A stretch of 63,782 nucleotides of DNA, filler included, from an uncultured Methanosarcinales archaeon (lineage in GTDB: Archaea > Nanobdellota > Nanobdellia > Woesearchaeales > B54-G15), in assembly GCA_964519225.1 (NCBI GenBank). It is 3 parts of 3 records of this genome, joined end to end, with 100 filler letters (N's around TTAATTAATTAA, not from the genome) between each part and the next. Parts side by side here need not be neighbours in the genome. Positions count along the whole stretch, not along the records: positions 28,117 to 55,267 come from CAZFJK010000011.1; 2 more parts are not named here. The stretch is one strand, 5' to 3'. Every line of letters starts with the position of its first letter. Within the stretch, counting starts at the first letter, position 1. Made by a program: the position numbers and the translations under genes. Under the pieces are notes generated by a model, which saw nothing but the letters and a program-made list of their open reading frames with translations, was not told the origin of the DNA and did no database searches. Positions 1 through 63,782 of this stretch are shown here, one piece after another.

Positions 1-110
1 CATTGGTTCATGAGGAACTGAGAAAGTTACTCAAAAGAGTACATCCAACCAAGACCATGCCAAAAGCAACAAAACAAATGGCAGAGGACTTGTGGGATGA
101 CTTGATATAC
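1..110 (+). repeat. Terminal direct repeat, copy 1 (matches 27907-28016)
   Basis: 106/110 identical; mismatches at positions 29, 42, 49 and 56. Confidence 0.97.
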
Positions 111-148
111 GGCAAAAGAATAAGAACAAAATACAAGGACAAATTCAA

Positions 149-667
149 ATGAAACTAAGCAAAATAAAAAGGAATAAGAAAGGTTCTGTGCAGGACTTGC
201 TCTTGATAGGCGTAAGCTTGTTTGTGCTGTCATTGGTTGTTCTGATATGCTTCAGGATTTCAACCTCGCTCAACACAGAGTTTCAGGCAAACGATAATAT
301 TGATTCTTACGGCAAGGCAGCTCACCAGCAGATAACCAACATGTATCCTGGCATCATAGACAACTCATTCATATTTGTCACTGTAATACTTTCAATAGGT
401 GCTTTAATCCTGGCAGCCTTGGTCAGGATTCATCCAATCTTTTTGCCAATATACATCATTGCCTGGATATTTGTCATATTCATGTGCTCTATATTTTCAA
501 ATGCTTACCAGGAAATGGCTGCCAATCCTGACCTTTCAGCACTTGCAGCACAGATGACATTCATGAACCAGGTAATGACCACCCTGCCTTTTATTGTTGG
601 CATAGTGGGTGCTTTGCTTGCTATTGTAATGTATAAGGCTTACAGGAGTGAACAATATGGATATTAA
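149..667 (+). CDS. Membrane protein with class III (pilin-like) leader; putative virion or morphogenesis protein
   Basis: KRNKKG|SVQDLLLIGV followed by about 4 hydrophobic segments; in the structural block. Confidence 0.7.
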   Translation: MKLSKIKRNKKGSVQDLLLIGVSLFVLSLVVLICFRISTSLNTEFQANDNIDSYGKAAHQQITNMYPGIIDNSFIFVTVILSIGALILAALVRIHPIFLPIYIIAWIFVIFMCSIFSNAYQEMAANPDLSALAAQMTFMNQVMTTLPFIVGIVGALLAIVMYKAYRSEQYGY

Positions 668-3600
668 GAAAACAATGTTAATGCTTGGATTTGTTCTGTT
701 AGTCTTGCTTAGCTCTGGATCTGTCTGTGCTGATGAATTATTAGCTTCCAACTCAACTGGAACAGATACAGCTTCTACAAGTTATACATTAGTAAAAACT
801 TTTGATTTTTCAACTTCACCATATATTGTTACTAAACATATAAATAACATTAGAAATGGAAATCCAAGTGGAACTGTTTATTGCAAAGTTATATGGACTT
901 ATACAGATGATTCAACTGCTTATGTAGAAAATAGTGTAACTGGAATTACTGGTGTAGTAAAAACTTATACAAATCCAAATACAACAATAAGAGTTAAATC
1001 TATTGGAGTATGGTTAAGGGTTTCAGCTTATGGAGGCTATGAATCGGCAGATGAAGTATGGGGTTATGCAGGTCCAACACAACCCCCAGAGTTCACAATA
1101 TACCCTGAAACAGCATACACAGCAGATGACCTGTATGCAGACTTCACAAGCACAGACGCAGACAACGACACGATAGTCTTCAACTGGAACTGGTCGAACG
1201 GGACAACGGAAGCAATAAGGTTTATTGATGACGGCTCACTTGTGAGCTATTACGCAATGGATGGCACGGAAGCAAGCACAGTTTATGATTACTCTGGCTC
1301 AAATGACGGAACAATGTCTGGCTACACGCAGAACAACGGAGCAAGAAACGGCGGAGTTGAAATAAGCACAGATGACGGCAAGTATGGCTATGGTGCTGGG
1401 TTTGATGGGGTTGATGATTATGTTGAAGTTCCTCATGATAGTTCTATATCTTTTGATAATACTATTAGTAGTTCTTTTTCTTGGTGGATGAAATGTGATG
1501 AACAAACTGGTGCTTCAAGAATATTAAACAAAGGCATTAATTATTATGGATGGATTGATGACCATGATGGAGCAGAGAAGAACGACTATAAGTTTGTTAT
1601 ATATGATGGTTCTAATTCTGGTATAGTTTATGCAGATAATGTATGCGATAATAGTTGGCATAATGTAGTGTTTGTAGTTGATAGAACACAGCAGAAGATT
1701 TTTAGTTATGTTGATGGAACTTTAGATGATACAGATGATGATATTTCTGATGTAGGGGATTGTAGCAGTGTAGATAATCTGTTTATAGGTGCAAGTGGAG
1801 GAACTGCCTATTTTTTCAACGGCTCTCTTGACGAAGTCCGCATATGGAACAAAGCACTCACGCAGGAAGAAATACAGGCAGAGATGGAAAGCTCAAACCC
1901 AGTAAAGGGCGATGGACTGGTGGCAAGCTACTCTTTTGAACAGCATAACTCAACGCACGCACTTGACACAAACCATCTGGTAAAGGGCGAAATAGCCGAA
2001 GGAATTACTTTTGATGGGGTTGATGATAAAATATTAATTCCTGATTATTCAATGAATCATACAAGCGGAACTTTTTGTTCTTGGGTTAATTATAATGATA
2101 GAGGTCCATCAAATAGAGAGCCAATATTTGGACATAAGAATTCAGGAAAAACTTGGAATGGACCTACTCTTGTTTTTTATAGTTCAACAAGTTTAAGGTT
2201 TTATGATTATGATGATGTTTATATTGTAGCGACTTTACCTATATTAGGTGAATTTGCTCATTATTGTATTACATGGAACTCTACAGGCAGTTCTATTTTT
2301 GTTAATGGTGAATTAAAGAGTTCAGGAGGTGTATCTCCAAATATGAATAACCCAAATAGTCTTAGGATAGGTTCAACTTATGTTAGTGGAGATAAGTATA
2401 TTCATGGCTCAATAGACGAAGTCCAGATATACAACAGAAGCCTTTCAGAGAGCGAAATAAAAGCCCTGTATGAAGGCTCAAGGCATTACTCAAACGGCAC
2501 TCACGCAGAGCTGGACAGCTCACTTACAAGCACATTTGACACATGGACTTTGGATGTCACGCCTTACGACTACTTAAATGCTGGGACATCAAGGACAGCC
2601 TATGCTTACATTGACGACACGCTTGCACCTGAAATAACCACAGATGACATAAGCCTCAACAAGACAATAGTGTACTCAAGCGACAACCTTACTGCACAGA
2701 TAAATGCAACTGACAACTTTCTTTACAGCATAAATGTTTCAATAGACGGCACATCCATATTCAACACATCAGGCATTGGTGCAACAACTTATGTTTATAA
2801 CCTAAGCCAGAACATGAGCAGTTATTCAGTTGGAGAGCACAACATATCATTCAGAGCCTGCGACGGACACACTTCTGCGGAACTAAAAGACAAGTGGGAT
2901 TATGATGTAGGGCTAAGCGGACTGACATTCAAGGATGACAAGGACAAGAACAAATGGTACAGGATTAATCCAACAAACAATGACATATTTGAAAGGATTT
3001 CAACCACAAGACTGAAAGACAGGTATGATTTTAGATACCAAAAAAGCAGGGTTGGTGAACTGTTCTCAAAATCAACTGAGTACAGCTTCATAGTTGAAAG
3101 CACAGAATATATTGACATCATAAATCCACAGCAGACTGACTACAAATACAAGGACAAATACAAAGCTTGGCTTGTAATAAAGGACATAGGGCAGAACGGC
3201 AGGTGGATTGACTTTAATTTAAAGGATGCGCCTGAAGCAAAATACAATATAAAGAGGCTGAGCCTAACAAAAGTCAGGGTAACTATATCAAACATCCCAA
3301 GAAACATGAAAGAGCTTGTGTTTGAGTCAACAGGAGAGTTGAACTGTGTTACAGAATATTACTTGTTTTATGTTTACAATTACACGACAAGCTACACAAC
3401 ACCTGTTCTTGAAACATCAAGCCAGACATTCACTTTAAACATAACAAAAGATTCTGATTACATTACAGATGCCAATGCAACTCTGCACTGGAACGGCACA
3501 GCTTACACACCGACAGAAACGACAAACGGAACTTATTTTTATTATACAAAAACAATTACAATGCCTTCAGTAGATGCAAACACAAATGTAACATTCAATT

Positions 3601-4787
3601 GGACTTACACTTTAGAAGGCGAAGAAAATACCACAAGTAGAACAGCAAGCGAAACCCAGCTAATATATAATATAGACATGGATGACTGCTCGACATACAA
3701 TATAACTGCATTAAACTTTTCGCTTGTAGAGGAAAGCAACAACGCTTCAATCAACGGCAGCATGGACTTCACATTCAGTCTGGCACAGGAAGGCACAACG
3801 ATAAATTACTCAAAATCTGTGACTAACAGAAACTGGACTGCGTTCTGCATACCAAACAATAACATAAATTTTACTGCACAGCTGCAGTCAGAATACTCTG
3901 CAGAAGGTTATGATGCACACACATACTTTGCATACAACCTTGCAATAAATAATGAAACACAACATATAACTTACTATCTCACAAACGGCACGACAATTGT
4001 TGAGTTCACTGTATTGGACCAGAACGGCGATGAAGTGGAAAATGCTTATATCAAAGTAAAAAAGTATGACATCGGCACAGGAACTTACAAGACCATTGAA
4101 ACCCTGAAGACTGACCAACAGGGCAAAGCATTGGGAAACATAATATTAGATACTGCATGGTATGAGTTTGTTGTTGAGTATGGCGGAACAGTTTACCTTG
4201 AAGATGGACCTACAAAGATAACAACAACATCAAGAACATTCAGGATAAACCTTTTGTCAGATTTCTTTGACAGATACACAGATGTAATATATGGCATTAC
4301 ATCAAGCCTTAACTACACAGATTCAACTGGCAACTTCAGGTTCACATGGAGCGACCCAGACGGAAATTACCATTACGGCTGTTTGAAAGTTACAAAAGAG
4401 AGTCTTGCTGGCAACACCTTAATCAATGATACCTGCGTTCAGTCAACAGCTGGAACAATATTAGTCAATATTAATGACAGTGGTTCTGTCAACGGAACTT
4501 ATGTCGCAGTCGGCTACATAAAGTTTGATGAGCCTTATGTCCTGCAGGTATTGAGGAAGACTTGGGGAAGCTTGTCAGAAACATTCGGAAATGAAGGTTT
4601 GTTTTATGCCTTCTTGATAATACTTACCGTTGCAATGGTTGGAATATTCGCACCAAAGATTGCAATGATTTTGGCTGTCATAGGGCTTGTGTTCAGCAGC
4701 ATATTAGGGTTCTTCAATATGAACCCAAGCTGGATAATAGCTTTGGTAATCGCAGCTGGGCTAACAATATACAGGATGAGGGATTAA
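648..4787 (+). CDS. Large secreted LamG/concanavalin-like domain protein with C-terminal TM helices; putative receptor-binding protein
   Basis: Signal peptide; two LamG cores (FDGVDD...GSLDEVRIWN and GSIDEVQIYN); many N-x-S/T sequons; about 3 C-terminal TM helices. Confidence 0.85.
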   Translation: MNNMDIKKTMLMLGFVLLVLLSSGSVCADELLASNSTGTDTASTSYTLVKTFDFSTSPYIVTKHINNIRNGNPSGTVYCKVIWTYTDDSTAYVENSVTGITGVVKTYTNPNTTIRVKSIGVWLRVSAYGGYESADEVWGYAGPTQPPEFTIYPETAYTADDLYADFTSTDADNDTIVFNWNWSNGTTEAIRFIDDGSLVSYYAMDGTEASTVYDYSGSNDGTMSGYTQNNGARNGGVEISTDDGKYGYGAGFDGVDDYVEVPHDSSISFDNTISSSFSWWMKCDEQTGASRILNKGINYYGWIDDHDGAEKNDYKFVIYDGSNSGIVYADNVCDNSWHNVVFVVDRTQQKIFSYVDGTLDDTDDDISDVGDCSSVDNLFIGASGGTAYFFNGSLDEVRIWNKALTQEEIQAEMESSNPVKGDGLVASYSFEQHNSTHALDTNHLVKGEIAEGITFDGVDDKILIPDYSMNHTSGTFCSWVNYNDRGPSNREPIFGHKNSGKTWNGPTLVFYSSTSLRFYDYDDVYIVATLPILGEFAHYCITWNSTGSSIFVNGELKSSGGVSPNMNNPNSLRIGSTYVSGDKYIHGSIDEVQIYNRSLSESEIKALYEGSRHYSNGTHAELDSSLTSTFDTWTLDVTPYDYLNAGTSRTAYAYIDDTLAPEITTDDISLNKTIVYSSDNLTAQINATDNFLYSINVSIDGTSIFNTSGIGATTYVYNLSQNMSSYSVGEHNISFRACDGHTSAELKDKWDYDVGLSGLTFKDDKDKNKWYRINPTNNDIFERISTTRLKDRYDFRYQKSRVGELFSKSTEYSFIVESTEYIDIINPQQTDYKYKDKYKAWLVIKDIGQNGRWIDFNLKDAPEAKYNIKRLSLTKVRVTISNIPRNMKELVFESTGELNCVTEYYLFYVYNYTTSYTTPVLETSSQTFTLNITKDSDYITDANATLHWNGTAYTPTETTNGTYFYYTKTITMPSVDANTNVTFNWTYTLEGEENTTSRTASETQLIYNIDMDDCSTYNITALNFSLVEESNNASINGSMDFTFSLAQEGTTINYSKSVTNRNWTAFCIPNNNINFTAQLQSEYSAEGYDAHTYFAYNLAINNETQHITYYLTNGTTIVEFTVLDQNGDEVENAYIKVKKYDIGTGTYKTIETLKTDQQGKALGNIILDTAWYEFVVEYGGTVYLEDGPTKITTTSRTFRINLLSDFFDRYTDVIYGITSSLNYTDSTGNFRFTWSDPDGNYHYGCLKVTKESLAGNTLINDTCVQSTAGTILVNINDSGSVNGTYVAVGYIKFDEPYVLQVLRKTWGSLSETFGNEGLFYAFLIILTVAMVGIFAPKIAMILAVIGLVFSSILGFFNMNPSWIIALVIAAGLTIYRMRD

Positions 4788-4788
4788 A

Positions 4789-5202
4789 ATGGGATTCAAA
4801 CTTGATTCATTTATCATTGGGGTCATAATATTTTCATTCATAATAGCTGTTGGCTCAGGAATGATTGTCAATATGGCAGACAATTATGATGTGGAATATG
4901 ACAATGAGTTTAGAGCTACTTATATTGTTATAGAAGATATGTATAATGACACCACAGCCCAGAAAGAAGATGTCTTTGGCGGTGAGATAGAAGAAGAAGA
5001 TGCACTTGACAGTGCAATAAAGGGCGGAACATCTGCACTAAAACTATTGACAAGCCCAATAAAAATCACAAGTGCCGTGGTTGGTGACATCCAGGAGAAG
5101 ACAGCACCAGCAGTGGACATCAGATTATATTTCACAACAGCATTGACAGTCTTGGTTACATTTGGCTTGATATATTTGTTTTTTAGGATAAGGAGTTGGT
5201 AA
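4789..5202 (+). CDS. Two-TM membrane protein; putative minor virion protein
   Basis: Hydrophobic N- and C-terminal helices around an acidic loop; tightly coupled to the adhesin gene. Confidence 0.7.
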   Translation: MGFKLDSFIIGVIIFSFIIAVGSGMIVNMADNYDVEYDNEFRATYIVIEDMYNDTTAQKEDVFGGEIEEEDALDSAIKGGTSALKLLTSPIKITSAVVGDIQEKTAPAVDIRLYFTTALTVLVTFGLIYLFFRIRSW

Positions 5203-5205
5203 AAT

Positions 5206-5532
5206 ATGGTGTATAACCTAACATCAGTGAGTAACACAACTGGAATACTTGATTTCATACAGAAGATGGACAACAACATCTTTTGCTATGGAGCAGGTTG
5301 CGGAGGAGAAGGCGGTCTGTTAGGCACAGCCATCATAATAATCTTGTTTGGAATCCTTATGATAAACTTCTTGTCAAACGGCAGGGAGTTCAACTCTTCT
5401 TTGATGAGTGCGGCCTTCATCTGCTCAATCACTGGTGGTATATTGTTTCTTATGGAACTGATTACACCAACTACAATTTATATATCAGTATTGGTTTGGG
5501 CAGGAAGTGTTGCGATTGGAAGTAAAAGATAA
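5206..5532 (+). CDS. Small multi-TM membrane protein; putative virion protein
   Basis: Three hydrophobic segments; N-terminal sequons NLT and NTT. Confidence 0.7.
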   Translation: MVYNLTSVSNTTGILDFIQKMDNNIFCYGAGCGGEGGLLGTAIIIILFGILMINFLSNGREFNSSLMSAAFICSITGGILFLMELITPTTIYISVLVWAGSVAIGSKR

Positions 5533-5555
5533 AAAAGTAAAAATCAAAAAACGCA

Positions 5556-5664
5556 TAAAAATTTATAAAGCCTAATAGTATATTTCTACCAAAAAACTTG
5601 ATTAGGCATTTCTCTAAATGCCATAATCCATTTCTTACAAAGCCGAAAGGGGAGGTAAAACAAA
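5556..5664 (+). promoter_or_regulatory. Promoter and structured leader of the capsid genes
   Basis: TTTATAAA box at ~5562; hairpin GATTAGGCATTT-CTCT-AAATGCCATAATC at 5600-5628; GGAGGT RBS. Confidence 0.6.
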
Positions 5665-5940
5665 GTGAAACTCATGAATAAAAAGGGTCAAATCGAAGCT
5701 TTAGTTCCTTTAGTGATTTCGCTGGTGGTCATAGGAATACTGTTAGTTGTAGCATTCCTTGTATTTGCACAGGTTGCAGCTAACTCATCAGTCGCAGCAG
5801 ATGGTAATGCAACAGCAGCAATACAAGCAGTGCAGGAAGCAACTGATGACATTCCAGGATGGTTACCAATAATTGTTGTTGTAGTCATAGGAGCTCTGTT
5901 GATTGGACTTGTCAGTTTCCTTAGGGCAAGAGCAAGATGA
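5665..5940 (+). CDS. Putative major capsid protein 1 (two hydrophobic helices, spindle-virus-like) with class III leader
   Basis: NKKG|QIEALV leader; helix-loop-helix with NSS/NAT sequons in the loop; basic C-terminus; own promoter and strong RBS. Confidence 0.75.
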   Translation: MKLMNKKGQIEALVPLVISLVVIGILLVVAFLVFAQVAANSSVAADGNATAAIQAVQEATDDIPGWLPIIVVVVIGALLIGLVSFLRARAR

Positions 5941-6211
5941 GAAAAATGAACAATAAAGGACAAATTGACGCTTTGCAACCACTGATAGTTGCTTTGGTTG
6001 TAATAGCTATTGTCTTGGTTGTTGGTTTTTTGATTTTTGCCGAAGTTCAGGATCAGATAGTCAGCATCGACAGTGTTGATGAAACAAACACATCAACTTG
6101 GAGCTATGGTTACAATTCATCACAAGATGTAACCAGCGCAATGGCAGACATACCAGGATGGCTTCCAATCATAGTCGTGGTTGTCATAGGAGCTCTGTTG
6201 ATTGGACTTGT
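5884..6211 (+). repeat. 29-bp identical direct repeat shared by the two capsid paralogues
   Basis: GTCATAGGAGCTCTGTTGATTGGACTTGT at 5884-5912 and 6183-6211. Confidence 0.95.
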
Positions 6212-6239
6212 GTCATTCCTAAGAAAACAGGCGAGATAA
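5937..6239 (+). CDS. Putative capsid protein 2, paralogue of the preceding gene
   Basis: NNKG|QIDAL leader; C-terminal DIPGWLPIIVVVVIGALLIGLVSFLR identical to paralogue; ATGA overlap. Confidence 0.75.
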   Translation: MRKMNNKGQIDALQPLIVALVVIAIVLVVGFLIFAEVQDQIVSIDSVDETNTSTWSYGYNSSQDVTSAMADIPGWLPIIVVVVIGALLIGLVSFLRKQAR

Positions 6240-6254
6240 AGCCAAAACTAAGGC

Positions 6255-6300
6255 AAATAAATTATTTTTTTCTTTTTTTGTTAGATTTAAGCATAAACAA
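6255..6300. terminator. T-rich terminator region at the convergence of the two viral blocks
   Basis: Long oligo-T tracts after the capsid 2 stop codon. Confidence 0.55.
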
Positions 6301-6540
6301 TTAAGAAACAGTAATGTTTAACACATCAGTAGGTATGAACCTTTCAGTCTCATACTTGTCAATACGAACAAAGCACATGCAGTTGTTTCGGATGAAAGCT
6401 GAATAATGCTTATTGCACTTTTTTATGCCTAACTCGTAGCCTTGCCTTGCTCCAACAAGCAGGGCAATGGCTATTAATATCGCAATTAAAATACACAGGA
6501 TTAAATTATCTCCTTTATTTCTTTTTTTTTCTGATTTCAT
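6301..6540 (-). CDS. Small membrane-anchored Cys-containing protein
   Basis: One TM helix; C-x9-C-x-C motif. Confidence 0.55.
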   Translation of the reverse strand: MKSEKKRNKGDNLILCILIAILIAIALLVGARQGYELGIKKCNKHYSAFIRNNCMCFVRIDKYETERFIPTDVLNITVS

Positions 6541-6672
6541 CTTCTTTCTGTTTCATCACATTAGCAAAGTAGTTGCCGTAAAAATTCATGCTACTCCAGA
6601 TAGCTTTTCTGTATTGGTAAAATTTATAGGCAAAAAAGACGGCTATTATGCATAATATCCCGGCGTTTTGCA

Positions 6673-7158
6673 TCAAATAGTGCCTCCGAACATCAGCTTT
6701 CCAATGAAATATCCAAAGTTGTTGAAAAAGTCCCTTCCACAGATGATAAAGTAAAAGCAAACCAATAAAATCATTATGCCAAGCTGAAACTCAGTCCAGA
6801 TTCTGTTTCTGTAATATATGTAACAAAAAAGTATGAATGCCCAAATCATAGCCTGCTTTACAAATATTATCATTGTTCTTGCTGCTTCAGGGTGAACCTC
6901 CCAATCATTCATCTTTGCCTGAACAACATTTGCTTCCCTCAGTGCAGTCAACACTTTTGGTTGCTCCTTGACAACCATCAGGTTTGTCAAAGCTACTGCA
7001 CCAAAGTTCATGATTATAATAAGCACAACAGCTATGTCCATTAGCCTGAACATAGCCTTGTGGCTTGAATAAAGCCGATTGTGCTCATTTCTCTGCTGCT
7101 GCCTTAACTCGTACCCTATTTGCTTTTTCCTGGCTTCAAGTGTTATTAACTCGTTCAT
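6673..7158 (-). CDS. Multi-TM membrane protein
   Basis: Three hydrophobic helices; overlapping operon arrangement. Confidence 0.6.
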   Translation of the reverse strand: MNELITLEARKKQIGYELRQQQRNEHNRLYSSHKAMFRLMDIAVVLIIIMNFGAVALTNLMVVKEQPKVLTALREANVVQAKMNDWEVHPEAARTMIIFVKQAMIWAFILFCYIYYRNRIWTEFQLGIMILLVCFYFIICGRDFFNNFGYFIGKLMFGGTI

Positions 7159-7466
7159 TGTTCTGTGTGTGGCAACTCTTCTGCTACTTCCTTCTGCTCT
7201 GTCTGCTCTACTCTCTCTGCAAATTCTGTCTCATCTTTTGGTTCTATTGGTGGCAGTTCGTCAGGAATGTCCTGCTTTGGCGGTTTAAGGTTGTCCAAAT
7301 ACATCTCAAGCTTCTCATCCATCAGCCTGATTATGTCATCCTTGAACTTCCTGCTGCTGTAAACATACCAGACCAACACTACAACAACTGCCAGTGCCAC
7401 TGATGCAACAACAAGGAACGAAAGCGTTATGCTGTCTGCTGTTATTACCATCTTACTCCTCCACAA
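7155..7466 (-). CDS. Single-TM protein with acidic tail
   Basis: N-terminal TM helix; E/P-rich C-terminus; probable start at MVITAD. Confidence 0.55.
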   Translation of the reverse strand: MWRSKMVITADSITLSFLVVASVALAVVVVLVWYVYSSRKFKDDIIRLMDEKLEMYLDNLKPPKQDIPDELPPIEPKDETEFAERVEQTEQKEVAEELPHTEQ

Positions 7467-7665
7467 CTATATTCTTATCTTCTTCTCTGCCTTTCTCTGC
7501 TTCCTTTGGTTTCTCTTCCTTTGGCTTTGTTTCCACTTCTGCCCTTAGTTTCTCAAACAGAGCAAACTTTGCCTGTCCGTTTGTCACTTTCAGAAACATA
7601 TTGAGCTCTTCATCCCTGCTCAACACTTCCAAAAGCAATGTTTTTTCTTCTTTGTTCAATTGCAT
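7453..7665 (-). CDS. Hypothetical protein
   Basis: GGAGG RBS upstream; operon context. Confidence 0.55.
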   Translation of the reverse strand: MQLNKEEKTLLLEVLSRDEELNMFLKVTNGQAKFALFEKLRAEVETKPKEEKPKEAEKGREEDKNIVVEE

Positions 7666-7933
7666 TTTTTTGCCTCCTAATATTTTAATCTGAATTGAAT
7701 AATACCATGATGCCCCATATTATTGTTATGGCACATGCCATCAACGCCCAGTATGGATTTCTTAGTCCAACTATTCCTATTATTATGAATACTAAGCCTT
7801 TGAGTTTCATTGATTATCCAACTCCCTCAGCCAATCAATGATCCTGTGGATGTTGAACATGATTGTTCCGCCAAAAACTATTACAATCAATATTACAAGC
7901 TTCTGGAAAAAGTCAAGCTGGATATTTGGTGGT

Positions 7934-8176
7934 TCAATCATTTTGCTTTTCCTTTATAATTGCCTTGATTATTGCAATGGTCTTTCTTATTTTTTTGAGG
8001 TTAAATTTTGTTTCACGAGTGTAATTCATCCTTCGCTTGCTGCCACTCATAAGGCTGATTGTCTTTTTTATCAATTCTTTCTGCTGTTCTTCCAACCTTG
8101 ATTTCAGCTTCTCAATGCTAAGCTCACGCAGTTCATTCTTTAAGTTGTTGAATGTGTGTTTGTATTCTTGGTCCAT
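7934..8176 (-). CDS. Ribosomal protein uL29-like protein (virus-encoded)
   Basis: ELRELSIEKLKSRLEEQQKEL...G...NLKKIRKTIAIIKAIIKEK follows the uL29 pattern ELR.LS.EEL..KL.EL.KEL...G...IRK.IARI.T.I.E. Confidence 0.6.
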   Translation of the reverse strand: MDQEYKHTFNNLKNELRELSIEKLKSRLEEQQKELIKKTISLMSGSKRRMNYTRETKFNLKKIRKTIAIIKAIIKEKQND

Positions 8177-8182
8177 TTTCTT

Positions 8183-8938
8183 TTATTTTGTTAAAATTAA
8201 AATTTTTCTTATCATTTTTACATAACTTGAAGTTGTACAATATGATTCAGCAGTATATTTAATATTTCTGTGACCTAAAAACTTAGATAATAATTCTATT
8301 GGCATTCCATTATCATAATAAAACACAGCCCCAGAATGTCTAAGTGAATTAAGGTTAATATCTTTCTTTAAGACTTTTTTTGATAATTTTTTAATTTTTT
8401 TTTCTATTGACCTTACCCCAAGAATTTTAAAATTATCGGTCAAAAACTCATTTGTTTGTTTGATTATTGGATTAATAATAGGAATAACCCTGTTTTTTAT
8501 TTTTATTAATCCTCTTTCAATATCAACATCTTTTTTCTTAATATTAGCAATCTCATTTGCTTTCAAACATAATAAGAAACCAAGTTTAATATAAAATTTA
8601 GTATCCTCATTTTTTGATTTAGAAATTAATAAATTAAACTCTTCAAAACTTATGATATTTAATCTGTTTCTTTTTTCTTCATAATAATTTACTCTCACAA
8701 ACTCTGGGGTATTAATATCCCCCTTTCTATGAACTTTAATATGACATTTGTAACAAATAGTGATTAAATCATTTAAAGTTTCATTAAATAAATTATTATA
8801 AGTAATATGGTGAACTATTAAATCTTTTTTAGAATTACAGAACTGACAAGTATAATTATCCCTATTTAGAACTTTTCTTCTTAGAATGTTCCACTTTTTA
8901 CTTTTTATATATTTCTGAAATTTTTCTCTCTCATTCAT
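8183..8938 (-). CDS. HNH endonuclease fused to a degenerate tyrosine recombinase catalytic domain
   Basis: RDNYTCQFC...VHH...NDLITICYKCHIKVH, then LKANEI / SLRHS / LGH...Y. Confidence 0.85.
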   Translation of the reverse strand: MNEREKFQKYIKSKKWNILRRKVLNRDNYTCQFCNSKKDLIVHHITYNNLFNETLNDLITICYKCHIKVHRKGDINTPEFVRVNYYEEKRNRLNIISFEEFNLLISKSKNEDTKFYIKLGFLLCLKANEIANIKKKDVDIERGLIKIKNRVIPIINPIIKQTNEFLTDNFKILGVRSIEKKIKKLSKKVLKKDINLNSLRHSGAVFYYDNGMPIELLSKFLGHRNIKYTAESYCTTSSYVKMIRKILILTK

Positions 8939-8939
8939 T

Positions 8940-9098
8940 TTACAACTCTTTTAACACAACATCACCATCCATTTGCATATTGAAAGCCAATACTTTGCCT
9001 TTTTTCCAACCTTTGAGCTTCATAATCTCAAAAGGTATTGTAATTCTATATTGCTTTTTACCAGTTATTTTTTGTATACTTTCTTGAATCTTAGGCAT
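8940..9098 (-). CDS. AbrB/SpoVT-type DNA-binding protein (52 aa, not in ORF track)
   Basis: Own translation MPKIQESIQKITGKKQYRITIPFEIMKLKGWKKGKVLAFNMQMDGDVVLKEL; GGAGG RBS. Confidence 0.8.
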   Translation of the reverse strand: MPKIQESIQKITGKKQYRITIPFEIMKLKGWKKGKVLAFNMQMDGDVVLKEL

Positions 9099-9128
9099 TT
9101 TATTATATTCCTCCTATTAATATTTTAA

Positions 9129-9160
9129 TAGTATTATGGTAATACTAACTAATATATAAA
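9129..9160 (-). promoter_or_regulatory. Palindromic operator and TATA box upstream of the AbrB-like gene
   Basis: TAGTATTA-TGG-TAATACTA perfect palindrome at 9129-9147; TTTATATA on the minus strand. Confidence 0.65.
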
Positions 9161-9331
9161 TGTTTCCTTTTAATTAACCCCAATCACCAATCATCTACTA
9201 AAATAAGATATTTAAATGAAAACCAAACACAAAAGAATAATAAAACAAGAGAGATATACCAATATTCCCACCCATAAGCAAGTAACATATCAGTATGTTT
9301 TCCAGCCTGTTGGAATATTTCTTCAAACATT

Positions 9332-9940
9332 TTAGTCATTTATTAATGGCTTTTTTTCTATTTCTTCCCTTAAATCTTCAGATGATAAGTCAGAATACCA
9401 CTCAAGTATTGTTTTGATAGTATCTCCAGTATTCTGCTGAACAAACTTAATATCCCTTCCTGCTTTCCTGCTCAACCTAATGAAAGTATGCCTCAGCCAA
9501 TGAGAGCCAACTATGTGAGCATAAGGAAAATCTATCTTTTTGCACCATCTTTTTAATATCCTGTTAGCTGTCTTTTCAGAAAAAGGAAACAATCTCTTGT
9601 CCTTAATGCCTTCTATCTGCCTCTGCTTGAGCCACATCTTCAAGCTTGACCTTACAAACTCCGGCCAATATACAAATCTCCACTTATCTTTCTTATGATC
9701 GTAAGTATATGTCCTGTTCTCTTTCCAGTCAATATGCACAATTTCTGTGTTAACAACATCAGAAACCCTCAGGCCTGTCTGGCTGTGATACAAGATATAT
9801 GTCCTGTCCCTTATATCATCAACTACTTGGTATAACTTTTTCAAATATTGCTGTGGAATATACTTGTCCCCTTTGCTGATTTTATTAGACACTACTAAAG
9901 ATTTTTCTTGTTTTACATCATTTTTTTGCATCATTTTCAT
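9332..9940 (-). CDS. Short tyrosine recombinase/integrase (catalytic domain only)
   Basis: TGLRVSD, K, HWLRHT, TGD...WY motifs; 202 aa with no arm-binding domain. Confidence 0.85.
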   Translation of the reverse strand: MKMMQKNDVKQEKSLVVSNKISKGDKYIPQQYLKKLYQVVDDIRDRTYILYHSQTGLRVSDVVNTEIVHIDWKENRTYTYDHKKDKWRFVYWPEFVRSSLKMWLKQRQIEGIKDKRLFPFSEKTANRILKRWCKKIDFPYAHIVGSHWLRHTFIRLSRKAGRDIKFVQQNTGDTIKTILEWYSDLSSEDLREEIEKKPLIND

Positions 9941-10013
9941 ATATATTGTCCGATTCGCTGGTAGAAATGGACACCCTATTTCTCATAAAATTGTGCTAAG
10001 GATACCCACAAAT

Positions 10014-10265
10014 TTATTTATGGGAATGCCTTTCCTCCATTAGTTTATCAATAAAATTACATGCTTGTTTTAAACATCCAGAACTCCAATCAGTTCTTTT
10101 GTCTATTTCTAAAACATATTGTCTCCATCCACCTGACCATAATATTACTGCAAGAATATCATCTTGATTGCTTTTTGGAACTACTGCATACTTCTTTGTT
10201 TTGCCTTTGTGTTCCAATTCTCTAAACATTAAGTATTCTTTTTCTACCATTTGGAAACCCCACAC
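10014..10265 (-). CDS. Hypothetical viral protein
   Basis: Globular Trp-containing ORF in the early block. Confidence 0.55.
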   Translation of the reverse strand: MWGFQMVEKEYLMFRELEHKGKTKKYAVVPKSNQDDILAVILWSGGWRQYVLEIDKRTDWSSGCLKQACNFIDKLMEERHSHK

Positions 10266-10296
10266 TTTAGTGTAATTTATTTTGGGAGTGTGTCAT

Positions 10297-10491
10297 TCAA
10301 TCACCTAAATTCTTGCCAACCTTTATGTTATATTTCTTGTCATACTCAAATGTGAACATTGCATTGCAGTTCCTGCACCGCAGGTTGCCTAACCTTGTTC
10401 TTGTCAATCCACGCTGTCCGATTGCCCCGCAAGCAGGGCATTCTGGGTACTTATACCTCCAGTTGTTGTTCCTCTTTGCTATTTTTATCAC
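10297..10491 (-). CDS. Zn-ribbon protein
   Basis: CPACG...CRNC. Confidence 0.7.
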   Translation of the reverse strand: MIKIAKRNNNWRYKYPECPACGAIGQRGLTRTRLGNLRCRNCNAMFTFEYDKKYNIKVGKNLGD

Positions 10492-10756
10492 CTTCCCTTT
10501 TGTCTTTTAATGCATCTATTATCGTGATGCTGAACTTCTTTTTCTTGTGCTTCAAAATGTCCTGCACTTCCTTGAGCGTGAATGATGTGTCTGGGAAATA
10601 TATGCCGTTGATGGTTGTCATTTTACAAACTCCTTCATACTGGCCTGTTTCTCATCAAACCTTTTCAGGCACTCTTCCATTGCCCTGATGCCGTTCTCAT
10701 TGTTCAGTGCCTTGTATTTCGCAAGCAGTTTAAGGTAGTGGTTTTTGTCGTGCATT

Positions 10757-10987
10757 TTACTCTCCCAAATTAGTTTCTGGATGTGTTAGATAGGCTTTTG
10801 ATATTATTAATCCACCAATTAATATTCCAACACAAGCAATAATATTTCTAACCCAAATATACCAAACAGGATTGGTATTAATTGACATAGCAATTATCAT
10901 AACTATTACCCAAAAACCAGATAACACAAAAATAAATGCAAAAACATTCTCCGTAAATCCATATTTTTCCATACTTTTTTTTATCAT
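10757..10987 (-). CDS. Small two-TM protein
   Basis: Two hydrophobic helices; GAGGT RBS. Confidence 0.55.
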   Translation of the reverse strand: MIKKSMEKYGFTENVFAFIFVLSGFWVIVMIIAMSINTNPVWYIWVRNIIACVGILIGGLIISKAYLTHPETNLGE

Positions 10988-11059
10988 TTTACCTCTTCTA
11001 TTGCATCAACAAGCCTTTCAAGGTCAAGCCTGCTTAACCTGCTCCAGTTGAAATCTGTT

Positions 11060-11383
11060 TTAAGCTGCTTGTTCAATTCTTTCATCAGCTGTTTTCTTGT
11101 TTTTTTCATCTTTCATCCCCTTGCATACCATGTATATTACGCTGACTGCCCCGAAGCAGAGCAGGAAAAGCTCAAGGTTGGCTTCGCCGTAACGGTTTAT
11201 GTGTATCATCACTGACTTGTCTGGCGAAGTGTATGCCACTGCAAAAGTCATGAACATGGTTACAAAGCTTGCCATTACAATGCTCCATGAAAACCACTGC
11301 ATGAAATACTCAATCTTTTGCTTTAGTGCCATTTTTCTCCAATAGCCTTGCCCAGCTCTTGTAAAACTTCTCTTGTTCGTCAT
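11060..11383 (-). CDS. Two-TM membrane protein
   Basis: Two hydrophobic helices. Confidence 0.55.
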   Translation of the reverse strand: MTNKRSFTRAGQGYWRKMALKQKIEYFMQWFSWSIVMASFVTMFMTFAVAYTSPDKSVMIHINRYGEANLELFLLCFGAVSVIYMVCKGMKDEKNKKTADERIEQAA

Positions 11384-11551
11384 TGTCCTGCATTATGAGC
11401 TCTTCATAATCAATCATTCTTGTTGCTCCTTTTTCTCATCTTGTCTCTCAAAGCCATATAGCATTTGTACTCAAAAGGGCATCTCTTGCAGATAAGGCTT
11501 TTGTCGCTGTGTTGTTCTGTTCCGAAGCACAAAGGTTTTTGTATTTCCATT

Positions 11552-11812
11552 TTAATCCCAATATATTGCAATAGCTTTTTTTAGTGGATTTCCAGTTTCA
11601 ACATCTATTTTAGTGCATCCCACATAACACCTACCAAAACCAAAAGTTGGGCATATCTTTTCTTTTAATCCTACACCAGGGCAATCATACATTGTTCTTT
11701 TTGCATCAAGTGTATCAATTGTTATGTGGAAATGTGAAAAAAACCAAAAAAAGATAATTATTGTAACAAGTATCAAAGAAATTGTTGCCATAGTTCTTGT
11801 TTCCATCTTCAA
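11552..11812 (-). CDS. Membrane-anchored Cys-containing protein
   Basis: N-terminal TM helix; 4 Cys. Confidence 0.5.
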   Translation of the reverse strand: MKMETRTMATISLILVTIIIFFWFFSHFHITIDTLDAKRTMYDCPGVGLKEKICPTFGFGRCYVGCTKIDVETGNPLKKAIAIYWD

Positions 11813-12027
11813 TACCCCAGCTCTTCTTTTCTGATTTCCTTGTACAGCTCAAACAAGCCCTTGATCAGTGCCTTCATTTCATTCTTGGAATAAGCCTTGT
11901 GAGTTCCTGCTGCAATGACTGCTGCGTTGTTTATTGCCATGCCCAAGCTGAACCTGTCTGCCTGCTCTACCTTGTAGTCATGGACTGTTTTGCTTGATTC
12001 TCTTAAGCTCATCTTCAATACCTCCAT
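11809..12027 (-). CDS. Hypothetical protein
   Basis: Operon-coupled ORF with RBS. Confidence 0.5.
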   Translation of the reverse strand: MEVLKMSLRESSKTVHDYKVEQADRFSLGMAINNAAVIAAGTHKAYSKNEMKALIKGLFELYKEIRKEELGY

Positions 12028-12217
12028 ATCTTTTCTTGATTATTATATTGCTTATATAATTGAATATTATAAAAGTTAGTATAGCAACAATAAAACCCCA
12101 ATAAATTTCATTTGCAATTATATACATTGTAAGTGCGGCAAGCAGGCAGAAAACAAACAGGCTTCCTGCAAAAATTGCTATTTTAACCTCAAAGTTTGTA
12201 GGTTCTCTTAATGGCAT
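11978..12217 (-). CDS. Small two-TM protein
   Basis: Two hydrophobic helices. Confidence 0.5.
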   Translation of the reverse strand: MPLREPTNFEVKIAIFAGSLFVFCLLAALTMYIIANEIYWGFIVAILTFIIFNYISNIIIKKRYGGIEDELKRIKQNSP

Positions 12218-12325
12218 TTAGCATTCACCTTTTTTAGTTTTTCTTCTAATTTTGTAATTCTGTCCTCGTGGTCTTCAAGCCATTGCTTTAATTCATCTTG
12301 GCTTATAGGAATATAGTCTTCCACT

Positions 12326-12619
12326 TTAATCACCCTCACTTTCCTTTTCCTTTTCTGAAGTTGAAAGGTGGCGTTTCTTTACTTCTTCAATATGTTCAAC
12401 TAATTTATTCCAAGCATCTTCAATAGTTTCGCATTCATTAGCTTCAGGGCATTTCAAATCATCAAACACTTCTTTCTTTGCTTCCATCTCAAATTGTTCA
12501 AGTAATTTACTTCCTTCTGACATTACAATATTCTTTTGTAAGTAACCTATCAATTTTAGTTTTATTGCATCTTTTTTCATATTTTCACCTTTCAAAGTTT
12601 TAATTGAACTGAATACCAA
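12326..12619 (-). CDS. Hypothetical protein
   Basis: GGTGA RBS before MKKDAI (likely true start). Confidence 0.5.
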   Translation of the reverse strand: MVFSSIKTLKGENMKKDAIKLKLIGYLQKNIVMSEGSKLLEQFEMEAKKEVFDDLKCPEANECETIEDAWNKLVEHIEEVKKRHLSTSEKEKESEGD

Positions 12620-12644
12620 GGGGTAGTTATTTTTTGCCCCCTTA

Positions 12645-12890
12645 TTATTTCTTTAGTTTCTTCTCTAAATCGCCGTACTTTGCCTTTATCTGCCTTAGTT
12701 CCTTGTGGTTGGGGTTTCTTATTTTGTTGGAATATCCAAGTATCAAATATCCTTCTTGGATGTCATAATACACTGGTCTATGGTCTATTTTACCTATGTA
12801 CTTTCTTGGCTCATATTTGTGTTTGTACAGGTCATTCATTTTTATGCCTCCATAATCAAAAAAATAAAGGGCAAATTGCCCTTTATTCAA
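12645..12890 (-). CDS. Hypothetical protein (likely start MNDLY)
   Basis: GGAGG RBS upstream of the internal Met. Confidence 0.5.
   Translation of the reverse strand: MNKGQFALYFFDYGGIKMNDLYKHKYEPRKYIGKIDHRPVYYDIQEGYLILGYSNKIRNPNHKELRQIKAKYGDLEKKLKK
12856..12887 (-). terminator. Hairpin with U-tract after the 12883-13239 gene
   Basis: AATAAAGGGCAA-A-TTGCCCTTTATT palindrome followed by a T-run on the minus strand. Confidence 0.65.
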
Positions 12891-13239
12891 TCAGTAATCT
12901 AAAAAATCCCTCTGGTGAAGTAAGACACTTTACTTGATCCCCTACTTCAGGCAGCTTATTGTAATATTTCTTGTACTTGCCTAAGTTGCTGTTAGAACTA
13001 AATACTGTCTTGTCGCCTTCGTTCTTGTAGTTGAACAGCTTTGAAAACTCATACTTCTGCCCCATGTAATTTACTTCTATGTGAACATTGATTGCTGGAC
13101 TGTTCACATCTCCTTTCCAACCGTCCAAATTCTTCACAAAGTCTGAGGTCTTGCCATCATCAATATTCACGATTACGCCTACTGTAGATATACCTGCCCC
13201 TAAACCTTGTTTCTCTTCGCTTTTTTGTGGGTTATACAT
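12883..13239 (-). CDS. Beta-rich protein, possible OB-fold ssDNA-binding protein
   Basis: Beta-strand pattern; strong RBS and own terminator; near the replication module; function inferred. Confidence 0.4.
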   Translation of the reverse strand: MYNPQKSEEKQGLGAGISTVGVIVNIDDGKTSDFVKNLDGWKGDVNSPAINVHIEVNYMGQKYEFSKLFNYKNEGDKTVFSSNSNLGKYKKYYNKLPEVGDQVKCLTSPEGFFRLLIE

Positions 13240-13584
13240 TGTATTTATTCCTCCATATTTTTTTCATCTGTTTGATGAACATTACCTAAATAATGATTGA
13301 TTATTCCTTTTATGGCCATGTTCTTTGAAGAATAATTATGTTTTTTCATATAGGCCTTCAAAAGTTCTTCTTCCTTTTCATCCAAAAATAACAGTACTTG
13401 CATCTTAATTTCCTCCGTTTAATGTGTTATTATTATAATAATCATAATAACTATTTAAATATTTCGCTACTCCAAAACAACCTTTGGAGTATACAAGCAA
13501 AGTCCAAAGCAGGCAGAAAAAGAGGTGAATGGGGGTATTGGTATAGAATACCTCCAGAAAACTGCTTGCTATTTTGGTTTGCTT

Positions 13585-13719
13585 TCATCTGTTGAACCTG
13601 CAATTGACTTTTGGGCAAGTGTAACGGTGCTTTAAGTGCGGGATCAGCTTTCTGCCGCAGATTGGGCATTTGGTTGAGCTACTCAGTTTCCAGATGAAAA
13701 TTTTTAGTGAATCAAGCAT
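13585..13719 (-). CDS. Small Zn-finger protein (44 aa, not in ORF track)
   Basis: MLDSLKIFIWKLSSSTKCPICGRKLIPHLKHRYTCPKVNCRFNR; GGAGGT RBS. Confidence 0.7.
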   Translation of the reverse strand: MLDSLKIFIWKLSSSTKCPICGRKLIPHLKHRYTCPKVNCRFNR

Positions 13720-13756
13720 TTTGTACCTCCAGCCTTGCGATGGCTTTTGCTCAAGG

Positions 13757-13809
13757 GTTAATTACCACAAGATATTGTTAATTACCACAGGGTATTTTTC
13801 ATTACAACT
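13757..13809. repeat. Iteron-like direct repeats with 20-bp period
   Basis: GTTAATTACCACA at 13757 and 13777, plus a degenerate third copy. Confidence 0.8.
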
Positions 13810-13908
13810 TTTTTGCTGATTTTGGTCATTTTTCTGTTTTCAGATTTTTTCTTATTTTCTCAAAATCTTGCTGATTTCTGAAATTCATATATGAATGCGG
13901 TAAAAAAA

Positions 13909-14007
13909 TGTCACACTTGGCACACTTGCCACCCCACTTCAACCCTATAGTAAACATTTTCTTTTATATAAGGGTAAAATGGGGTGGCAAGTGTGGTAAC
14001 CGTGGCA
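13909..14007. other. Long inverted repeat; putative replication origin
   Basis: CACACTTGCCACCCCA (13921-13936) / TGGGGTGGCAAGTGTG (13980-13995) perfect arms around an AT-rich core, abutting the primase-helicase stop codon. Confidence 0.7.
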
Positions 14008-16374
14008 TTATAAAACCTCTTCAACTTCAGCAATATCCACTTTTCTTTGAACATCTACCCAGTACCAAACCCTATTATTCCCTTCTTGAATCCTATCTGG
14101 ATAAGCCCCATTGTATTCCATTACTCCCTTTATGGTCTTGTCTCCTTTTGGCCTTCCAAGATTGTTCTGTTTGCACCAGTTGACATAATCTTTCCTTATC
14201 AAGTCTTTTTCAGTGCGGCCTTCACCAAACACTAACATTTCATTACAATACGCCTCAAAGCTGTTAGACTTCCTTATATACATCTTTTTTATTTGGTTAG
14301 TGCTTTTGTTATAGCTGAAAAAACCTTGCTTCTCAAGCCGTTTAAAGCCCTCTATAGCCCAATTAAGCAAACCCGAAAGTTCCTGCCTTGTTGTGATTTT
14401 CTTTATTATGTCTGGGTCTCTTAACTTTATATTGCCATTTTTGCCATCCATATCCTTTTCATCAACAAATTTCATAGGGTAATTGATTAATATGATTCTA
14501 TCATAAAAAGCATCACTGCCATCATAACTTATTGGGAGCTCATTAAGGCCAAATATTAATTTTGCATAGTTTGTGAATTTAATTGGTTCTAAGAATTTTC
14601 TGTTTGCTTCCTGTAAATCTCCTCCGCTTAATGATTTGAGTATATTTGAGTTGGTTATTGCATTCTTTCCTATATCTCCAGAAATGTTAATTAGTTTCTT
14701 ATGCAATGAAACCTTTGTAAACTCATTGTTTGAAAGATCATCAATAGAAACTTCTGAACAGTTTTCAATACCTATAAGGCTTTTGAGCAAATTAAGTGTA
14801 ACACTTTTGCCGTTTCTTCCAACTCCTTCCAAAATAAAAATATGATGGTATTTATATTCTCTTAACAAAGCAAAACCAAATATTTCCTGCATTAACACAA
14901 TGTCCTCCTTTGAACTAAGTACCTCGCTAAAGAATTTCTTGCATTCAGGACAATCTGCACTTTCATCAAAATAAACAGGAAGCTTTGCAAAAAACTTATA
15001 TTTTGGGTCAAAATCCATTAACTGGCCACTTTTTAAGTTTAAAATACCATTTTCGACAGGGATTAAGTATTCTGGCTTTGTTTCTTTGAATAAATCCTCT
15101 TGTTTTATATAACTCCTTATTTTTATTTTTTCACATACTTGGTTTATAAAATAAGTTGTGTAATTCTCATTAAGTATGTTATCAACATACTCTTTTATTG
15201 TTGTTATCCCTTCTGGAATATATATCCCATTTTGGTATATCCAAACTTCAGGATTTTTGTCGCTTCTTGTTGTATAAACTTTGTGTTCTTTTAAAAAAAG
15301 ATTTGCCAGGAGTTCGGCAGCTTTCTTTTTCTTATTCAAAATCATTAATTGGATTATATTCTGCTTTGTTATTTCAGAATCATTGTTTTGTTGTTTTGTC
15401 TCTTTCTCGTTAATAAGGCCTTTCTTAACAGCAAGATTATATGCAACCTCCAGAGCTTTTTTATCCCCTTTAATCTTGCTTAGCCCTCTGCCCTTGTGTG
15501 GTGTTCCTGCATCTTCGCAGCTGGCATATCCAGCTTCAACGCAAAGGTATTGCACAGCATTAAGAGAAACCATATGCCGCCAGCAGTGGCCTAATGAACC
15601 ATCACTGCTTAAACTGAAATTACTCCTCGTTTCACTTTCATGCAATGGATGGCTTACTCTTTTGCTCTGCGGAATTAATCCAACAATATCAGAAACCTTT
15701 AATTTGAACAACTCATCATATTTTCCGCTTGTATAACCCTTAAATTCCTCTTTCTGCTTTATTTTAGTCTCAATTTCAATGTTTTCCCTTTGCTTATCTT
15801 TAAAGAATTGCGGCAAGTCTTCAAAACTCATTAGTTTTGGCTGCAAGGCATCCTTAACTGTGTAATAACCGGCATCTTGGTTATTATTGTTTTCAGTAGG
15901 CACAAAAGAGCCAGGTGATAGTACATATTGGTTATTACTCCTCATTTCTCCGGAATCTGTCGGCATGTTGATTTTTGCAGTGTCATCCTTGTTCCATCCA
16001 AAGAAATGCCATCCTTCTCTTTTCCTGCTTGTTACTGTTAATGTATTTTTTGGCAACTGGTCAAAATATTTTTTATCATCAATATCTCCAATAATTAAAA
16101 TATCATCTTTTCTTGCACTTATTCCAATGTTATAGCCTTGCTTTATGTGTTCAATGCATTGCTCCTTGCTTAATCTTGCTGATTTATGATGCCAAGAACC
16201 ATTGCTTGATTGGTCTATTCTTAATATGGCTGTTGGGCTTGGGTCTTTTCTGTTTGGCTTGCATGGAAAAAACCAAGGGGTATAATCTTCTGGAGCATTC
16301 TGCATAAGTAAAGCATAAAACTTTTCAAATTCCTGAATGCATTTATTTATATCTTTCTCCATCTGACATTCCAC
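14008..16374 (-). CDS. Primase-polymerase / D5-like SF3 helicase replication protein
   Basis: Prim-pol motifs DIDD and GWHFF; His/Cys Zn-like region; D5_N (IPVENGILNL); Walker A GVGRNGKS. Confidence 0.92.
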   Translation of the reverse strand: MECQMEKDINKCIQEFEKFYALLMQNAPEDYTPWFFPCKPNRKDPSPTAILRIDQSSNGSWHHKSARLSKEQCIEHIKQGYNIGISARKDDILIIGDIDDKKYFDQLPKNTLTVTSRKREGWHFFGWNKDDTAKINMPTDSGEMRSNNQYVLSPGSFVPTENNNNQDAGYYTVKDALQPKLMSFEDLPQFFKDKQRENIEIETKIKQKEEFKGYTSGKYDELFKLKVSDIVGLIPQSKRVSHPLHESETRSNFSLSSDGSLGHCWRHMVSLNAVQYLCVEAGYASCEDAGTPHKGRGLSKIKGDKKALEVAYNLAVKKGLINEKETKQQNNDSEITKQNIIQLMILNKKKKAAELLANLFLKEHKVYTTRSDKNPEVWIYQNGIYIPEGITTIKEYVDNILNENYTTYFINQVCEKIKIRSYIKQEDLFKETKPEYLIPVENGILNLKSGQLMDFDPKYKFFAKLPVYFDESADCPECKKFFSEVLSSKEDIVLMQEIFGFALLREYKYHHIFILEGVGRNGKSVTLNLLKSLIGIENCSEVSIDDLSNNEFTKVSLHKKLINISGDIGKNAITNSNILKSLSGGDLQEANRKFLEPIKFTNYAKLIFGLNELPISYDGSDAFYDRIILINYPMKFVDEKDMDGKNGNIKLRDPDIIKKITTRQELSGLLNWAIEGFKRLEKQGFFSYNKSTNQIKKMYIRKSNSFEAYCNEMLVFGEGRTEKDLIRKDYVNWCKQNNLGRPKGDKTIKGVMEYNGAYPDRIQEGNNRVWYWVDVQRKVDIAEVEEVL

Positions 16375-17000
16375 ATAGTTTTTCTTTTTCTTATGTTATA
16401 CTCATAAGTTTGATAAAATATTTTTGGCATTGATTTAATACCATCTAAACAAGAAGATAATAAAATTCCTACACCAGGCTCAAATGTTTTGCCTCTGCCA
16501 CTCCTTCTCCATTCATCCCATAATGTTCTTAAGAATTGTTTTGACTTATTATATTCATAAGGCGGTTCATTTTTAGCTTGTTGTAATACTTTATGCCATT
16601 CTTCATCATTAGGGTATGATTTTATTTCTGATTCAAATAAATGACCATTTATAGAATGTTTTGTGGCAATTATAAAAAAATTAATGTCTATTTTTTTTCC
16701 TTCAATATAATATTTTACTTTATTTTCCTTATATTCCTTTAGATATGTTGTAATTATTTTAGCTGCACTATAAATATTTTTATCACATATTGCTGGTTTT
16801 ATTTCAATAGCACCATACTTGTTAAGAATCTGAGAATAGATAATCATGTCCGGCTTTTTTCTTGACTGACCTTGAACTTTGAATATGTTTTGGTTATTAA
16901 GTTCTTTTATTTTTCTGTTATACCATACTTGAACCCCATTTGATTGTAACCAGCTACTTAACATAATTTCTGCTGTTACCTCAGGTTTCACTATTACCAC
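16347..17000 (-). CDS. PD-(D/E)xK nuclease-like protein
   Basis: E...KPDMIIY...AIEIK motif. Confidence 0.65.
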   Translation of the reverse strand: MVIVKPEVTAEIMLSSWLQSNGVQVWYNRKIKELNNQNIFKVQGQSRKKPDMIIYSQILNKYGAIEIKPAICDKNIYSAAKIITTYLKEYKENKVKYYIEGKKIDINFFIIATKHSINGHLFESEIKSYPNDEEWHKVLQQAKNEPPYEYNKSKQFLRTLWDEWRRSGRGKTFEPGVGILLSSCLDGIKSMPKIFYQTYEYNIRKRKTMWNVRWRKI

Positions 17001-17220
17001 CCCTTAACTCAATTCTCCTTACATCAGAGAGCCTTAATGCCTCAGTCTTATCATTTCTTTTAAGAACAAGATGAGTTGGTGTAATATCAATCAAAAATCC
17101 TTCCTTGGACTTAGGGTATGGGCTTGGAGGATCATCAACTATAACATTTATTTTCTTGTGCAGAAACTCTTTCCAGCTTTCCGTTTCTTCCATATTACCA
17201 ACTCTTTTTCCAAAACTCAA
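16981..17220 (-). CDS. Sm/LSm-like fold protein
   Basis: FLHKKINVIVD...EGFLIDITPTHLVL...LRLSDVRRIE resembles the Sm1/Sm2 pattern. Confidence 0.55.
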   Translation of the reverse strand: MSFGKRVGNMEETESWKEFLHKKINVIVDDPPSPYPKSKEGFLIDITPTHLVLKRNDKTEALRLSDVRRIELRGGNSET

Positions 17221-17341
17221 GGAATAACTTGTAAAGCATAACTACTATTTATACTTTTTCTTTTCCTTCTGTTTTGCTTCGTAAGCCCACAGGGTTTTCC
17301 TAATCTCGCTTGGCTTTTCGCTTAGTATTTCGTACCACATC

Positions 17342-18028
17342 TTAGTTTGCGAACTTATTTAATTTATTTTGATTTCCCCATTTCTCTTCAATCTCTTTTA
17401 GTTTAAAATTAGGTCTAAATTCAACAGGGCTATCTTTTTCATATTGTTTCAACTTTTTCCAAAGTTTAGGGTAATCTTGATATAAAACCCTTAAAGAATC
17501 TTTATTTTGTTTAGGGCATAACCAACAACCCAATCTTTTAAATTTTTTATATAAATGGCTTGCTAATCCTTTTTCTTTGAGATAACTTAAACATTTCTTT
17601 TCAGTCCAACCCCAATCAATTAAAGGATACTTTAGATTTTTATTGTTTAGTTGTATTCTATGTTTTTCATCTGATGCAATACCTAAATAAACAATATTCC
17701 CTTTACAAAACTTATTTAATTGCCACATTTTTAAATCCCTATTACACCAATCAACAATATGAACTTTTGGAAATCCCCTCATATTTCCTTTATTATGTCC
17801 TCTAACTCTTTTCCCATAAAACCTTTGATCCCAAGTATATTTAGATTTTAAAATCTTAATCTTTCTTCCAATATAATTTTCAACTTTTTTAATATAATCA
17901 TAAAGTTCTGGAAATTCTAATCCTGTATCAGCAAAAACTATTTCATCAATAGGCATATTCAATTCAATCATCCTGATTAGCATGGCTGTTGAATCTTTAC
18001 CACCACTAAAACTTACAATATGTTTCAT
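17342..18028 (-). CDS. PAPS reductase family (CysH/DndC-like) protein
   Basis: SFSGGKDS PP-loop, DTGLEF, WC...LK, YPL..W, RLGCWLCP. Confidence 0.92.
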   Translation of the reverse strand: MKHIVSFSGGKDSTAMLIRMIELNMPIDEIVFADTGLEFPELYDYIKKVENYIGRKIKILKSKYTWDQRFYGKRVRGHNKGNMRGFPKVHIVDWCNRDLKMWQLNKFCKGNIVYLGIASDEKHRIQLNNKNLKYPLIDWGWTEKKCLSYLKEKGLASHLYKKFKRLGCWLCPKQNKDSLRVLYQDYPKLWKKLKQYEKDSPVEFRPNFKLKEIEEKWGNQNKLNKFAN

Positions 18029-18527
18029 TTTCTTTTGCTTTTATCTTTAATTTCCTCTTCAAGTTCTCTTATCTTTCCCATCAGGTATGCAATTAAATCC
18101 TTGTCTCTCTTGCATCTCAGGTTTGCACCAACCAGCAGGTCAGCCATTTCTTTCTTGCTGAACTTCTCAAGTATTTCTTTTTTGGTTATTTTCATTCTTT
18201 TGCCTTGAACTGAATGTCATACAGCCCTGACTTCAACGACTTGTATAATGTGAATGTCCTGCCGTCAAAAAGCTGTCCGTTCTCAATCACTATTTCAAAG
18301 CTTTTCATTTTAAGCCAGCAACTCTCTCATGCCCTTGAAACAGCCTTGACTGATGTACAGCGGAATAAATCCTTGCTTTCTCACAAACAGCTTCGTGATT
18401 CTAAGCCAAATCGGTTTCCTTCCATACTTAATAACTCTCATTCAAATCACCCCTTAGCTGTGCCTTAAGCTTATTCATCTGAGCCTTAAAGCCGCCTGCC
18501 GTTGTTATTCCACCTATTGACCTATTC

Positions 18528-18683
18528 TCAAGGTTTATGTATATTTTGTCTTTCACTTCCATTCATACCACCTCTTTTTACTTTTACTGAACTCTTGCAC
18601 CGAGGGCATGTAGCATAGAACGGGCTCTTGCCTTTATAGTTCCACTCATACGTGCATTTTGGATTCTTGCATTTCAGTAACAT
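18528..18683 (-). CDS. Zn-ribbon protein (51 aa, not in ORF track), first gene of an early operon
   Basis: MLLKCKNPKCTYEWNYKGKSPFYATCPRCKSSV... Confidence 0.75.
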   Translation of the reverse strand: MLLKCKNPKCTYEWNYKGKSPFYATCPRCKSSVKVKRGGMNGSERQNIHKP

Positions 18684-18699
18684 AGTAGGTAGTATGTAG

Positions 18700-18722
18700 A
18701 GCAACTATTTAAATCTTTCGGT
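18700..18722 (-). promoter_or_regulatory. Archaeal BRE-TATA promoter (leaderless transcript)
   Basis: CGAAAGATTTAAATAG about 24 nt upstream of the ATG at 18683. Confidence 0.7.
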
Positions 18723-18953
18723 GTTGCAGTATATAGGTTATAGTAAATCTCAATTTTTGCGAACAAAATAACAATATGCTATATAGAGATTTAATATAAA
18801 CATTCGCAAAATAGTTCTTATGCGAACGCTGTTAAGCCACAGGATCAATCTCTCCTTCCCAATATTTGTACAGCTCAACTTTGTCAAACAGGTTAAGCTT
18901 GGCAAACCATTTGTTTAATTGTTTGTTGTTCATTTTACTATACTTGTATAACT

Positions 18954-19017
18954 ATCATACCTTTTCATATTAAAATCATCATACTTCATCATACCTTATC
19001 ATACTTCATCATACTTT
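18954..19017. repeat. Tandem 10-bp repeats (ATCATACYTY)
   Basis: ATCATAC at 18954, 18978, 18988, 18998 and 19008. Confidence 0.9.
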
Positions 19018-19070
19018 TTATAAGTTATAATAAAATAGACTCGCCGGTTCGCTTCAAAACCTTATTTTTC

Positions 19071-20039
19071 TTAGGGATTTGACACATTTGGTGCAATTAT
19101 GAACATTTCTTGTTCCTTTTTCTCCCTTTCTGCCTCTTCAATTGGCTTAATCTTTTCCTCTGCACTTTTCAAAGCGTGATAGAAGTAAGAACGGTGTCTT
19201 CCAAGCTTTTTAGACATCTCTTCAAGTTGCCTTGGCGTATGAAACTTTGCAATCTCCAAAAACTTTTTTGTTTCGGTCAATATCTTCACATTTTCCTTGG
19301 TGTGTCTTGATTTAAACCTTTTTAGTGATTCTTTCTTGAGTTTTTCATAATCTTCTCTGTTAATTGGCCATTGGTCAACAAATCTTCCTATAAAATCTGC
19401 CTTAACTATTGAATAGCTTTTTCTTTTTATGGTTTTTGCTTTGTCATATAGTTTTTCTTTTTTCTCCCTGTTAAAGAGTTGGAATCTTCCTCTTTCAAAC
19501 TTTACAACAGGTCTTTTTTCCCCTGTGTGATACAAGTCAACCATTTTTTTCTTTTCTGACCTATATACATTTATTAAAAACTCACTTCTTGCGACAGCGA
19601 TGTCTTCTTTCAATCCAAAGAAGTCTGGAAGCACCAAAATAAAAATGTGATTTAATTGTCCACATTCCGAAAAAAAATCGATTATATCCTGTTGCGGTCT
19701 CTGCAATGCCTTAGTCGTTGCAAGGCTTTCCCTTGCTTCATCGTAATGATTTATAAAATATTTTGGTTTTTCTAATGCTTCTGTTATCATTAAAGTGCTG
19801 TCAAAATAAACTTGATGAACAGAATAAGCTTTTTCATTTAATTTAAGGTTTTTGAGTGCAGCTCCAAGGTATGCGCCAATTGTCATGGCAAGAACTGACT
19901 TACCAACCCTGACCATCCTGTCACCTGTGATGAGAATTATAAAATCCCAGTCTTTTTTAATGTTGTAAACAAGACTGTCGAGGGCTGTTGCCAAGTAACC
20001 GTCAATGTAGAATTCCTTTCCTTCAAACTCAAACTTCAT
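19071..20039 (-). CDS. P-loop ATPase, Zot/pI-like; putative morphogenesis or packaging ATPase
   Basis: hhhhTGDRMVRVGKS Walker A variant; NHYDEA Walker B; FILVLP strand. Confidence 0.75.
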   Translation of the reverse strand: MKFEFEGKEFYIDGYLATALDSLVYNIKKDWDFIILITGDRMVRVGKSVLAMTIGAYLGAALKNLKLNEKAYSVHQVYFDSTLMITEALEKPKYFINHYDEARESLATTKALQRPQQDIIDFFSECGQLNHIFILVLPDFFGLKEDIAVARSEFLINVYRSEKKKMVDLYHTGEKRPVVKFERGRFQLFNREKKEKLYDKAKTIKRKSYSIVKADFIGRFVDQWPINREDYEKLKKESLKRFKSRHTKENVKILTETKKFLEIAKFHTPRQLEEMSKKLGRHRSYFYHALKSAEEKIKPIEEAEREKKEQEMFIIAPNVSNP

Positions 20040-20056
20040 GCTATCACCTTTCTCTA

Positions 20057-20458
20057 TTATCTTGAAGCTAATGCAAACCGAGCATCCTTTGCCTTGGGTA
20101 TATTCATTCCATACCTCTGCTCAAGATTTCTCAAGTCGGATTCCCACAAGTCAAAACTTTCAATCAGTGCTCTTGGAATCTTTACTCCATTCTTGTTTTG
20201 TTTGCTTAATATTTCTTTCAGCTTGTAATAATTGTCAGTGATTATTTTCAGTTTTGGTCTCATTTTTTCTTCATCCTTCGGAGAAATAACTGAAATCAAT
20301 TCCAAGAAATAAGCTTTAAGGAATTTGAATTTCATGATGTAATCTTCACGCACAGTTGCTATGTCAAGCCCCTGCTTAATCTGGTGTATGCGTTCAAGTG
20401 TAGCCAAGGCAGAATTAAAAGTCGATTGCTGATCCTCATTAGAAATATATGAATCCAT
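20057..20458 (-). CDS. Helical hypothetical protein upstream of the ATPase
   Basis: ORF directly after the divergent promoter. Confidence 0.65.
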   Translation of the reverse strand: MDSYISNEDQQSTFNSALATLERIHQIKQGLDIATVREDYIMKFKFLKAYFLELISVISPKDEEKMRPKLKIITDNYYKLKEILSKQNKNGVKIPRALIESFDLWESDLRNLEQRYGMNIPKAKDARFALASR

Positions 20459-20491
20459 TTTTATGCCTAATTTAATTAAATATTGTTTAGG

Positions 20492-20560
20492 TTTATAAAT
20501 CTAACGATTTTTTTCAGTCAGATTTATAAAGATTAAAATTATTGTAATATTTTGTAATAC
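20492..20560. promoter_or_regulatory. Back-to-back divergent TATA boxes with probable RHH operator
   Basis: TTTATAAATCT-17bp-AGATTTATAAA inverted pair; TTGTAATA twice at 10-bp period. Confidence 0.7.
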
Positions 20561-20570
20561 ACTTTAAGGG

Positions 20571-20720
20571 GTGTTTAGCATACCAAAATCAAAACTGCTT
20601 AGTGTCCGTCTGCCAATAAACCTTGACAAAGAACTCTCTAAATTCTCAAAGAAAAGCATGTTCTCCCGTTCCCTGATTGTAAAATTATCTCTCAAAAAGT
20701 TTCTTGGTGGTGCTAAATGA
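20571..20720 (+). CDS. Ribbon-helix-helix (CopG-like) regulator (not in ORF track)
   Basis: KLLSVRLPINLDKELSKFSKKSMFSRSLIVKLSLKKFL; stop overlaps the next ATG; start is GTG 20571 or ATA 20580. Confidence 0.75.
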   Translation: MFSIPKSKLLSVRLPINLDKELSKFSKKSMFSRSLIVKLSLKKFLGGAK

Positions 20721-23419
20721 GCAAAGAAGGCAGGGAACAATACAGAAGGGATGTTGCAAGAGCAGCAAGGACTCCAAGAAGCAGAGGTGGGACTGGTGCA
20801 GAAACTTTGCCAGGTGGAACAGGGGCAAGCGGCAGAACTGCAAAGGGGGAAAAGGTTGTTTACTATTACAATCCAAAGACAGGCAAGGCAACTTACTGGG
20901 TCGGCTCTGGAAAACCACCTGGAAGTGGCTGGCAGTCAATTGGTGGAACAAAACCAAAGGGCTGGATTGGCGGACAGGCAAGAGGCGTTGCCACGGACAT
21001 TGACAAGGAAATTGGTATTTCAAGGATAAAAGAGATTCAGGCAACTGGCAAGTATTATTATGATCCTGTTACAAAAGTAGCAACCACAAGGTCTGTGGAA
21101 GGCCAGACAGGCATGACAAAGTCAGAGGTTCTGACTGTGATAAGGCATATGCCAAGGAAAACAAAAGTTGAATACAAACAAGCATACCAAGAATATTTAG
21201 AATCAAAGAAACCAACACCAAGAGTTGAACCAAGAGTAAGAATTGAGCCAAGAGCAGAAGTTCCATCATTGGCAGAAGGAATAAGATTTGGGAGACCACC
21301 ACCAACAATACCATTAGCACCAGTAAGAAAACCAGGGCCACAAGAAACTGTTTTGCCTTCTTATGCAGGATTGCCAATCTATGGAATAAGACCACCAAAA
21401 TTAGATGTTTCAAAAGAAATACAAAAAGGAACTTTTGTTATACCAACAAGAGTAACACCTAAAGAAACAATATCAATACCTATTGAATACAAACCACCTT
21501 ATAAGTTTGATATAACTAAGGTTACCCCCATTGATATAAAGAAAATTAAAGCAGTTGATATTGGTGTTGACATAACTAAAGTTGCAAAATACAGAAAGGA
21601 AAAAGTTACTTGGGAAAGCAGAAGGGAAATCGAAAAAGCACTTGAAGAGTCTAATGTTCAGCTTTTTAAACAGATGTCAAGGGGTCAGACAAAATCAATG
21701 AAGCAGTTATCTGACATAAGAATTGGGGAGCAGGTTGAAAGAAATATAACAGAATTTTATGCTAAAGAACAGGCAAAGGTTGCAGCAACTTTTGCTGGGA
21801 CTATGATTGGGGTAGGTGCATTAGGTCAGGCAATCCCAGCAGTTGCAGCAGCAAAAGTTCCAATAGTAAGCCAGATGGCAAGGTTTTCAATCAGCCCAGC
21901 TGGCTCTAAGGTAATTACTGGAATGTGGGGAGTAAGTCTTGGTTACAGGGGATATAAGCAAAAAGAATACTTTGAGCAGGGAGACTTTGAAAGGGGTATG
22001 TATGGTCTTTCAATGCTTGGTGCAGAAGTAGCTGGTGTTTATGGTGCAGGAAAGTGGCTTACTGCAACAGAGGGAAAGCCAATCACAAAGTTGTACAGGC
22101 AGGCATACACAAAATTTAAAACACCTTCCTTTGAAAGAAGTATAGCAAAGTGGCAGAAAGAAATCACAGCAAAGGACTGGGCTTATATGGAGAAAAGAGG
22201 TTTCCTGCCCATCAAAGGAAAGCCACAAAGAACTTTATTTGGGGAACCAATATCACCAAAGGAAATAAGAATTGCAAGAAAAGCAGCAGGTCTTGATACA
22301 GGATATTTTGGGATGGAAGTAAGATACAGACCTTCTTACGACAGAACTTTTGTGCAGACACACCTTAAAGATATGTCAAAAATAGGGATAGACTTTAGGT
22401 ATAAACCGCCAAAAAGAATTAAATTAACCAGTGTAAAGGATATGGAACTGAAAGGGTACAGCAAGTTGTATGGTTATGAGAGTATCTTTGGAAAAAAGCC
22501 AGAAGGTATTTTGGGATTGCAGCCGGAAAAGTTTATTTTCAAACAAGAACCTATTAAAACATCATCATGGGAAAAACTACAAGCAAGAGTTATTCCTGGT
22601 TATAAAACTACACAAACATTGTTAGTTAAGCCAACTCAAAAAGTAACAAAGTATGACAGGCCATTCTACTTAAAAAAACCAAAACTTCCAAAGCCAGTAA
22701 AACTTGGCAAGCCAACTCCAACAACTCCAACAATTAAAGCAATAACAAAACCAAGCAAACCATCAAAAACAATGGGAGATATTATCGGCGGAACAATGGA
22801 TGTAAGTCCTGTTGTTGTTTCGGTACCTAAGCCAGCGCCAGCAGAGGTTATTGGAACTATACCAGGCGGCACAAGACTGGCAGGTGCATTGGTGTTTGGT
22901 GGTTTTAGAAGTATGAGGGATTGGACTAAATCATTCTCAAGGCAGTTTGGTGATGCAGGGCAGAGAGCACGGCAGGGGGCAATAGCAAGGCAAAGCACAA
23001 AGTTTTCTCAGGCATTGGACAAGGCCGCAAGGGAAATAACAAAGGCACCAACAGAACAGATACCTAAAGTTGCGCCTAAATTAAAACCAAAAGTTAAGAC
23101 CTTGCCAAAACTTAAACAACCAACAAGACAGATACCAAAAATGAGGCAGCCTGTTCCAACAAAGCCTTTATATCCATATCCAAGTTATCCAATACATAAA
23201 GAGCCAGAGCCACCAATAATTCCATTAAAACCAAAACTTCCACTTTTGAAGTGGCCAAGAGGAATGTTTTATCCAAAAGCAAAAAAAATAAAAAAGGTCA
23301 AACCATTCCATAAATATATGCCAAGCTTAGTAGCAGGCTTTAAAAAGATAACCGCTCCTAAAATACCAAAAATAATAACTGGCTTAGGGATAAGACCAGT
23401 TGTGAGGAGGAGATTATGA
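20717..23419 (+). CDS. Large basic Pro/Lys-rich protein with central hydrophobic helices
   Basis: 900 aa; low complexity; Gly/Ala-rich middle; first large gene of the + block. Confidence 0.75.
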   Translation: MSKEGREQYRRDVARAARTPRSRGGTGAETLPGGTGASGRTAKGEKVVYYYNPKTGKATYWVGSGKPPGSGWQSIGGTKPKGWIGGQARGVATDIDKEIGISRIKEIQATGKYYYDPVTKVATTRSVEGQTGMTKSEVLTVIRHMPRKTKVEYKQAYQEYLESKKPTPRVEPRVRIEPRAEVPSLAEGIRFGRPPPTIPLAPVRKPGPQETVLPSYAGLPIYGIRPPKLDVSKEIQKGTFVIPTRVTPKETISIPIEYKPPYKFDITKVTPIDIKKIKAVDIGVDITKVAKYRKEKVTWESRREIEKALEESNVQLFKQMSRGQTKSMKQLSDIRIGEQVERNITEFYAKEQAKVAATFAGTMIGVGALGQAIPAVAAAKVPIVSQMARFSISPAGSKVITGMWGVSLGYRGYKQKEYFEQGDFERGMYGLSMLGAEVAGVYGAGKWLTATEGKPITKLYRQAYTKFKTPSFERSIAKWQKEITAKDWAYMEKRGFLPIKGKPQRTLFGEPISPKEIRIARKAAGLDTGYFGMEVRYRPSYDRTFVQTHLKDMSKIGIDFRYKPPKRIKLTSVKDMELKGYSKLYGYESIFGKKPEGILGLQPEKFIFKQEPIKTSSWEKLQARVIPGYKTTQTLLVKPTQKVTKYDRPFYLKKPKLPKPVKLGKPTPTTPTIKAITKPSKPSKTMGDIIGGTMDVSPVVVSVPKPAPAEVIGTIPGGTRLAGALVFGGFRSMRDWTKSFSRQFGDAGQRARQGAIARQSTKFSQALDKAAREITKAPTEQIPKVAPKLKPKVKTLPKLKQPTRQIPKMRQPVPTKPLYPYPSYPIHKEPEPPIIPLKPKLPLLKWPRGMFYPKAKKIKKVKPFHKYMPSLVAGFKKITAPKIPKIITGLGIRPVVRRRL

Positions 23420-23691
23420 AAATTATTTTATGCTGTTTATTAATATCATCTTTATTTTTATATGGGTGTAAAAAACAGGAAGAGATGAATGTTGATGAAC
23501 TGCTTGCAAAATACAAGCAGGATAACAAACAAGATATTATAAAATGTTATAATGATTACCCAAACAATGCAGAAAGTTTTTGTAATTGTTTAGGAGGATA
23601 TGCAATATTAAATTTCCCAAGAACTAAAATCTTTTGTGGGAACACCAAAATAGAATTACCTTATGTGGAGGTTAATAAAATATTATCTTAG
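23416..23691 (+). CDS. Lipoprotein-like small secreted protein
   Basis: Hydrophobic leader ending LYGC; AT-rich. Confidence 0.55.
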   Translation: MKIILCCLLISSLFLYGCKKQEEMNVDELLAKYKQDNKQDIIKCYNDYPNNAESFCNCLGGYAILNFPRTKIFCGNTKIELPYVEVNKILS

Positions 23692-23704
23692 GAGGGCATA
23701 AAAC

Positions 23705-24364
23705 ATGGCATTATTCGGGCAAAACAATCAGGAAAGGGCACAGAAACAGATGTTTGATGCAGAGCTTCAGGCAAGCAGGGAGGAGAACGCAGTCAAGTAT
23801 TCAGATGTCGGCGACGAGGTTTACTTCGCACAGAAAGAAAAGAATGAGGACTTGACGAAATGGCAGCAGAACCTGAAGTCAGAGATTGAATTGACAATAC
23901 ATGACTTGAAGAGAGAGGTTGAAGGGGAAGACGGCTACAAGCCGATGGTCGGCGAGTACATCAGGACAGATGAGCAGGGCAGAAAGCATTACAAAAGAGC
24001 CAAGCCGATGATGAATGACTTGGGAATCAACATGTTCCGTGCGTCAATAAGGCCGCTGACAAGCAGGAACTTGATGATGTCAAACTACAATGAAGACAAG
24101 ATATTTGTCAAGCTTAGGTCAATCATGTTTACTTTCATAAGCCATTTGGCATACCACTATAAAACCTATGAAATTGATGTCGGCGACCTTTCAATAATTG
24201 TAAGGATGTTCAAGGACATTGCAGAGCCGGCACACTGGCGTTGCTTGAACAACGGGGAAAGGACTTACCTCAACACAATCAACAAGAGGGTTGAGGCAAT
24301 CACTTATGGCCAGCCGCAGCAGGGACAGCAAAGGAAAGGTTTTTTGCAGGGGCTGATGGGTTAA
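23705..24364 (+). CDS. Hypothetical viral core protein
   Basis: 219-aa ORF; GGAGG RBS; core-type codon style. Confidence 0.75.
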   Translation: MALFGQNNQERAQKQMFDAELQASREENAVKYSDVGDEVYFAQKEKNEDLTKWQQNLKSEIELTIHDLKREVEGEDGYKPMVGEYIRTDEQGRKHYKRAKPMMNDLGINMFRASIRPLTSRNLMMSNYNEDKIFVKLRSIMFTFISHLAYHYKTYEIDVGDLSIIVRMFKDIAEPAHWRCLNNGERTYLNTINKRVEAITYGQPQQGQQRKGFLQGLMG

Positions 24365-24383
24365 ATTAATGGAGGAAATAAAA

Positions 24384-24500
24384 ATGCCAAGAAAAGGATA
24401 TGGAAAAAAGGATGGCTCACAACGGGGCTATAAGGAAGGAGGTCGGGGCAGGAACAGGACAAGCACCTGCAGGCATCCAAGCAGGAGGAAAAGAAGATGA
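24384..24500 (+). CDS. Arg/Gly-rich basic micro-protein (38 aa)
   Basis: MPRKGYGKKDGSQRGYKEGGRGRNRTSTCRHPSRRKRR; GGAGG RBS. Confidence 0.65.
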   Translation: MPRKGYGKKDGSQRGYKEGGRGRNRTSTCRHPSRRKRR

Positions 24501-24655
24501 AATACCCTAAAAGAAGCAAAAGAAAAATGTCTTACCATGGCAGAGTTGGCAAGCCATTAATCCATAAAGCAGATTCAGGCAGGACTTATGTTATGGTTCG
24601 TGCTAAGGGCGGTGGAACCAAGCGTTTATACAAATACAAAAAATACATGAGGTAA
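24497..24655 (+). CDS. Basic micro-protein (52 aa)
   Basis: MKYPKRSKRKMSYHGRVGKPLIH...KYKKYMR; ATGA coupling. Confidence 0.65.
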   Translation: MKYPKRSKRKMSYHGRVGKPLIHKADSGRTYVMVRAKGGGTKRLYKYKKYMR

Positions 24656-24656
24656 A

Positions 24657-24833
24657 ATGAGAAGAACAAGGTTTACAATCCTTATGGAAAAGATAATGGT
24701 TACTTGTTACTCTCTTATAATTTGTTTAAGTGCTTTCTTCTTTGCACTTTCAAGACAAATTTATTTTATTTATACATTAATTATTGGTTATGTATTCATG
24801 GATTTTATTAAAAAAAATAATATACGGAGGTAA
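24657..24833 (+). CDS. Small hydrophobic protein
   Basis: Own translation; two hydrophobic stretches; GAGGT RBS. Confidence 0.45.
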   Translation: MRRTRFTILMEKIMVTCYSLIICLSAFFFALSRQIYFIYTLIIGYVFMDFIKKNNIRR

Positions 24834-24839
24834 ACTAAA

Positions 24840-25028
24840 ATGGGATATGTAGTAAAATTTAGGATGAAACCAAAGAAAGGTTTTTTCAAGAAGAGTTATG
24901 GAACTTTATCTATGGTAAGTAGAAAAACCTTTACAACAAGAAAAGCAGCATTGGATGAAGCTAAGAAGTTGAAGAAAGAACATAAATATAAGAGATATAA
25001 TTTTACCACAAAAGTGGTAAAGAAATGA
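24840..25028 (+). CDS. Lys-rich basic micro-protein
   Basis: GGAGGT RBS; highly basic. Confidence 0.65.
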   Translation: MGYVVKFRMKPKKGFFKKSYGTLSMVSRKTFTTRKAALDEAKKLKKEHKYKRYNFTTKVVKK

Positions 25029-25076
25029 AAAAATTAGCCAAGGATATTGGCCAAAGAAAAGAAAGCGGAGGAAGAA

Positions 25077-25202
25077 ATGAACCCAATCCAAAAGATGAAC
25101 AAGAAGCTCGACTCAAAGGCAGCAGTTGATTTGAGCAGGAACTTTGTAAGAAGGTATAAGAAGAGCAAACCAAAACTGCCAAGAATACTCAAAACTAAAT
25201 AG
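25077..25202 (+). CDS. Basic micro-protein (41 aa)
   Basis: MNPIQKMNKKLDSKAAVDLSRNFVRRYKKSKPKLPRILKTK; GGAGG RBS. Confidence 0.65.
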   Translation: MNPIQKMNKKLDSKAAVDLSRNFVRRYKKSKPKLPRILKTK

Positions 25203-25214
25203 GAGGTAAACCAA

Positions 25215-25337
25215 ATGGCATTATCAAGAAAAAGTTGGAAATGGATTGATGCATACGAAAAAGCAAGAAAAAAGTATGGTGTGGCTAAATCAAGAGCAAT
25301 CGCCAACAGAACAATAAAAAGAAGAAAAAAAAGATAA
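25215..25337 (+). CDS. Basic micro-protein (40 aa)
   Basis: MALSRKSWKWIDAYEKARKKYGVAKSRAIANRTIKRRKKR; AGGAGGT RBS. Confidence 0.65.
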   Translation: MALSRKSWKWIDAYEKARKKYGVAKSRAIANRTIKRRKKR

Positions 25338-25371
25338 AACATTCACAATAAAAAAACATGGAGGTAATAAA

Positions 25372-25929
25372 ATGCCATCACAAAGTGCAATACAAAAAAT
25401 GAATAAGTTGTTAGACAATAGGAAGTTTAGACTGAAAGATTCTGACAAGGATGGGGTGCCAGACATGTTTGATTGTCGACCGCACAATCCAAGAAAGCAA
25501 GGGATTATTCATGATATTAAAAAGAAAGTTGGTGCTAAGGTTGAGTCTATAAAGCAGAGAAGAAAGGAAGAAGCAGTTGAAAGGGAAGTTAGAGAAGATA
25601 TGGCACGCAGGGCGGCTGCTGAAGAAAGGGAAAGGCAGGCAGTTGAGACAGCAAGATACAAAGAAAAATTGAGAGGAGAAAGGGCAAGGGCTTATGCAAA
25701 GTCAGGCGGCTTCTTGGGTTCTGTCGGAAGGTTTGTTGACAAGGCAGGTGCTCCACCAAGAAGAACAACATCAGTAAAGAGAAGGAAAATTACACTGGTG
25801 ATAACAAAAAAGAAAAGAAAAAAACTCAAGAGAAAAGTAAAGAAAATGACAAGGAGAAAGAAGAGAGCAAAACCAAGGACACAAAGAGCACCATCATACA
25901 TCTTTGATACAAGTTCATTCAAATATTAA
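25372..25929 (+). CDS. Basic protein with a DxDxDG Ca-binding-like motif and a K/R-rich tail
   Basis: DSDKDGVPDMFDCRP; coiled coil; poly-K/R tail. Confidence 0.75.
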   Translation: MPSQSAIQKMNKLLDNRKFRLKDSDKDGVPDMFDCRPHNPRKQGIIHDIKKKVGAKVESIKQRRKEEAVEREVREDMARRAAAEERERQAVETARYKEKLRGERARAYAKSGGFLGSVGRFVDKAGAPPRRTTSVKRRKITLVITKKKRKKLKRKVKKMTRRKKRAKPRTQRAPSYIFDTSSFKY

Positions 25930-25943
25930 ATGGAGGTAGTAAA

Positions 25944-26048
25944 ATGAAAAGAATAAAGAACTACATGAGAAAGAAGCCACACTCAAGAAAGAAGATGAGG
26001 GTGTCAGGCTACACAAAGGCAGGCAAGAGAAAAAACCCTGCAAAATAA
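25944..26048 (+). CDS. Basic micro-protein (34 aa)
   Basis: MKRIKNYMRKKPHSRKKMRVSGYTKAGKRKNPAK; GGAGGT RBS. Confidence 0.6.
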   Translation: MKRIKNYMRKKPHSRKKMRVSGYTKAGKRKNPAK

Positions 26049-26093
26049 GTATAAAAATAAGTATTTTGTAACAAACCGAGGAGGGCATAAAAA

Positions 26094-26717
26094 ATGGTAG
26101 ATGCAAGTGAATTAGGAGCAGCGTTGACACAGGGTTTCACAGGAATCCTGCCGCAGGTGATGAAGTATGTTGGTTACCTCTTTTGGGGCATACTGATCCT
26201 TGGCGGGATGTGGGTAGGATATATACTGCTCCAGTACAAATACAAGTATATGTATGCTGTGCCTGGACCAGGAGGAATACAAAGGCTGAAGAAAGACAGG
26301 ATAAGACCAATCAAGCACAAGGGAGCTGACAAGTGGCAGCTGCTTTGGGCGAAGGACAAGATAGAACCATTTGACCAAAAGTATATTTACCCTGGCAACA
26401 TAGTCTTTGGCTACCGAGTTGAAAAGGACTGCCACACGCCAGCAAAGTGGAACGAACTCACAGGCTCGATTGACATAATCCCGAGGGATGTCAAGTTTTG
26501 GCAGAGCACGGAAATACAGCAGGCAGCTCTGGAATACCAGGACTTGCGTTCAAAGATGCTGCCGATACTGACAACATTGGGCACAATAATATTTTGCCTG
26601 ATATTAGTCGGGTTGACAATATGGATGACCTACAAGTATATTGGAGGAGGGCTTGATTCGGTTGCAAGCAGTGTATCAAGCTTGCAGACAGCAGCAAGCA
26701 ACTTAGCACCCCACTAA
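26094..26717 (+). CDS. Two-TM membrane protein
   Basis: TM helices near both ends with a soluble central domain. Confidence 0.75.
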   Translation: MVDASELGAALTQGFTGILPQVMKYVGYLFWGILILGGMWVGYILLQYKYKYMYAVPGPGGIQRLKKDRIRPIKHKGADKWQLLWAKDKIEPFDQKYIYPGNIVFGYRVEKDCHTPAKWNELTGSIDIIPRDVKFWQSTEIQQAALEYQDLRSKMLPILTTLGTIIFCLILVGLTIWMTYKYIGGGLDSVASSVSSLQTAASNLAPH

Positions 26718-26719
26718 AA

Positions 26720-27874
26720 ATGAAACAAAAAACAGGCTTAATTGCAGTATTGTTCCTGTTTGCACTGTTATTTGCAGTGCAGGCAGGAGCTACTTGCAGC
26801 TGTGAAACCAACACAGACCAGTACTTTGAACTTGGAATAGTGACAGCAAGCTGTTCCTGTGACAATGTAATAGAGAAGTCAAAAGATTACTCTATTGTTT
26901 GGGTTGACATAGACAACACCACAAGGGAAACAGACACAGGAACTACACCTTCAACTGTTTCTGAATTTTTCCTTGAATATTTTACAATCCCTGATGATAC
27001 TCCTGACAAGAATGGAACATGGCATTTTAACTTAACTGTAAAAGGTGAGTACAAGACGACAGTCAACTTTTCAGTGATTAATGAAACAGAAAATGGATTT
27101 CTTAAATATGATGATGTTTCATGGAACGAGCAGGTTATTCTTGGAAAAGATGTAAAAGTATCTCTTAGGTTGCAGGATTCAGATAATGATTACATAATAA
27201 ACGCAAAATGCCTTGTTTCAATAAACTGTCCGTTGCATAAACCAATTGAGAATGTAGTGGAAACTACAACTGATGGGTCTGGAAAGAGCAAATATTCTTT
27301 TAATACAAATGAATGGTCAAAAAGCACAAATTGCAGTATGGTAGGAAAAACATTCAAATGGGATATTTCCTGTTGGTGCATACCTAACTGCACTGACCTT
27401 TCAGTCAGTGGGTGTTGCATGAAAAGGGAAGCAGGGACTTACCTTAATGAATTAAAATACTCAGAAGTTACCCTCCCAATATATATTGTTGCGGACGATT
27501 CAGATGTTGATTTCAAGGACAACTCATCTGGTGTTGGCATTGTCTTTTTCCTATTGTTCATAACAGGCGGGGTGTTTTTACTGCCTTACTTAATAAAAAG
27601 GTTCAGTGCAGATGAAATATTGGATTTCACATTAAGGAATGCATGCATAATTGCAGGCTTATTGCTCTTGTCACTAACTGCAACAGTGATAACAACAATC
27701 GCAGACAATGCAAACCTTGGTGTTTCACAGGAATTATTCAGGTTTTTATGGTTAATAAACTGGACAATATACATTGCAATATTTATAATGGTATTAAGAT
27801 ACTTAATTAAGGTTTTGCAGCTCTGGACTGCAAAAAAGATAATGAGAAGAATGGGCTTAAACGAGTTGAGATGA
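26720..27874 (+). CDS. Secreted Cys-rich Ig-like protein with three C-terminal TM helices
   Basis: Signal peptide; beta-rich ectodomain with sequons; TM tail. Confidence 0.75.
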   Translation: MKQKTGLIAVLFLFALLFAVQAGATCSCETNTDQYFELGIVTASCSCDNVIEKSKDYSIVWVDIDNTTRETDTGTTPSTVSEFFLEYFTIPDDTPDKNGTWHFNLTVKGEYKTTVNFSVINETENGFLKYDDVSWNEQVILGKDVKVSLRLQDSDNDYIINAKCLVSINCPLHKPIENVVETTTDGSGKSKYSFNTNEWSKSTNCSMVGKTFKWDISCWCIPNCTDLSVSGCCMKREAGTYLNELKYSEVTLPIYIVADDSDVDFKDNSSGVGIVFFLLFITGGVFLLPYLIKRFSADEILDFTLRNACIIAGLLLLSLTATVITTIADNANLGVSQELFRFLWLINWTIYIAIFIMVLRYLIKVLQLWTAKKIMRRMGLNELR

Positions 27875-27884
27875 GGCATGAAGT

Positions 27885-28016
27885 ATGGTAAGCCATACAA
27901 GGAACACATTGGTTCATGAGGAACTGAGAAAGTTCCTCAAAAGAGTATATCCAAACAAGACAATGCCAAAAGCAACAAAACAAATGGCAGAGGACTTGTG
28001 GGATGACTTGATATAC
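27885..28016 (+). CDS. 57-aa protein spanning the circular junction (continues to position 152)
   Basis: MVSHTRNTLVHEELRKFLKRVYPNKTMPKATKQMAEDLWDDLIY|GKRIRTKYKDKFK*; TGA at 150-152 overlaps the ATG at 149. Confidence 0.75.
27907..28016 (+). repeat. Terminal direct repeat, copy 2
   Basis: Matches positions 1-110. Confidence 0.97.
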
Positions 28017-28116
28017 NNNNNNNNNNNNNNNNNNNNNNNNNNNNNNNNNNNNNNNNNNNNTTAATTAATTAANNNNNNNNNNNNNNNNNNNNNNNNNNNN
28101 NNNNNNNNNNNNNNNN
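28017..28116. other. Artificial contig spacer
   Basis: N-run with TTAATTAATTAA six-frame stop linker. Confidence 0.99.
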
Positions 28117-28169
28117 CAATATACTTGAAGGTATTTTAATTATTAAACGTGCCATTCACCACCCCTTTT

Positions 28170-28226
28170 TTTACTTACAGTGTAAGCATAATATTTACTT
28201 ACGATGTAAGTAAAAGATATATAAAT
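28170..28226 (-). promoter_or_regulatory. Tandem palindromic operators and TATA box of a truncated gene starting at 28155 (-)
   Basis: TTTACTTAC-GAT-GTAAGTAAA (28194-28214) and a similar copy at 28170-28190. Confidence 0.65.
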
Positions 28227-28272
28227 TTATCGTTGATGTTATGTTAATATTTTATCAAAATCTTAGAACTTT

Positions 28273-31200
28273 TTAGTAATCATTCTTTTTAATTACAACT
28301 ATTTTACTAGTAGAAGGAATGTAAACAACCTTTGTGTTTCCATAGTTACCTTCGATTCTAGTTCTGATTGATCTATCTACAGAATGTGGTGAAACTGGCA
28401 CAAAATGCTCGACATATGACCCATCTTTATCAGGAAACAAACCATGTATCCCATCTGAATCGTTATAAGTTACAACAATTCTTCCATCATGATCTACAGA
28501 GCATTTTACTTTATATGCTGCTACAAGCGAAAGATTGTTTACTTGTTTTTTTATAATTTCTCTACTTTTCCAAGAACCTGATTTTTTTACGAACTCCTCA
28601 ATACTTAGAATGTTTGTTCCTAAATCTCCTTGTCCAAATATTATGTGTGGAATTTCCCACTTAACTTTTACATGAATGCTGCCTGAGAATAAAGACTTGT
28701 CCATGGACCATTCACCTACTTCTTCCATAGACCATTTACCATTATGAGATCTTTTAATATAATAAATCCGCCAAACTCTGTTTGTTGTATCTTCTTCAAA
28801 AACACCGATATGTACATCACCTAACTCACCAACATCCCAGCAATCTTCAAGAAGTGGAACATAGGGAATATTTTTAGGGAGTTTTCCCAAACTTTCTAAT
28901 TTATCGTTATCGAAATCGTACCTTACAAAAAACGTAAACAACGCATCACGAACCTTATCTCTAAATTCCAATAACCCACAGTAACCTAAAGGAGTTTTCT
29001 TGAAAGCTAAAGGTGATACTCCCTCTAATTTATATTCTTCACCATCTAACTTAATCGTATCATATCTTCCTACTATAAACTTTTCTTTTATAATTCTCCC
29101 ATCATTCGGATTTATAAGTTTATATCCAACACCGTCTTCTGAAAGATAAACTATAATTAAATTATTATCTTTGACTAAGATCTGAGGATTTGTTCCCTCT
29201 CCAAGTTCAATCTCCCCAAGCGAATTATTTACTAAAAATAATCTATGCTTCTGAAGAGAATCATCATAGAAAGAATAGCTTAAAAATTTAGTACCATTTA
29301 TTTCAGCAACGTCAAAAAAATCAACTCTGTTGCTTAAATTCCAAGCTACACTTTCTGAAGGAGGATGATTTTCTTCTATAAGCTCGACTGTTTTTTCTAA
29401 GTTTATTGCTGGAGTTGCGTTGATCAATTTCCCACTTAGTTCTCCGCCTAGTATCAAAAATCTTCTCAATTGCCTAGGAGTGAGGTAAGGATATTTCGCC
29501 TTTAATAAAGCGGCTGCTAATGCTCCGAATGTAGCAGCAGGGCATGTTCCTTTCACGCTTCCATAAACTTCAACTTTTTGTTTTTCCTCATCATCGAAAC
29601 CTATACAAGCCCGTGCACTTCCAGGAGCCATAACATCAATACCATTGATAGTAGAATTAGACAAAACAGTATATGTGCTTCCAATCTTTTCATACGCCCC
29701 ACACACCAAAAAAGTAGGCATGGCATTTTTCAGCCAAGTGGGGATCCCCGTACTAAGTTCTGCATCTAAAGCTGCGTTATTTCCCGCCGAAATAACAATC
29801 AGAGTATTCTTTTCAGCAGCCGATCTTGCTATGTTCTCCCAAACCTTAGCATATTGTTCCAAAATTCTTTTCACAACAGGGTCGTTTTTATTAGGAACAC
29901 CCTTCCAAGGAATATTAACCGTACAGAGGATTATTTTCTCACCAGCATTCAACAGATCTTCCATTGTTTTACCTAAATCGTTTGCATCCCCGGCTGTTTC
30001 ATATGCCCTAATCTGAAATTCTCCACCGGCAGTTCCTTTTTCATTATCAATACCACCAAGCATACTCGCAACAGCAAGTCCATGATATTTTTGTACAACA
30101 ATCTCATTTAAGCTATCAACTCTTAACTCTGGTCTAAGAGTTAGTCTGCCTTCATTAAGCATAAGTTCCCTGGCATAAATATCAGGATTTCCGCTACGCT
30201 GATCAGTCCAAACATAAATCGATGTTGAGTTGTCTTTACGCGTACTTCTAATGCTAGTTTGAGTACCTTCTATTGCACTATTTAAGATCAATTCATCTAA
30301 CAACGTTCCATCGAATCTGAAAGCCTTTATTACAGCGTCCTCATCCTTAGCGCCTTTCTTCGTATAAGCGAAGACAAGTGCTCTTTCATTTGGATTAGTA
30401 CTATCTTGAAGAACAGAAACGCTTCCAAGCTCGCCATTATCTATAAGTAGTTCAAGCGTGTTTCCTTGTTCGTCTTCGATGAGAGCCTTTATCTCGCCAT
30501 TACTTTCATAAGCGAGTACCTTTCTCCATTCATCCTGACTCAATTTTTCAAAAACAAATATAGGTCTAAGCTGATCACCAGTGTTTGAAACAACAAGTTC
30601 AGCATCAGCAAGTGCTTTTCCATCCCAATCAAACTTCCTTTTGAAAATATCATATCCATTTTGCGAATTTATGTCGCTTGCGTAATAAACTTCAAAACTT
30701 CCATTTTCAAAAGGGAAAATGAAAGGATTTATCTGATTAGCATCTTGAACATCTTCAACAAGGATCTCATTACTTATAGGATCACCGTTTTCAGAATAAA
30801 TCCTTAATTTTAGCTTTGCTTTTCCACTATTATAGTCGATCCAACTAACAACAAACCTCGTTTCAGTTCCATCTGTAATAGCTTTTATAACAGCTTTGTT
30901 TTGTATACCATCAATTTGCTGATTTATTCGAATCCACCTATTCGGGCTGCTGGATTTTAGTAAAACTGCACCAATATCTTCATCACCATATTCCCATGTT
31001 GTATACACTATCATTGCTGAATTTTTTCCGGAAGCGATTCTTGGATTTCTCTCCCAGTAAAATCCTTGTGCTGTTCCTATTCTACGTTCTAACCCGTCGA
31101 TGTTACCATATATTTTCCAATTACCAGTGGCATTTGATTCATATACAAAGACAGGAATTCCATTAATAAGGGCTACATCTGCGGACTGTGCTGCGACTTC

Positions 31201-31995
31201 ATTCCCAAAAACAGAATTTTTTCTTTTTACTTCAACCAAATTATCAGTTACGTCTGAAAGATTTTCAATCCCACCAAACCACGTATCTACCAAACCCAAG
31301 GATAGATTTCCCCCAAAAGTACTATTCCAAAGATTATTTATTCCACTATCTTCGTAGCCCCAATTATCTGGTGGCCTGTATTCCGGATCGTTTGGTTGAT
31401 ATTCGATAGATTGGACGTTTTGAAGAACGTCTAGACTTGCTCCTCTTATTACGCTATTTGGTTTCTTACTTTCATTTATCAAGTATTCCCAAGCAGAATT
31501 CCACTCTTGATCGCTAGGAAACCAAATAGTTATAGTCCTAAGATCTTTTTTTACACTTACAACTTCGTACGTATAGCCCTTTAACAATTGAAAAAGCCAC
31601 TCATTCATCTCAGAAAGAGATGGTTTTCCTTTAAAAGGAATAATTAATCTGTTTTTTCGAATCTTTACGCCATGATAATTAACCACAGCATTTTTGTCGG
31701 GACTTAAAAATTCTATCGAATATTTTCCTCTACATCCGCCTAAAAGCGAGAGACCAGCAACAGCACTCATAGCTAGGCCAGAAGCAACAATTCCAGAAGC
31801 GAAAATAGCGCATGCAATAAGATTCCTCAACTTCGAACCCATTTCATACAAAGGTCTTAAAAACCGTGCAACCAATCCTTCTTTTGCATCGCGCTCTATC
31901 AACTCTTTATCAGGAATAAGCCTTCTGTCGGGATCCCAAGGAGGCAATTCTGGAACCCCAATAATATCCTCTAAACCACCATTTCCACTGTGCAT
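28273..31995 (-). CDS. Large membrane-anchored subtilase (S8) family protein with inserted beta-propeller-like repeats
   Basis: PNDP, GLVDT (Asp), HGLAVAS (His), ISAGN (oxyanion Asn), DVMAPG, GTCPAA at the Ser position. Confidence 0.8.
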   Translation of the reverse strand: MHSGNGGLEDIIGVPELPPWDPDRRLIPDKELIERDAKEGLVARFLRPLYEMGSKLRNLIACAIFASGIVASGLAMSAVAGLSLLGGCRGKYSIEFLSPDKNAVVNYHGVKIRKNRLIIPFKGKPSLSEMNEWLFQLLKGYTYEVVSVKKDLRTITIWFPSDQEWNSAWEYLINESKKPNSVIRGASLDVLQNVQSIEYQPNDPEYRPPDNWGYEDSGINNLWNSTFGGNLSLGLVDTWFGGIENLSDVTDNLVEVKRKNSVFGNEVAAQSADVALINGIPVFVYESNATGNWKIYGNIDGLERRIGTAQGFYWERNPRIASGKNSAMIVYTTWEYGDEDIGAVLLKSSSPNRWIRINQQIDGIQNKAVIKAITDGTETRFVVSWIDYNSGKAKLKLRIYSENGDPISNEILVEDVQDANQINPFIFPFENGSFEVYYASDINSQNGYDIFKRKFDWDGKALADAELVVSNTGDQLRPIFVFEKLSQDEWRKVLAYESNGEIKALIEDEQGNTLELLIDNGELGSVSVLQDSTNPNERALVFAYTKKGAKDEDAVIKAFRFDGTLLDELILNSAIEGTQTSIRSTRKDNSTSIYVWTDQRSGNPDIYARELMLNEGRLTLRPELRVDSLNEIVVQKYHGLAVASMLGGIDNEKGTAGGEFQIRAYETAGDANDLGKTMEDLLNAGEKIILCTVNIPWKGVPNKNDPVVKRILEQYAKVWENIARSAAEKNTLIVISAGNNAALDAELSTGIPTWLKNAMPTFLVCGAYEKIGSTYTVLSNSTINGIDVMAPGSARACIGFDDEEKQKVEVYGSVKGTCPAATFGALAAALLKAKYPYLTPRQLRRFLILGGELSGKLINATPAINLEKTVELIEENHPPSESVAWNLSNRVDFFDVAEINGTKFLSYSFYDDSLQKHRLFLVNNSLGEIELGEGTNPQILVKDNNLIIVYLSEDGVGYKLINPNDGRIIKEKFIVGRYDTIKLDGEEYKLEGVSPLAFKKTPLGYCGLLEFRDKVRDALFTFFVRYDFDNDKLESLGKLPKNIPYVPLLEDCWDVGELGDVHIGVFEEDTTNRVWRIYYIKRSHNGKWSMEEVGEWSMDKSLFSGSIHVKVKWEIPHIIFGQGDLGTNILSIEEFVKKSGSWKSREIIKKQVNNLSLVAAYKVKCSVDHDGRIVVTYNDSDGIHGLFPDKDGSYVEHFVPVSPHSVDRSIRTRIEGNYGNTKVVYIPSTSKIVVIKKNDY

Positions 31996-32158
31996 TTTTT
32001 AAACTCTAAATTATATGGTCTAGAATATAAATTTTTCTGTAAAACTGTAGCATTCGAGACTTTTAAGTGACTTGGCTAATTAGCTGATTTTTCTAGCTTA
32101 TAAACCCAAAACGTTTTTATAAAGAAAAATTATCTCTCTCAAAAAAAGAGGTGAAAAT

Positions 32159-33427
32159 ATGCCAAGAAAACCTATTGCTTCTATTATTGGCGTTGGCTGT
32201 ACTAAATTCGGAAACATTCTAAAAACGCCAGAGCTGAAAGGAAAAACATTCCACGAACTCTGCGTTGACGCAGCATTCGAAGCAATGAACGATGCAAACA
32301 TAGAACCAAAAGAAATAGACGCTTTCTTCATCGGAAACATGGTCAGTCACATTAGCCACCTATACAGCCACAATACTCAGCTTGCAGACTGGCTTGGTCT
32401 TCAGCTAAAACCGTCAATGCATTTTGCAACAGCGTGCTCAACTACAAACACGGGCGTTGGCCTAGCAGCAATGGGTATAGCATCAGGAAAGTTCGACACT
32501 GTTCTTGTCGTAGCATGCGAAATTCTCAGCTCACAACCAACAGACAATCCAATGAAACGCGTTCCAGTCGATCCCGTTGATTTGTGGTACTGGACAGACT
32601 TCGGCGTTGATCAAATCTATGCCTATCACCATTGCTATGACATCGCAACCGCATATGGTGCAATTCCAACAATGGGTTATGCAAAGAAATACAAACTCGG
32701 TCTTGACAAAATGGACGAAGTCATGTTCCATATTCATAAAGTCGTAAGAAAACATTCATCGTTAAATCCAAAAGCATTCGTCGAACAAGACTTAAAGCAA
32801 TTAGCAAAAAGCAAAGGCTACAAAGATGAATTTGGGTTCTGGCGTTCAAAAAACAATCCATTTTTTGCATATCCAACTCGATTGCTAAGCGCATTAAACA
32901 CAGTCGACGGAGCATCTGCATACATCCTTACAAGACCAGACAGAGCAAAGCGCTATCACAAACAGCCAATTGATGTAATCGGCTTTCACTGGACATCAAG
33001 CAACTATCCTTGGTTTAAAGAAGATCCAACATTCTGGCCGCAAGACGCATTAGCATTCAAAAAAGCATATCAAATGGCAAAAATAAATCCAAAGCAAATA
33101 GATTACCTTTATGTCCACGACTGTATGCAGATCTATCATCTCATCTTAAGCGAAACAGCAGGTTACTTCAAAAAAGGCGAGGCATGGAAAGCAATAATGG
33201 AAGGCAGAACCTATTACAACGGCGATAAACCAATGTGCACCTCTGGCGGAAGGCATGGAAAAGGACATGCATTTGCAGCATCCGCAGGCGCAGAAGTATA
33301 CGAAATAGTAAAACAAATGCGTGGCGAAGCAGGAAAGCGCCAGATAAAAAAACCAGTTAACATAGCAGTACAGCACAACCACGGCTATGGAATGCATTCT
33401 GCTGTCACTGTCTATAAAAAGAGGTGA
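32159..33427 (+). CDS. Thiolase family protein (SCP2/archaeal acetyl-CoA acetyltransferase type)
   Basis: IIGVGCTKFG, TACST (Cys nucleophile), DGASA, VHDC, SGGRHGKGH. Confidence 0.93.
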   Translation: MPRKPIASIIGVGCTKFGNILKTPELKGKTFHELCVDAAFEAMNDANIEPKEIDAFFIGNMVSHISHLYSHNTQLADWLGLQLKPSMHFATACSTTNTGVGLAAMGIASGKFDTVLVVACEILSSQPTDNPMKRVPVDPVDLWYWTDFGVDQIYAYHHCYDIATAYGAIPTMGYAKKYKLGLDKMDEVMFHIHKVVRKHSSLNPKAFVEQDLKQLAKSKGYKDEFGFWRSKNNPFFAYPTRLLSALNTVDGASAYILTRPDRAKRYHKQPIDVIGFHWTSSNYPWFKEDPTFWPQDALAFKKAYQMAKINPKQIDYLYVHDCMQIYHLILSETAGYFKKGEAWKAIMEGRTYYNGDKPMCTSGGRHGKGHAFAASAGAEVYEIVKQMRGEAGKRQIKKPVNIAVQHNHGYGMHSAVTVYKKR

Positions 33428-33858
33428 TCCAAATGCCAAAAAAGATCCAAACCCTTAAGACTCCTGTCGCAAAACAGTTTTACGATGGACTTGCAAAAGG
33501 AAAAATTCTTGGAATAAAATGTAAAGATTGCGGAAAATGGACATTTCCTCCAGTAACTGCGTGCAGAGAATGCAACAGCAGAAACGTTCAACTAAAGCCA
33601 ATCAGCGGTGACGGAAAAGTACTTTTCTACTCTACTTCAATACTTCCACCAAAGAAATTCCAGCCATATTCGCCATACGCCTACGGACTAGTAATGCTTA
33701 AAGAAGGTCCTTCCTTCTTTACAATGATCGAAGGACTCGATGCAAGAACACCAGAAGCAATAAAGAAAGGAAATGAAAAACTACCGCTGCCGGTAAAAGC
33801 AAAAGTATCCAAAAAAGCAGGAATGAACGTTGTCGTATTCAAAGTAGTTAAAAAATGA
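33424..33858 (+). CDS. DUF35 Zn-ribbon/OB-fold thiolase partner
   Basis: CKDCG...FPP...CREC followed by OB-fold; coupled to the thiolase gene. Confidence 0.93.
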   Translation: MIQMPKKIQTLKTPVAKQFYDGLAKGKILGIKCKDCGKWTFPPVTACRECNSRNVQLKPISGDGKVLFYSTSILPPKKFQPYSPYAYGLVMLKEGPSFFTMIEGLDARTPEAIKKGNEKLPLPVKAKVSKKAGMNVVVFKVVKK

Positions 33859-34103
33859 ATCCAAAAGAGATAGAAAAAAAGTTCAAAGAAATCGTTGCAG
33901 ATATTTTTCATGTTCCTGTAAGCAAGATAAAAGGAACAACCCGTTTTGTTGAGGATTTAAATGCAAAATCAATGGATATTGTTGCATTGATAGCAGCAAC
34001 AGAAAACACTTTCGGTATAAAGGTTCCAACGCAAGAAGCAAGAAAAAACAAAACAGTAGCGCAGGCAATAGCTTACATCAGGAAAAAACTCAAAAAACAA
34101 TAG
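33855..34103 (+). CDS. acpP: Acyl carrier protein
   Basis: FVEDLNAKSMDIVALIAATENTFGIKV...TVAQAIAYI matches the ACP pattern; Ser39 attachment site. Confidence 0.88.
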   Translation: MNPKEIEKKFKEIVADIFHVPVSKIKGTTRFVEDLNAKSMDIVALIAATENTFGIKVPTQEARKNKTVAQAIAYIRKKLKKQ

Positions 34104-34413
34104 CTACAGCAACAGCAACATTTTCAGCATAACTAATGCTTACTTCAACCCTTTTCTTTTCTTTTCCAATCAAAGCATAGGGCTTTCCATTCGTTTTATG
34201 AAGAATTTCCACATCTGCAAAATCAATTTTACAATCAAATGCCTTTCTAACAGCTTCTTTCGCAGCAAACAATCCAGCTAAATGTAAAATCGCATCTTTA
34301 TATTTGGCAGCGTATTGCTTTTCTCTATCTGAAAAAACCCTGTTCAAAAACTCACTCTTATTAGCCCGCATTCTGAATTTTCGAACATTAACAGCATCAA
34401 TACCAATCATCAT
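34090..34413 (-). CDS. acpS: Holo-ACP synthase (4'-phosphopantetheinyl transferase)
   Basis: IGID, FAAKEAVRKA, NGKP, VSISY. Confidence 0.93.
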   Translation of the reverse strand: MMIGIDAVNVRKFRMRANKSEFLNRVFSDREKQYAAKYKDAILHLAGLFAAKEAVRKAFDCKIDFADVEILHKTNGKPYALIGKEKKRVEVSISYAENVAVAVAIVF

Positions 34414-34415
34414 TC

Positions 34416-35567
34416 TTATCCCGTCAGCTTTACACCAAAAACCCTGAGCGATTCTATTGCTATCATTTTTTCTTCGTCAGTTGGAATAACAAAAACCTTT
34501 ACTCTGCTGCTATTCTTGCTGATCACCCCTTCTTTGCCAATAACTCGTGCATTTTTCCTATCATCAATAAGAACACCAAACTGAGGAAGATGGCTGCTTC
34601 TCTTTCTTACAAGCGGAACATTCTCGCCAATGCCTGCCGTAAAAACAATAGCGTCTGTTTTTTCGAGAATTCCAAGATATGCACTTATGTATTTTCTAAC
34701 CCTGTAGCAAAACATATCAAACGCAAGTTTGCATCTTTTTTTCTGCTTCATGCACTTCAAAATTAACCTCATGTCTTTTCCTACCCCGCTTATTCCAAGC
34801 AAGCCGCTTTTCTTATTCAGCATTTTATCAAGCGAGTCAGCATCCATTCCCTTTCTGAGCAGATGTATTAATAATCCTGCATCAATATCTCCGCACCTCG
34901 TAGCCATCATCAATCCTTCAAGTGGCGTTAAACCCATGCTCGTATCAATGCTTTTTCCTTTTGCTATTGCAGTAATGCTGCAACCGGCACCAAGATGGCA
35001 TGTTATTGCATTCAATCTCTCAAACTTCTTTCCGAGAAGAAAAGCGCATCTCTCTGCAACGTACTTGTGCGAAGTCCCATGAAAACCATAGCGCCTTATA
35101 CCTTCCTTAACACATTCATAAGGAATAGCATAACAATAAGCGTATTCAGGTAATGTTTGGTGAAAAGCGGTATCAAAAACAGCAACATTAACTGCTTTCG
35201 GAAGGTATTTCATCGCACCCCTAATTCCGGCAAGATTCACAGGATTGTGAAGCGGAGCAAGTTCAACATATTTTTCAATCTGTTTCAGCAATCGCTTATC
35301 TATTTTCTTCGACTCTGCAATTTCACCGCCGTGAACAACCCTATGCCCAACAACAGCGATAGTATCTGTATCCATTCCTTTTTTACTGATTTCCTTCAGC
35401 ATCTCCTTTATGCCTTCTTCATGCGTTCTTACTTTCCCGCCTTTTTCTCCTATTCTTTCAATCAACCCCCTCAGCTCTTCATGCAATGCTTTCCCAGAAA
35501 CCAGATAAACCCTGTATTTTATCGATGTACTGCCGCAATTAATGACCAAAACCCTCAGCTCTGACAT
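34416..35567 (-). CDS. ackA: Acetate kinase
   Basis: INCGSTSIK, GHRVVHGG, APLHN, FDTAFHQT, YGFHGTSH, FTAGIGEN. Confidence 0.97.
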   Translation of the reverse strand: MSELRVLVINCGSTSIKYRVYLVSGKALHEELRGLIERIGEKGGKVRTHEEGIKEMLKEISKKGMDTDTIAVVGHRVVHGGEIAESKKIDKRLLKQIEKYVELAPLHNPVNLAGIRGAMKYLPKAVNVAVFDTAFHQTLPEYAYCYAIPYECVKEGIRRYGFHGTSHKYVAERCAFLLGKKFERLNAITCHLGAGCSITAIAKGKSIDTSMGLTPLEGLMMATRCGDIDAGLLIHLLRKGMDADSLDKMLNKKSGLLGISGVGKDMRLILKCMKQKKRCKLAFDMFCYRVRKYISAYLGILEKTDAIVFTAGIGENVPLVRKRSSHLPQFGVLIDDRKNARVIGKEGVISKNSSRVKVFVIPTDEEKMIAIESLRVFGVKLTG

Positions 35568-35570
35568 CTT

Positions 35571-36524
35571 CTATCTGCTTTTCGCAAGAACAGAAACTAT
35601 AGCTATAATTCCGATTATGTCCTCTACTTTTGCTCCTCTTGAAAGATCGCTCAGCGCTTTGTTAAAACCCTGAAGTATCGGACCGTAAGCAAATGCCTTT
35701 CCAAAATACTGTGTTAGCTTATAAGCAATATTTCCTGCATCAAGATCAGGAAAGATGAGAACATTTGCCCTTCCAGCCACTTTGCCGAGATCACCTTTTA
35801 TCTTGCGCTTAGCAACATCAAGCCTTAAAGCAGCATCAGCTTGTAATTCACCATCTATCGCTAATCCAAACCTCTTTCCTTTTTTCTGTGCAATTTTAGT
35901 CGCCTTAATCACTTTATGCACATCAGGATGCTCAGCGCTTCCTTTAGTCGAAAAGCTGAGCATAGCTATCCTCGGCTTTATACCAAGCAGCTTCTTCACG
36001 TTTATCCCGGTCATCACAGCAATATCAGCAAGCTCTTCTGCTGTTGGGTTCGGATTTACTGAAGCATCTGCATAAACATACTGCCCGAATCCAGGAACAT
36101 CCATGATAAAGAAGCTAGAAGGAATCCTGATTCCTTTTTTCAATCCAATAATCTGTTTGCTAACCGCAATAAAATCACCGCTGGTATAAACACAACCGCC
36201 AACCATTCCATCAACATATCCAAGCTTGAGCAATAAAGCAGCAGAAATCAATTTATCTTTAACTATTGCCTCCGCGGTTCTTGCTTTTACTTTACTTAGT
36301 TTAATGTAAGCTTTTGTAAGCTCTTTTTGTATAGAAGAACAATCGATGTATTTAATTCCGCATTTCTTGCTTAGAGCAACGTCTTCTTCAATCCAGCAAG
36401 GAAAAACAGGAACAGCAAAATCCTTGGCTTTTTTGGCAGCCTTCTGTATGCGTTCATCATAGAATTCCGGCAAAACAATCTTCGCTTTAGTCTTCTTTGC
36501 CTTCTGTATAAAACGCTCGGTCAT
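35571..36524 (-). CDS. pta: Phosphate acetyltransferase
   Basis: AMLSFSTKGS, DGELQADAA, FPDLDAGNIAYK, DLSRG. Confidence 0.97.
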   Translation of the reverse strand: MTERFIQKAKKTKAKIVLPEFYDERIQKAAKKAKDFAVPVFPCWIEEDVALSKKCGIKYIDCSSIQKELTKAYIKLSKVKARTAEAIVKDKLISAALLLKLGYVDGMVGGCVYTSGDFIAVSKQIIGLKKGIRIPSSFFIMDVPGFGQYVYADASVNPNPTAEELADIAVMTGINVKKLLGIKPRIAMLSFSTKGSAEHPDVHKVIKATKIAQKKGKRFGLAIDGELQADAALRLDVAKRKIKGDLGKVAGRANVLIFPDLDAGNIAYKLTQYFGKAFAYGPILQGFNKALSDLSRGAKVEDIIGIIAIVSVLAKSR

Positions 36525-36572
36525 AACGTACGGTAAATAAATTTTTTATATAAGCTTTTTCTTTTTCAAAAC

Positions 36573-39500
36573 ATGTCCAAAAAAAAGAGGATGATTAAAG
36601 TAGTTTTAGCTATCCTAATTATGATTATCCTCTTTCTCTGCATAAAAAAGCCGAACTGGATTGCGGGTTCTATCGTCTACAAAATCGAGCCGAAACAATC
36701 TGATTATGAAACAAAGCAAATCTGTACTTGCTCCTCGTGTCAAGAATGTACAGAAAAACTAAACGATCCTTCTTGTCATATTGTGCAAGTAACTGCTGAT
36801 TTTCCAGCTCCTTCGACCTGTATCGACGATCCAGAGATTAGTGGAAAAATATTCGATTGTCAAGGGCATTCCGTCTATAAAGGACAAGAGTCTTTTATGT
36901 TAATAAAGGATAGTGAGAACTTCACCGTCAAAAATTGTGATTTGGAATATTTCCAGGATGGATTTCGATTTGAGAAATGCTCAAACGCGACTATTGCTAA
37001 TATAACTATAAAGGAATTAGAAAATATTGTTGTCAAGTTAGTAGATTCAGAAAATACAACGATTGACAATATTACATTTACTGCTGGCACGAATCCTAGC
37101 TACGCTATTTACTCGATTAATTCTGCCAACACAACAGTAAAAAATACTGCTTTTACAACATCTAGATTTGACATCTTCATATCGGCCTCTGCAAGAAAAT
37201 ACTGTACAATGAATTTTGAAAATACTTATGGAACACCGACAACCACGAACTCGACGCCGGGAATCAAGATTATCGATTACTCTAATGCCGAGTTAAATAA
37301 CATACTAGATGACCTTACAGAAATAATCATATGTTTTGCGCAAAACGTATCAGTAAAAGACATTGAAATTTCACATTCAACCACAACAAATGGAATACTT
37401 GTCATAAATTCGAGCAATGTAACTTTCACGGATGTAAAACTTAATGTAAATTCCGTTGGAATAGATTTGACCGATTCAAAAAATGTTTTTATAGAAAACT
37501 CAACTATAAGCTCTATTCCGGCTAACGGCGCCGCTATTTCTGCAAATAGGTGTGAGAATGTCTTGGTTAAAAACATATCCACACAAAAAACATATTTCGG
37601 AACAAAAATCGAATATTCCGAGAACGTCACGGTCAACAAAATTAACATAGTGGATTCGAGTTACGGCATAACCTCATATTTTTCGCAGGGAGTAAGAATC
37701 GCAAATGTCTCTTTCTCATCGAGCGAATACTTAGATATCGACGTGAAAGCCGATAATCCAATGCAGTGTCCAGTGGTAGAAAACTGCAACGGTTCAGAAG
37801 GAAAGAAGATCCTCTACTACAAAAACTTGAACTCAGTTTTGCTTTCGAGTATGTCCCCGGACGAACTTATCCTGTGTAACACTTCTAATCTTACCATCAG
37901 AAACGTAACGATAATAAGAACGGTAAAAAAGAACAATGGAATTATCACATCAAATTCGTCTGGAATTAGATTCGAAAACAATCGTATACAGTCAGCCCAT
38001 GTAGCTCTCTTTGGGTATAAACTTCAAAACAGCACCATTCTAAATATGTCCGCAATTGCTCCAATGTATGGAATATACCTGCAGAAAAGCACGTATAATA
38101 CAATAACAAACTCATCCTTTGAATCAGTTGGAACACCGATCTTTTTCGATGAGTCTACAGAAAACACAATAAAAAATTCCTATTTCATCAACACAGGAAA
38201 AGAAATTCACGTGTCTAAGAACAATTTTATCTACAATAACTTCTTTAATCAAACCCCCATCATAATAGAATCTGATATAAACTATTGGAACACAACCAAA
38301 CAGCCAGGAAAGAGGATTTATTCTAAGGGACCTTTAATCGGAGGAAACTACTGGATTCCCTACTCAGAAACATGCGCAGACGCTGATAAAGATGGATTTT
38401 GTGACAATCCGTATAGAATAAGCATGAGTGAAGACTACCTCCCACTCAGCAATAAATATCGGCCTGTGTGCTATTGTATAAACTGTTCGGATTGCTCACA
38501 GAAATTGGCAGACCCTATGTGTGAAGAAGTTGTGCTCAATCGTTCTACAGCATTACATGCAGAAAAACTACCGTGCATCGAAATGATTAACTTAACAAAT
38601 AAAACATTTAGATGTACAGCAAGTATAGTCGGCAACGGCTCTTCCGAAGGCATAACGCTGAAGAACACAACGAACATTAAAGTAAGCCAATGCGTAGTAT
38701 CAAACTTCTCCAGAGCAGTAAGCATCGAAGATTCTTTTTCAGTCACACTCGAAAATATATCTTCTAATCAAACAAATAATTCCATCATAATACTAACTAC
38801 AACGAGTGCTTTGCTCAAAAACAACACATTGGTTTCATCAGAAATAGGAATCTTAGTGAACAATTCAAAAGGTATACGAATAAACAAAACAGACATAGAT
38901 TCTGGTCAGATTGGCATCAACTTCTGTAATGTTAATAATTCTTATGTAATAGGTACATCGATTTCCTCAGAGACGTGCATAAATTTAACAAATGCGCAAG
39001 AGAATAGCTTTTTCAACAACCTAATGAATTGCACAGTCCATGCAATAATAAATCCACTTCTACAAAACAACTGGAACACGTCCAAACAATTCGGAACAAG
39101 GATATATTCTCCTGGATACATGATAGGCGGAAACTACTGGACAAATCCATCGGCTACTGGATTCAGCGATAACTGCACTGACGCAGACCTCGATGGTTTC
39201 TGCGATTCGGCCTACCAACTCGCTCCGAACAATACAGACCATCTACCATATAGTAATGCATTTACGCCAGGCATATGCGAATGTGATTCCTGTTCTTTAT
39301 GCACAAATGCGATGAACGACCCTTCCTGTGCGATCGTAAAGCTCGTATCAGATATCGGTGGTAGCGTTTCAACCTGCATAGACAACCCATTGGGTTTCAG
39401 CAACAAAACGCTTGACTGCGACGGACACATTATCCAAGCCACAAAACACGGAATATGTCTCACAACTAATCTCGAGAATAGCGTTATTAAAAACTGTGTG

Positions 39501-41549
39501 CTGAAGGATATGAAATACGGCATGGAGATAATATCGTTAAACAATTTTACGTTTCAAAACATCACAATTCAATCCTCAGCACTTGATGAGGCGATCTTTG
39601 GAAAAGTAAACAATAACCTCACCTTTTCGAACATAAAAATCATCGGTGCTTCATCCTCTTATGGTTTAGGATTCTTTCAAGCGCGCTCAACCGGACTTAA
39701 ACTAGTTAATTTTACTATAACACGTCTAAAAATAGGTCTACAAATCGAAGATAATTCTGAAAGATTTCTCATAGACAAATTAAACGTTGCTAATTTAACC
39801 TACGGTATTCACATTATCTCATTAGTTAACAGTATAATAAGAAACAGCATATTTCAAAGTTCGGTTCCCTGCGCTATTGCCATGCTTTCTGGAGGAAACA
39901 ACCTCATTTACAACAATCTTTTCAACGGCACATCCATCTCGGTGTCCGTGCCGAACTACTGGAACACGTCCAAACAATTCGGAACAAGGATATATTCTCC
40001 TGGATACATGATAGGCGGAAACTACTGGACAAATCCATCGGCTACTGGATTCAGCGATAACTGCACTGACGCAGACCTCGATGGTTTCTGCGATGGAAAC
40101 TACACCATCAACCGAGGTAATATAGATTTTCTGCCTCTAAGCGATGAATTTCAATCAAACTGCATCGATTTGAATAACGAATCAACATTCAAGGGAAGAG
40201 TTGTAAAATCTGGAAATACCTTGTATGTAAGAACATCCGTTGAAATATGCTCTGGAACTTATCATCTCAACGATTCGCCTGCAACCATAATCAATTCTTC
40301 AAACACTGTCTTCTCTTGCCAACCAGGCACAATCCTCTTGGGCACTGGAACCGAAAACGCCATCTATTCCAATTTTAGTAACGTAACAATCTCAAATTGC
40401 TCTTTTGAAAGTTTCAAGACCGCAATAATTTTAGAAAAAAGTGGAAACATACTTTCAAATTCATTTGTTCAAAATGCCCTCGGGTTAAACCTAACCGATG
40501 CAGGGGTACTGATAGAAGATAACATCTTCGACAGAAATTCTATGCATGTCCTTTCGGTTGCTGGAAACAACTTCACAAAGAATTGTTGGAAAGACGCCCA
40601 AAGTCTCGATATCAAAGACTCTGATTATGACGGCTTTGGCGATTCTGGAAGCGCGTATCCTTACTGCAGCTCAAATGGAGGACTTGTTTCGGATTATGTT
40701 TATGACTACATGCCGCGAATGCTCGGCTGCTATCCTTACTGCGGAGATGGCATATGCCAGTCAAACGAAAACTATCTTACGTGCCCAAATGATTGTCCTC
40801 CTGTAGAAGAGGAGGAAGAAACAACTTTGCGCAGAAGACGGGGAAGCACTTCTCTTCAGAAAGAGAGCGAAGAAAAGAAAGAATGTGTGCCCGTTTGGAA
40901 TTGCACACAATGGAGTGAATGCATCAATGGTACTCAAAGAAGATTTTGCAAAGAAATCCGGTGCGGTCTAGGAAATAAAACAGAGTACAGACCGTGCGTT
41001 TCTGAACAGATAAAACCCAAACAAGAAAAACCTCTCCCACCGCCGTTTACAGAAAGTCTGAAGCGCTTCATCGCAACATACATTACTGGCGCGCTAGCTG
41101 TCTGTATACCTTCTTTTGTCATACTCGGCATAGCCCTCAGTCTAATTGTCCAAAGCTATTTGTTAAAGATTAAACCTGCTAAGAAAAATGCAAATAAGAT
41201 AACGATTCTCTGGTTACTTTCTATCGGAGCGCTTCTCTTCACTTTTATCTCGTGTCCACGGTCAGTTCAGCTTGCTTATTGTTTGATTGTGCTTTCTATT
41301 TTTTCAACAATTCTGATGATAATAAAACACTTAAAAATCCATATAAAAGTGAACCATATAAAAGTAAGAAAAAGAGAGTTTTACGAAGAAACCAAGCAAA
41401 TCATAAAAGAACTCAGGAGAAAGCTCAAAATGAAAGATAAAGAAATCATCAAACTGAAAAGAAAGCTTAATGCGTATCAAACAATGCTAAAAAAGATAGC
41501 AAAAAAAGAAAGAACCATAGAACAATTAATAAATCGCTTTCTAAGATAA
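36573..41549 (+). CDS. Large surface protein with NosD/pectin-lyase beta-helix repeats and C-terminal TM helices
   Basis: Parallel beta-helix repeats; GGNYW...DADxDGFCD modules; TM helices plus coiled-coil tail. Confidence 0.88.
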   Translation: MSKKKRMIKVVLAILIMIILFLCIKKPNWIAGSIVYKIEPKQSDYETKQICTCSSCQECTEKLNDPSCHIVQVTADFPAPSTCIDDPEISGKIFDCQGHSVYKGQESFMLIKDSENFTVKNCDLEYFQDGFRFEKCSNATIANITIKELENIVVKLVDSENTTIDNITFTAGTNPSYAIYSINSANTTVKNTAFTTSRFDIFISASARKYCTMNFENTYGTPTTTNSTPGIKIIDYSNAELNNILDDLTEIIICFAQNVSVKDIEISHSTTTNGILVINSSNVTFTDVKLNVNSVGIDLTDSKNVFIENSTISSIPANGAAISANRCENVLVKNISTQKTYFGTKIEYSENVTVNKINIVDSSYGITSYFSQGVRIANVSFSSSEYLDIDVKADNPMQCPVVENCNGSEGKKILYYKNLNSVLLSSMSPDELILCNTSNLTIRNVTIIRTVKKNNGIITSNSSGIRFENNRIQSAHVALFGYKLQNSTILNMSAIAPMYGIYLQKSTYNTITNSSFESVGTPIFFDESTENTIKNSYFINTGKEIHVSKNNFIYNNFFNQTPIIIESDINYWNTTKQPGKRIYSKGPLIGGNYWIPYSETCADADKDGFCDNPYRISMSEDYLPLSNKYRPVCYCINCSDCSQKLADPMCEEVVLNRSTALHAEKLPCIEMINLTNKTFRCTASIVGNGSSEGITLKNTTNIKVSQCVVSNFSRAVSIEDSFSVTLENISSNQTNNSIIILTTTSALLKNNTLVSSEIGILVNNSKGIRINKTDIDSGQIGINFCNVNNSYVIGTSISSETCINLTNAQENSFFNNLMNCTVHAIINPLLQNNWNTSKQFGTRIYSPGYMIGGNYWTNPSATGFSDNCTDADLDGFCDSAYQLAPNNTDHLPYSNAFTPGICECDSCSLCTNAMNDPSCAIVKLVSDIGGSVSTCIDNPLGFSNKTLDCDGHIIQATKHGICLTTNLENSVIKNCVLKDMKYGMEIISLNNFTFQNITIQSSALDEAIFGKVNNNLTFSNIKIIGASSSYGLGFFQARSTGLKLVNFTITRLKIGLQIEDNSERFLIDKLNVANLTYGIHIISLVNSIIRNSIFQSSVPCAIAMLSGGNNLIYNNLFNGTSISVSVPNYWNTSKQFGTRIYSPGYMIGGNYWTNPSATGFSDNCTDADLDGFCDGNYTINRGNIDFLPLSDEFQSNCIDLNNESTFKGRVVKSGNTLYVRTSVEICSGTYHLNDSPATIINSSNTVFSCQPGTILLGTGTENAIYSNFSNVTISNCSFESFKTAIILEKSGNILSNSFVQNALGLNLTDAGVLIEDNIFDRNSMHVLSVAGNNFTKNCWKDAQSLDIKDSDYDGFGDSGSAYPYCSSNGGLVSDYVYDYMPRMLGCYPYCGDGICQSNENYLTCPNDCPPVEEEEETTLRRRRGSTSLQKESEEKKECVPVWNCTQWSECINGTQRRFCKEIRCGLGNKTEYRPCVSEQIKPKQEKPLPPPFTESLKRFIATYITGALAVCIPSFVILGIALSLIVQSYLLKIKPAKKNANKITILWLLSIGALLFTFISCPRSVQLAYCLIVLSIFSTILMIIKHLKIHIKVNHIKVRKREFYEETKQIIKELRRKLKMKDKEIIKLKRKLNAYQTMLKKIAKKERTIEQLINRFLR
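39070..40094 (+). repeat. 137-bp identical intragenic repeat
   Basis: 39070-39206 is identical to 39958-40094. Confidence 0.95.
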
Positions 41550-42203
41550 TCCATATTTCCCTTTCAAAGGAACAAAAACAAAATACCCGAGTTCCTTTTT
41601 CTCAAGCCTGTTTTTCCTCTTAATTACTTTAACCATTTTCTGTCCAGCACAACCTCCAACAGGCGCAATCAGCTCACCTCCAACCCTAAGCTGTTCAACA
41701 AGCAGCTTCGGCACGCTTGGACAGGCAGCAGTTACAATTATCCTATCATAAGGTGCTTTAACAGCATAACCGCAGCTTCCATCTATCGTCAATACCTTAA
41801 CGTTCTTTATTCCAGCACTCTTCAAATTCTTTTTTGCAATTTCGGCAAGTTCAGCTATAATCTCAGTTGTATAAACCAAAGCAGGCTTAACAATCCAAGC
41901 AACCAATGCAGCATTCCAACCGCTGCCAGTACCGACCTCAAATATCTTCAATCCTTTCCTAAGCTCCAATTCCTGCAGCATAAAAGCAACGGTATACGGC
42001 TGACTTATTGTCTGACCATAACCAATAGGCAAGGGATAATTAGCATAAGCTTCATCCAAGAATTCGCTCGGCACAAACAAATGCCTCGGAACATTTCTAA
42101 TAGCATCTAAAACCAATTCATCACTTATTCCTTGTTCAATCAATTCCTTTATAAGAAATTCTTTCTTTCCTTCGAGCTCTTTTTCCCAAGACAATCTAAC
42201 CAT
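41541..42203 (-). CDS. pcm: Protein-L-isoaspartate O-methyltransferase
   Basis: VPRHLFV, QTISQP, EVGTGSGW, APYDRIIVTAA. Confidence 0.96.
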   Translation of the reverse strand: MVRLSWEKELEGKKEFLIKELIEQGISDELVLDAIRNVPRHLFVPSEFLDEAYANYPLPIGYGQTISQPYTVAFMLQELELRKGLKIFEVGTGSGWNAALVAWIVKPALVYTTEIIAELAEIAKKNLKSAGIKNVKVLTIDGSCGYAVKAPYDRIIVTAACPSVPKLLVEQLRVGGELIAPVGGCAGQKMVKVIKRKNRLEKKELGYFVFVPLKGKYGLS

Positions 42204-42249
42204 TCAGAAAAGAAGAAACAAATAAAATAAAAATATTTCCCAAAATTCA

Positions 42250-42299
42250 TTCGAATAAAATCGAAAGATTTTTAAATTTTATTCGATTAAAATCGAATA
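42250..42299 (+). promoter_or_regulatory. Two palindromic operators flanking a TATA box
   Basis: TATTCGATT-AA-AATCGAATA (42280-42299) and a similar copy at 42250-42265. Confidence 0.65.
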
Positions 42300-43571
42300 A
42301 TGAAAGAAGAGATATTAGTCGAATGGAATCCTTGGTGGGAAAAAGAATTCAAAATAAATGCTGTTGAGAGAGAATTATTCAATCAAATAAGACCATGGAT
42401 CAAAAGGCCTGAGATAATAGCGATTACAGGAATAAGGCGAGCTGGAAAAACCACTTTAATGTATCTTATTATCCAAAAATTGCTTAAAAAAGTTCAACCT
42501 AAAAATATTTTCTTCATTAAATGCGACGACGAGCGGCTTGAAAAACAAAACCTAATCCAAGATGCAATACTTACATACAAGAAACTTCTAAACCCAAAAG
42601 GAAAATTATATGTGTTTCTTGATGAAGTACAGGAAATTCCTAAATGGGAAAGAACACTAAAAAGAATTTACGACCTGGAGCCGAACATAAAAATGTTTAT
42701 CTCGGGCTCCGGAATGTTTATCTCAAGACAAGAAGCTGGAACCCTGCTAACAGGAAGAGCTGTTTATTTCAATCTACTACCCTTCAGTTTTTCAGAATTT
42801 GTAAAGATCAAAGGTATAGAAAAAAACAAGATCAGCTTGCTCAAAAGAAAAACTGAAATTTTGCACTATCTCAGAGAATACATGGAATTCGGTGGGTTTC
42901 CAGAAGTATGTTTAGCAAAATCCAAAAACATAAAACTAGAACTGCTAAGGTTCTACTTCGATACAATCCTCTTTCGGGATATAATTCTAAAGCATAATAT
43001 AAGAAATGCATCAAAATTCGAACAATTAGTCGTTTTCTTTTTGACAAATATTTCTTCAATGATAAATTTCAAAAAAATAGGCGACTTGCTCGGTCTTTCC
43101 ACAGATACGATTGTAGAATATTCTTCATTCTTAAAAGAAGCATTCTTCATTTTTAACATTCCCTTATTTAGTTATTCCTTAAAGTCACAGCAAATAAACC
43201 CAAAAAAGTGCTATTGTATTGATACTGGAATAAGAAACGCTATTGGTTTCAGATTCAGCAAAGACATCGGCAAAATCGCTGAAAACATTGTGTTCACGCA
43301 TTTGCTCAAAAGAGGGAATGAAATCTATTACTGGAAAAATAAAGGAGAAGTCGATTTCATCGTTAAAAAACGGACGAAAACAAAAGAAGCGATACAAGTA
43401 AGCTGGAATATCAATAGCAGTAAAGAAAGAGAAAAGCGCTCCTTACTCGAAGCTATGGATAAATTCAAAATCAAAGAAGGAACAATCATAACAGAAGACT
43501 ACAATGCAGTCGAACGTATTGGAAAAAGAAAAATAATTTATAAACCAATATGGCTGTGGCTTCTAGAATGA
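42300..43571 (+). CDS. AAA_14 / DUF4143 ATPase (COG1373)
   Basis: GIRRAGKT, FLDEVQ, GGFPE, KCYCIDTG, EVDF. Confidence 0.93.
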   Translation: MKEEILVEWNPWWEKEFKINAVERELFNQIRPWIKRPEIIAITGIRRAGKTTLMYLIIQKLLKKVQPKNIFFIKCDDERLEKQNLIQDAILTYKKLLNPKGKLYVFLDEVQEIPKWERTLKRIYDLEPNIKMFISGSGMFISRQEAGTLLTGRAVYFNLLPFSFSEFVKIKGIEKNKISLLKRKTEILHYLREYMEFGGFPEVCLAKSKNIKLELLRFYFDTILFRDIILKHNIRNASKFEQLVVFFLTNISSMINFKKIGDLLGLSTDTIVEYSSFLKEAFFIFNIPLFSYSLKSQQINPKKCYCIDTGIRNAIGFRFSKDIGKIAENIVFTHLLKRGNEIYYWKNKGEVDFIVKKRTKTKEAIQVSWNINSSKEREKRSLLEAMDKFKIKEGTIITEDYNAVERIGKRKIIYKPIWLWLLE

Positions 43572-44038
43572 TTGATATATTAAAGATAATAGCCATAACT
43601 TTCATTCCAACACTTGAGCTAAGAGCAAGCATACCCTTTGGCATTTTCATAGCAAAACTTCCAACTCTTGCTGTTTTCCTTACAGCTTTCATTACAAACA
43701 TCCTTCTTGGAATGCTTGTATTCATTCTTCTTGATAAATTCATTCACGTATTGCGTAAAAACAAATATTTCAATCGTATCTATCAAAAAACAGTAGAAAA
43801 AACACAGAAAAAAGTAAAAGAAAAAATCGATCGCTATGGCCCGATAGGATTGAGCATATTTATTGCGATACCTCTTCCTGGTTCAGGTTCATATACAGGC
43901 GCATTAATAGCAAACATCTTAAACTTGAACAAAAGACAGTTTTTCATAGCTAACGCAATGGGTGTGTTTGTTGCTGCATTAGCTGTAACTTTAGCTTGCC
44001 TTACCGGCTCAGCTACTTTAGCTGTATTCCTAAAATAA
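43568..44038 (+). CDS. COG2426 small multidrug export-like membrane protein
   Basis: PTLELRASIP; FIAIPLPGSGSYTG. Confidence 0.85.
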   Translation: MIDILKIIAITFIPTLELRASIPFGIFIAKLPTLAVFLTAFITNILLGMLVFILLDKFIHVLRKNKYFNRIYQKTVEKTQKKVKEKIDRYGPIGLSIFIAIPLPGSGSYTGALIANILNLNKRQFFIANAMGVFVAALAVTLACLTGSATLAVFLK

Positions 44039-44040
44039 AA

Positions 44041-44508
44041 ATGGACTATGCTATTTCCATTGCACTATTAAAATTAAGAAATAACTTTGGTATTGCGTTA
44101 TCAAAAATAATCACTAACGCATTTGTTCTATTAGCAATAGCTTTAACAATAATATTCCTTCAAAAGACAAAGTTCAAAAAACTTTTCTCTGCTATGGCCG
44201 TTTCAATCGCATTTATAACAACAGAAACATTAAAATTCATCATAAAAAGACCAAGACCACCAACAGCAATAACCACAAAAGTAACTTATTCGATGCCAAG
44301 CTCGCATACAGCAGTTGCATTCTCACTAGTTCCATTTGCCTTTAAAATAAACAAAAAATGCGGAATTGCCATGCTCATAACTGCAATAGCAATAGCATTT
44401 GCTCGACTTTATCAAGGGATGCATTATTTTTCTGATGTCGTCGTTGGAGCATTAATCGGCATAACTATGAGCTACTTAGCTTTATACTTCGGAAGAAGAT
44501 TCGGCTAA
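44041..44508 (+). CDS. PAP2 family phosphatase
   Basis: K...RPRP, SMPSSH, RLYQGMHYFSDV. Confidence 0.92.
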   Translation: MDYAISIALLKLRNNFGIALSKIITNAFVLLAIALTIIFLQKTKFKKLFSAMAVSIAFITTETLKFIIKRPRPPTAITTKVTYSMPSSHTAVAFSLVPFAFKINKKCGIAMLITAIAIAFARLYQGMHYFSDVVVGALIGITMSYLALYFGRRFG

Positions 44509-44509
44509 A

Positions 44510-45112
44510 ATGAAAATACTCGCTTTTGTTGATTTGCACAGCAACATGTCAGCGCTAAAAAAGATAATCAGAAAATCAAGCCAGGCAGACCTGATTCTTT
44601 GCGCTGGAGACATCAGTTTATTTGAAAAACAACTTAACAAAATATTTGAGCTTCTTGCCCAGATTGAAAAACCAGTCTTAATCATCCACGGCAACCATGA
44701 AGAACCAACTACGTTAGCCAAGCTTTGCAAGCATCATAAAAACATCATTTTCATACATAAGAAAATAAAAAGCTTCAATAAAGCTGTATTCATCGGCTTC
44801 GGAGGAGAAGGATTCAGTTTAACAAGCAGAGATTTTGAGCATTTTATCAAAAAGAAAAAACACGAGCTCAATGAACTTAAAAAGAAAAACAAAAAATTAA
44901 TTCTTGTAACGCATGCTCCACCATTCGGATATCTCGATAAAGTGAATTCTCACCACGCAGGAAACAAATCATTCAGAGATTTCATCGTCAGATTTAAACC
45001 ATCATTGCATATCTGTGGACATTTTCACGAACATGCCGGAAAAAAAGTAAAACTGGATAAAACAAAAATAATAAACCCGGGTCCAGAAGGAAAAATCATT
45101 CAAATCTCATAA
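44510..45112 (+). CDS. Metallophosphoesterase (Icc-like)
   Basis: DLH, GD, GNHE, THAPP, GHFHE. Confidence 0.93.
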   Translation: MKILAFVDLHSNMSALKKIIRKSSQADLILCAGDISLFEKQLNKIFELLAQIEKPVLIIHGNHEEPTTLAKLCKHHKNIIFIHKKIKSFNKAVFIGFGGEGFSLTSRDFEHFIKKKKHELNELKKKNKKLILVTHAPPFGYLDKVNSHHAGNKSFRDFIVRFKPSLHICGHFHEHAGKKVKLDKTKIINPGPEGKIIQIS

Positions 45113-46052
45113 TTCTTCCTTCAAAATCTTTCTCCATTAACAAAACAACCCTGCTAGCGCTGTTTTCATCTATAAACTTATAGTTAGACTCTGCAGAAAT
45201 CAACTTGGCAAATTCTTTAACGTCTTGATGAAACGGCATGTTTGTAGGACTTAATCTATAGCTCGAAAAACCAACATGCATGTAGGCTTTCACTTCAACA
45301 AATAAAGGTTTGGCAAGTTCAATTAGCTTTGCATAATTCTCTGGCTCAACCATATTCCAGCCTTTAATCAAAGTGATTCTTAGTGTTGTTCTCGTCTCAT
45401 CTCTTTTCTTTCTAAGTGCCTTCAAACTTTTCATTAACAAATCCCATCCTTTTTTAAGCTGTGGTTGAGAAATCTTTCTGAACAGTTCCTCGTTCGGAGC
45501 GCTTATCGAAACATACAGCTGTGTTGGACTAATCTCAGCAAGCCTGTCAGGAAACATTCCATTACTTACGACAAAAGTCGTTTTTCCTATCTTATGAAGC
45601 TTTTCTATCAGCTCTGCAAGCCTTGGATAAGCAGTCGGTTCGCCAGCAAGCGAAATTGCAAAATGCATCGGTTCCATTGCTTCTTTAAATTTTTTCATAT
45701 TTGTTTTCGGATTGCCTTTGAATCCTACCAATTGTCTCCGTTGCATCGCTGCAGCATTTTTTATTAATTCATCAGGCTCATCCAAGCTGCCTCCAACCAA
45801 AGCAGAACCAACAGTATACTCTATTGGTCTCCAGCAAAAGATACACCTATTCGGACAAAATCCTATAGAAGGGCTCATCTGACAGCATCTGTGTGATTTA
45901 ATGCCATAGAATTGTTGCTTATAGCATACTCCTTCATCAAGCAAGCTTTTCTTCGTCCAATAGCAGATCTTTATAGCGCTATGACTACCGATAAAAGCGT
46001 ATTGTTGCTTTTCCAAAACCTTTCTCAGCTCAGCAGGAATCATCACAAGCAT
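45096..46052 (-). CDS. tyw1: 4-demethylwyosine synthase (radical SAM)
   Basis: CYKQQFYGIKSHRC; CPNRCIFCWRP; SLAGEPT. Confidence 0.95.
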   Translation of the reverse strand: MLVMIPAELRKVLEKQQYAFIGSHSAIKICYWTKKSLLDEGVCYKQQFYGIKSHRCCQMSPSIGFCPNRCIFCWRPIEYTVGSALVGGSLDEPDELIKNAAAMQRRQLVGFKGNPKTNMKKFKEAMEPMHFAISLAGEPTAYPRLAELIEKLHKIGKTTFVVSNGMFPDRLAEISPTQLYVSISAPNEELFRKISQPQLKKGWDLLMKSLKALRKKRDETRTTLRITLIKGWNMVEPENYAKLIELAKPLFVEVKAYMHVGFSSYRLSPTNMPFHQDVKEFAKLISAESNYKFIDENSASRVVLLMEKDFEGRIMRFE

Positions 46053-46117
46053 ATGAAAAAAAGAAAAACAAATAAAAAGTTACTCTTTTTTTTATCAAAA
46101 AATGCTAGAGTTTTCAA

Positions 46118-46606
46118 ATGATAACCATTAAAAGAGCTGCAAGATTTTATGGCAAGAGAAAAGTTGGTTTAGATAGTTGTGTTATTATAGACATGATTGA
46201 GTATCCAGAGATGTTATTTTATGTTAAAAACTTATTTAAAGAAAAAGATCTATTTTACACTCATAAAATTTGTGTAGAAGAAATAACTAAAGTCTTATCT
46301 TCTAAAAGAAATTCTAGCACTAATGAAACAAGAAAAAATGTTCTAAATTTTTTAAAAGAAAACAATATTAAGGTAATTAAAAGAGACCCAGAAAATCATT
46401 TATACAAAATAATACCAATTCATCTTCCGGATTCTTTAATAATAGCGGATTTTAAAAAAGAGGGTATCAATTTAGTTTATTCACAAAACAACCATTTCAA
46501 TGAAGCATGTCAAAAGATAGGGATCAATGCCATTAAAATTCCTACATTCGATAAGTTAATAGAAAAGAAGTTAAAAGAATTATTTAGGCGGAGTAAAAAG
46601 AAATAG
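46118..46606 (+). CDS. PIN-domain protein
   Basis: VGLDSCVII...EE...DSLII; AT-rich. Confidence 0.7.
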   Translation: MITIKRAARFYGKRKVGLDSCVIIDMIEYPEMLFYVKNLFKEKDLFYTHKICVEEITKVLSSKRNSSTNETRKNVLNFLKENNIKVIKRDPENHLYKIIPIHLPDSLIIADFKKEGINLVYSQNNHFNEACQKIGINAIKIPTFDKLIEKKLKELFRRSKKK

Positions 46607-46850
46607 CTTTCTTAATATCCCCTTTTGCTTTTTTTAAAGCTTTTTTCCATAAATTTTCCCTCGTTTTTTCCACCAGTCTTGCTGTTCTTTCTCTCACATT
46701 CCTTGGAACAAATAAAGAATAAATTATCTCAAATTCAAACAATTTCATCTCTCTATCCACCATCTCTTTAATGTCTGATATTAACTCCTCTCTTTTTTTC
46801 TTAAAAAGTTCATCTAAAGGTTTTAATTTAGCTATTTTTATAGACTTCAT
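46584..46850 (-). CDS. Hypothetical protein
   Basis: ORF with an upstream TATA box; convergent with the PIN gene. Confidence 0.5.
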   Translation of the reverse strand: MKSIKIAKLKPLDELFKKKREELISDIKEMVDREMKLFEFEIIYSLFVPRNVRERTARLVEKTRENLWKKALKKAKGDIKKAISFYSA

Positions 46851-46997
46851 TTCAATATTTAACTGATAAAGATTCTTTATAAATATTTCTGCAAAATATG
46901 CAAAATATGAACCTAATTTGCGACAACCTTATAAAATAGTAAAATCTCAATTAAAAATAAAAATAGGTTTCAGTTACGCTTTCCCAGAAAGGTTTAA

Positions 46998-47322
46998 AAT
47001 GCTAGAAAAAATAATAAGAACAATAGCATTGCCAATAGCACCTATCAGCGGACTGATCAAGCTACTTGACTTCCAATACAACACTCCAAAACCGTGGAAA
47101 GAAAGGAATGACGTATTTAAACGCGTAGAAAAAACAACAAGAAATGCTATAGCAAATACACTCATGTTTGGATTCTGTATCGCTGTATATACCATGATCG
47201 AAATGAACAGGTTTGTAAAAGAAACCCTTGAAGACTATCATCGAAGTCTCGAAAACTTATCGGAAGAAGAGCTAAAAGCATTCGTAAGCTCCATGCAATT
47301 TTACTCCGGGTATGACATATGA
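46998..47322 (+). CDS. Hypothetical protein
   Basis: Probable start MLEKII; overlaps the next gene. Confidence 0.45.
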
Positions 47323-47813
47323 TATCATTCAAACAATCAGTCCAAAAAATCAAACAAAGCAAAGCATTCAAAGACTGGGAAGGCCAAAACAAGCAGGCTT
47401 TCTTATGCTTCGGTATGATAATCCCAGAAAAAGAAGAGTTCTGGTCCATTGGCTTTTATGATCCAGAAAAAGACGAGATTACAAATTTTATTGCCGGCAA
47501 AACCATAATCAAAGAAAAATCAGATAAAGTATTTAAAACAAAATCAATGGAGGTGCTGCCAATACAACTTAACAAACTGAAAATAAAATCAACCGATGCT
47601 CTTGAAAAAGCACAAGCGATAAGAAAGGAAAAATATTCGAATGAAACGCCAATTGAAACAATCCTCATAATTCAAAATCTTAAACCCTTTGGCCTGATCT
47701 GGAACATAACCATAGTCACGATATCGCTAACGTCAATAAACATCAAAATCAATGCAACAACAGGAGAACTACTGCAAGAAAAGAAAATATCTTTGTTTTC
47801 ATTCAAAAAATGA
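47319..47813 (+). CDS. Hypothetical protein (PepSY-like C-terminus)
   Basis: WNIT...IKINATTGELL. Confidence 0.65.
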   Translation: MISFKQSVQKIKQSKAFKDWEGQNKQAFLCFGMIIPEKEEFWSIGFYDPEKDEITNFIAGKTIIKEKSDKVFKTKSMEVLPIQLNKLKIKSTDALEKAQAIRKEKYSNETPIETILIIQNLKPFGLIWNITIVTISLTSINIKINATTGELLQEKKISLFSFKK

Positions 47814-48709
47814 AACACTCATTGAAAATCACAATTATCCTGCTCCTATTTTTCTTATCTTCACAACTGCTCGGTCTTGCAATCGTTCGCAGTTACATTG
47901 ATGTTGAAAAAACAATCGAAACAGGAACGGTTCAATGGAAACCTCTCCTAAAAGTAGGCAAAACAGAATTAATAACAAGGCCAGAAATGCAACCAAAAAC
48001 AGGTTTTCTATTCATTCTATTTGCAATACTTATCGGAACGCTTATTGTTTTCTTGATAATCAAATTGAAAAAATTTGTTCTCTGGAAAGCATGGTATTTC
48101 TTAGCTGTTATGGCATGTTTAGCAATAGCATTCAATGCCTTTATACCAACGATTATTGCGATAATCCTAGCAATTATTCTTGCATCACTTAAACTACTTA
48201 GACCAAGCATCATAATCCATAATGCAACAGAAGTTTTCGTCTACGGAGGCTTAATTGCAATATTTGCTCCAATATTCAACCTGTCCTGGGCTTCCCTGCT
48301 TTTAATCGCAATCTCAATCTATGATATCTATGCAGTATGGCGTTCAAAGCACATGATAAAACTTGCAAAGGCACAAACAAAAGCAAAGATTTTCGCAGGT
48401 CTGCTCATACCCTATAAAATGCCTGCTATGAAAACTATAAAGATCGAACACCGTCAAAAAGCAGAAAAGAAAAGAGTTAAAGCAAGGGCAGCAATCATTG
48501 GCGGTGGCGACATCGGCTTTACTTTGCTTTTCGCATCGACAATAATGAAAGAAATTGGGTTTGTCCATGCACTTATTACTGTAATCGCTGCAACAGCAGC
48601 ACTTGCATCCCTTTTCCTTCTTGGAAAAAAAGAACGCTATTATCCTGCAATGCCTTTTCTAACAGCAGGATGTTTTGCTGGATTACTACTTGGAGCATCT
48701 ATTTTTTAA
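47810..48709 (+). CDS. Presenilin/SPP-family intramembrane aspartyl protease
   Basis: IYDIYAV, GGGD and PAMP motifs; multiple TM helices. Confidence 0.9.
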   Translation: MKHSLKITIILLLFFLSSQLLGLAIVRSYIDVEKTIETGTVQWKPLLKVGKTELITRPEMQPKTGFLFILFAILIGTLIVFLIIKLKKFVLWKAWYFLAVMACLAIAFNAFIPTIIAIILAIILASLKLLRPSIIIHNATEVFVYGGLIAIFAPIFNLSWASLLLIAISIYDIYAVWRSKHMIKLAKAQTKAKIFAGLLIPYKMPAMKTIKIEHRQKAEKKRVKARAAIIGGGDIGFTLLFASTIMKEIGFVHALITVIAATAALASLFLLGKKERYYPAMPFLTAGCFAGLLLGASIF

Positions 48710-49030
48710 CTCGCGAAATATGTTCGTTAATTGCGAAAACAACATCTTACTATGATTTATTGCTTCTAATGCTATACTAAATTCCATTCGTTTTCCGTAA
48801 TATACCAACATATTTCGTTTAAATCTTAAATCATCAAAAACTCTAGATAAATCCTCTCTACCAAGATGTTCTCTCAAAAAATAACACAAGCATACATGAT
48901 TGCTTATTTTATATCCTAAAAATAAAGCAATAGCTTGAAGCGCTTCTAAAATTGAAGTGTAATAATCCTCAAATACAAAATTAACATTTTTATCTATGCA
49001 ATCAGTCCAATCTGCTGGAGCACTACTCAT
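48686..49030 (-). CDS. HEPN-domain protein, possibly shortened
   Basis: YY..ILEA..A...GYK..NH...RN..VYYG; coupled to the MNT gene. Confidence 0.75.
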   Translation of the reverse strand: MSSAPADWTDCIDKNVNFVFEDYYTSILEALQAIALFLGYKISNHVCLCYFLREHLGREDLSRVFDDLRFKRNMLVYYGKRMEFSIALEAINHSKMLFSQLTNIFRELKNRCSK

Positions 49031-49560
49031 TTGAATACCTCTAAATATCCGTTCAAAACTATACCATTTATAATACTATTCTTAAGCATCTGATTCTTTA
49101 TTTCAGCAAAGGAAACATATTTAAAAAGCTGTATGCTCCTATGCAACTTCTGCTCAAATTTTTTCAAGCTAAGAATACGCCTGCTTCGCGTTTCAACGTA
49201 GATATCAATGTCGCTATTCTCAACATCTTCCCCTTTAGAATAGGACCCAAAAAGAACAATTGTTGGGTTGCTATATTCATCGATCAAAAAATCAACCAAG
49301 CCACATTCAAAAAGTATCTTCACATTATACAGCCGTTTTTCCAATAAAAATCTTCGAGACGTTCGATTTGCTGTATAAAATTTTACTCCTCCAATCACTT
49401 CCGCCAATAAAAAATCTTCGGAAACAAGTTCTTTTAAATATCTTAAAACTGAAGGAAAAGGAAGCTTTAGACGTCTTTCTAACGCTCTCGCACGAAGTTT
49501 TTCAGTTGGATACGTAAAATAAAATTCTTTAATTTTCCCTTTGATATTTTTTCTTATCAT
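49027..49560 (-). CDS. wHTH-minimal nucleotidyltransferase (MNT antitoxin-like)
   Basis: LFGSYSKGED...SDIDI. Confidence 0.9.
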   Translation of the reverse strand: MIRKNIKGKIKEFYFTYPTEKLRARALERRLKLPFPSVLRYLKELVSEDFLLAEVIGGVKFYTANRTSRRFLLEKRLYNVKILFECGLVDFLIDEYSNPTIVLFGSYSKGEDVENSDIDIYVETRSRRILSLKKFEQKLHRSIQLFKYVSFAEIKNQMLKNSIINGIVLNGYLEVFK

Positions 49561-49612
49561 TTGATAACATAAAATATCAATCGATATTTAAAATTTACTA
49601 AAATTAAAAACT

Positions 49613-50404
49613 TTAGAACATTAATCTTCTCTGCTTGCTTCTCGCACTATAACTCAAAGGACTTATAGTCAATCCATCTCTTGCTGCAATAACTTGGCAG
49701 CGAGTTGCTCTCTGTAATTCCCTGGCTTCATAAATAGGATCAGCCTTCCACATCTTCAAACCGAAATGCGTTATTATAGTAAGTTTTGGTTTCACAATAG
49801 AAATAATTTTTTCAGCATCCTTTCTGCAAAGCATTCCTTCTGCTTTTTCATCTCCGGGCTGTTGAACATTCAATATCAAAATATCGCTGTCCTCATAACT
49901 CTTTGCAACACTTCTGCTATATTCAGTATCTGAACTGTAGCTTAGAATAAATCTATCAGTAATAAACTTCAAACCAAACCCATATGCTTTATTATTCAAC
50001 GGCAAGGTTCTTATTTCAACATCCTCTATCCCAAGCCTCTGTTCAGGATTTAAAGATATAACTCTCTCAACATTCCTTTTACTTTTATTCAGCAAAACAT
50101 TTTCAACAATCTCTTCTGTCGACACAAAAACACCCTTTTTATCAAACCCATCATAAGTCATTGCTGCAATAACCGCATTCACATCATTGAAATGAAGCAC
50201 ATCATAAACAGTAGAAAAAACAGCTGTATTTGCCCTGATATTTACTTTGCTTTTAATTGCATCAACTAAACTATTAGGTCCTGGATCAATGTGAAATTGA
50301 ATATCGCCAAGCTTTAGCACAAAACCGCCGCCGCCAAGCAAACCCTTACCAATAACAACAGCATCTCCTCCAGTACCGAGAAATATAATCTTTGCATCCA
50401 TCAT
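49613..50404 (-). CDS. Metallo-beta-lactamase fold protein (degenerate HxHxDH)
   Basis: FLGTGG, IDPGP, SDT, THFG. Confidence 0.85.
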   Translation of the reverse strand: MMDAKIIFLGTGGDAVVIGKGLLGGGGFVLKLGDIQFHIDPGPNSLVDAIKSKVNIRANTAVFSTVYDVLHFNDVNAVIAAMTYDGFDKKGVFVSTEEIVENVLLNKSKRNVERVISLNPEQRLGIEDVEIRTLPLNNKAYGFGLKFITDRFILSYSSDTEYSRSVAKSYEDSDILILNVQQPGDEKAEGMLCRKDAEKIISIVKPKLTIITHFGLKMWKADPIYEARELQRATRCQVIAARDGLTISPLSYSARSKQRRLMF

Positions 50405-50445
50405 CCAACAAAAATATTTTAAACTTAATAAATTTTTTCAAATAC

Positions 50446-50967
50446 ATGGAAATCAGAATAATAAAGGGCGATATAACAGAGCTTGATGTCGAAGCTATAG
50501 TAAACCCTGCAAATTCTTTTATGTCGATGGGTGGAGGATTAGCGCTTATAATAAAGCGAAAAGGTGGTGATGAAATAGAACGTGAAGCAAAAAGGTTCGC
50601 TCCTGTACCAGTAGGAAAAGCAATCATTACAAAAGCAGGAAAGCTTAAAGCAAAATATGTCATCCATGCACCAACAATGCACAGGCCAATGAGAATTCCA
50701 CCAGAAAATGTATATCAAGCAACAAAAGCAGCAATGAAATGCGCCATCGACTATGGTATAGAATCATTAGCAATTCCAGCTCTTGGCACTGGCGTTGGCG
50801 CAGTAACAAAAGAAGAAGCAGCTGAACAAATCATTCAAGCATTAAAAGAAATAGCAGAAAAACAAAAGCCGCAGATAGTTGTTTATCTCATAGCTTATGA
50901 CGAAGAGCAATTTAATGCATTTAACCAAGCATACAAAGAAATATCCACTAATGTTACGGCTCAATGA
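50446..50967 (+). CDS. Macro domain protein
   Basis: GDIT, AIVNPAN, GGG, VIHA, PALGTGVG. Confidence 0.93.
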   Translation: MEIRIIKGDITELDVEAIVNPANSFMSMGGGLALIIKRKGGDEIEREAKRFAPVPVGKAIITKAGKLKAKYVIHAPTMHRPMRIPPENVYQATKAAMKCAIDYGIESLAIPALGTGVGAVTKEEAAEQIIQALKEIAEKQKPQIVVYLIAYDEEQFNAFNQAYKEISTNVTAQ

Positions 50968-51904
50968 CACATATTCTCCTTTTTAAATTCCTATGAACAT
51001 AAATCTCAAACTCATCTTTCAGTTTCAACCCAGCCCTCTTAATCAGTTTTTTGTAATTAACAAAATGAGGAAAGACTATCACCGCTCTTTCCAGCAGAAT
51101 TCTTTTCAGATTAATCAAAAAATCAAAATATAATTTTTCTCTTTCGATATTAAAGGTTGAAAGCCCATAAGGCAAATCGCTAACAACATATTTATATTTT
51201 CTCTTTATCTTCCGCGCATCACCAATTACAAGCTTATAATTTTTAATACTATAGAAATCAAGATTCATTTTTGCTTTTTCTATCATTTTAGGATCAATGT
51301 CATAACCAACAACCCTTAAGCCAATCAGTCCTGCCTCAATTAGAATTCCACCAACACCGCAGAAAGGATCAAGAACGCATTTCTTAGCGCTGCATAAATT
51401 CACCAAAGCAAGAGCAAGTTTCGGCTTTAACGTTGACGGATGAAATCCTGGTCTCAAGTCAGGTCTTCTCTCAGCAAATGCGTGTTTTATTTGCATTAAC
51501 TCAATACAACAAAAACATCTTTTTCCTGCTTTTAAAACAACTATTTTTGTATCTGGATTTCCCAAATCCACCTTTGGATTTTTCAGTTTCATCCAAACAA
51601 ACTTAGCCAGTTCTTTCTCGAGCCTATGTCGAAACGCTTTAACACAAAAACTTCCTTTCATAATAGCCTTCCAATCAAATTGTTCAAATCGTTGAAACAA
51701 ATCTTGCTCATTGCATTCAAATAAAACATTATAAACATATTTTGTTAAGGCCAATCTCTTTGCTAGCTTTAGCTTTTGAGCAGAGCATCTAACTATAACG
51801 TATCCATATCCATCTAAAACACGCATTCGTTTCAAACCGAGCAAATACTTTACCTCAGCTGCAGCAAGATCGGGCCATTCTTTTGAAAGTTTAAACAAAA
51901 ACAT
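50954..51904 (-). CDS. THUMP-methyltransferase (Trm11/TrmG10-like)
   Basis: THUMP-like N-terminal half; LDPFCGVGG; DLPYG. Confidence 0.88.
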   Translation of the reverse strand: MFLFKLSKEWPDLAAAEVKYLLGLKRMRVLDGYGYVIVRCSAQKLKLAKRLALTKYVYNVLFECNEQDLFQRFEQFDWKAIMKGSFCVKAFRHRLEKELAKFVWMKLKNPKVDLGNPDTKIVVLKAGKRCFCCIELMQIKHAFAERRPDLRPGFHPSTLKPKLALALVNLCSAKKCVLDPFCGVGGILIEAGLIGLRVVGYDIDPKMIEKAKMNLDFYSIKNYKLVIGDARKIKRKYKYVVSDLPYGLSTFNIEREKLYFDFLINLKRILLERAVIVFPHFVNYKKLIKRAGLKLKDEFEIYVHRNLKRRICVIEP

Positions 51905-51999
51905 TTCACAAACGTTCGAACAGAAGTTTAAAAAATTTCTTAAACAAAACGACGGACGATAGCGAAAATTTTAATTAAAACAAAAAAATTCATTTCCAT

Positions 52000-52365
52000 A
52001 TGGAAAACAAAAAACAAAATGGCAGAAGTAGAGGCAGACCAGAGTATTCAATAATACGCGAACGCATCACAGATATTCTTTATTTCAAAGGTCCAACGCA
52101 CGGCTATGACATCTACAAAATCTATCGCGAACTGTTTGGCAAAGTTACAGCAAGAGTGATCTATTACCATCTTAAGAAAGGTCTTGCCAAAGGCATATTC
52201 AAAATAGCAAAAATAGAAAAGCAAAAAGGTGAATTTAGCTGGGGTACTGAAGCAGAACGCATCTACTATAAGCTTACAGAAAGAGCAACACCAACAGCAG
52301 ATCCAAAAATAAGAAACTACATAGAAAACATAAAACAAAAAAAGCTCGAATCAAAAGAAAAATAA
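52000..52365 (+). CDS. PadR-like winged-helix protein
   Basis: HGYDI...IYYHL...YYKL. Confidence 0.75.
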   Translation: MENKKQNGRSRGRPEYSIIRERITDILYFKGPTHGYDIYKIYRELFGKVTARVIYYHLKKGLAKGIFKIAKIEKQKGEFSWGTEAERIYYKLTERATPTADPKIRNYIENIKQKKLESKEK

Positions 52366-52366
52366 A

Positions 52367-52954
52367 ATGAGAGAATTTCTCATATTCTCGAGAACAGCAA
52401 GGACAGGCGGTAAGATAAATCCAAAACACTTATTCCAAGAAGGAAGACTCGACATAATCAGAGATTTCATTGTTGAAGCATTCTTCACAGCAAACAAAAA
52501 GCGCTCAGCTACAGTACATTGCTTTCTCTACGGCCAACCAAATCCTCCATTGCATTTAACCATAACATCATCAGCTCCAATATCAATCGATCGCACAAAA
52601 ACAGCAACGCTTATCGCGGATTTGATAGGCAAAAAGAAAAAAATCAAAGGTTGTGAAATGAAAAAAGAAAGCGTAATAGAATTCCTGACGAAAGCGTCCA
52701 GAACAAAAACAATCTATCTCCTCGATAGAAAAGGAAAACCAATCAATGAATTAAAAATTTTGCCAAACGCGATATTCTGTTTTGCAGATCATCTTGGCTT
52801 TCCAAGAAAAGAATTCAAAAGAATCTCGACTATCTCAGCAGAAACTATTTCACTTGGAAAACAAACATACTTCGCTTATCAGGCATTAACGCTACTTCAA
52901 TATTTCCTTGACAAAAAGGGGTTGGAATCAACTAGCGAATTAACAACATATTAA
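52367..52954 (+). CDS. trmY: tRNA (pseudouridine54-N1)-methyltransferase, SPOUT
   Basis: MREF...GRLDII...DHLG...ISLG. Confidence 0.8.
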   Translation: MREFLIFSRTARTGGKINPKHLFQEGRLDIIRDFIVEAFFTANKKRSATVHCFLYGQPNPPLHLTITSSAPISIDRTKTATLIADLIGKKKKIKGCEMKKESVIEFLTKASRTKTIYLLDRKGKPINELKILPNAIFCFADHLGFPRKEFKRISTISAETISLGKQTYFAYQALTLLQYFLDKKGLESTSELTTY

Positions 52955-54071
52955 AATAAGGAAAAACAAAATTCAAAACAAGTAACAGCAGCATCAATGC
53001 GCTTATATGCCTAAAAATCCTTTCACCCCTTTTGCCAAAAAACCTCTTCAAAAGCACAAATAAAATTCTTCCGCCGTCAAGAGGACCTGCAGGAAGCAAG
53101 TTAATCAACCCAATTCCGAGATTCAAATTCAACATCCACGCAAAAAGCGTAAACAGAAAAAGCAAAACAGGAGCAAACATGTGAACCTTCTTGAAATTCT
53201 GTGTTATGTAAATACCAAAGTATCCTTTTCCAGGCATATCCGGATTCTCAGCAATCTTCACATCGAATTCTCTGTCAACAGTTTTAACATGAACAACAGA
53301 ACCAGCAGAAATATTCATCATAACTTGTTTAAATTCCTCAACTGTTTTTATCCCAATGCCATTCAATCCAGTTATGACATCTCCTTCTTTGAACAGCTTT
53401 TCGGCAGGAAATCCTTTCATCACTCCCTTAACTAAAACACCGTTCACTTCAAATGCATGCCCAACAGCAGGATAAAGCAGAAAAGCAAGTAAAAGAAAGC
53501 AAAGACCCCCAACAACAAAGTTCATAACAGGTCCAGCAGCAAAAACATCAATCTGCTTTTTCCAGTTCTTTTTCTTCAACTGCTTTTCATCAGGCTCAAC
53601 AAAAGCTATAGGAAAAATAGCAAAGAATCCAAATCCAGTATTCTTTATCCTCGTCCCAATTGCTTTTCCAACAATACCATGAGCAAATTCATGAACCAAA
53701 ACCACAACAAAAATAGCAATTATTCCCTGCCAAAAAGGAATATAAACAGCACTACCCGGAATCCTTACACCAGGAATAACAAGCGAAACAGCACCAGCAG
53801 CAGCTGGATTCTTAATCAGCTTTACAAGATTCGCAGCAAGAAAGAAAACAATAACACCCATTCCAACAATGCCAAAATATCTCGAAACAACGCCAAATCC
53901 TCTAACAACACGTCCAAACTTTTTAACAACCCAGTCTATCGCTTTCAAGCCGAACTTCGTTTTGCACAAAAAAGCAATTTTATAATAAACCTTAAATTTA
54001 CGTCTAAAAATAAAAATTAATATTCCAACTACAACATAAAATAACAAAGCAGAAACCAAATTAAAATTCAT
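52932..54071 (-). CDS. Site-2 protease (M50) with PDZ domain
   Basis: HEFAH; AGP..N; NLLP..PLDGG. Confidence 0.93.
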   Translation of the reverse strand: MNFNLVSALLFYVVVGILIFIFRRKFKVYYKIAFLCKTKFGLKAIDWVVKKFGRVVRGFGVVSRYFGIVGMGVIVFFLAANLVKLIKNPAAAGAVSLVIPGVRIPGSAVYIPFWQGIIAIFVVVLVHEFAHGIVGKAIGTRIKNTGFGFFAIFPIAFVEPDEKQLKKKNWKKQIDVFAAGPVMNFVVGGLCFLLLAFLLYPAVGHAFEVNGVLVKGVMKGFPAEKLFKEGDVITGLNGIGIKTVEEFKQVMMNISAGSVVHVKTVDREFDVKIAENPDMPGKGYFGIYITQNFKKVHMFAPVLLFLFTLFAWMLNLNLGIGLINLLPAGPLDGGRILFVLLKRFFGKRGERIFRHISALMLLLLVLNFVFPYFNMLLIR

Positions 54072-54084
54072 TTTTCACCTCTTT

Positions 54085-54246
54085 TTATTTTTTCCTAACC
54101 GGTCTTAAAGCTTTACTGCCGCACTTCCTGCATTTCACCTTTCCAAGCTTTACTTTAATAGGCTGTGCTCTTATCTTACTCTTGCATTTCCTACAAACAA
54201 ATATGTTCTTAAATTTCCTTGCCTCAGCTTCAGCAAACCTTGCCAT
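54085..54246 (-). CDS. rpl40e: Ribosomal protein eL40 (not in ORF track)
   Basis: MARFAEAEARKFKNIFVCRKCKSKIRA...KCRKCGSKALRPVRKK. Confidence 0.92.
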   Translation of the reverse strand: MARFAEAEARKFKNIFVCRKCKSKIRAQPIKVKLGKVKCRKCGSKALRPVRKK

Positions 54247-54265
54247 TTTAACCCAATTAATTAGC

Positions 54266-54664
54266 TTATTCGCCTTTTACCTGCTTAATAACTTTTTGTC
54301 CTAAAATATCCCAATAAACAATCTTGCATCCTTCAACAACATCATCTTTAAGCTCTTCTGGAATATCAAGCTCAAAAGTTTCAAAAGTTTCATTGTCCAT
54401 AACAGTCGCTTTGTTACCAGCTATGCTTAAAACCTGAGCCCCCCTTTTCTCGATTATTGGAACCTCAACGTTATCACCACCAGGAATTATAACTGTCCTT
54501 TTTCTTCCATCAAGCAGCCCAACAGCTTCAATCCTATACTTAGCATGTCCGTGTTTTCCTGGCTTACTAACCTGAATGTTTGTCACTTTACATGCAGCAC
54601 CTTCAATCACGATATAACTCCCAACCTTGATTGTATTAACGCCAACTAATCTTGTTTCAGCCAT
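54266..54664 (-). CDS. eif5A: Translation factor aIF5A/eIF5A
   Basis: SKPGKHGHAK hypusine motif. Confidence 0.97.
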   Translation of the reverse strand: MAETRLVGVNTIKVGSYIVIEGAACKVTNIQVSKPGKHGHAKYRIEAVGLLDGRKRTVIIPGGDNVEVPIIEKRGAQVLSIAGNKATVMDNETFETFELDIPEELKDDVVEGCKIVYWDILGQKVIKQVKGE

Positions 54665-54696
54665 TCAAATCACCAACACCTTTTTTATTTGATTAT

Positions 54697-54918
54697 CTAT
54701 CTAACGTGTTTAGCAGCGAGCTTGATGTCGCTTCCCATCACGGTCTTTCTTCCAGCGTGTTTCGCAAGTCTTACAGCATGCCTTGCAATTTGTTCAGCAA
54801 TTTCTTCGATAGCGCTCTTCATCACCTCTTTAGCCCCATCTGAAACCCTTTCAGCTCCTTGTTTTTTCAGCACCTTTTCCATCGCCGCCAATGGAAGAAA
54901 TTTTTCAGGCATACTCAT
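54697..54918 (-). CDS. Archaeal histone
   Basis: LPLAAMEKV...GAERVS...AKHAGRKTV...DIKLA. Confidence 0.95.
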
Positions 54919-54938
54919 TTATGCCAAAAAGAGTATAT

Positions 54939-55267
54939 TTAAATCTTTTGCTCTCTTAACTTTTTCTGAATAAACAATTTCAATTCCTTCTCAACCTCTT
55001 TAGCATTCCTAAACTTTTTCTCAGCCTTTGCAAATTTCTTGCTATGATATAAAGTAGTACCATCTCGTCTTAGCTTAAATTTCAACCACTTGTGCAGCAA
55101 CTCATGATACATAACGTAATCAAGTAACTTGTCAGGCGCGTCTTTAAGCAAATTACTTATTCTTATTTCGTCCTTTACAAAATCGTAACAACCAATCTGC
55201 GCTATGCTTTTTACCCATCTTAACTTCGGCATATCCAAAACACCAAAGAAATATTCTTCATTTACTC
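54939..55267 (-). CDS. SprT/M48-like Zn metallopeptidase (5'-truncated at contig end)
   Basis: YVMYHELLH...H...F. Confidence 0.8.
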
Positions 55268-55367
55268 NNNNNNNNNNNNNNNNNNNNNNNNNNNNNNNNN
55301 NNNNNNNNNNNTTAATTAATTAANNNNNNNNNNNNNNNNNNNNNNNNNNNNNNNNNNNNNNNNNNNN
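55268..55367. other. Artificial contig spacer
   Basis: N-run with TTAATTAATTAA. Confidence 0.99.
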
Positions 55368-58300
55368 GATTAGGGAAGATCCTGTTGGAGCTTATGTTAT
55401 GCTCAGGCGTGCAGCGAGAGAGGAAAGACTTGAGCTGAATAAGACGGTGAATAAAGAACATGCTGATTGTTTAAAGAAGTATATTGCCTTGCTTGATTAT
55501 CTTGTTGGGTTGCTTGATAAAACAAGATTGATTGCATTGGCAAAGCCACATTTGGTTGGTTATACTATAGGTGACAGAAGCATTTACCAGCGAATATTCA
55601 GGCCTGTGATAAAACCTGATTTTATGTTTACAAAGCTAATGGCAAGTTATCCTGCTGAGGCAGAGGCAATAGATGCTTATTATGTTGGTGAAACTGAGGT
55701 TACTATATTCAGGCTTCCAAGAACAACGCAATATCTCTATCACGTTATTCCACCCGAGTTTAAGCTGAAAGAAGATCACTATGATATACTCGATACTGCA
55801 AGAAGGATAATGGCCGAGCATAAGCCAACCAGAAAAGAATTTATTGATCCAGAAAGGATGAGGAGAGTTTTCTATAATGTTGGAAGAGACCTCCTTGGTG
55901 AATTGGCAGAGCAGAGAGGCATACTGTTAAGGGAAAAAGACCTTGATTTACTTACGCAAATTTTAGTGAGGTATACGGTTGGTTTTGGCTTGATTGAAGT
56001 TATTTTAGCTGATCAAAGGATTCAGGATATAACTATAAACAGTCCAATGGGAATGTTGCCTATGTTTGTTGTTCATGCTGATTATGGCGATTGCATGACA
56101 AACATTATTCCTACAGCAGCAGAAGCAGAAGGTTGGGCTTCCAAGCTGAGAATGATTAGCGGCAGACCACTTGATGAAGCAAATCCCATTCTTGATACTG
56201 AAATAATTTTGCCGGTTGCAAGAGCAAGAGTGTGCGTCATTGCACCACCGCTTACGCCGGTAGGCTTAGGTTATGCTTTCAGAAGGCATAGGGACAGACC
56301 TTGGACGTTGCCTTTATTTATTGCAAATAGGATGATCAATCCGCTCACCGCGGGAATTCTTAGCTTTTTGGTTGACGGAACAAGGACAATGCTCATCGCA
56401 GGAACGAGATCGGCAGGAAAGTGTGTGACTGGCGACACTTTAATTCAGCTTCCCGATGGTAGGTTGGTAGAAATAAAGGACTTGGTTGCATCGCACTCGA
56501 GAAAACAGTTTCATGATGGAGATGGAATTGTGTGCATTCCAGATTCAAACAATGTTGAGGTATTTTCTTTAGAAGATTTTAAAGTCAAGGAAAAAACAAT
56601 AAACGCATTTTGGAAGAGGAAGGTAAATCATTTAGTGCGTATTAAAACCAAATCTGGCAAGGAAATCGTCACAACGCCAGAGCATCCCTATTTTATTTTA
56701 GAAGATTTTGCATTGAAAGAGGTTTTCGCCGAAGAGCTTAGAATAGGTGCTAAAATAGCTACTCCGAGAGTTACTCGTGTAAAAGGCAGAAGCGTTCTTA
56801 TCGAACCTGACAAGAATTATGTTATCAACTCAACGAAGGATTATTTTATACTGAAAAGCACACGAGGAAAACCAGTTAGATTTCCTAAATCTATGACCGA
56901 AGATTTGGCTGAATTTTTAGGCTATCTTGTTGGCGATGGTGCGGTTTGTGAAAATAAAATTGAGTTTCACAACTCTAATAAATATTTGAGAGAACGGTAC
57001 AGAGAACTGATTAAATCTTTATTTGGAGTGGATAGTAGAGAATTTAAATCACGGACCACAATAGTTGTACAGGTAACTTCAAAAATTCTTTCTAAAATGG
57101 TGGCTGACTTGATGGGAATTAAGTTTGGAAAAAAAGCCTCTGTAATTAGTGTTCCTGAAACTATTTTGAAATCGAACAATAAGGTTCTGAGTTCATTTCT
57201 TAGGGCTTATTTCGATTGCGACGGATTTGTTGATAAAAAAAGAAGAACGGTAGAACTAAGTACCGCGAGCAGAAAAATGGCCAAGCAAATCCAACTTTCT
57301 TTATTGAGATTCGGCATTATTGTTTCATTGAAATCAAAAAAAGTCAAGCATTATAATAATGCTGTAGTTTATAGGATTTATATCCAGGGTGATGAGGTTA
57401 ATAAATTTGCTAGGAAAATTGGATTTTCACATCCAAAAAAGAAAAAGAGAATTTTATCGCTCAAACCTTCATTCGCGAATACAAATATAGATGTGATTCC
57501 TAAAGGAGGAATTTTAATAAGAGAGTTAAGGAGGAGATTACGTCTTTCTAGTAAATATATTCGTGATAAGTTAGGTAAAGATGTATGGGCATATGAGCAG
57601 ATCAAATACAATGTTCCAGTAAAGTGGTTTAGAAAAATCATAAATCTTTTTAGAGAAAGATACAAAGAGCTATTAAACTTAAATAGTTATGCTAATTTGC
57701 TTGAAGGTTATCTTGATCTTATCAAACGAAAAGATGAGTTATTCAAAAAGCTCGATTCTGCAATTGGGAAAGGAAGTTCTTATATGAAAATTTCTAAGAT
57801 TGCAAGTTTATCAGATAGAGGCTTAAGAAAAATACTGCAAAATGAAAGTAGAACTCCTTTAGTTAATTCATTTAATAAAATCGTAAATGTATCTTCACAC
57901 ATCCAGCAAGATGTTTGTTTTGATGTTTCTCAAGAAGCTATTTTTAGTGCACTTTCTATTTTTAAAGAGAAATTGAATCTTAAATTGGATGAGCTTTCAA
58001 AAGGGATATGTTGTCAAACAGTTTCCAACTATTTTAATTCAAGATTTAAGACAAATTCGCTCAGTACTTTGGAAGTTTTAATCAAAAATGTTCTTAGGAT
58101 TTATAGAGAAACGATCTCTGATGAGAATAAGCAACTTTTGGAGAAAGCATATAAGATAGCGTATGCAGATATATTTTGGGATACTGTGGTTGAAGTTGAA
58201 AAAATAACATTAAAAGATCCTGTTTGGGTTTATGATCTTAATATAGAACCTACACACAATTTTGTCGCTAACGGTATTATAGCGCATAATACATCATTTC

Positions 58301-59178
58301 TTGGAAGCTTGATGGTAGAAATAATGAGGCGCTACAGAATCGTTACGGTAGAGGACACTTTGGAGCTTCCTGTTGCTGCGTTGAGAAAACTTAATTTTAA
58401 TATTCAAAGTATGAAAGTCAGGTCTGCTCTTGCAAGAGGCGGCACTGAGCTTCCGGCAGATGAAGGTATAAGAACTGCTTTAAGGCTCGGAGACAGTGCT
58501 TTAATAATTGGCGAGGTTAGAAGTAAAGAAGCATTAGCTTTATATGAAGCTATGCGCATCGGTGCAATGGCAAATTTAGTTGCAGGAACAATTCACGGTG
58601 AAAGTCCTTACGGTGTGTTTGACAGGGTTGTTAATGACTTAGGAGTTCCGAGAACAAGCTTTAAAGCAACAGATTTGATCGTAGTTGCCAATCCGATAAG
58701 AAGTCCTGATGGCCTGCACAGATGGAGGAGAATTGTTCAGGTTACAGAAGTAAGAAAGCACTGGGAAACAGATCCATTGCTTGAGCACGGATTTGTGGAC
58801 TTGCTTAAATATAATCCGCATACCGACCAGCTTGAACCAACAAGTGATTTGATAAATGGTGACTCTGATGTTATAAAGGCTGTTGCAGCAAATGTTAAAG
58901 AATGGGCCGGTAACTGGAGTGCTGTTTGGGATAATATTCTGTTGAGGGCCAAGATAAAAGAAACTCTTGTGAATTATGCTTTGAAAAGCAAACAGCATGA
59001 CTTGCTTGAAGCTGAGTTTGTTGTTGTCGCTAACGACCAGTTTCATAATATTTGTGAGAAGGTAAAAGAAGAGATTGGTAGTCTCGATAGCAAAAGGATT
59101 TTTTCTGAATGGGAAAGCTGGTTGAAGAGGGAAATAAAGAGAAAACAAGCTGCAGGCGCAGGTTCTAGGGCTAAATAA
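55368..59178 (+). CDS. Type II/IV secretion (pilus/Tad) ATPase, 5'-truncated, intein-containing
   Basis: Walker A GTRSAGK|T split by the intein; VEDTLEL; IGEVR; GTIHG. Confidence 0.93.
56422..58290 (+). mobile_element. Intein with LAGLIDADG homing endonuclease (623 aa)
   Basis: Begins CVTGDT; TPEHP block B; LGYLVGDG and LRAYFDCDG; ends VYDL...HNFVANGIIAHN|T. Confidence 0.95.
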
Positions 59179-59179
59179 A

Positions 59180-61318
59180 ATGCGAGAAGCAGATGTTAAA
59201 GAACTTGTACGAAAATATAAAGAACGTCTTGAACGAGAGTTAAAAGCAAAGCCGAGTGAAATAAAGCCAGTATTTTCAAAAGAGTATGAGGTGTTTAGGC
59301 GGGAACTGCTTCCAAGGAAATTAACTGTTTATGAAAAGGCTTGCAATGTTGCAGCTAAAATTTTGAAGATTAAGCCAGGAAAAGAAAAAGAGCAAGAGCT
59401 TTTAGATGCTATACGAACATGCCATCTTAAAATAAGTCCTGAAGGAGCTGTTTCCTTGCCTATAGGAGCAACGATTTTGATTTTGTTGTTCGGAGTTCTT
59501 GTTTCAATATTTCTTTTCAAGTCGAGTTTTTTGCTTTTATTCTTTTTAGTTTTTGCTGGTTTGAGTTATTATGCTTTGAATAAGCTCCCATTCTTTTTAG
59601 CTACGAGCTGGAGGATGAAAGCAAGCAATCAGATGATTTTGTGTATTTTTTATGTTGTGACGTTTATGCGGCACACGCCGAATCTCGAGAGAGCTATTAA
59701 GTTTGCAGCCGAGCATATAGATCCGCCGTTGGCACTTGACTTGAAAAAGGTTCTTTGGGATGTTGAAACTGGTGAGTATGAGAACGTGAAAGAAGCGATG
59801 GATGCCTATCTAAATAGCTGGAGGAAATGGAATCCAGAGTTTGTTGAAGCTTTTCATCTTGTTGAAAGCTCGCTTTATGAAGCGAGTGAGGACAGACGAG
59901 TCGGTTTGCTTGACAAAGCACTTGATTTAATCCTTACTGAAACTTATGAGAAGATGCTTCATTTTGCGCACAACCTTAAAGGTCCTGTTACGATGCTGCA
60001 TATGCTCGGAATAATCTTGCCTATTCTTGGCTTGGTTATTCTGCCGCTGGTTGTTAATTTTTTGGGTAATGTAAAGTGGTATCATTTGGCGTTGCTTTAT
60101 AATGTTGCCTTGCCTATTATAGTGTATTTTTTTGGAAGAAATATTCTTACCAAAAGGCCAACAGGTTATGGAGATAGCGATATTAGTGAGATAAATCCTC
60201 GTCTGAGAAAGTATAGATGCGTTTTGATAAGGATCGGCAGAAGGGAGATTAAAGTCAGTCCTTTTGCTATAGCTGTTTTGGTCGGAGCTATTCTGCTTTT
60301 TATAGGATTGTTGCCTGTTATTATCCATGCCGTTAGTCCGGAATTTGATGCTGGTTTTATTGCTGGAAGTAAATTTCTGGATTATAGGGAAAGCAGGGTT
60401 GAAGCAGGAACTATTGTCGGCCCTTATGGTTTGGGAGCAAGCTTGCTTTCTTTATTTGTTGTTCTTGCTCTTGGCATTGGTCTTGGAATTTATTTTAGGA
60501 TAAGAAGCAGCAAATTGATGAGGATTAGGGAGCAGACAAGACAGCTCGAAGATGAATTTGCAAGCAGCTTGTTTCAGCTTGGAAACAGGCTCGGTGATAA
60601 TCTTCCTGCTGAGATTGCTTTCAGCAAGGTTGCGGCTGTTTCTCACGAAACACCGGCTGGAAGATTTTTCAAGATTGTTGCTGCTAATATAAGCAGGCTT
60701 GGAATGAGCGTAAAAGAGGCTTTGTTCAATCCATATACTGGAGCAATAACTTATTTTCCTTCGAGGATTATTGAGTCGAGCATGAAGGTTTTGATTGAAG
60801 CAGTTAAAAAAGGACCACTTATAGCTGCAAGGGCGATATTGAGCGTTGCAAGGTATATCAAAGAGATTCATAAAGTGAATGAGAGGCTGAAGGATTTGCT
60901 TGCAGAAGAGTTAAGCAGCATGAAGAGCCAGATAAAATTTTTGGCTCCGACGATAGCAGGAATTGTTGTTGGGATAAGCAGCATGGTAATAACAATCCTG
61001 CTGAAGTTAAGCGAACAGTTGAGTGCTATAAGTGCAGCTGGTGAAGCAAGTATTGCACAGATGAATCTTCTTGAGATGTTCGGCGATGGCATTCCGACAT
61101 ATTTCTTTCAAATGATTGTTGGTATTTATGTTGTTCAGGTGATTTTTATCCTGACGGTATTGGCAAATGGAATAGAAAACGGTGCAGACAAGCTTGCCGA
61201 GAGATATGCTTTAGGTAGAAACTTGATTAAAAGTACTTTGCTTTATTGCTTTGTTGCTGGACTTGTTATGCTGCTGTTTAATATTATTGCTGCACAGGTA
61301 ATCAGGTTTGCTGTTTAA
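59180..61318 (+). CDS. TadB/TadC (GspF-like) pilus membrane platform protein
   Basis: Multiple TM helices with two helical cytoplasmic domains; follows the secretion ATPase. Confidence 0.85.
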   Translation: MREADVKELVRKYKERLERELKAKPSEIKPVFSKEYEVFRRELLPRKLTVYEKACNVAAKILKIKPGKEKEQELLDAIRTCHLKISPEGAVSLPIGATILILLFGVLVSIFLFKSSFLLLFFLVFAGLSYYALNKLPFFLATSWRMKASNQMILCIFYVVTFMRHTPNLERAIKFAAEHIDPPLALDLKKVLWDVETGEYENVKEAMDAYLNSWRKWNPEFVEAFHLVESSLYEASEDRRVGLLDKALDLILTETYEKMLHFAHNLKGPVTMLHMLGIILPILGLVILPLVVNFLGNVKWYHLALLYNVALPIIVYFFGRNILTKRPTGYGDSDISEINPRLRKYRCVLIRIGRREIKVSPFAIAVLVGAILLFIGLLPVIIHAVSPEFDAGFIAGSKFLDYRESRVEAGTIVGPYGLGASLLSLFVVLALGIGLGIYFRIRSSKLMRIREQTRQLEDEFASSLFQLGNRLGDNLPAEIAFSKVAAVSHETPAGRFFKIVAANISRLGMSVKEALFNPYTGAITYFPSRIIESSMKVLIEAVKKGPLIAARAILSVARYIKEIHKVNERLKDLLAEELSSMKSQIKFLAPTIAGIVVGISSMVITILLKLSEQLSAISAAGEASIAQMNLLEMFGDGIPTYFFQMIVGIYVVQVIFILTVLANGIENGADKLAERYALGRNLIKSTLLYCFVAGLVMLLFNIIAAQVIRFAV

Positions 61319-61378
61319 GAATTTCCGCTTTCGTTTTTTTTAGAAAACGAATATTTAATAATATATGATAGGAGTGGA

Positions 61379-61452
61379 TGGGGCGGCCGGGATTTGAACC
61401 CGGGACACCACGGTCTTCAGCCGTGTGCTCTCCCAGGCTGAGCTACCGCCCC
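61379..61452 (-). tRNA. tRNA-Phe(GAA)
   Basis: Cloverleaf GGGGCGG...CACGG-CTGAAGA-CCGTG...GGTTCAAATCC...CCGCCCCA; no intron; no encoded CCA. Confidence 0.97.
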
Positions 61453-61483
61453 AAACTAAAAACAGCTGTTATTTGCTTCCAAA

Positions 61484-63782
61484 TTAAAACTTTTTAAGTT
61501 TTTCTAATTCTTCGTCGATATGCTCTATTAATTTATTTATTTTTTCGATAAGAACCAATGATCTCTCATCTGCTTTGTTTTTATTTATTTTTGGTTTCTT
61601 GGTTTTTGTCATTTTTTCTTTCTTTTTTTTGCTTATTTTAATTGGATAATGCTTTTCTATGCTTGGATGTTTTAATTCTTCTTTAATCTCGTCAATCAGT
61701 TGGAAGATGCCTTTTTCGATTTGTTCATGGCGCTTTTGTCTTATGCGAATGATTACTCCAGCATTCAACTTATAAAATTCATTAACGTATTTTTCTATGA
61801 ATTTTGCATTCCAGCCAGCATTGATAAGTAAGGTCTTTATCTTTGGTTTGTTCATGCCTCGAGCTATGGCTTTGAGAATGAATTCGTTTAGTATGTGCGA
61901 AATTTCTCGTGCCTTTTCTTCAAGCCTTTTGCGCAGTTCAGCCTCGCGCTCTGCTTTTTCTTCGAGCATATGTTTTCTTCTTTCATAGGCCTCGCGGCGT
62001 TTAATGCGCTTAAGTTCTTTCTTGCGTTCTTCGAGCGCCTTTTTGAGGGCTTTTGCTCTTCTTGCTTTTTCGAGCGCTAAAAGCTTATGTAATCTTTTTT
62101 CAGGTTCTGTTATTGCAGCAGCCTCTGCAAGAAGTTTTTCTTTTAATTCACGCTCTATTTCTTTCACCCGCTTCTTGCGTTCCCTTTCTAATGCGAGTTT
62201 TTCTTTTTCGACTTTTTTGAGAAGCTCTTTTTCAGGTTTGAGCACTGCTCTTTCTTCTCGTGTCAAACGCTGTTTGAGTTTTAGTTCATGCTTAGCAATT
62301 TCTGTTGGTGTTGGCGGAACAACTTTTTCAAGCAGCTGTTTTCTTAGCACTGCTTCTGATTTTTTGATAGTTTCTTCTTCATGGACAAGTTTTCTTTTGA
62401 GTGCTTTTGCAATAATTTTTCTTGCTTTTGCAAGTTTCTTTCTTTCGATTTCAGCTAGCATTCTTTCTTTTTCTAAACGTTTTCTGAGTTTTTTCTCGGG
62501 TGCAGTGATTAGTCTTCGTTCTGCTTTTAAGCGCTTGGCAAACAATTCGTACGCTTCATGTCTAAATGCCCAGATTATTGAGACTATTGCTGCTAAGGAA
62601 GCTATTGTTAAGATAACTATGTTTTCAAGCGATGTTGGGCAGAGAATGTAAGCAAGAACGATTAATGCTACAATTGCAAGCATATCTCCGAAAATATAAT
62701 CAAAGTAATCTCGCTTTTCTTTTTCTGTTGGTGCTTGGCGTAGTTTGATTGAACAATAAGACAAATGCGCGAACATCATAGATATTAAGATAAGAACGAT
62801 AATCGGCGGCTTGCATGGTTTTGCTGGCGGCAATGGTTTTTCTTTTTTTATTCTTAATTCGGGCTTTGGTAGTGCTGGTTTTGGAGGTGGCACAGTACAA
62901 GACCTTGTTTCTGTTCTTGGAGGACGCTTACAGCTTCCTATGTCATAGCATATCCTTGTTTGTGTTCCATTTATACAAGAGCCCCAGTCAGTGCAGTTCC
63001 ATCGTTCAAAGCAGCCTCTTCGCTTTCTCCTAACAGGTAAGCTTACTGCCTCTTCTTTTGCTACAGGTACTGATCGAACGGTATAGCCAGTACCAAGGAC
63101 GGTTGTAAATTCTACGATACCATCTGAACATGAATATGCTGGTGGCGTAAATAATGTTCCAGACGATATAATTTCGCTTCTGGTTTGTGGAAAGCCTGAA
63201 AGTTTATAGAAGTGTAAATTTGTGCAACTGCTAGCATTTAAAATAAGTTTTGCATCTGTAAGAAATTCCTGATTTTCTGAAACAGCATCATTTATTGAAA
63301 TGAAATCCTCTTCTACGATGAGATTGTTTTCACTTAAGTTTGCATCTGTAAGGCTTAGTGAATCCCAATGTATTTTTCCGCTTTCATTTCCTTCAATAGT
63401 CAGATTAAAGAAGCGATTAGGGTTTGATATGTTTGTGTTATAAACGATATAATTATCAAAATTTTTTAAAGTTAAGTTATAGAACGTGTTATTTTCAGAA
63501 TCCGTATCTGATCCAGGAGTATATCCGGAAATCCCGGTTACTCCTCCTCCTGAAATAACATTTCTGACATAAAGACCTGTTGATGAATTTCCTTCTAAAT
63601 AAACATTCTTGAATTCATTTCCTGGAGAATGGAATAGATAAATAGATTTATCACTGCATGAAGTTATTGTGATGTTTTCAAGACGATTATATGTTGATTT
63701 ATCGAGGTATATTCCATATTCAAAGTTCGTCATGTCGCAATTTGTAATATTATTATGTTCTTTGCTATCAATATAAATCGCG
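61484..63782 (-). CDS. Surface beta-helix protein with TM helices and a long cytoplasmic coiled coil (5'-truncated)
   Basis: Beta-helix repeats; WNCTDWGSCINGTQTR module; 3 TM helices; K/E/R coiled coil. Confidence 0.8.
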   Translation of the reverse strand, partial: AIYIDSKEHNNITNCDMTNFEYGIYLDKSTYNRLENITITSCSDKSIYLFHSPGNEFKNVYLEGNSSTGLYVRNVISGGGVTGISGYTPGSDTDSENNTFYNLTLKNFDNYIVYNTNISNPNRFFNLTIEGNESGKIHWDSLSLTDANLSENNLIVEEDFISINDAVSENQEFLTDAKLILNASSCTNLHFYKLSGFPQTRSEIISSGTLFTPPAYSCSDGIVEFTTVLGTGYTVRSVPVAKEEAVSLPVRRKRRGCFERWNCTDWGSCINGTQTRICYDIGSCKRPPRTETRSCTVPPPKPALPKPELRIKKEKPLPPAKPCKPPIIVLILISMMFAHLSYCSIKLRQAPTEKEKRDYFDYIFGDMLAIVALIVLAYILCPTSLENIVILTIASLAAIVSIIWAFRHEAYELFAKRLKAERRLITAPEKKLRKRLEKERMLAEIERKKLAKARKIIAKALKRKLVHEEETIKKSEAVLRKQLLEKVVPPTPTEIAKHELKLKQRLTREERAVLKPEKELLKKVEKEKLALERERKKRVKEIERELKEKLLAEAAAITEPEKRLHKLLALEKARRAKALKKALEERKKELKRIKRREAYERRKHMLEEKAEREAELRKRLEEKAREISHILNEFILKAIARGMNKPKIKTLLINAGWNAKFIEKYVNEFYKLNAGVIIRIRQKRHEQIEKGIFQLIDEIKEELKHPSIEKHYPIKISKKKKEKMTKTKKPKINKNKADERSLVLIEKINKLIEHIDEELEKLKKF

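Follow-up and report, generated by a model that had tools for sequence, protein, structure and literature searches.

Several described systems come close to the locus analyzed here. PlsX is a precedent for the phosphorolysis of an acyl carrier protein (ACP) thioester to acyl phosphate. Citrate lyase and malonate decarboxylase, which are catabolic, work with acetyl-S-ACP as their thioester and rely on a separate enzyme to acetylate the carrier again; these carriers have a different prosthetic group and belong with unrelated enzyme families. In the complex of thiolase, DUF35 protein and HMG-CoA synthase, the pantetheine arm moves between active sites via a fused CoA site, as described in the accessible part of PMC12960953. 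For canonical phosphotransacetylase (Pta), the available text of PMC6461089 reports that Arg87 and Arg133 bind the CoA phosphate, with Arg133 contacting the beta-phosphate. Furthermore, archaea generally lack ACP and its synthase AcpS, a point made in an earlier sequence-only reading of this DNA and reported in portions of PMC3533463 and 10.1101/2024.07.05.601840.

The window, that is, the whole stretch of DNA that was analyzed, comprises 63,782 nt of an uncultured Methanosarcinales archaeon (GCA_964519225.1), and the locus lies on its CAZFJK010000011.1 part. The six genes of the sequence-only reading were all located as ORFs, each matching its expected family. On the plus strand are those of a DUF35-partnered thiolase of the archaeal/SCP2 type (thl, 422 aa, 32159..33427), a DUF35 protein with zinc ribbon and OB fold (33424..33858) and an ACP (82 aa, 33855..34103). 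They converge with three genes on the minus strand, encoding a Pta of a divergent subfamily (317 aa, 35571..36524), the acetate kinase AckA (383 aa, 34416..35567) and AcpS, a holo-ACP synthase or group I PPTase (107 aa, 34090..34413). The 3' ends of the ACP and AcpS genes overlap by 14 bp (34090-34103), as had been noticed before. Regarding the two 4-bp overlaps proposed for the plus-strand genes, the ATGA shared by DUF35 and ACP (33855-33858) is present in the sequence; the one between thl and DUF35 requires a GTG start at 33424. The Shine-Dalgarno motif GAGGTGA at 33421-33427 is the same as the copy preceding thl (32148-32154) and is followed by an ATG at 33433, so that this ATG is more likely the true start of DUF35, with a 5-nt spacer after thl. 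From reading the sequence, a putative promoter/ribosome-binding region of thl-DUF35-acp could be placed at 32116..32158 on the plus strand, with a TTTATAAA box (32116-32123) and the first GAGGTGA; a promoter role would also be conceivable for the 48-bp divergent intergenic region upstream of pta (36525..36572), which contains an A/T-rich TTTTATATAA stretch.

The catalytic residues are intact in all six proteins. The thiolase was assigned by Pfam (Thiolase_C_1, 2e-31; Thiolase_N, 6e-12), NCBIfam, alignments, an AF2 model (pLDDT 90.1) and Foldseek (TM 0.8-0.9 against archaeal thiolases). Alignments to 7yvy, 4yzo and 6esq located Cys93, the HDC motif (His320-Asp321-Cys322) and His370; in alignment A1, both cysteines are kept in 20/20, and His320 and His370 in 18/20. 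With Cys93 and this motif preserved, the enzyme is probably a true Claisen-type thiolase. The DUF35 protein matches zf-ChsH2 (1e-11) and OB_ChsH2_C (2e-8), and its CxxC...CxxC pattern runs throughout the cluster alignment, the exception being one locally misaligned row (L027). For the ACP (Pfam PP-binding, 1e-7; NCBIfam NF002150, 68.3 bits, cut-off 66), the nearest solved structures are those of bacterial AcpP, and its model has four helices, helix II beginning at Ser39 (pLDDT 92.8). This serine, the predicted phosphopantetheine site in the context D-L-x-A-K-S, is invariant in 36/36 cluster ACPs in a scripted alignment, and likewise in the 34-row alignment A3. AcpS (Pfam ACPS, 2e-16; TIGR00556, 58.9 bits against 45.35) could be aligned with chains 3hyk and 1f7l and carries the GxD and AAKEA motifs. 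AckA (Pfam, 9e-130; TIGR00016, 421 bits against 293) conserves Arg91, Val93, Leu122, Phe179, Pro232 and Arg241 with respect to acetate kinase chain 1g99. Its pocket seems to be of the acetate type, judging by four pocket residues in that alignment, presumably with the roles we assign to them.

The Pta departs from the canonical enzyme. It has a strong Pfam match (2e-88) and scores 263.8 with the NCBIfam pta equivalog, below the cut-off of 311.2; Ser77 and Ala120 replace the canonical Arg87 and Arg133, and the catalytic Asp293, Ser295, Arg296 and Asp302 are retained. Among the 31 cluster Ptas, these catalytic positions are kept in 27-31, and Arg is still found at the Arg87 equivalent in 17; the Arg133-equivalent column is basic in 0/31, versus Arg in 5/5 solved Ptas, which match the cluster Pta profile at E values from 3e-103 to 7e-94. 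In the Pta tree, a 65-row group brings together the 31 cluster Ptas, 31 non-basic representatives and 3 basic ones, and on the canonical side the residue is basic in 74/79. The loss of Arg133 marks a wider Pta subfamily and therefore counts as approximately one evolutionary event, which may be unrelated to ACP. Neither is it a clean prediction of an acetyl-ACP model, because holo-ACP still bears the contacted phosphate. One member of the cluster Pta clade (P0145) is a natural AcpS-Pta fusion, whose AcpS half shows up to 35% identity (E 2e-15) with cluster AcpS proteins; a search for further fusions of this kind found none. The window Pta has a weak PlsX-type match (Pfam FA_synthesis, 16.9 bits), below the cut-off of 29.1, and its identification as PlsX was rejected (TIGR00182, 23 bits against 243).

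To evaluate the conservation of this arrangement, we compared 41 close loci, 30 of them eligible (with 3.5 kb or more downstream of thl), with 38 distant loci, 34 of which were eligible as controls carrying ordinary thiolase/DUF35 pairs. This synteny search, which the sequence-only reading had proposed, recovered the four-gene core of DUF35, ACP, AcpS and Pta in 27/30 eligible close loci and in 0/34 eligible controls. Individually, the close loci contained DUF35 in 30/30, Pta in 29/30, ACP and AcpS in 28/30 each (the AcpS of L018 was entered by hand) and AckA in 24/30. ACP, AcpS and Pta were each found in 0/34 controls and AckA in 1/34, this single case (L060) being a fragment of a close locus. 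The six-gene grouping is far beyond chance, and we found no published description of it in the literature. In the Clostridia, L026, L027, L028 and L031 keep Pta and AcpS with AckA not adjacent, and in L033 AckA is absent and AcpS was undetected. The unusual Pta and its retention in Clostridia in the absence of an adjacent AckA are the most informative points that the sequence-only reading did not contain.

The module is not peculiar to archaea: together with DPANN, Asgard and Bathyarchaeota, its carriers include Patescibacteria, Clostridia, Chloroflexota and one actinobacterial MAG. Gene order and strand differ among lineages (L014, L015, L017 and L024) and the genes remain clustered; the linkage outlasts rearrangement in both archaea and bacteria, in no fewer than seven groups of phylum level. 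In addition, the thiolase and Pta trees contain the same four groups. Since the module occurs across domains, with shuffled order and congruent trees, it is a mobile, cross-domain one. We found no further gene family common to all module-carrying lineages. Some genomes contain a second thiolase-DUF35 pair adjoining ACP with the Cys and His residues kept, and in six loci, from Clostridia and Chloroflexia, the module is preceded by a divergent regulator of the AraC type, which is compatible with an inducible pathway. As had been noted for the immediate neighborhood, no KR, DH, ER or KS family was detected, nor MCAT or HMG-CoA synthase, in the 42 scanned ORFs of the window or in 150 flanking ORFs of related loci.

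The recurrence of these genes in many tiny archaea and in bacteria suggests an undescribed carrier-protein route for acetyl units. We tentatively propose, at slightly less than even chances, that thiolase/DUF35 and Pta exchange acetyl units by way of holo-ACP, this Pta using acetyl-ACP and feeding AckA for ATP. The six genes would form a single self-contained, horizontally mobile module, in which AcpS would prime the dedicated ACP on Ser39 and holo-ACP would be the thiol carrier connecting the thiolase/DUF35 pair with the specialized Pta and AckA. Thiolase/DUF35 would cleave a 3-ketoacyl thioester, most simply acetoacetyl, and transfer the C2 unit to holo-ACP, giving acetyl-S-ACP. This thioester would be phosphorolyzed to acetyl phosphate by the Pta variant, in a reaction like that of PlsX on acyl-ACP, and AckA would convert acetyl phosphate and ADP to acetate and ATP. 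Both the substrate that enters and the overall direction given here are those we infer; all steps are reversible, and therefore the same genes could load acetate onto ACP and then condense it. We counted for the acetyl-ACP route the fusion, the Arg133-equivalent loss, the Clostridia loci with Pta and AcpS, the core synteny, the congruent trees, the thiolase motifs, the AckA pocket and the AraC-type regulator. Counted against it were thl-DUF35 occurring alone in L038 (Syntrophomonas) and in a Paracoccus chromid, the Arg87 equivalent kept in 17/31, the single fusion, and the ordinary acetyl-CoA reading of pta-ackA in the accessible part of the Woesearchaeota genome reconstructions (PMC8421398). 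Clostridia presumably own CoA, which counts against a need for ACP there.

That ACP, AcpS, thiolase/DUF35 and Pta/AckA belong together, as previously interpreted, is borne out by the synteny. The bacterial type of ACP, AcpS, Pta and AckA could instead reflect a bacterial fragment fused to an archaeal contig during assembly or binning. However, GC content is uniform along the locus, and the contig does carry the archaeal markers announced for it, IF-5A (159.8 bits, cut-off 138) and TYW1 (396 bits, cut-off 318). Related loci in many independently assembled archaeal MAGs adjoin housekeeping genes (TFIIB, RadA, a ribosomal-protein operon, Nre, archease), and L014 lies in a record labelled as a 1.2-Mb Micrarchaeota chromosome; because of these surroundings, a chimera is extremely improbable and for practical purposes refuted. 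Two independent units could also travel together, an ordinary Pta-AckA route from acetyl-CoA to acetate and ATP beside an unrelated thiolase/DUF35/ACP/AcpS set. Both enzymes are complete and catalytically intact, and the Arg87 retention and the Woesearchaeota reading agree with this. Nevertheless, we consider it rather improbable, given the linkage that survives rearrangement, the AcpS gene standing within the pta-ackA operon and apart from its ACP gene, the four Clostridia loci, the fusion and the congruent trees.

An anabolic route, near the earlier view, is unlikely but deserves more weight. AckA and Pta would turn scavenged acetate into acetyl-ACP, and thiolase/DUF35 would condense it non-decarboxylatively to acetoacetyl-ACP for lipid priming; the same limited probability covers this together with its onward steps, by FabG/FabZ/FabI-type enzymes encoded elsewhere or a mevalonate-type route. 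Within the module, only AckA and Pta could charge ACP from the free acid, and the second thiolase-DUF35 pair could serve other chain lengths. However, thiolase condensation is thermodynamically uphill and no linked pulling enzyme was found among the ORFs scanned; AraC-type regulators are more typical of inducible catabolism, to which the one in Clostridia rather points. KT/DUF35 pairs serve as the condensing component in an archaeal complex for fatty-acid synthesis (10.1101/2024.07.05.601840, available text), and some DPANN MAGs are reported with FabG/FabI/FabZ genes (PMC10936187, in part); against this, the majority of hosts are very small fermenters, in which lipid synthesis is generally held to be lacking (for CPR, the accessible part of PMC7242380). 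A Friedel-Crafts acyltransferase like PhlABC/MucABC, (de)acetylating a small molecule, is very improbable. The structural matches of the thiolase include PhlC and MucB (ranks 16-31, TM about 0.77), and according to the available text of PMC12960953 these enzymes likewise employ DUF35 as a subunit and a cysteine that becomes acetylated; the same text states that they lost HDxF and require an HMGS-like third subunit. The H-D-C retained by the module thiolase largely refutes this reading, and with it the PhlC/PhlB analogy drawn before; the neighboring genes include none for a third subunit with a thiolase fold.

Compared with these systems, the module favored here, with its possible acetyl-ACP route, shares with the HMG-CoA synthase complex the structural type of thiolase (TM 0.81-0.88, 26% identity), the adjacent DUF35 gene, the nucleophilic Cys and the HDC motif. 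It differs in lacking HMG-CoA synthase, in the linked ACP, AcpS, Pta and AckA genes, and in a middle region of the thiolase about 30 residues longer; in place of free CoA, it would use an arm tethered covalently as its carrier. That ACP occupies the usual place of HMG-CoA synthase, as the sequence-only reading put it, would be an analogy of position. The Sulfolobus acidocaldarius fatty-acid synthase likewise uses KT/DUF35, and in the accessible part of 10.1101/2024.07.05.601840 DUF35 scaffolds its partners, a role that DUF35 could also play in the module. That pathway is described there as explicitly ACP-independent, with reductase, dehydratase and enoyl reductase, whereas the module has an ACP and none of these three nearby. 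The module has both enzymes of the Pta-AckA route with their catalytic residues intact, but this Pta lacks the Arg133 equivalent throughout the cluster, and in the window that of Arg87 as well, falls below the equivalog cut-off and is tied to ACP and AcpS. Its likeness to PlsX is limited to the proposed chemistry. PhlABC/MucABC have a thiolase-fold subunit and DUF35 as in the module, the acetyl-cysteine intermediate being theirs as far as the available text describes it; the module keeps HDC, has no third subunit and includes ACP, Pta and AckA. Finally, citrate lyase and malonate decarboxylase would resemble the module by their chemistry.

The six genes of the module are packed into positions 32159-36524 of the window as two convergent operons, and Pfam and NCBIfam upheld every family assignment that had been proposed for them from the sequence alone. 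Encoded on the plus strand are a thiolase of 422 aa (thl), a 144-aa DUF35 protein with zinc ribbon and OB fold, and an 82-aa acyl carrier protein (ACP); the minus strand has pta, ackA and acpS, for proteins of 317, 383 and 107 aa. The ACP and AcpS genes overlap convergently by 14 bp at their 3' ends, as had been noticed. Of the two 4-bp couplings described on the plus strand, the ATGA overlap between the DUF35 and ACP genes is real, whereas the one between thl and the DUF35 gene requires a GTG start. Since the ATG at 33433 of the DUF35 gene is preceded by GAGGTGA, the same motif that stands before thl, a 5-nt spacer would be, on these motifs, the more likely junction. The GC content is even throughout the locus. 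The window is archaeal by its IF-5A and TYW1, both above curated cut-offs, in keeping with the archaeal markers noticed on the contig; it also has a TrmY-like methyltransferase, a presenilin-type protease and an intein-bearing FlaI-type ATPase, which scored below theirs. The gene of a FlaI/type-IV-secretion-family ATPase (55399-59178) is split by an intein with a LAGLIDADG homing endonuclease. Directly flanking the module are two predicted surface proteins, an S8 subtilase-like protein (28273-31995, 1240 aa) and a NosD/beta-helix repeat protein (36573-41549, 1658 aa), and a third very large one, with Laminin_G_3, lies at 648-4787 (1379 aa). Positions 8183-18028, with two tyrosine integrases, a P4-type primase/D5 helicase, a PAPS-reductase-like gene and a GC content of 0.29-0.35 versus about 0.38, are probably an integrated mobile element or provirus.

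More than 120 cluster representatives are 47-76% identical to the window thiolase. When one genome per GTDB species was scanned with a 20-sequence thiolase alignment, 79 loci came back: 41 close ones, related to the window thiolase (43-77% identity), and 38 distant ones (22-31%, excepting L060, which holds a short piece of a close Micrarchaeota locus and is counted in this set). The ORFs of each locus were searched with the six window proteins, and the counts were restricted to 30 close loci, each with at least 3.5 kb past the thiolase, and 34 eligible distant ones. In the close loci DUF35 was found in 30/30, Pta in 29/30, ACP and AcpS in 28/30 each (the AcpS of locus L018, missed by phmmer, was spotted by eye, confirmed with Pfam and entered by hand) and AckA in 24/30. 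The gene grouping seen in the window is therefore borne out across GTDB species, with the core of DUF35, ACP, AcpS and Pta in 27 of the 30 loci. The 34 control loci, whose thiolase/DUF35 pairs are of the ordinary kind, never showed ACP, AcpS or Pta, and AckA turned up once, in L060. Three close loci depart from the pattern: one (L038) has DUF35 only, another (L040) has no detected ACP and split thl and ackA ORFs, and a third (L033) has no detected AcpS. Weak-scoring Clostridial ACPs reached the PP-binding cut-off in five of the six tested, and the sixth scored 20.7 against 20.8.

Gene order and strand vary among lineages, and adjacency is kept. Two interruptions appear incidental: between acp and acpS, a C5 DNA methylase together with an ORF that has a restriction-enzyme domain of NgoFVII type (L003, 2378-4454), and between ackA and pta, a GNAT acetyltransferase gene (L041, 2613-3173). 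When the 594 ORFs of the close loci were clustered, no family beyond the six was common to the lineages; the sole lineage-specific conserved addition is a divergent AraC-type regulator that precedes the module in six Clostridia/Chloroflexia loci. In three Micrarchaeia loci an AMP/pyrimidine-nucleoside phosphorylase-like gene directly adjoins pta (L010, 12501-14063, with homologues in L012 and L013), which hints at a link to nucleoside fermentation. Another 345 flanking ORFs reach 120 aa or more; 150 of them, picked mainly from archaeal and CPR loci, were scanned, and in none of these were ketosynthase (KS), ketoreductase (KR), dehydratase (DH), enoyl reductase (ER), malonyl transferase, acyl ligase or HMG-CoA synthase families found. 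The statement of the sequence-only reading that no KS, KR, DH or ER genes are adjacent thus holds for these related loci and for the 42 window ORFs scanned.

That reading had presented the module as archaeal, and this part has to be abandoned. The archaeal hosts, named as in the records, are Micrarchaeota, Woesearchaeota, Pacearchaeota, two Asgard lineages (Borrarchaeum and Promethearchaeota) and a Bathyarchaeota relative (Hecatella), but the module is also present in Patescibacteria (Saccharibacteria, Minisyncoccia and UBA6257), Clostridia, Chloroflexota and an actinobacterial MAG. Cultured Geosporobacter ferrireducens IRF9 has thl-DUF35-ACP-Pta-AcpS, and cultured Sinanaerobacter chloroacetimidivorans BAD-6 has the same set without AcpS, which was not detected there. 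Two of the loci lie in closed records, a Micrarchaeota chromosome (L014) and the Geosporobacter genome (L027). A chimeric assembly is ruled out, because the archaeal loci are flanked by archaeal housekeeping genes (TFIIB, RadA, a ribosomal-protein operon, Nre, archease and S8e). A quick maximum-likelihood tree gathers the cluster thiolases into a single clade, set off from the outgroups by a long branch with full support; within this clade, a Clostridia/Chloroflexota/Salipiger group is separate from an archaea-dominated group that includes the CPR sequences, and the Pta tree returns the same four groups. Both are quick trees that carry SH-aLRT support only, and their root is uncertain. The module is a mobile cross-domain unit. 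A search of plasmids gave two records, one of them a Paracoccus chromid with only thl-DUF35 (L080; CP038202.1, P. ferrooxidans pFER4, 8986-11780). This pair belongs to the module clade at 45.5% identity, is directly followed by an IS5 transposase, and looks like a truncated remnant because ACP, AcpS and Pta are absent at this locus.

The window thiolase has the features of a Claisen-type enzyme of the archaeal/SCP2, DUF35-partnered kind: a nucleophilic Cys, an HDxF-type motif, the fold, and a DUF35 gene that adjoins it in 30 of 30 eligible close loci. Its Cys93 aligns with the catalytic Cys of the thiolase structures 6esq and 7yvy and is present in all 20 rows of the thiolase alignment. The motif reads H320-D321-C322-M323 (His in 18/20 rows, Asp in 18/20 and Cys in 20/20), and His370 is retained in the alignment to archaeal thiolase 6esq. 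The AF2 model has a pLDDT of 90.1, with archaeal and SCP2-type thiolases as best Foldseek matches (TM 0.8-0.9). It was also considered whether the enzyme could be an acyltransferase like those of PhlABC/MucABC. The HDxF motif is reported as a hallmark of Claisen thiolases that is lost in the PhlC/MucB Friedel-Crafts acylases (PMC12960953). The acyltransferase assignment was rejected since the HDC is kept, and neither the ORF clustering of the close loci nor the flank scan gave a third thiolase-fold gene corresponding to the HMGS-like subunit of those systems. As this hallmark motif is retained, the window thiolase is expected to catalyse true Claisen condensation or thiolysis of thioesters. 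In two of the 20 rows, P0103 and one other, Gly, Leu and Asn replace His320, His366 and His370, and these two thiolases may have an altered chemistry. Some genomes have beside the ACP a second, paralogous thiolase family, about 52% identical, with H-S-C-S for H-D-C-M and the Cys and His residues kept. This second thiolase, with its own DUF35, stands in tandem with the main pair and adjoins the ACP in one locus (L023, 5970-7919), and is the sole thiolase of the module in another (L037, 7908-9293). A search for DUF35 fusions gave 76 matches, every one of them stand-alone.

The carrier system consists of a recognizable ACP and its transferase. The ACP scores 32.6 bits with PF00550 (cut-off 20.8) and 68.3 with NF002150 (66), and its model is a four-helix bundle (pLDDT 92.8) in which helix II (39-53) begins with Ser39. 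It is nearest to bacterial AcpP, without the D-S-L signature, Lys preceding Ser39 in at least 90% of a 34-row alignment, and without the strongly acidic character of AcpP, the cluster ACPs being weakly acidic to basic (net charge -6 to +11, median pI 8.4). Part of this basicity is a proteome bias, as all six window proteins are basic; for this reason, and because other lineages have a mildly acidic ACP, the idea of basic charge as the mark of an orthogonal carrier was dropped. The AcpS reaches 60.6 bits with PF01648 (25) and 58.9 with TIGR00556 (45.35), is below the acpS equivalog cut-off (47.8 vs 59.8), and aligns to the AcpS chains 3hyk and 1f7l. A single ACPS domain of the ~120 aa class, with GxD and AAKEA motifs conserved in the cluster alignment, places it in group I.

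The Pta (PF01515, 297 bits) has the PTA_PTB fold and falls below the curated equivalog scores (TIGR00651, 263.8 vs 311.2; NF007233, 285.7 vs 310). According to work on the Porphyromonas gingivalis enzyme, activity needs Asp309, Ser311, Arg312 and Asp318, while Arg89 and Lys92 bind the 3'-phosphate of CoA and Arg135 its beta-phosphate, the counterparts of Arg89 and Arg135 in the M. thermophila enzyme being Arg87 and Arg133 (PMC6461089). The catalytic columns are kept in the 31 cluster Ptas (Asp 30/31, Ser 31/31, Arg 31/31, and in the last position Asp 27/31 or Glu 4/31). At the CoA-binding columns the window Pta has Ser77 for Arg87 and Ala120 for Arg133, and the five solved Ptas shown all have Arg at both. 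The Arg133 column is basic in none of the 31 cluster Ptas (Ala 8, Thr 11, Ser 6, Val 1, Met 5), and 17 of them have Arg in the Arg87 column. We surveyed these columns in a representative library of 1.84 billion proteins; of the best 150 representatives, 123 covered both columns and 27 were dropped, and in those 123 the Arg133 column was Arg in 67, Lys in 17 and non-basic in 39. A tree with these representatives has a branch (support 96) that divides a 79-row side, 74 of them basic, from a 75-row side, inside which a 65-row group comprises all 31 cluster Ptas with 31 non-basic and three basic representatives. Judged by the column counts and the tree, which place it in one clade, the loss of Arg133 is a trait of one broad Pta subfamily. 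The loss is a hint that the subfamily may recognise the nucleotide end of CoA differently. As an argument for ACP use, which they do not prove, both columns had to be downgraded, since Arg87 is kept in 17/31 and the loss of Arg133 maps to one broad clade. Ten subfamily members lacking Arg133 were looked up; all come from uncultured sources and none is characterised.

In one protein of the subfamily, P0145, an AcpS domain (35-122), homologous to the cluster AcpS proteins, is naturally fused to a Pta domain (166-483). This protein of 492 aa, from a 19-kb contig, is the sole member of its sequence cluster, and its source, judging by residue composition, would be a high-GC organism. A low-sensitivity search for longer AcpS proteins gave three matches, none of them joined to Pta. 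The AckA scores 421 with TIGR00016 (293) and is an acetate kinase by family score, catalytic arginines and an acetate-size pocket: compared with chain 1g99, the arginines R91 and R241 and the pocket residues V93, L122, F179 and P232 are conserved, the latter four being those which we take to define the acetate site.

Taken together, the gene linkage that outlasts rearrangement, the location of AcpS within the pta-ackA operon, the four Clostridia loci that keep Pta and AcpS without an adjacent AckA, the AcpS-Pta fusion and the distinct Pta subfamily speak for a joint action of Pta and the carrier system. In the simplest mechanism, which we propose, the thiolase/DUF35 pair would load a C2 unit, from a putative entry substrate, onto holo-ACP, with DUF35 as a possible scaffold of a physical complex; Pta would then turn acetyl-ACP into acetyl phosphate and AckA would yield ATP. 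PlsX performs such a phosphorolysis on acyl-ACP. Run in reverse, which could also be considered, the module would activate acetate to acetyl-ACP and condense this to acetoacetyl-ACP. FabG, FabZ and FabI are reported from some DPANN MAGs (PMC10936187), and their co-occurrence with the module would give weight to this direction. We favour the catabolic direction, because the reaction chain runs downhill that way, the hosts are fermenters and, in Clostridia, an AraC-type regulator stands ahead of the module. The DPANN and CPR symbionts of ultra-small size are regarded as lacking the means to produce cofactors themselves. It is conceivable, although we consider it rather unlikely, that the catabolic module is a CoA-sparing energy pathway in which a protein-tethered phosphopantetheine replaces free CoA as acetyl carrier in substrate-level phosphorylation, with the Pta subfamily as an unrecognised acetyl-ACP:phosphate acetyltransferase, a first catabolic, ATP-yielding use of ACP in Archaea and an inter-domain spread among these symbionts.

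Archaea are the textbook case of life without acyl carrier protein, and archaeal thiolase/DUF35 systems have been described as CoA-dependent. The conserved module joins ACP and AcpS to such a pair and to the ATP-forming steps of Pta and AckA, in numerous genomes of DPANN, Asgard and Bathyarchaeota and likewise in CPR and Clostridia. ACP and its processing enzymes are reported as missing from most archaea, a few species having them through bacterial transfer (PMC3533463; preprint 10.1101/2024.07.05.601840). In a comparative study of Woesearchaeota, whose text mentions neither 'acyl carrier' nor 'thiolase', pta-ackA is taken for the standard pathway (PMC8421398). Full-text searches, with subscription journals and supplements outside their scope, found no description of the arrangement; a prior mention is possible. 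If Pta acts on acetyl-ACP, this would be a new enzyme activity within a very well-studied family, acetate fermentation in DPANN and CPR genomes, where pta-ackA is now read as an acetyl-CoA route, would be reconstructed differently, and the module would be a concrete case of a whole metabolic module transferred between domains among episymbiont lineages. Experiments are feasible, since two cultured strains, IRF9 and BAD-6, carry the genes named above (in BAD-6, AcpS not detected).

Compared with known systems, the module differs from bacterial type II fatty-acid synthase, in which KS, KR, DH, ER and malonyl transferase are linked to the ACP, as the module ACP stands without these among the 42 window ORFs and 150 flanking ORFs. 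In the archaeal thiolase/HMGCS/DUF35 complex of the mevalonate route, HMG-CoA synthase is encoded with the pair, whereas in these same ORF sets the module is without it. The window Pta falls outside the PlsX family, far from the scores of its models (PF02504, 16.9 vs 29.1; TIGR00182, 23 vs 243); by analogy, it may nevertheless work like PlsX.
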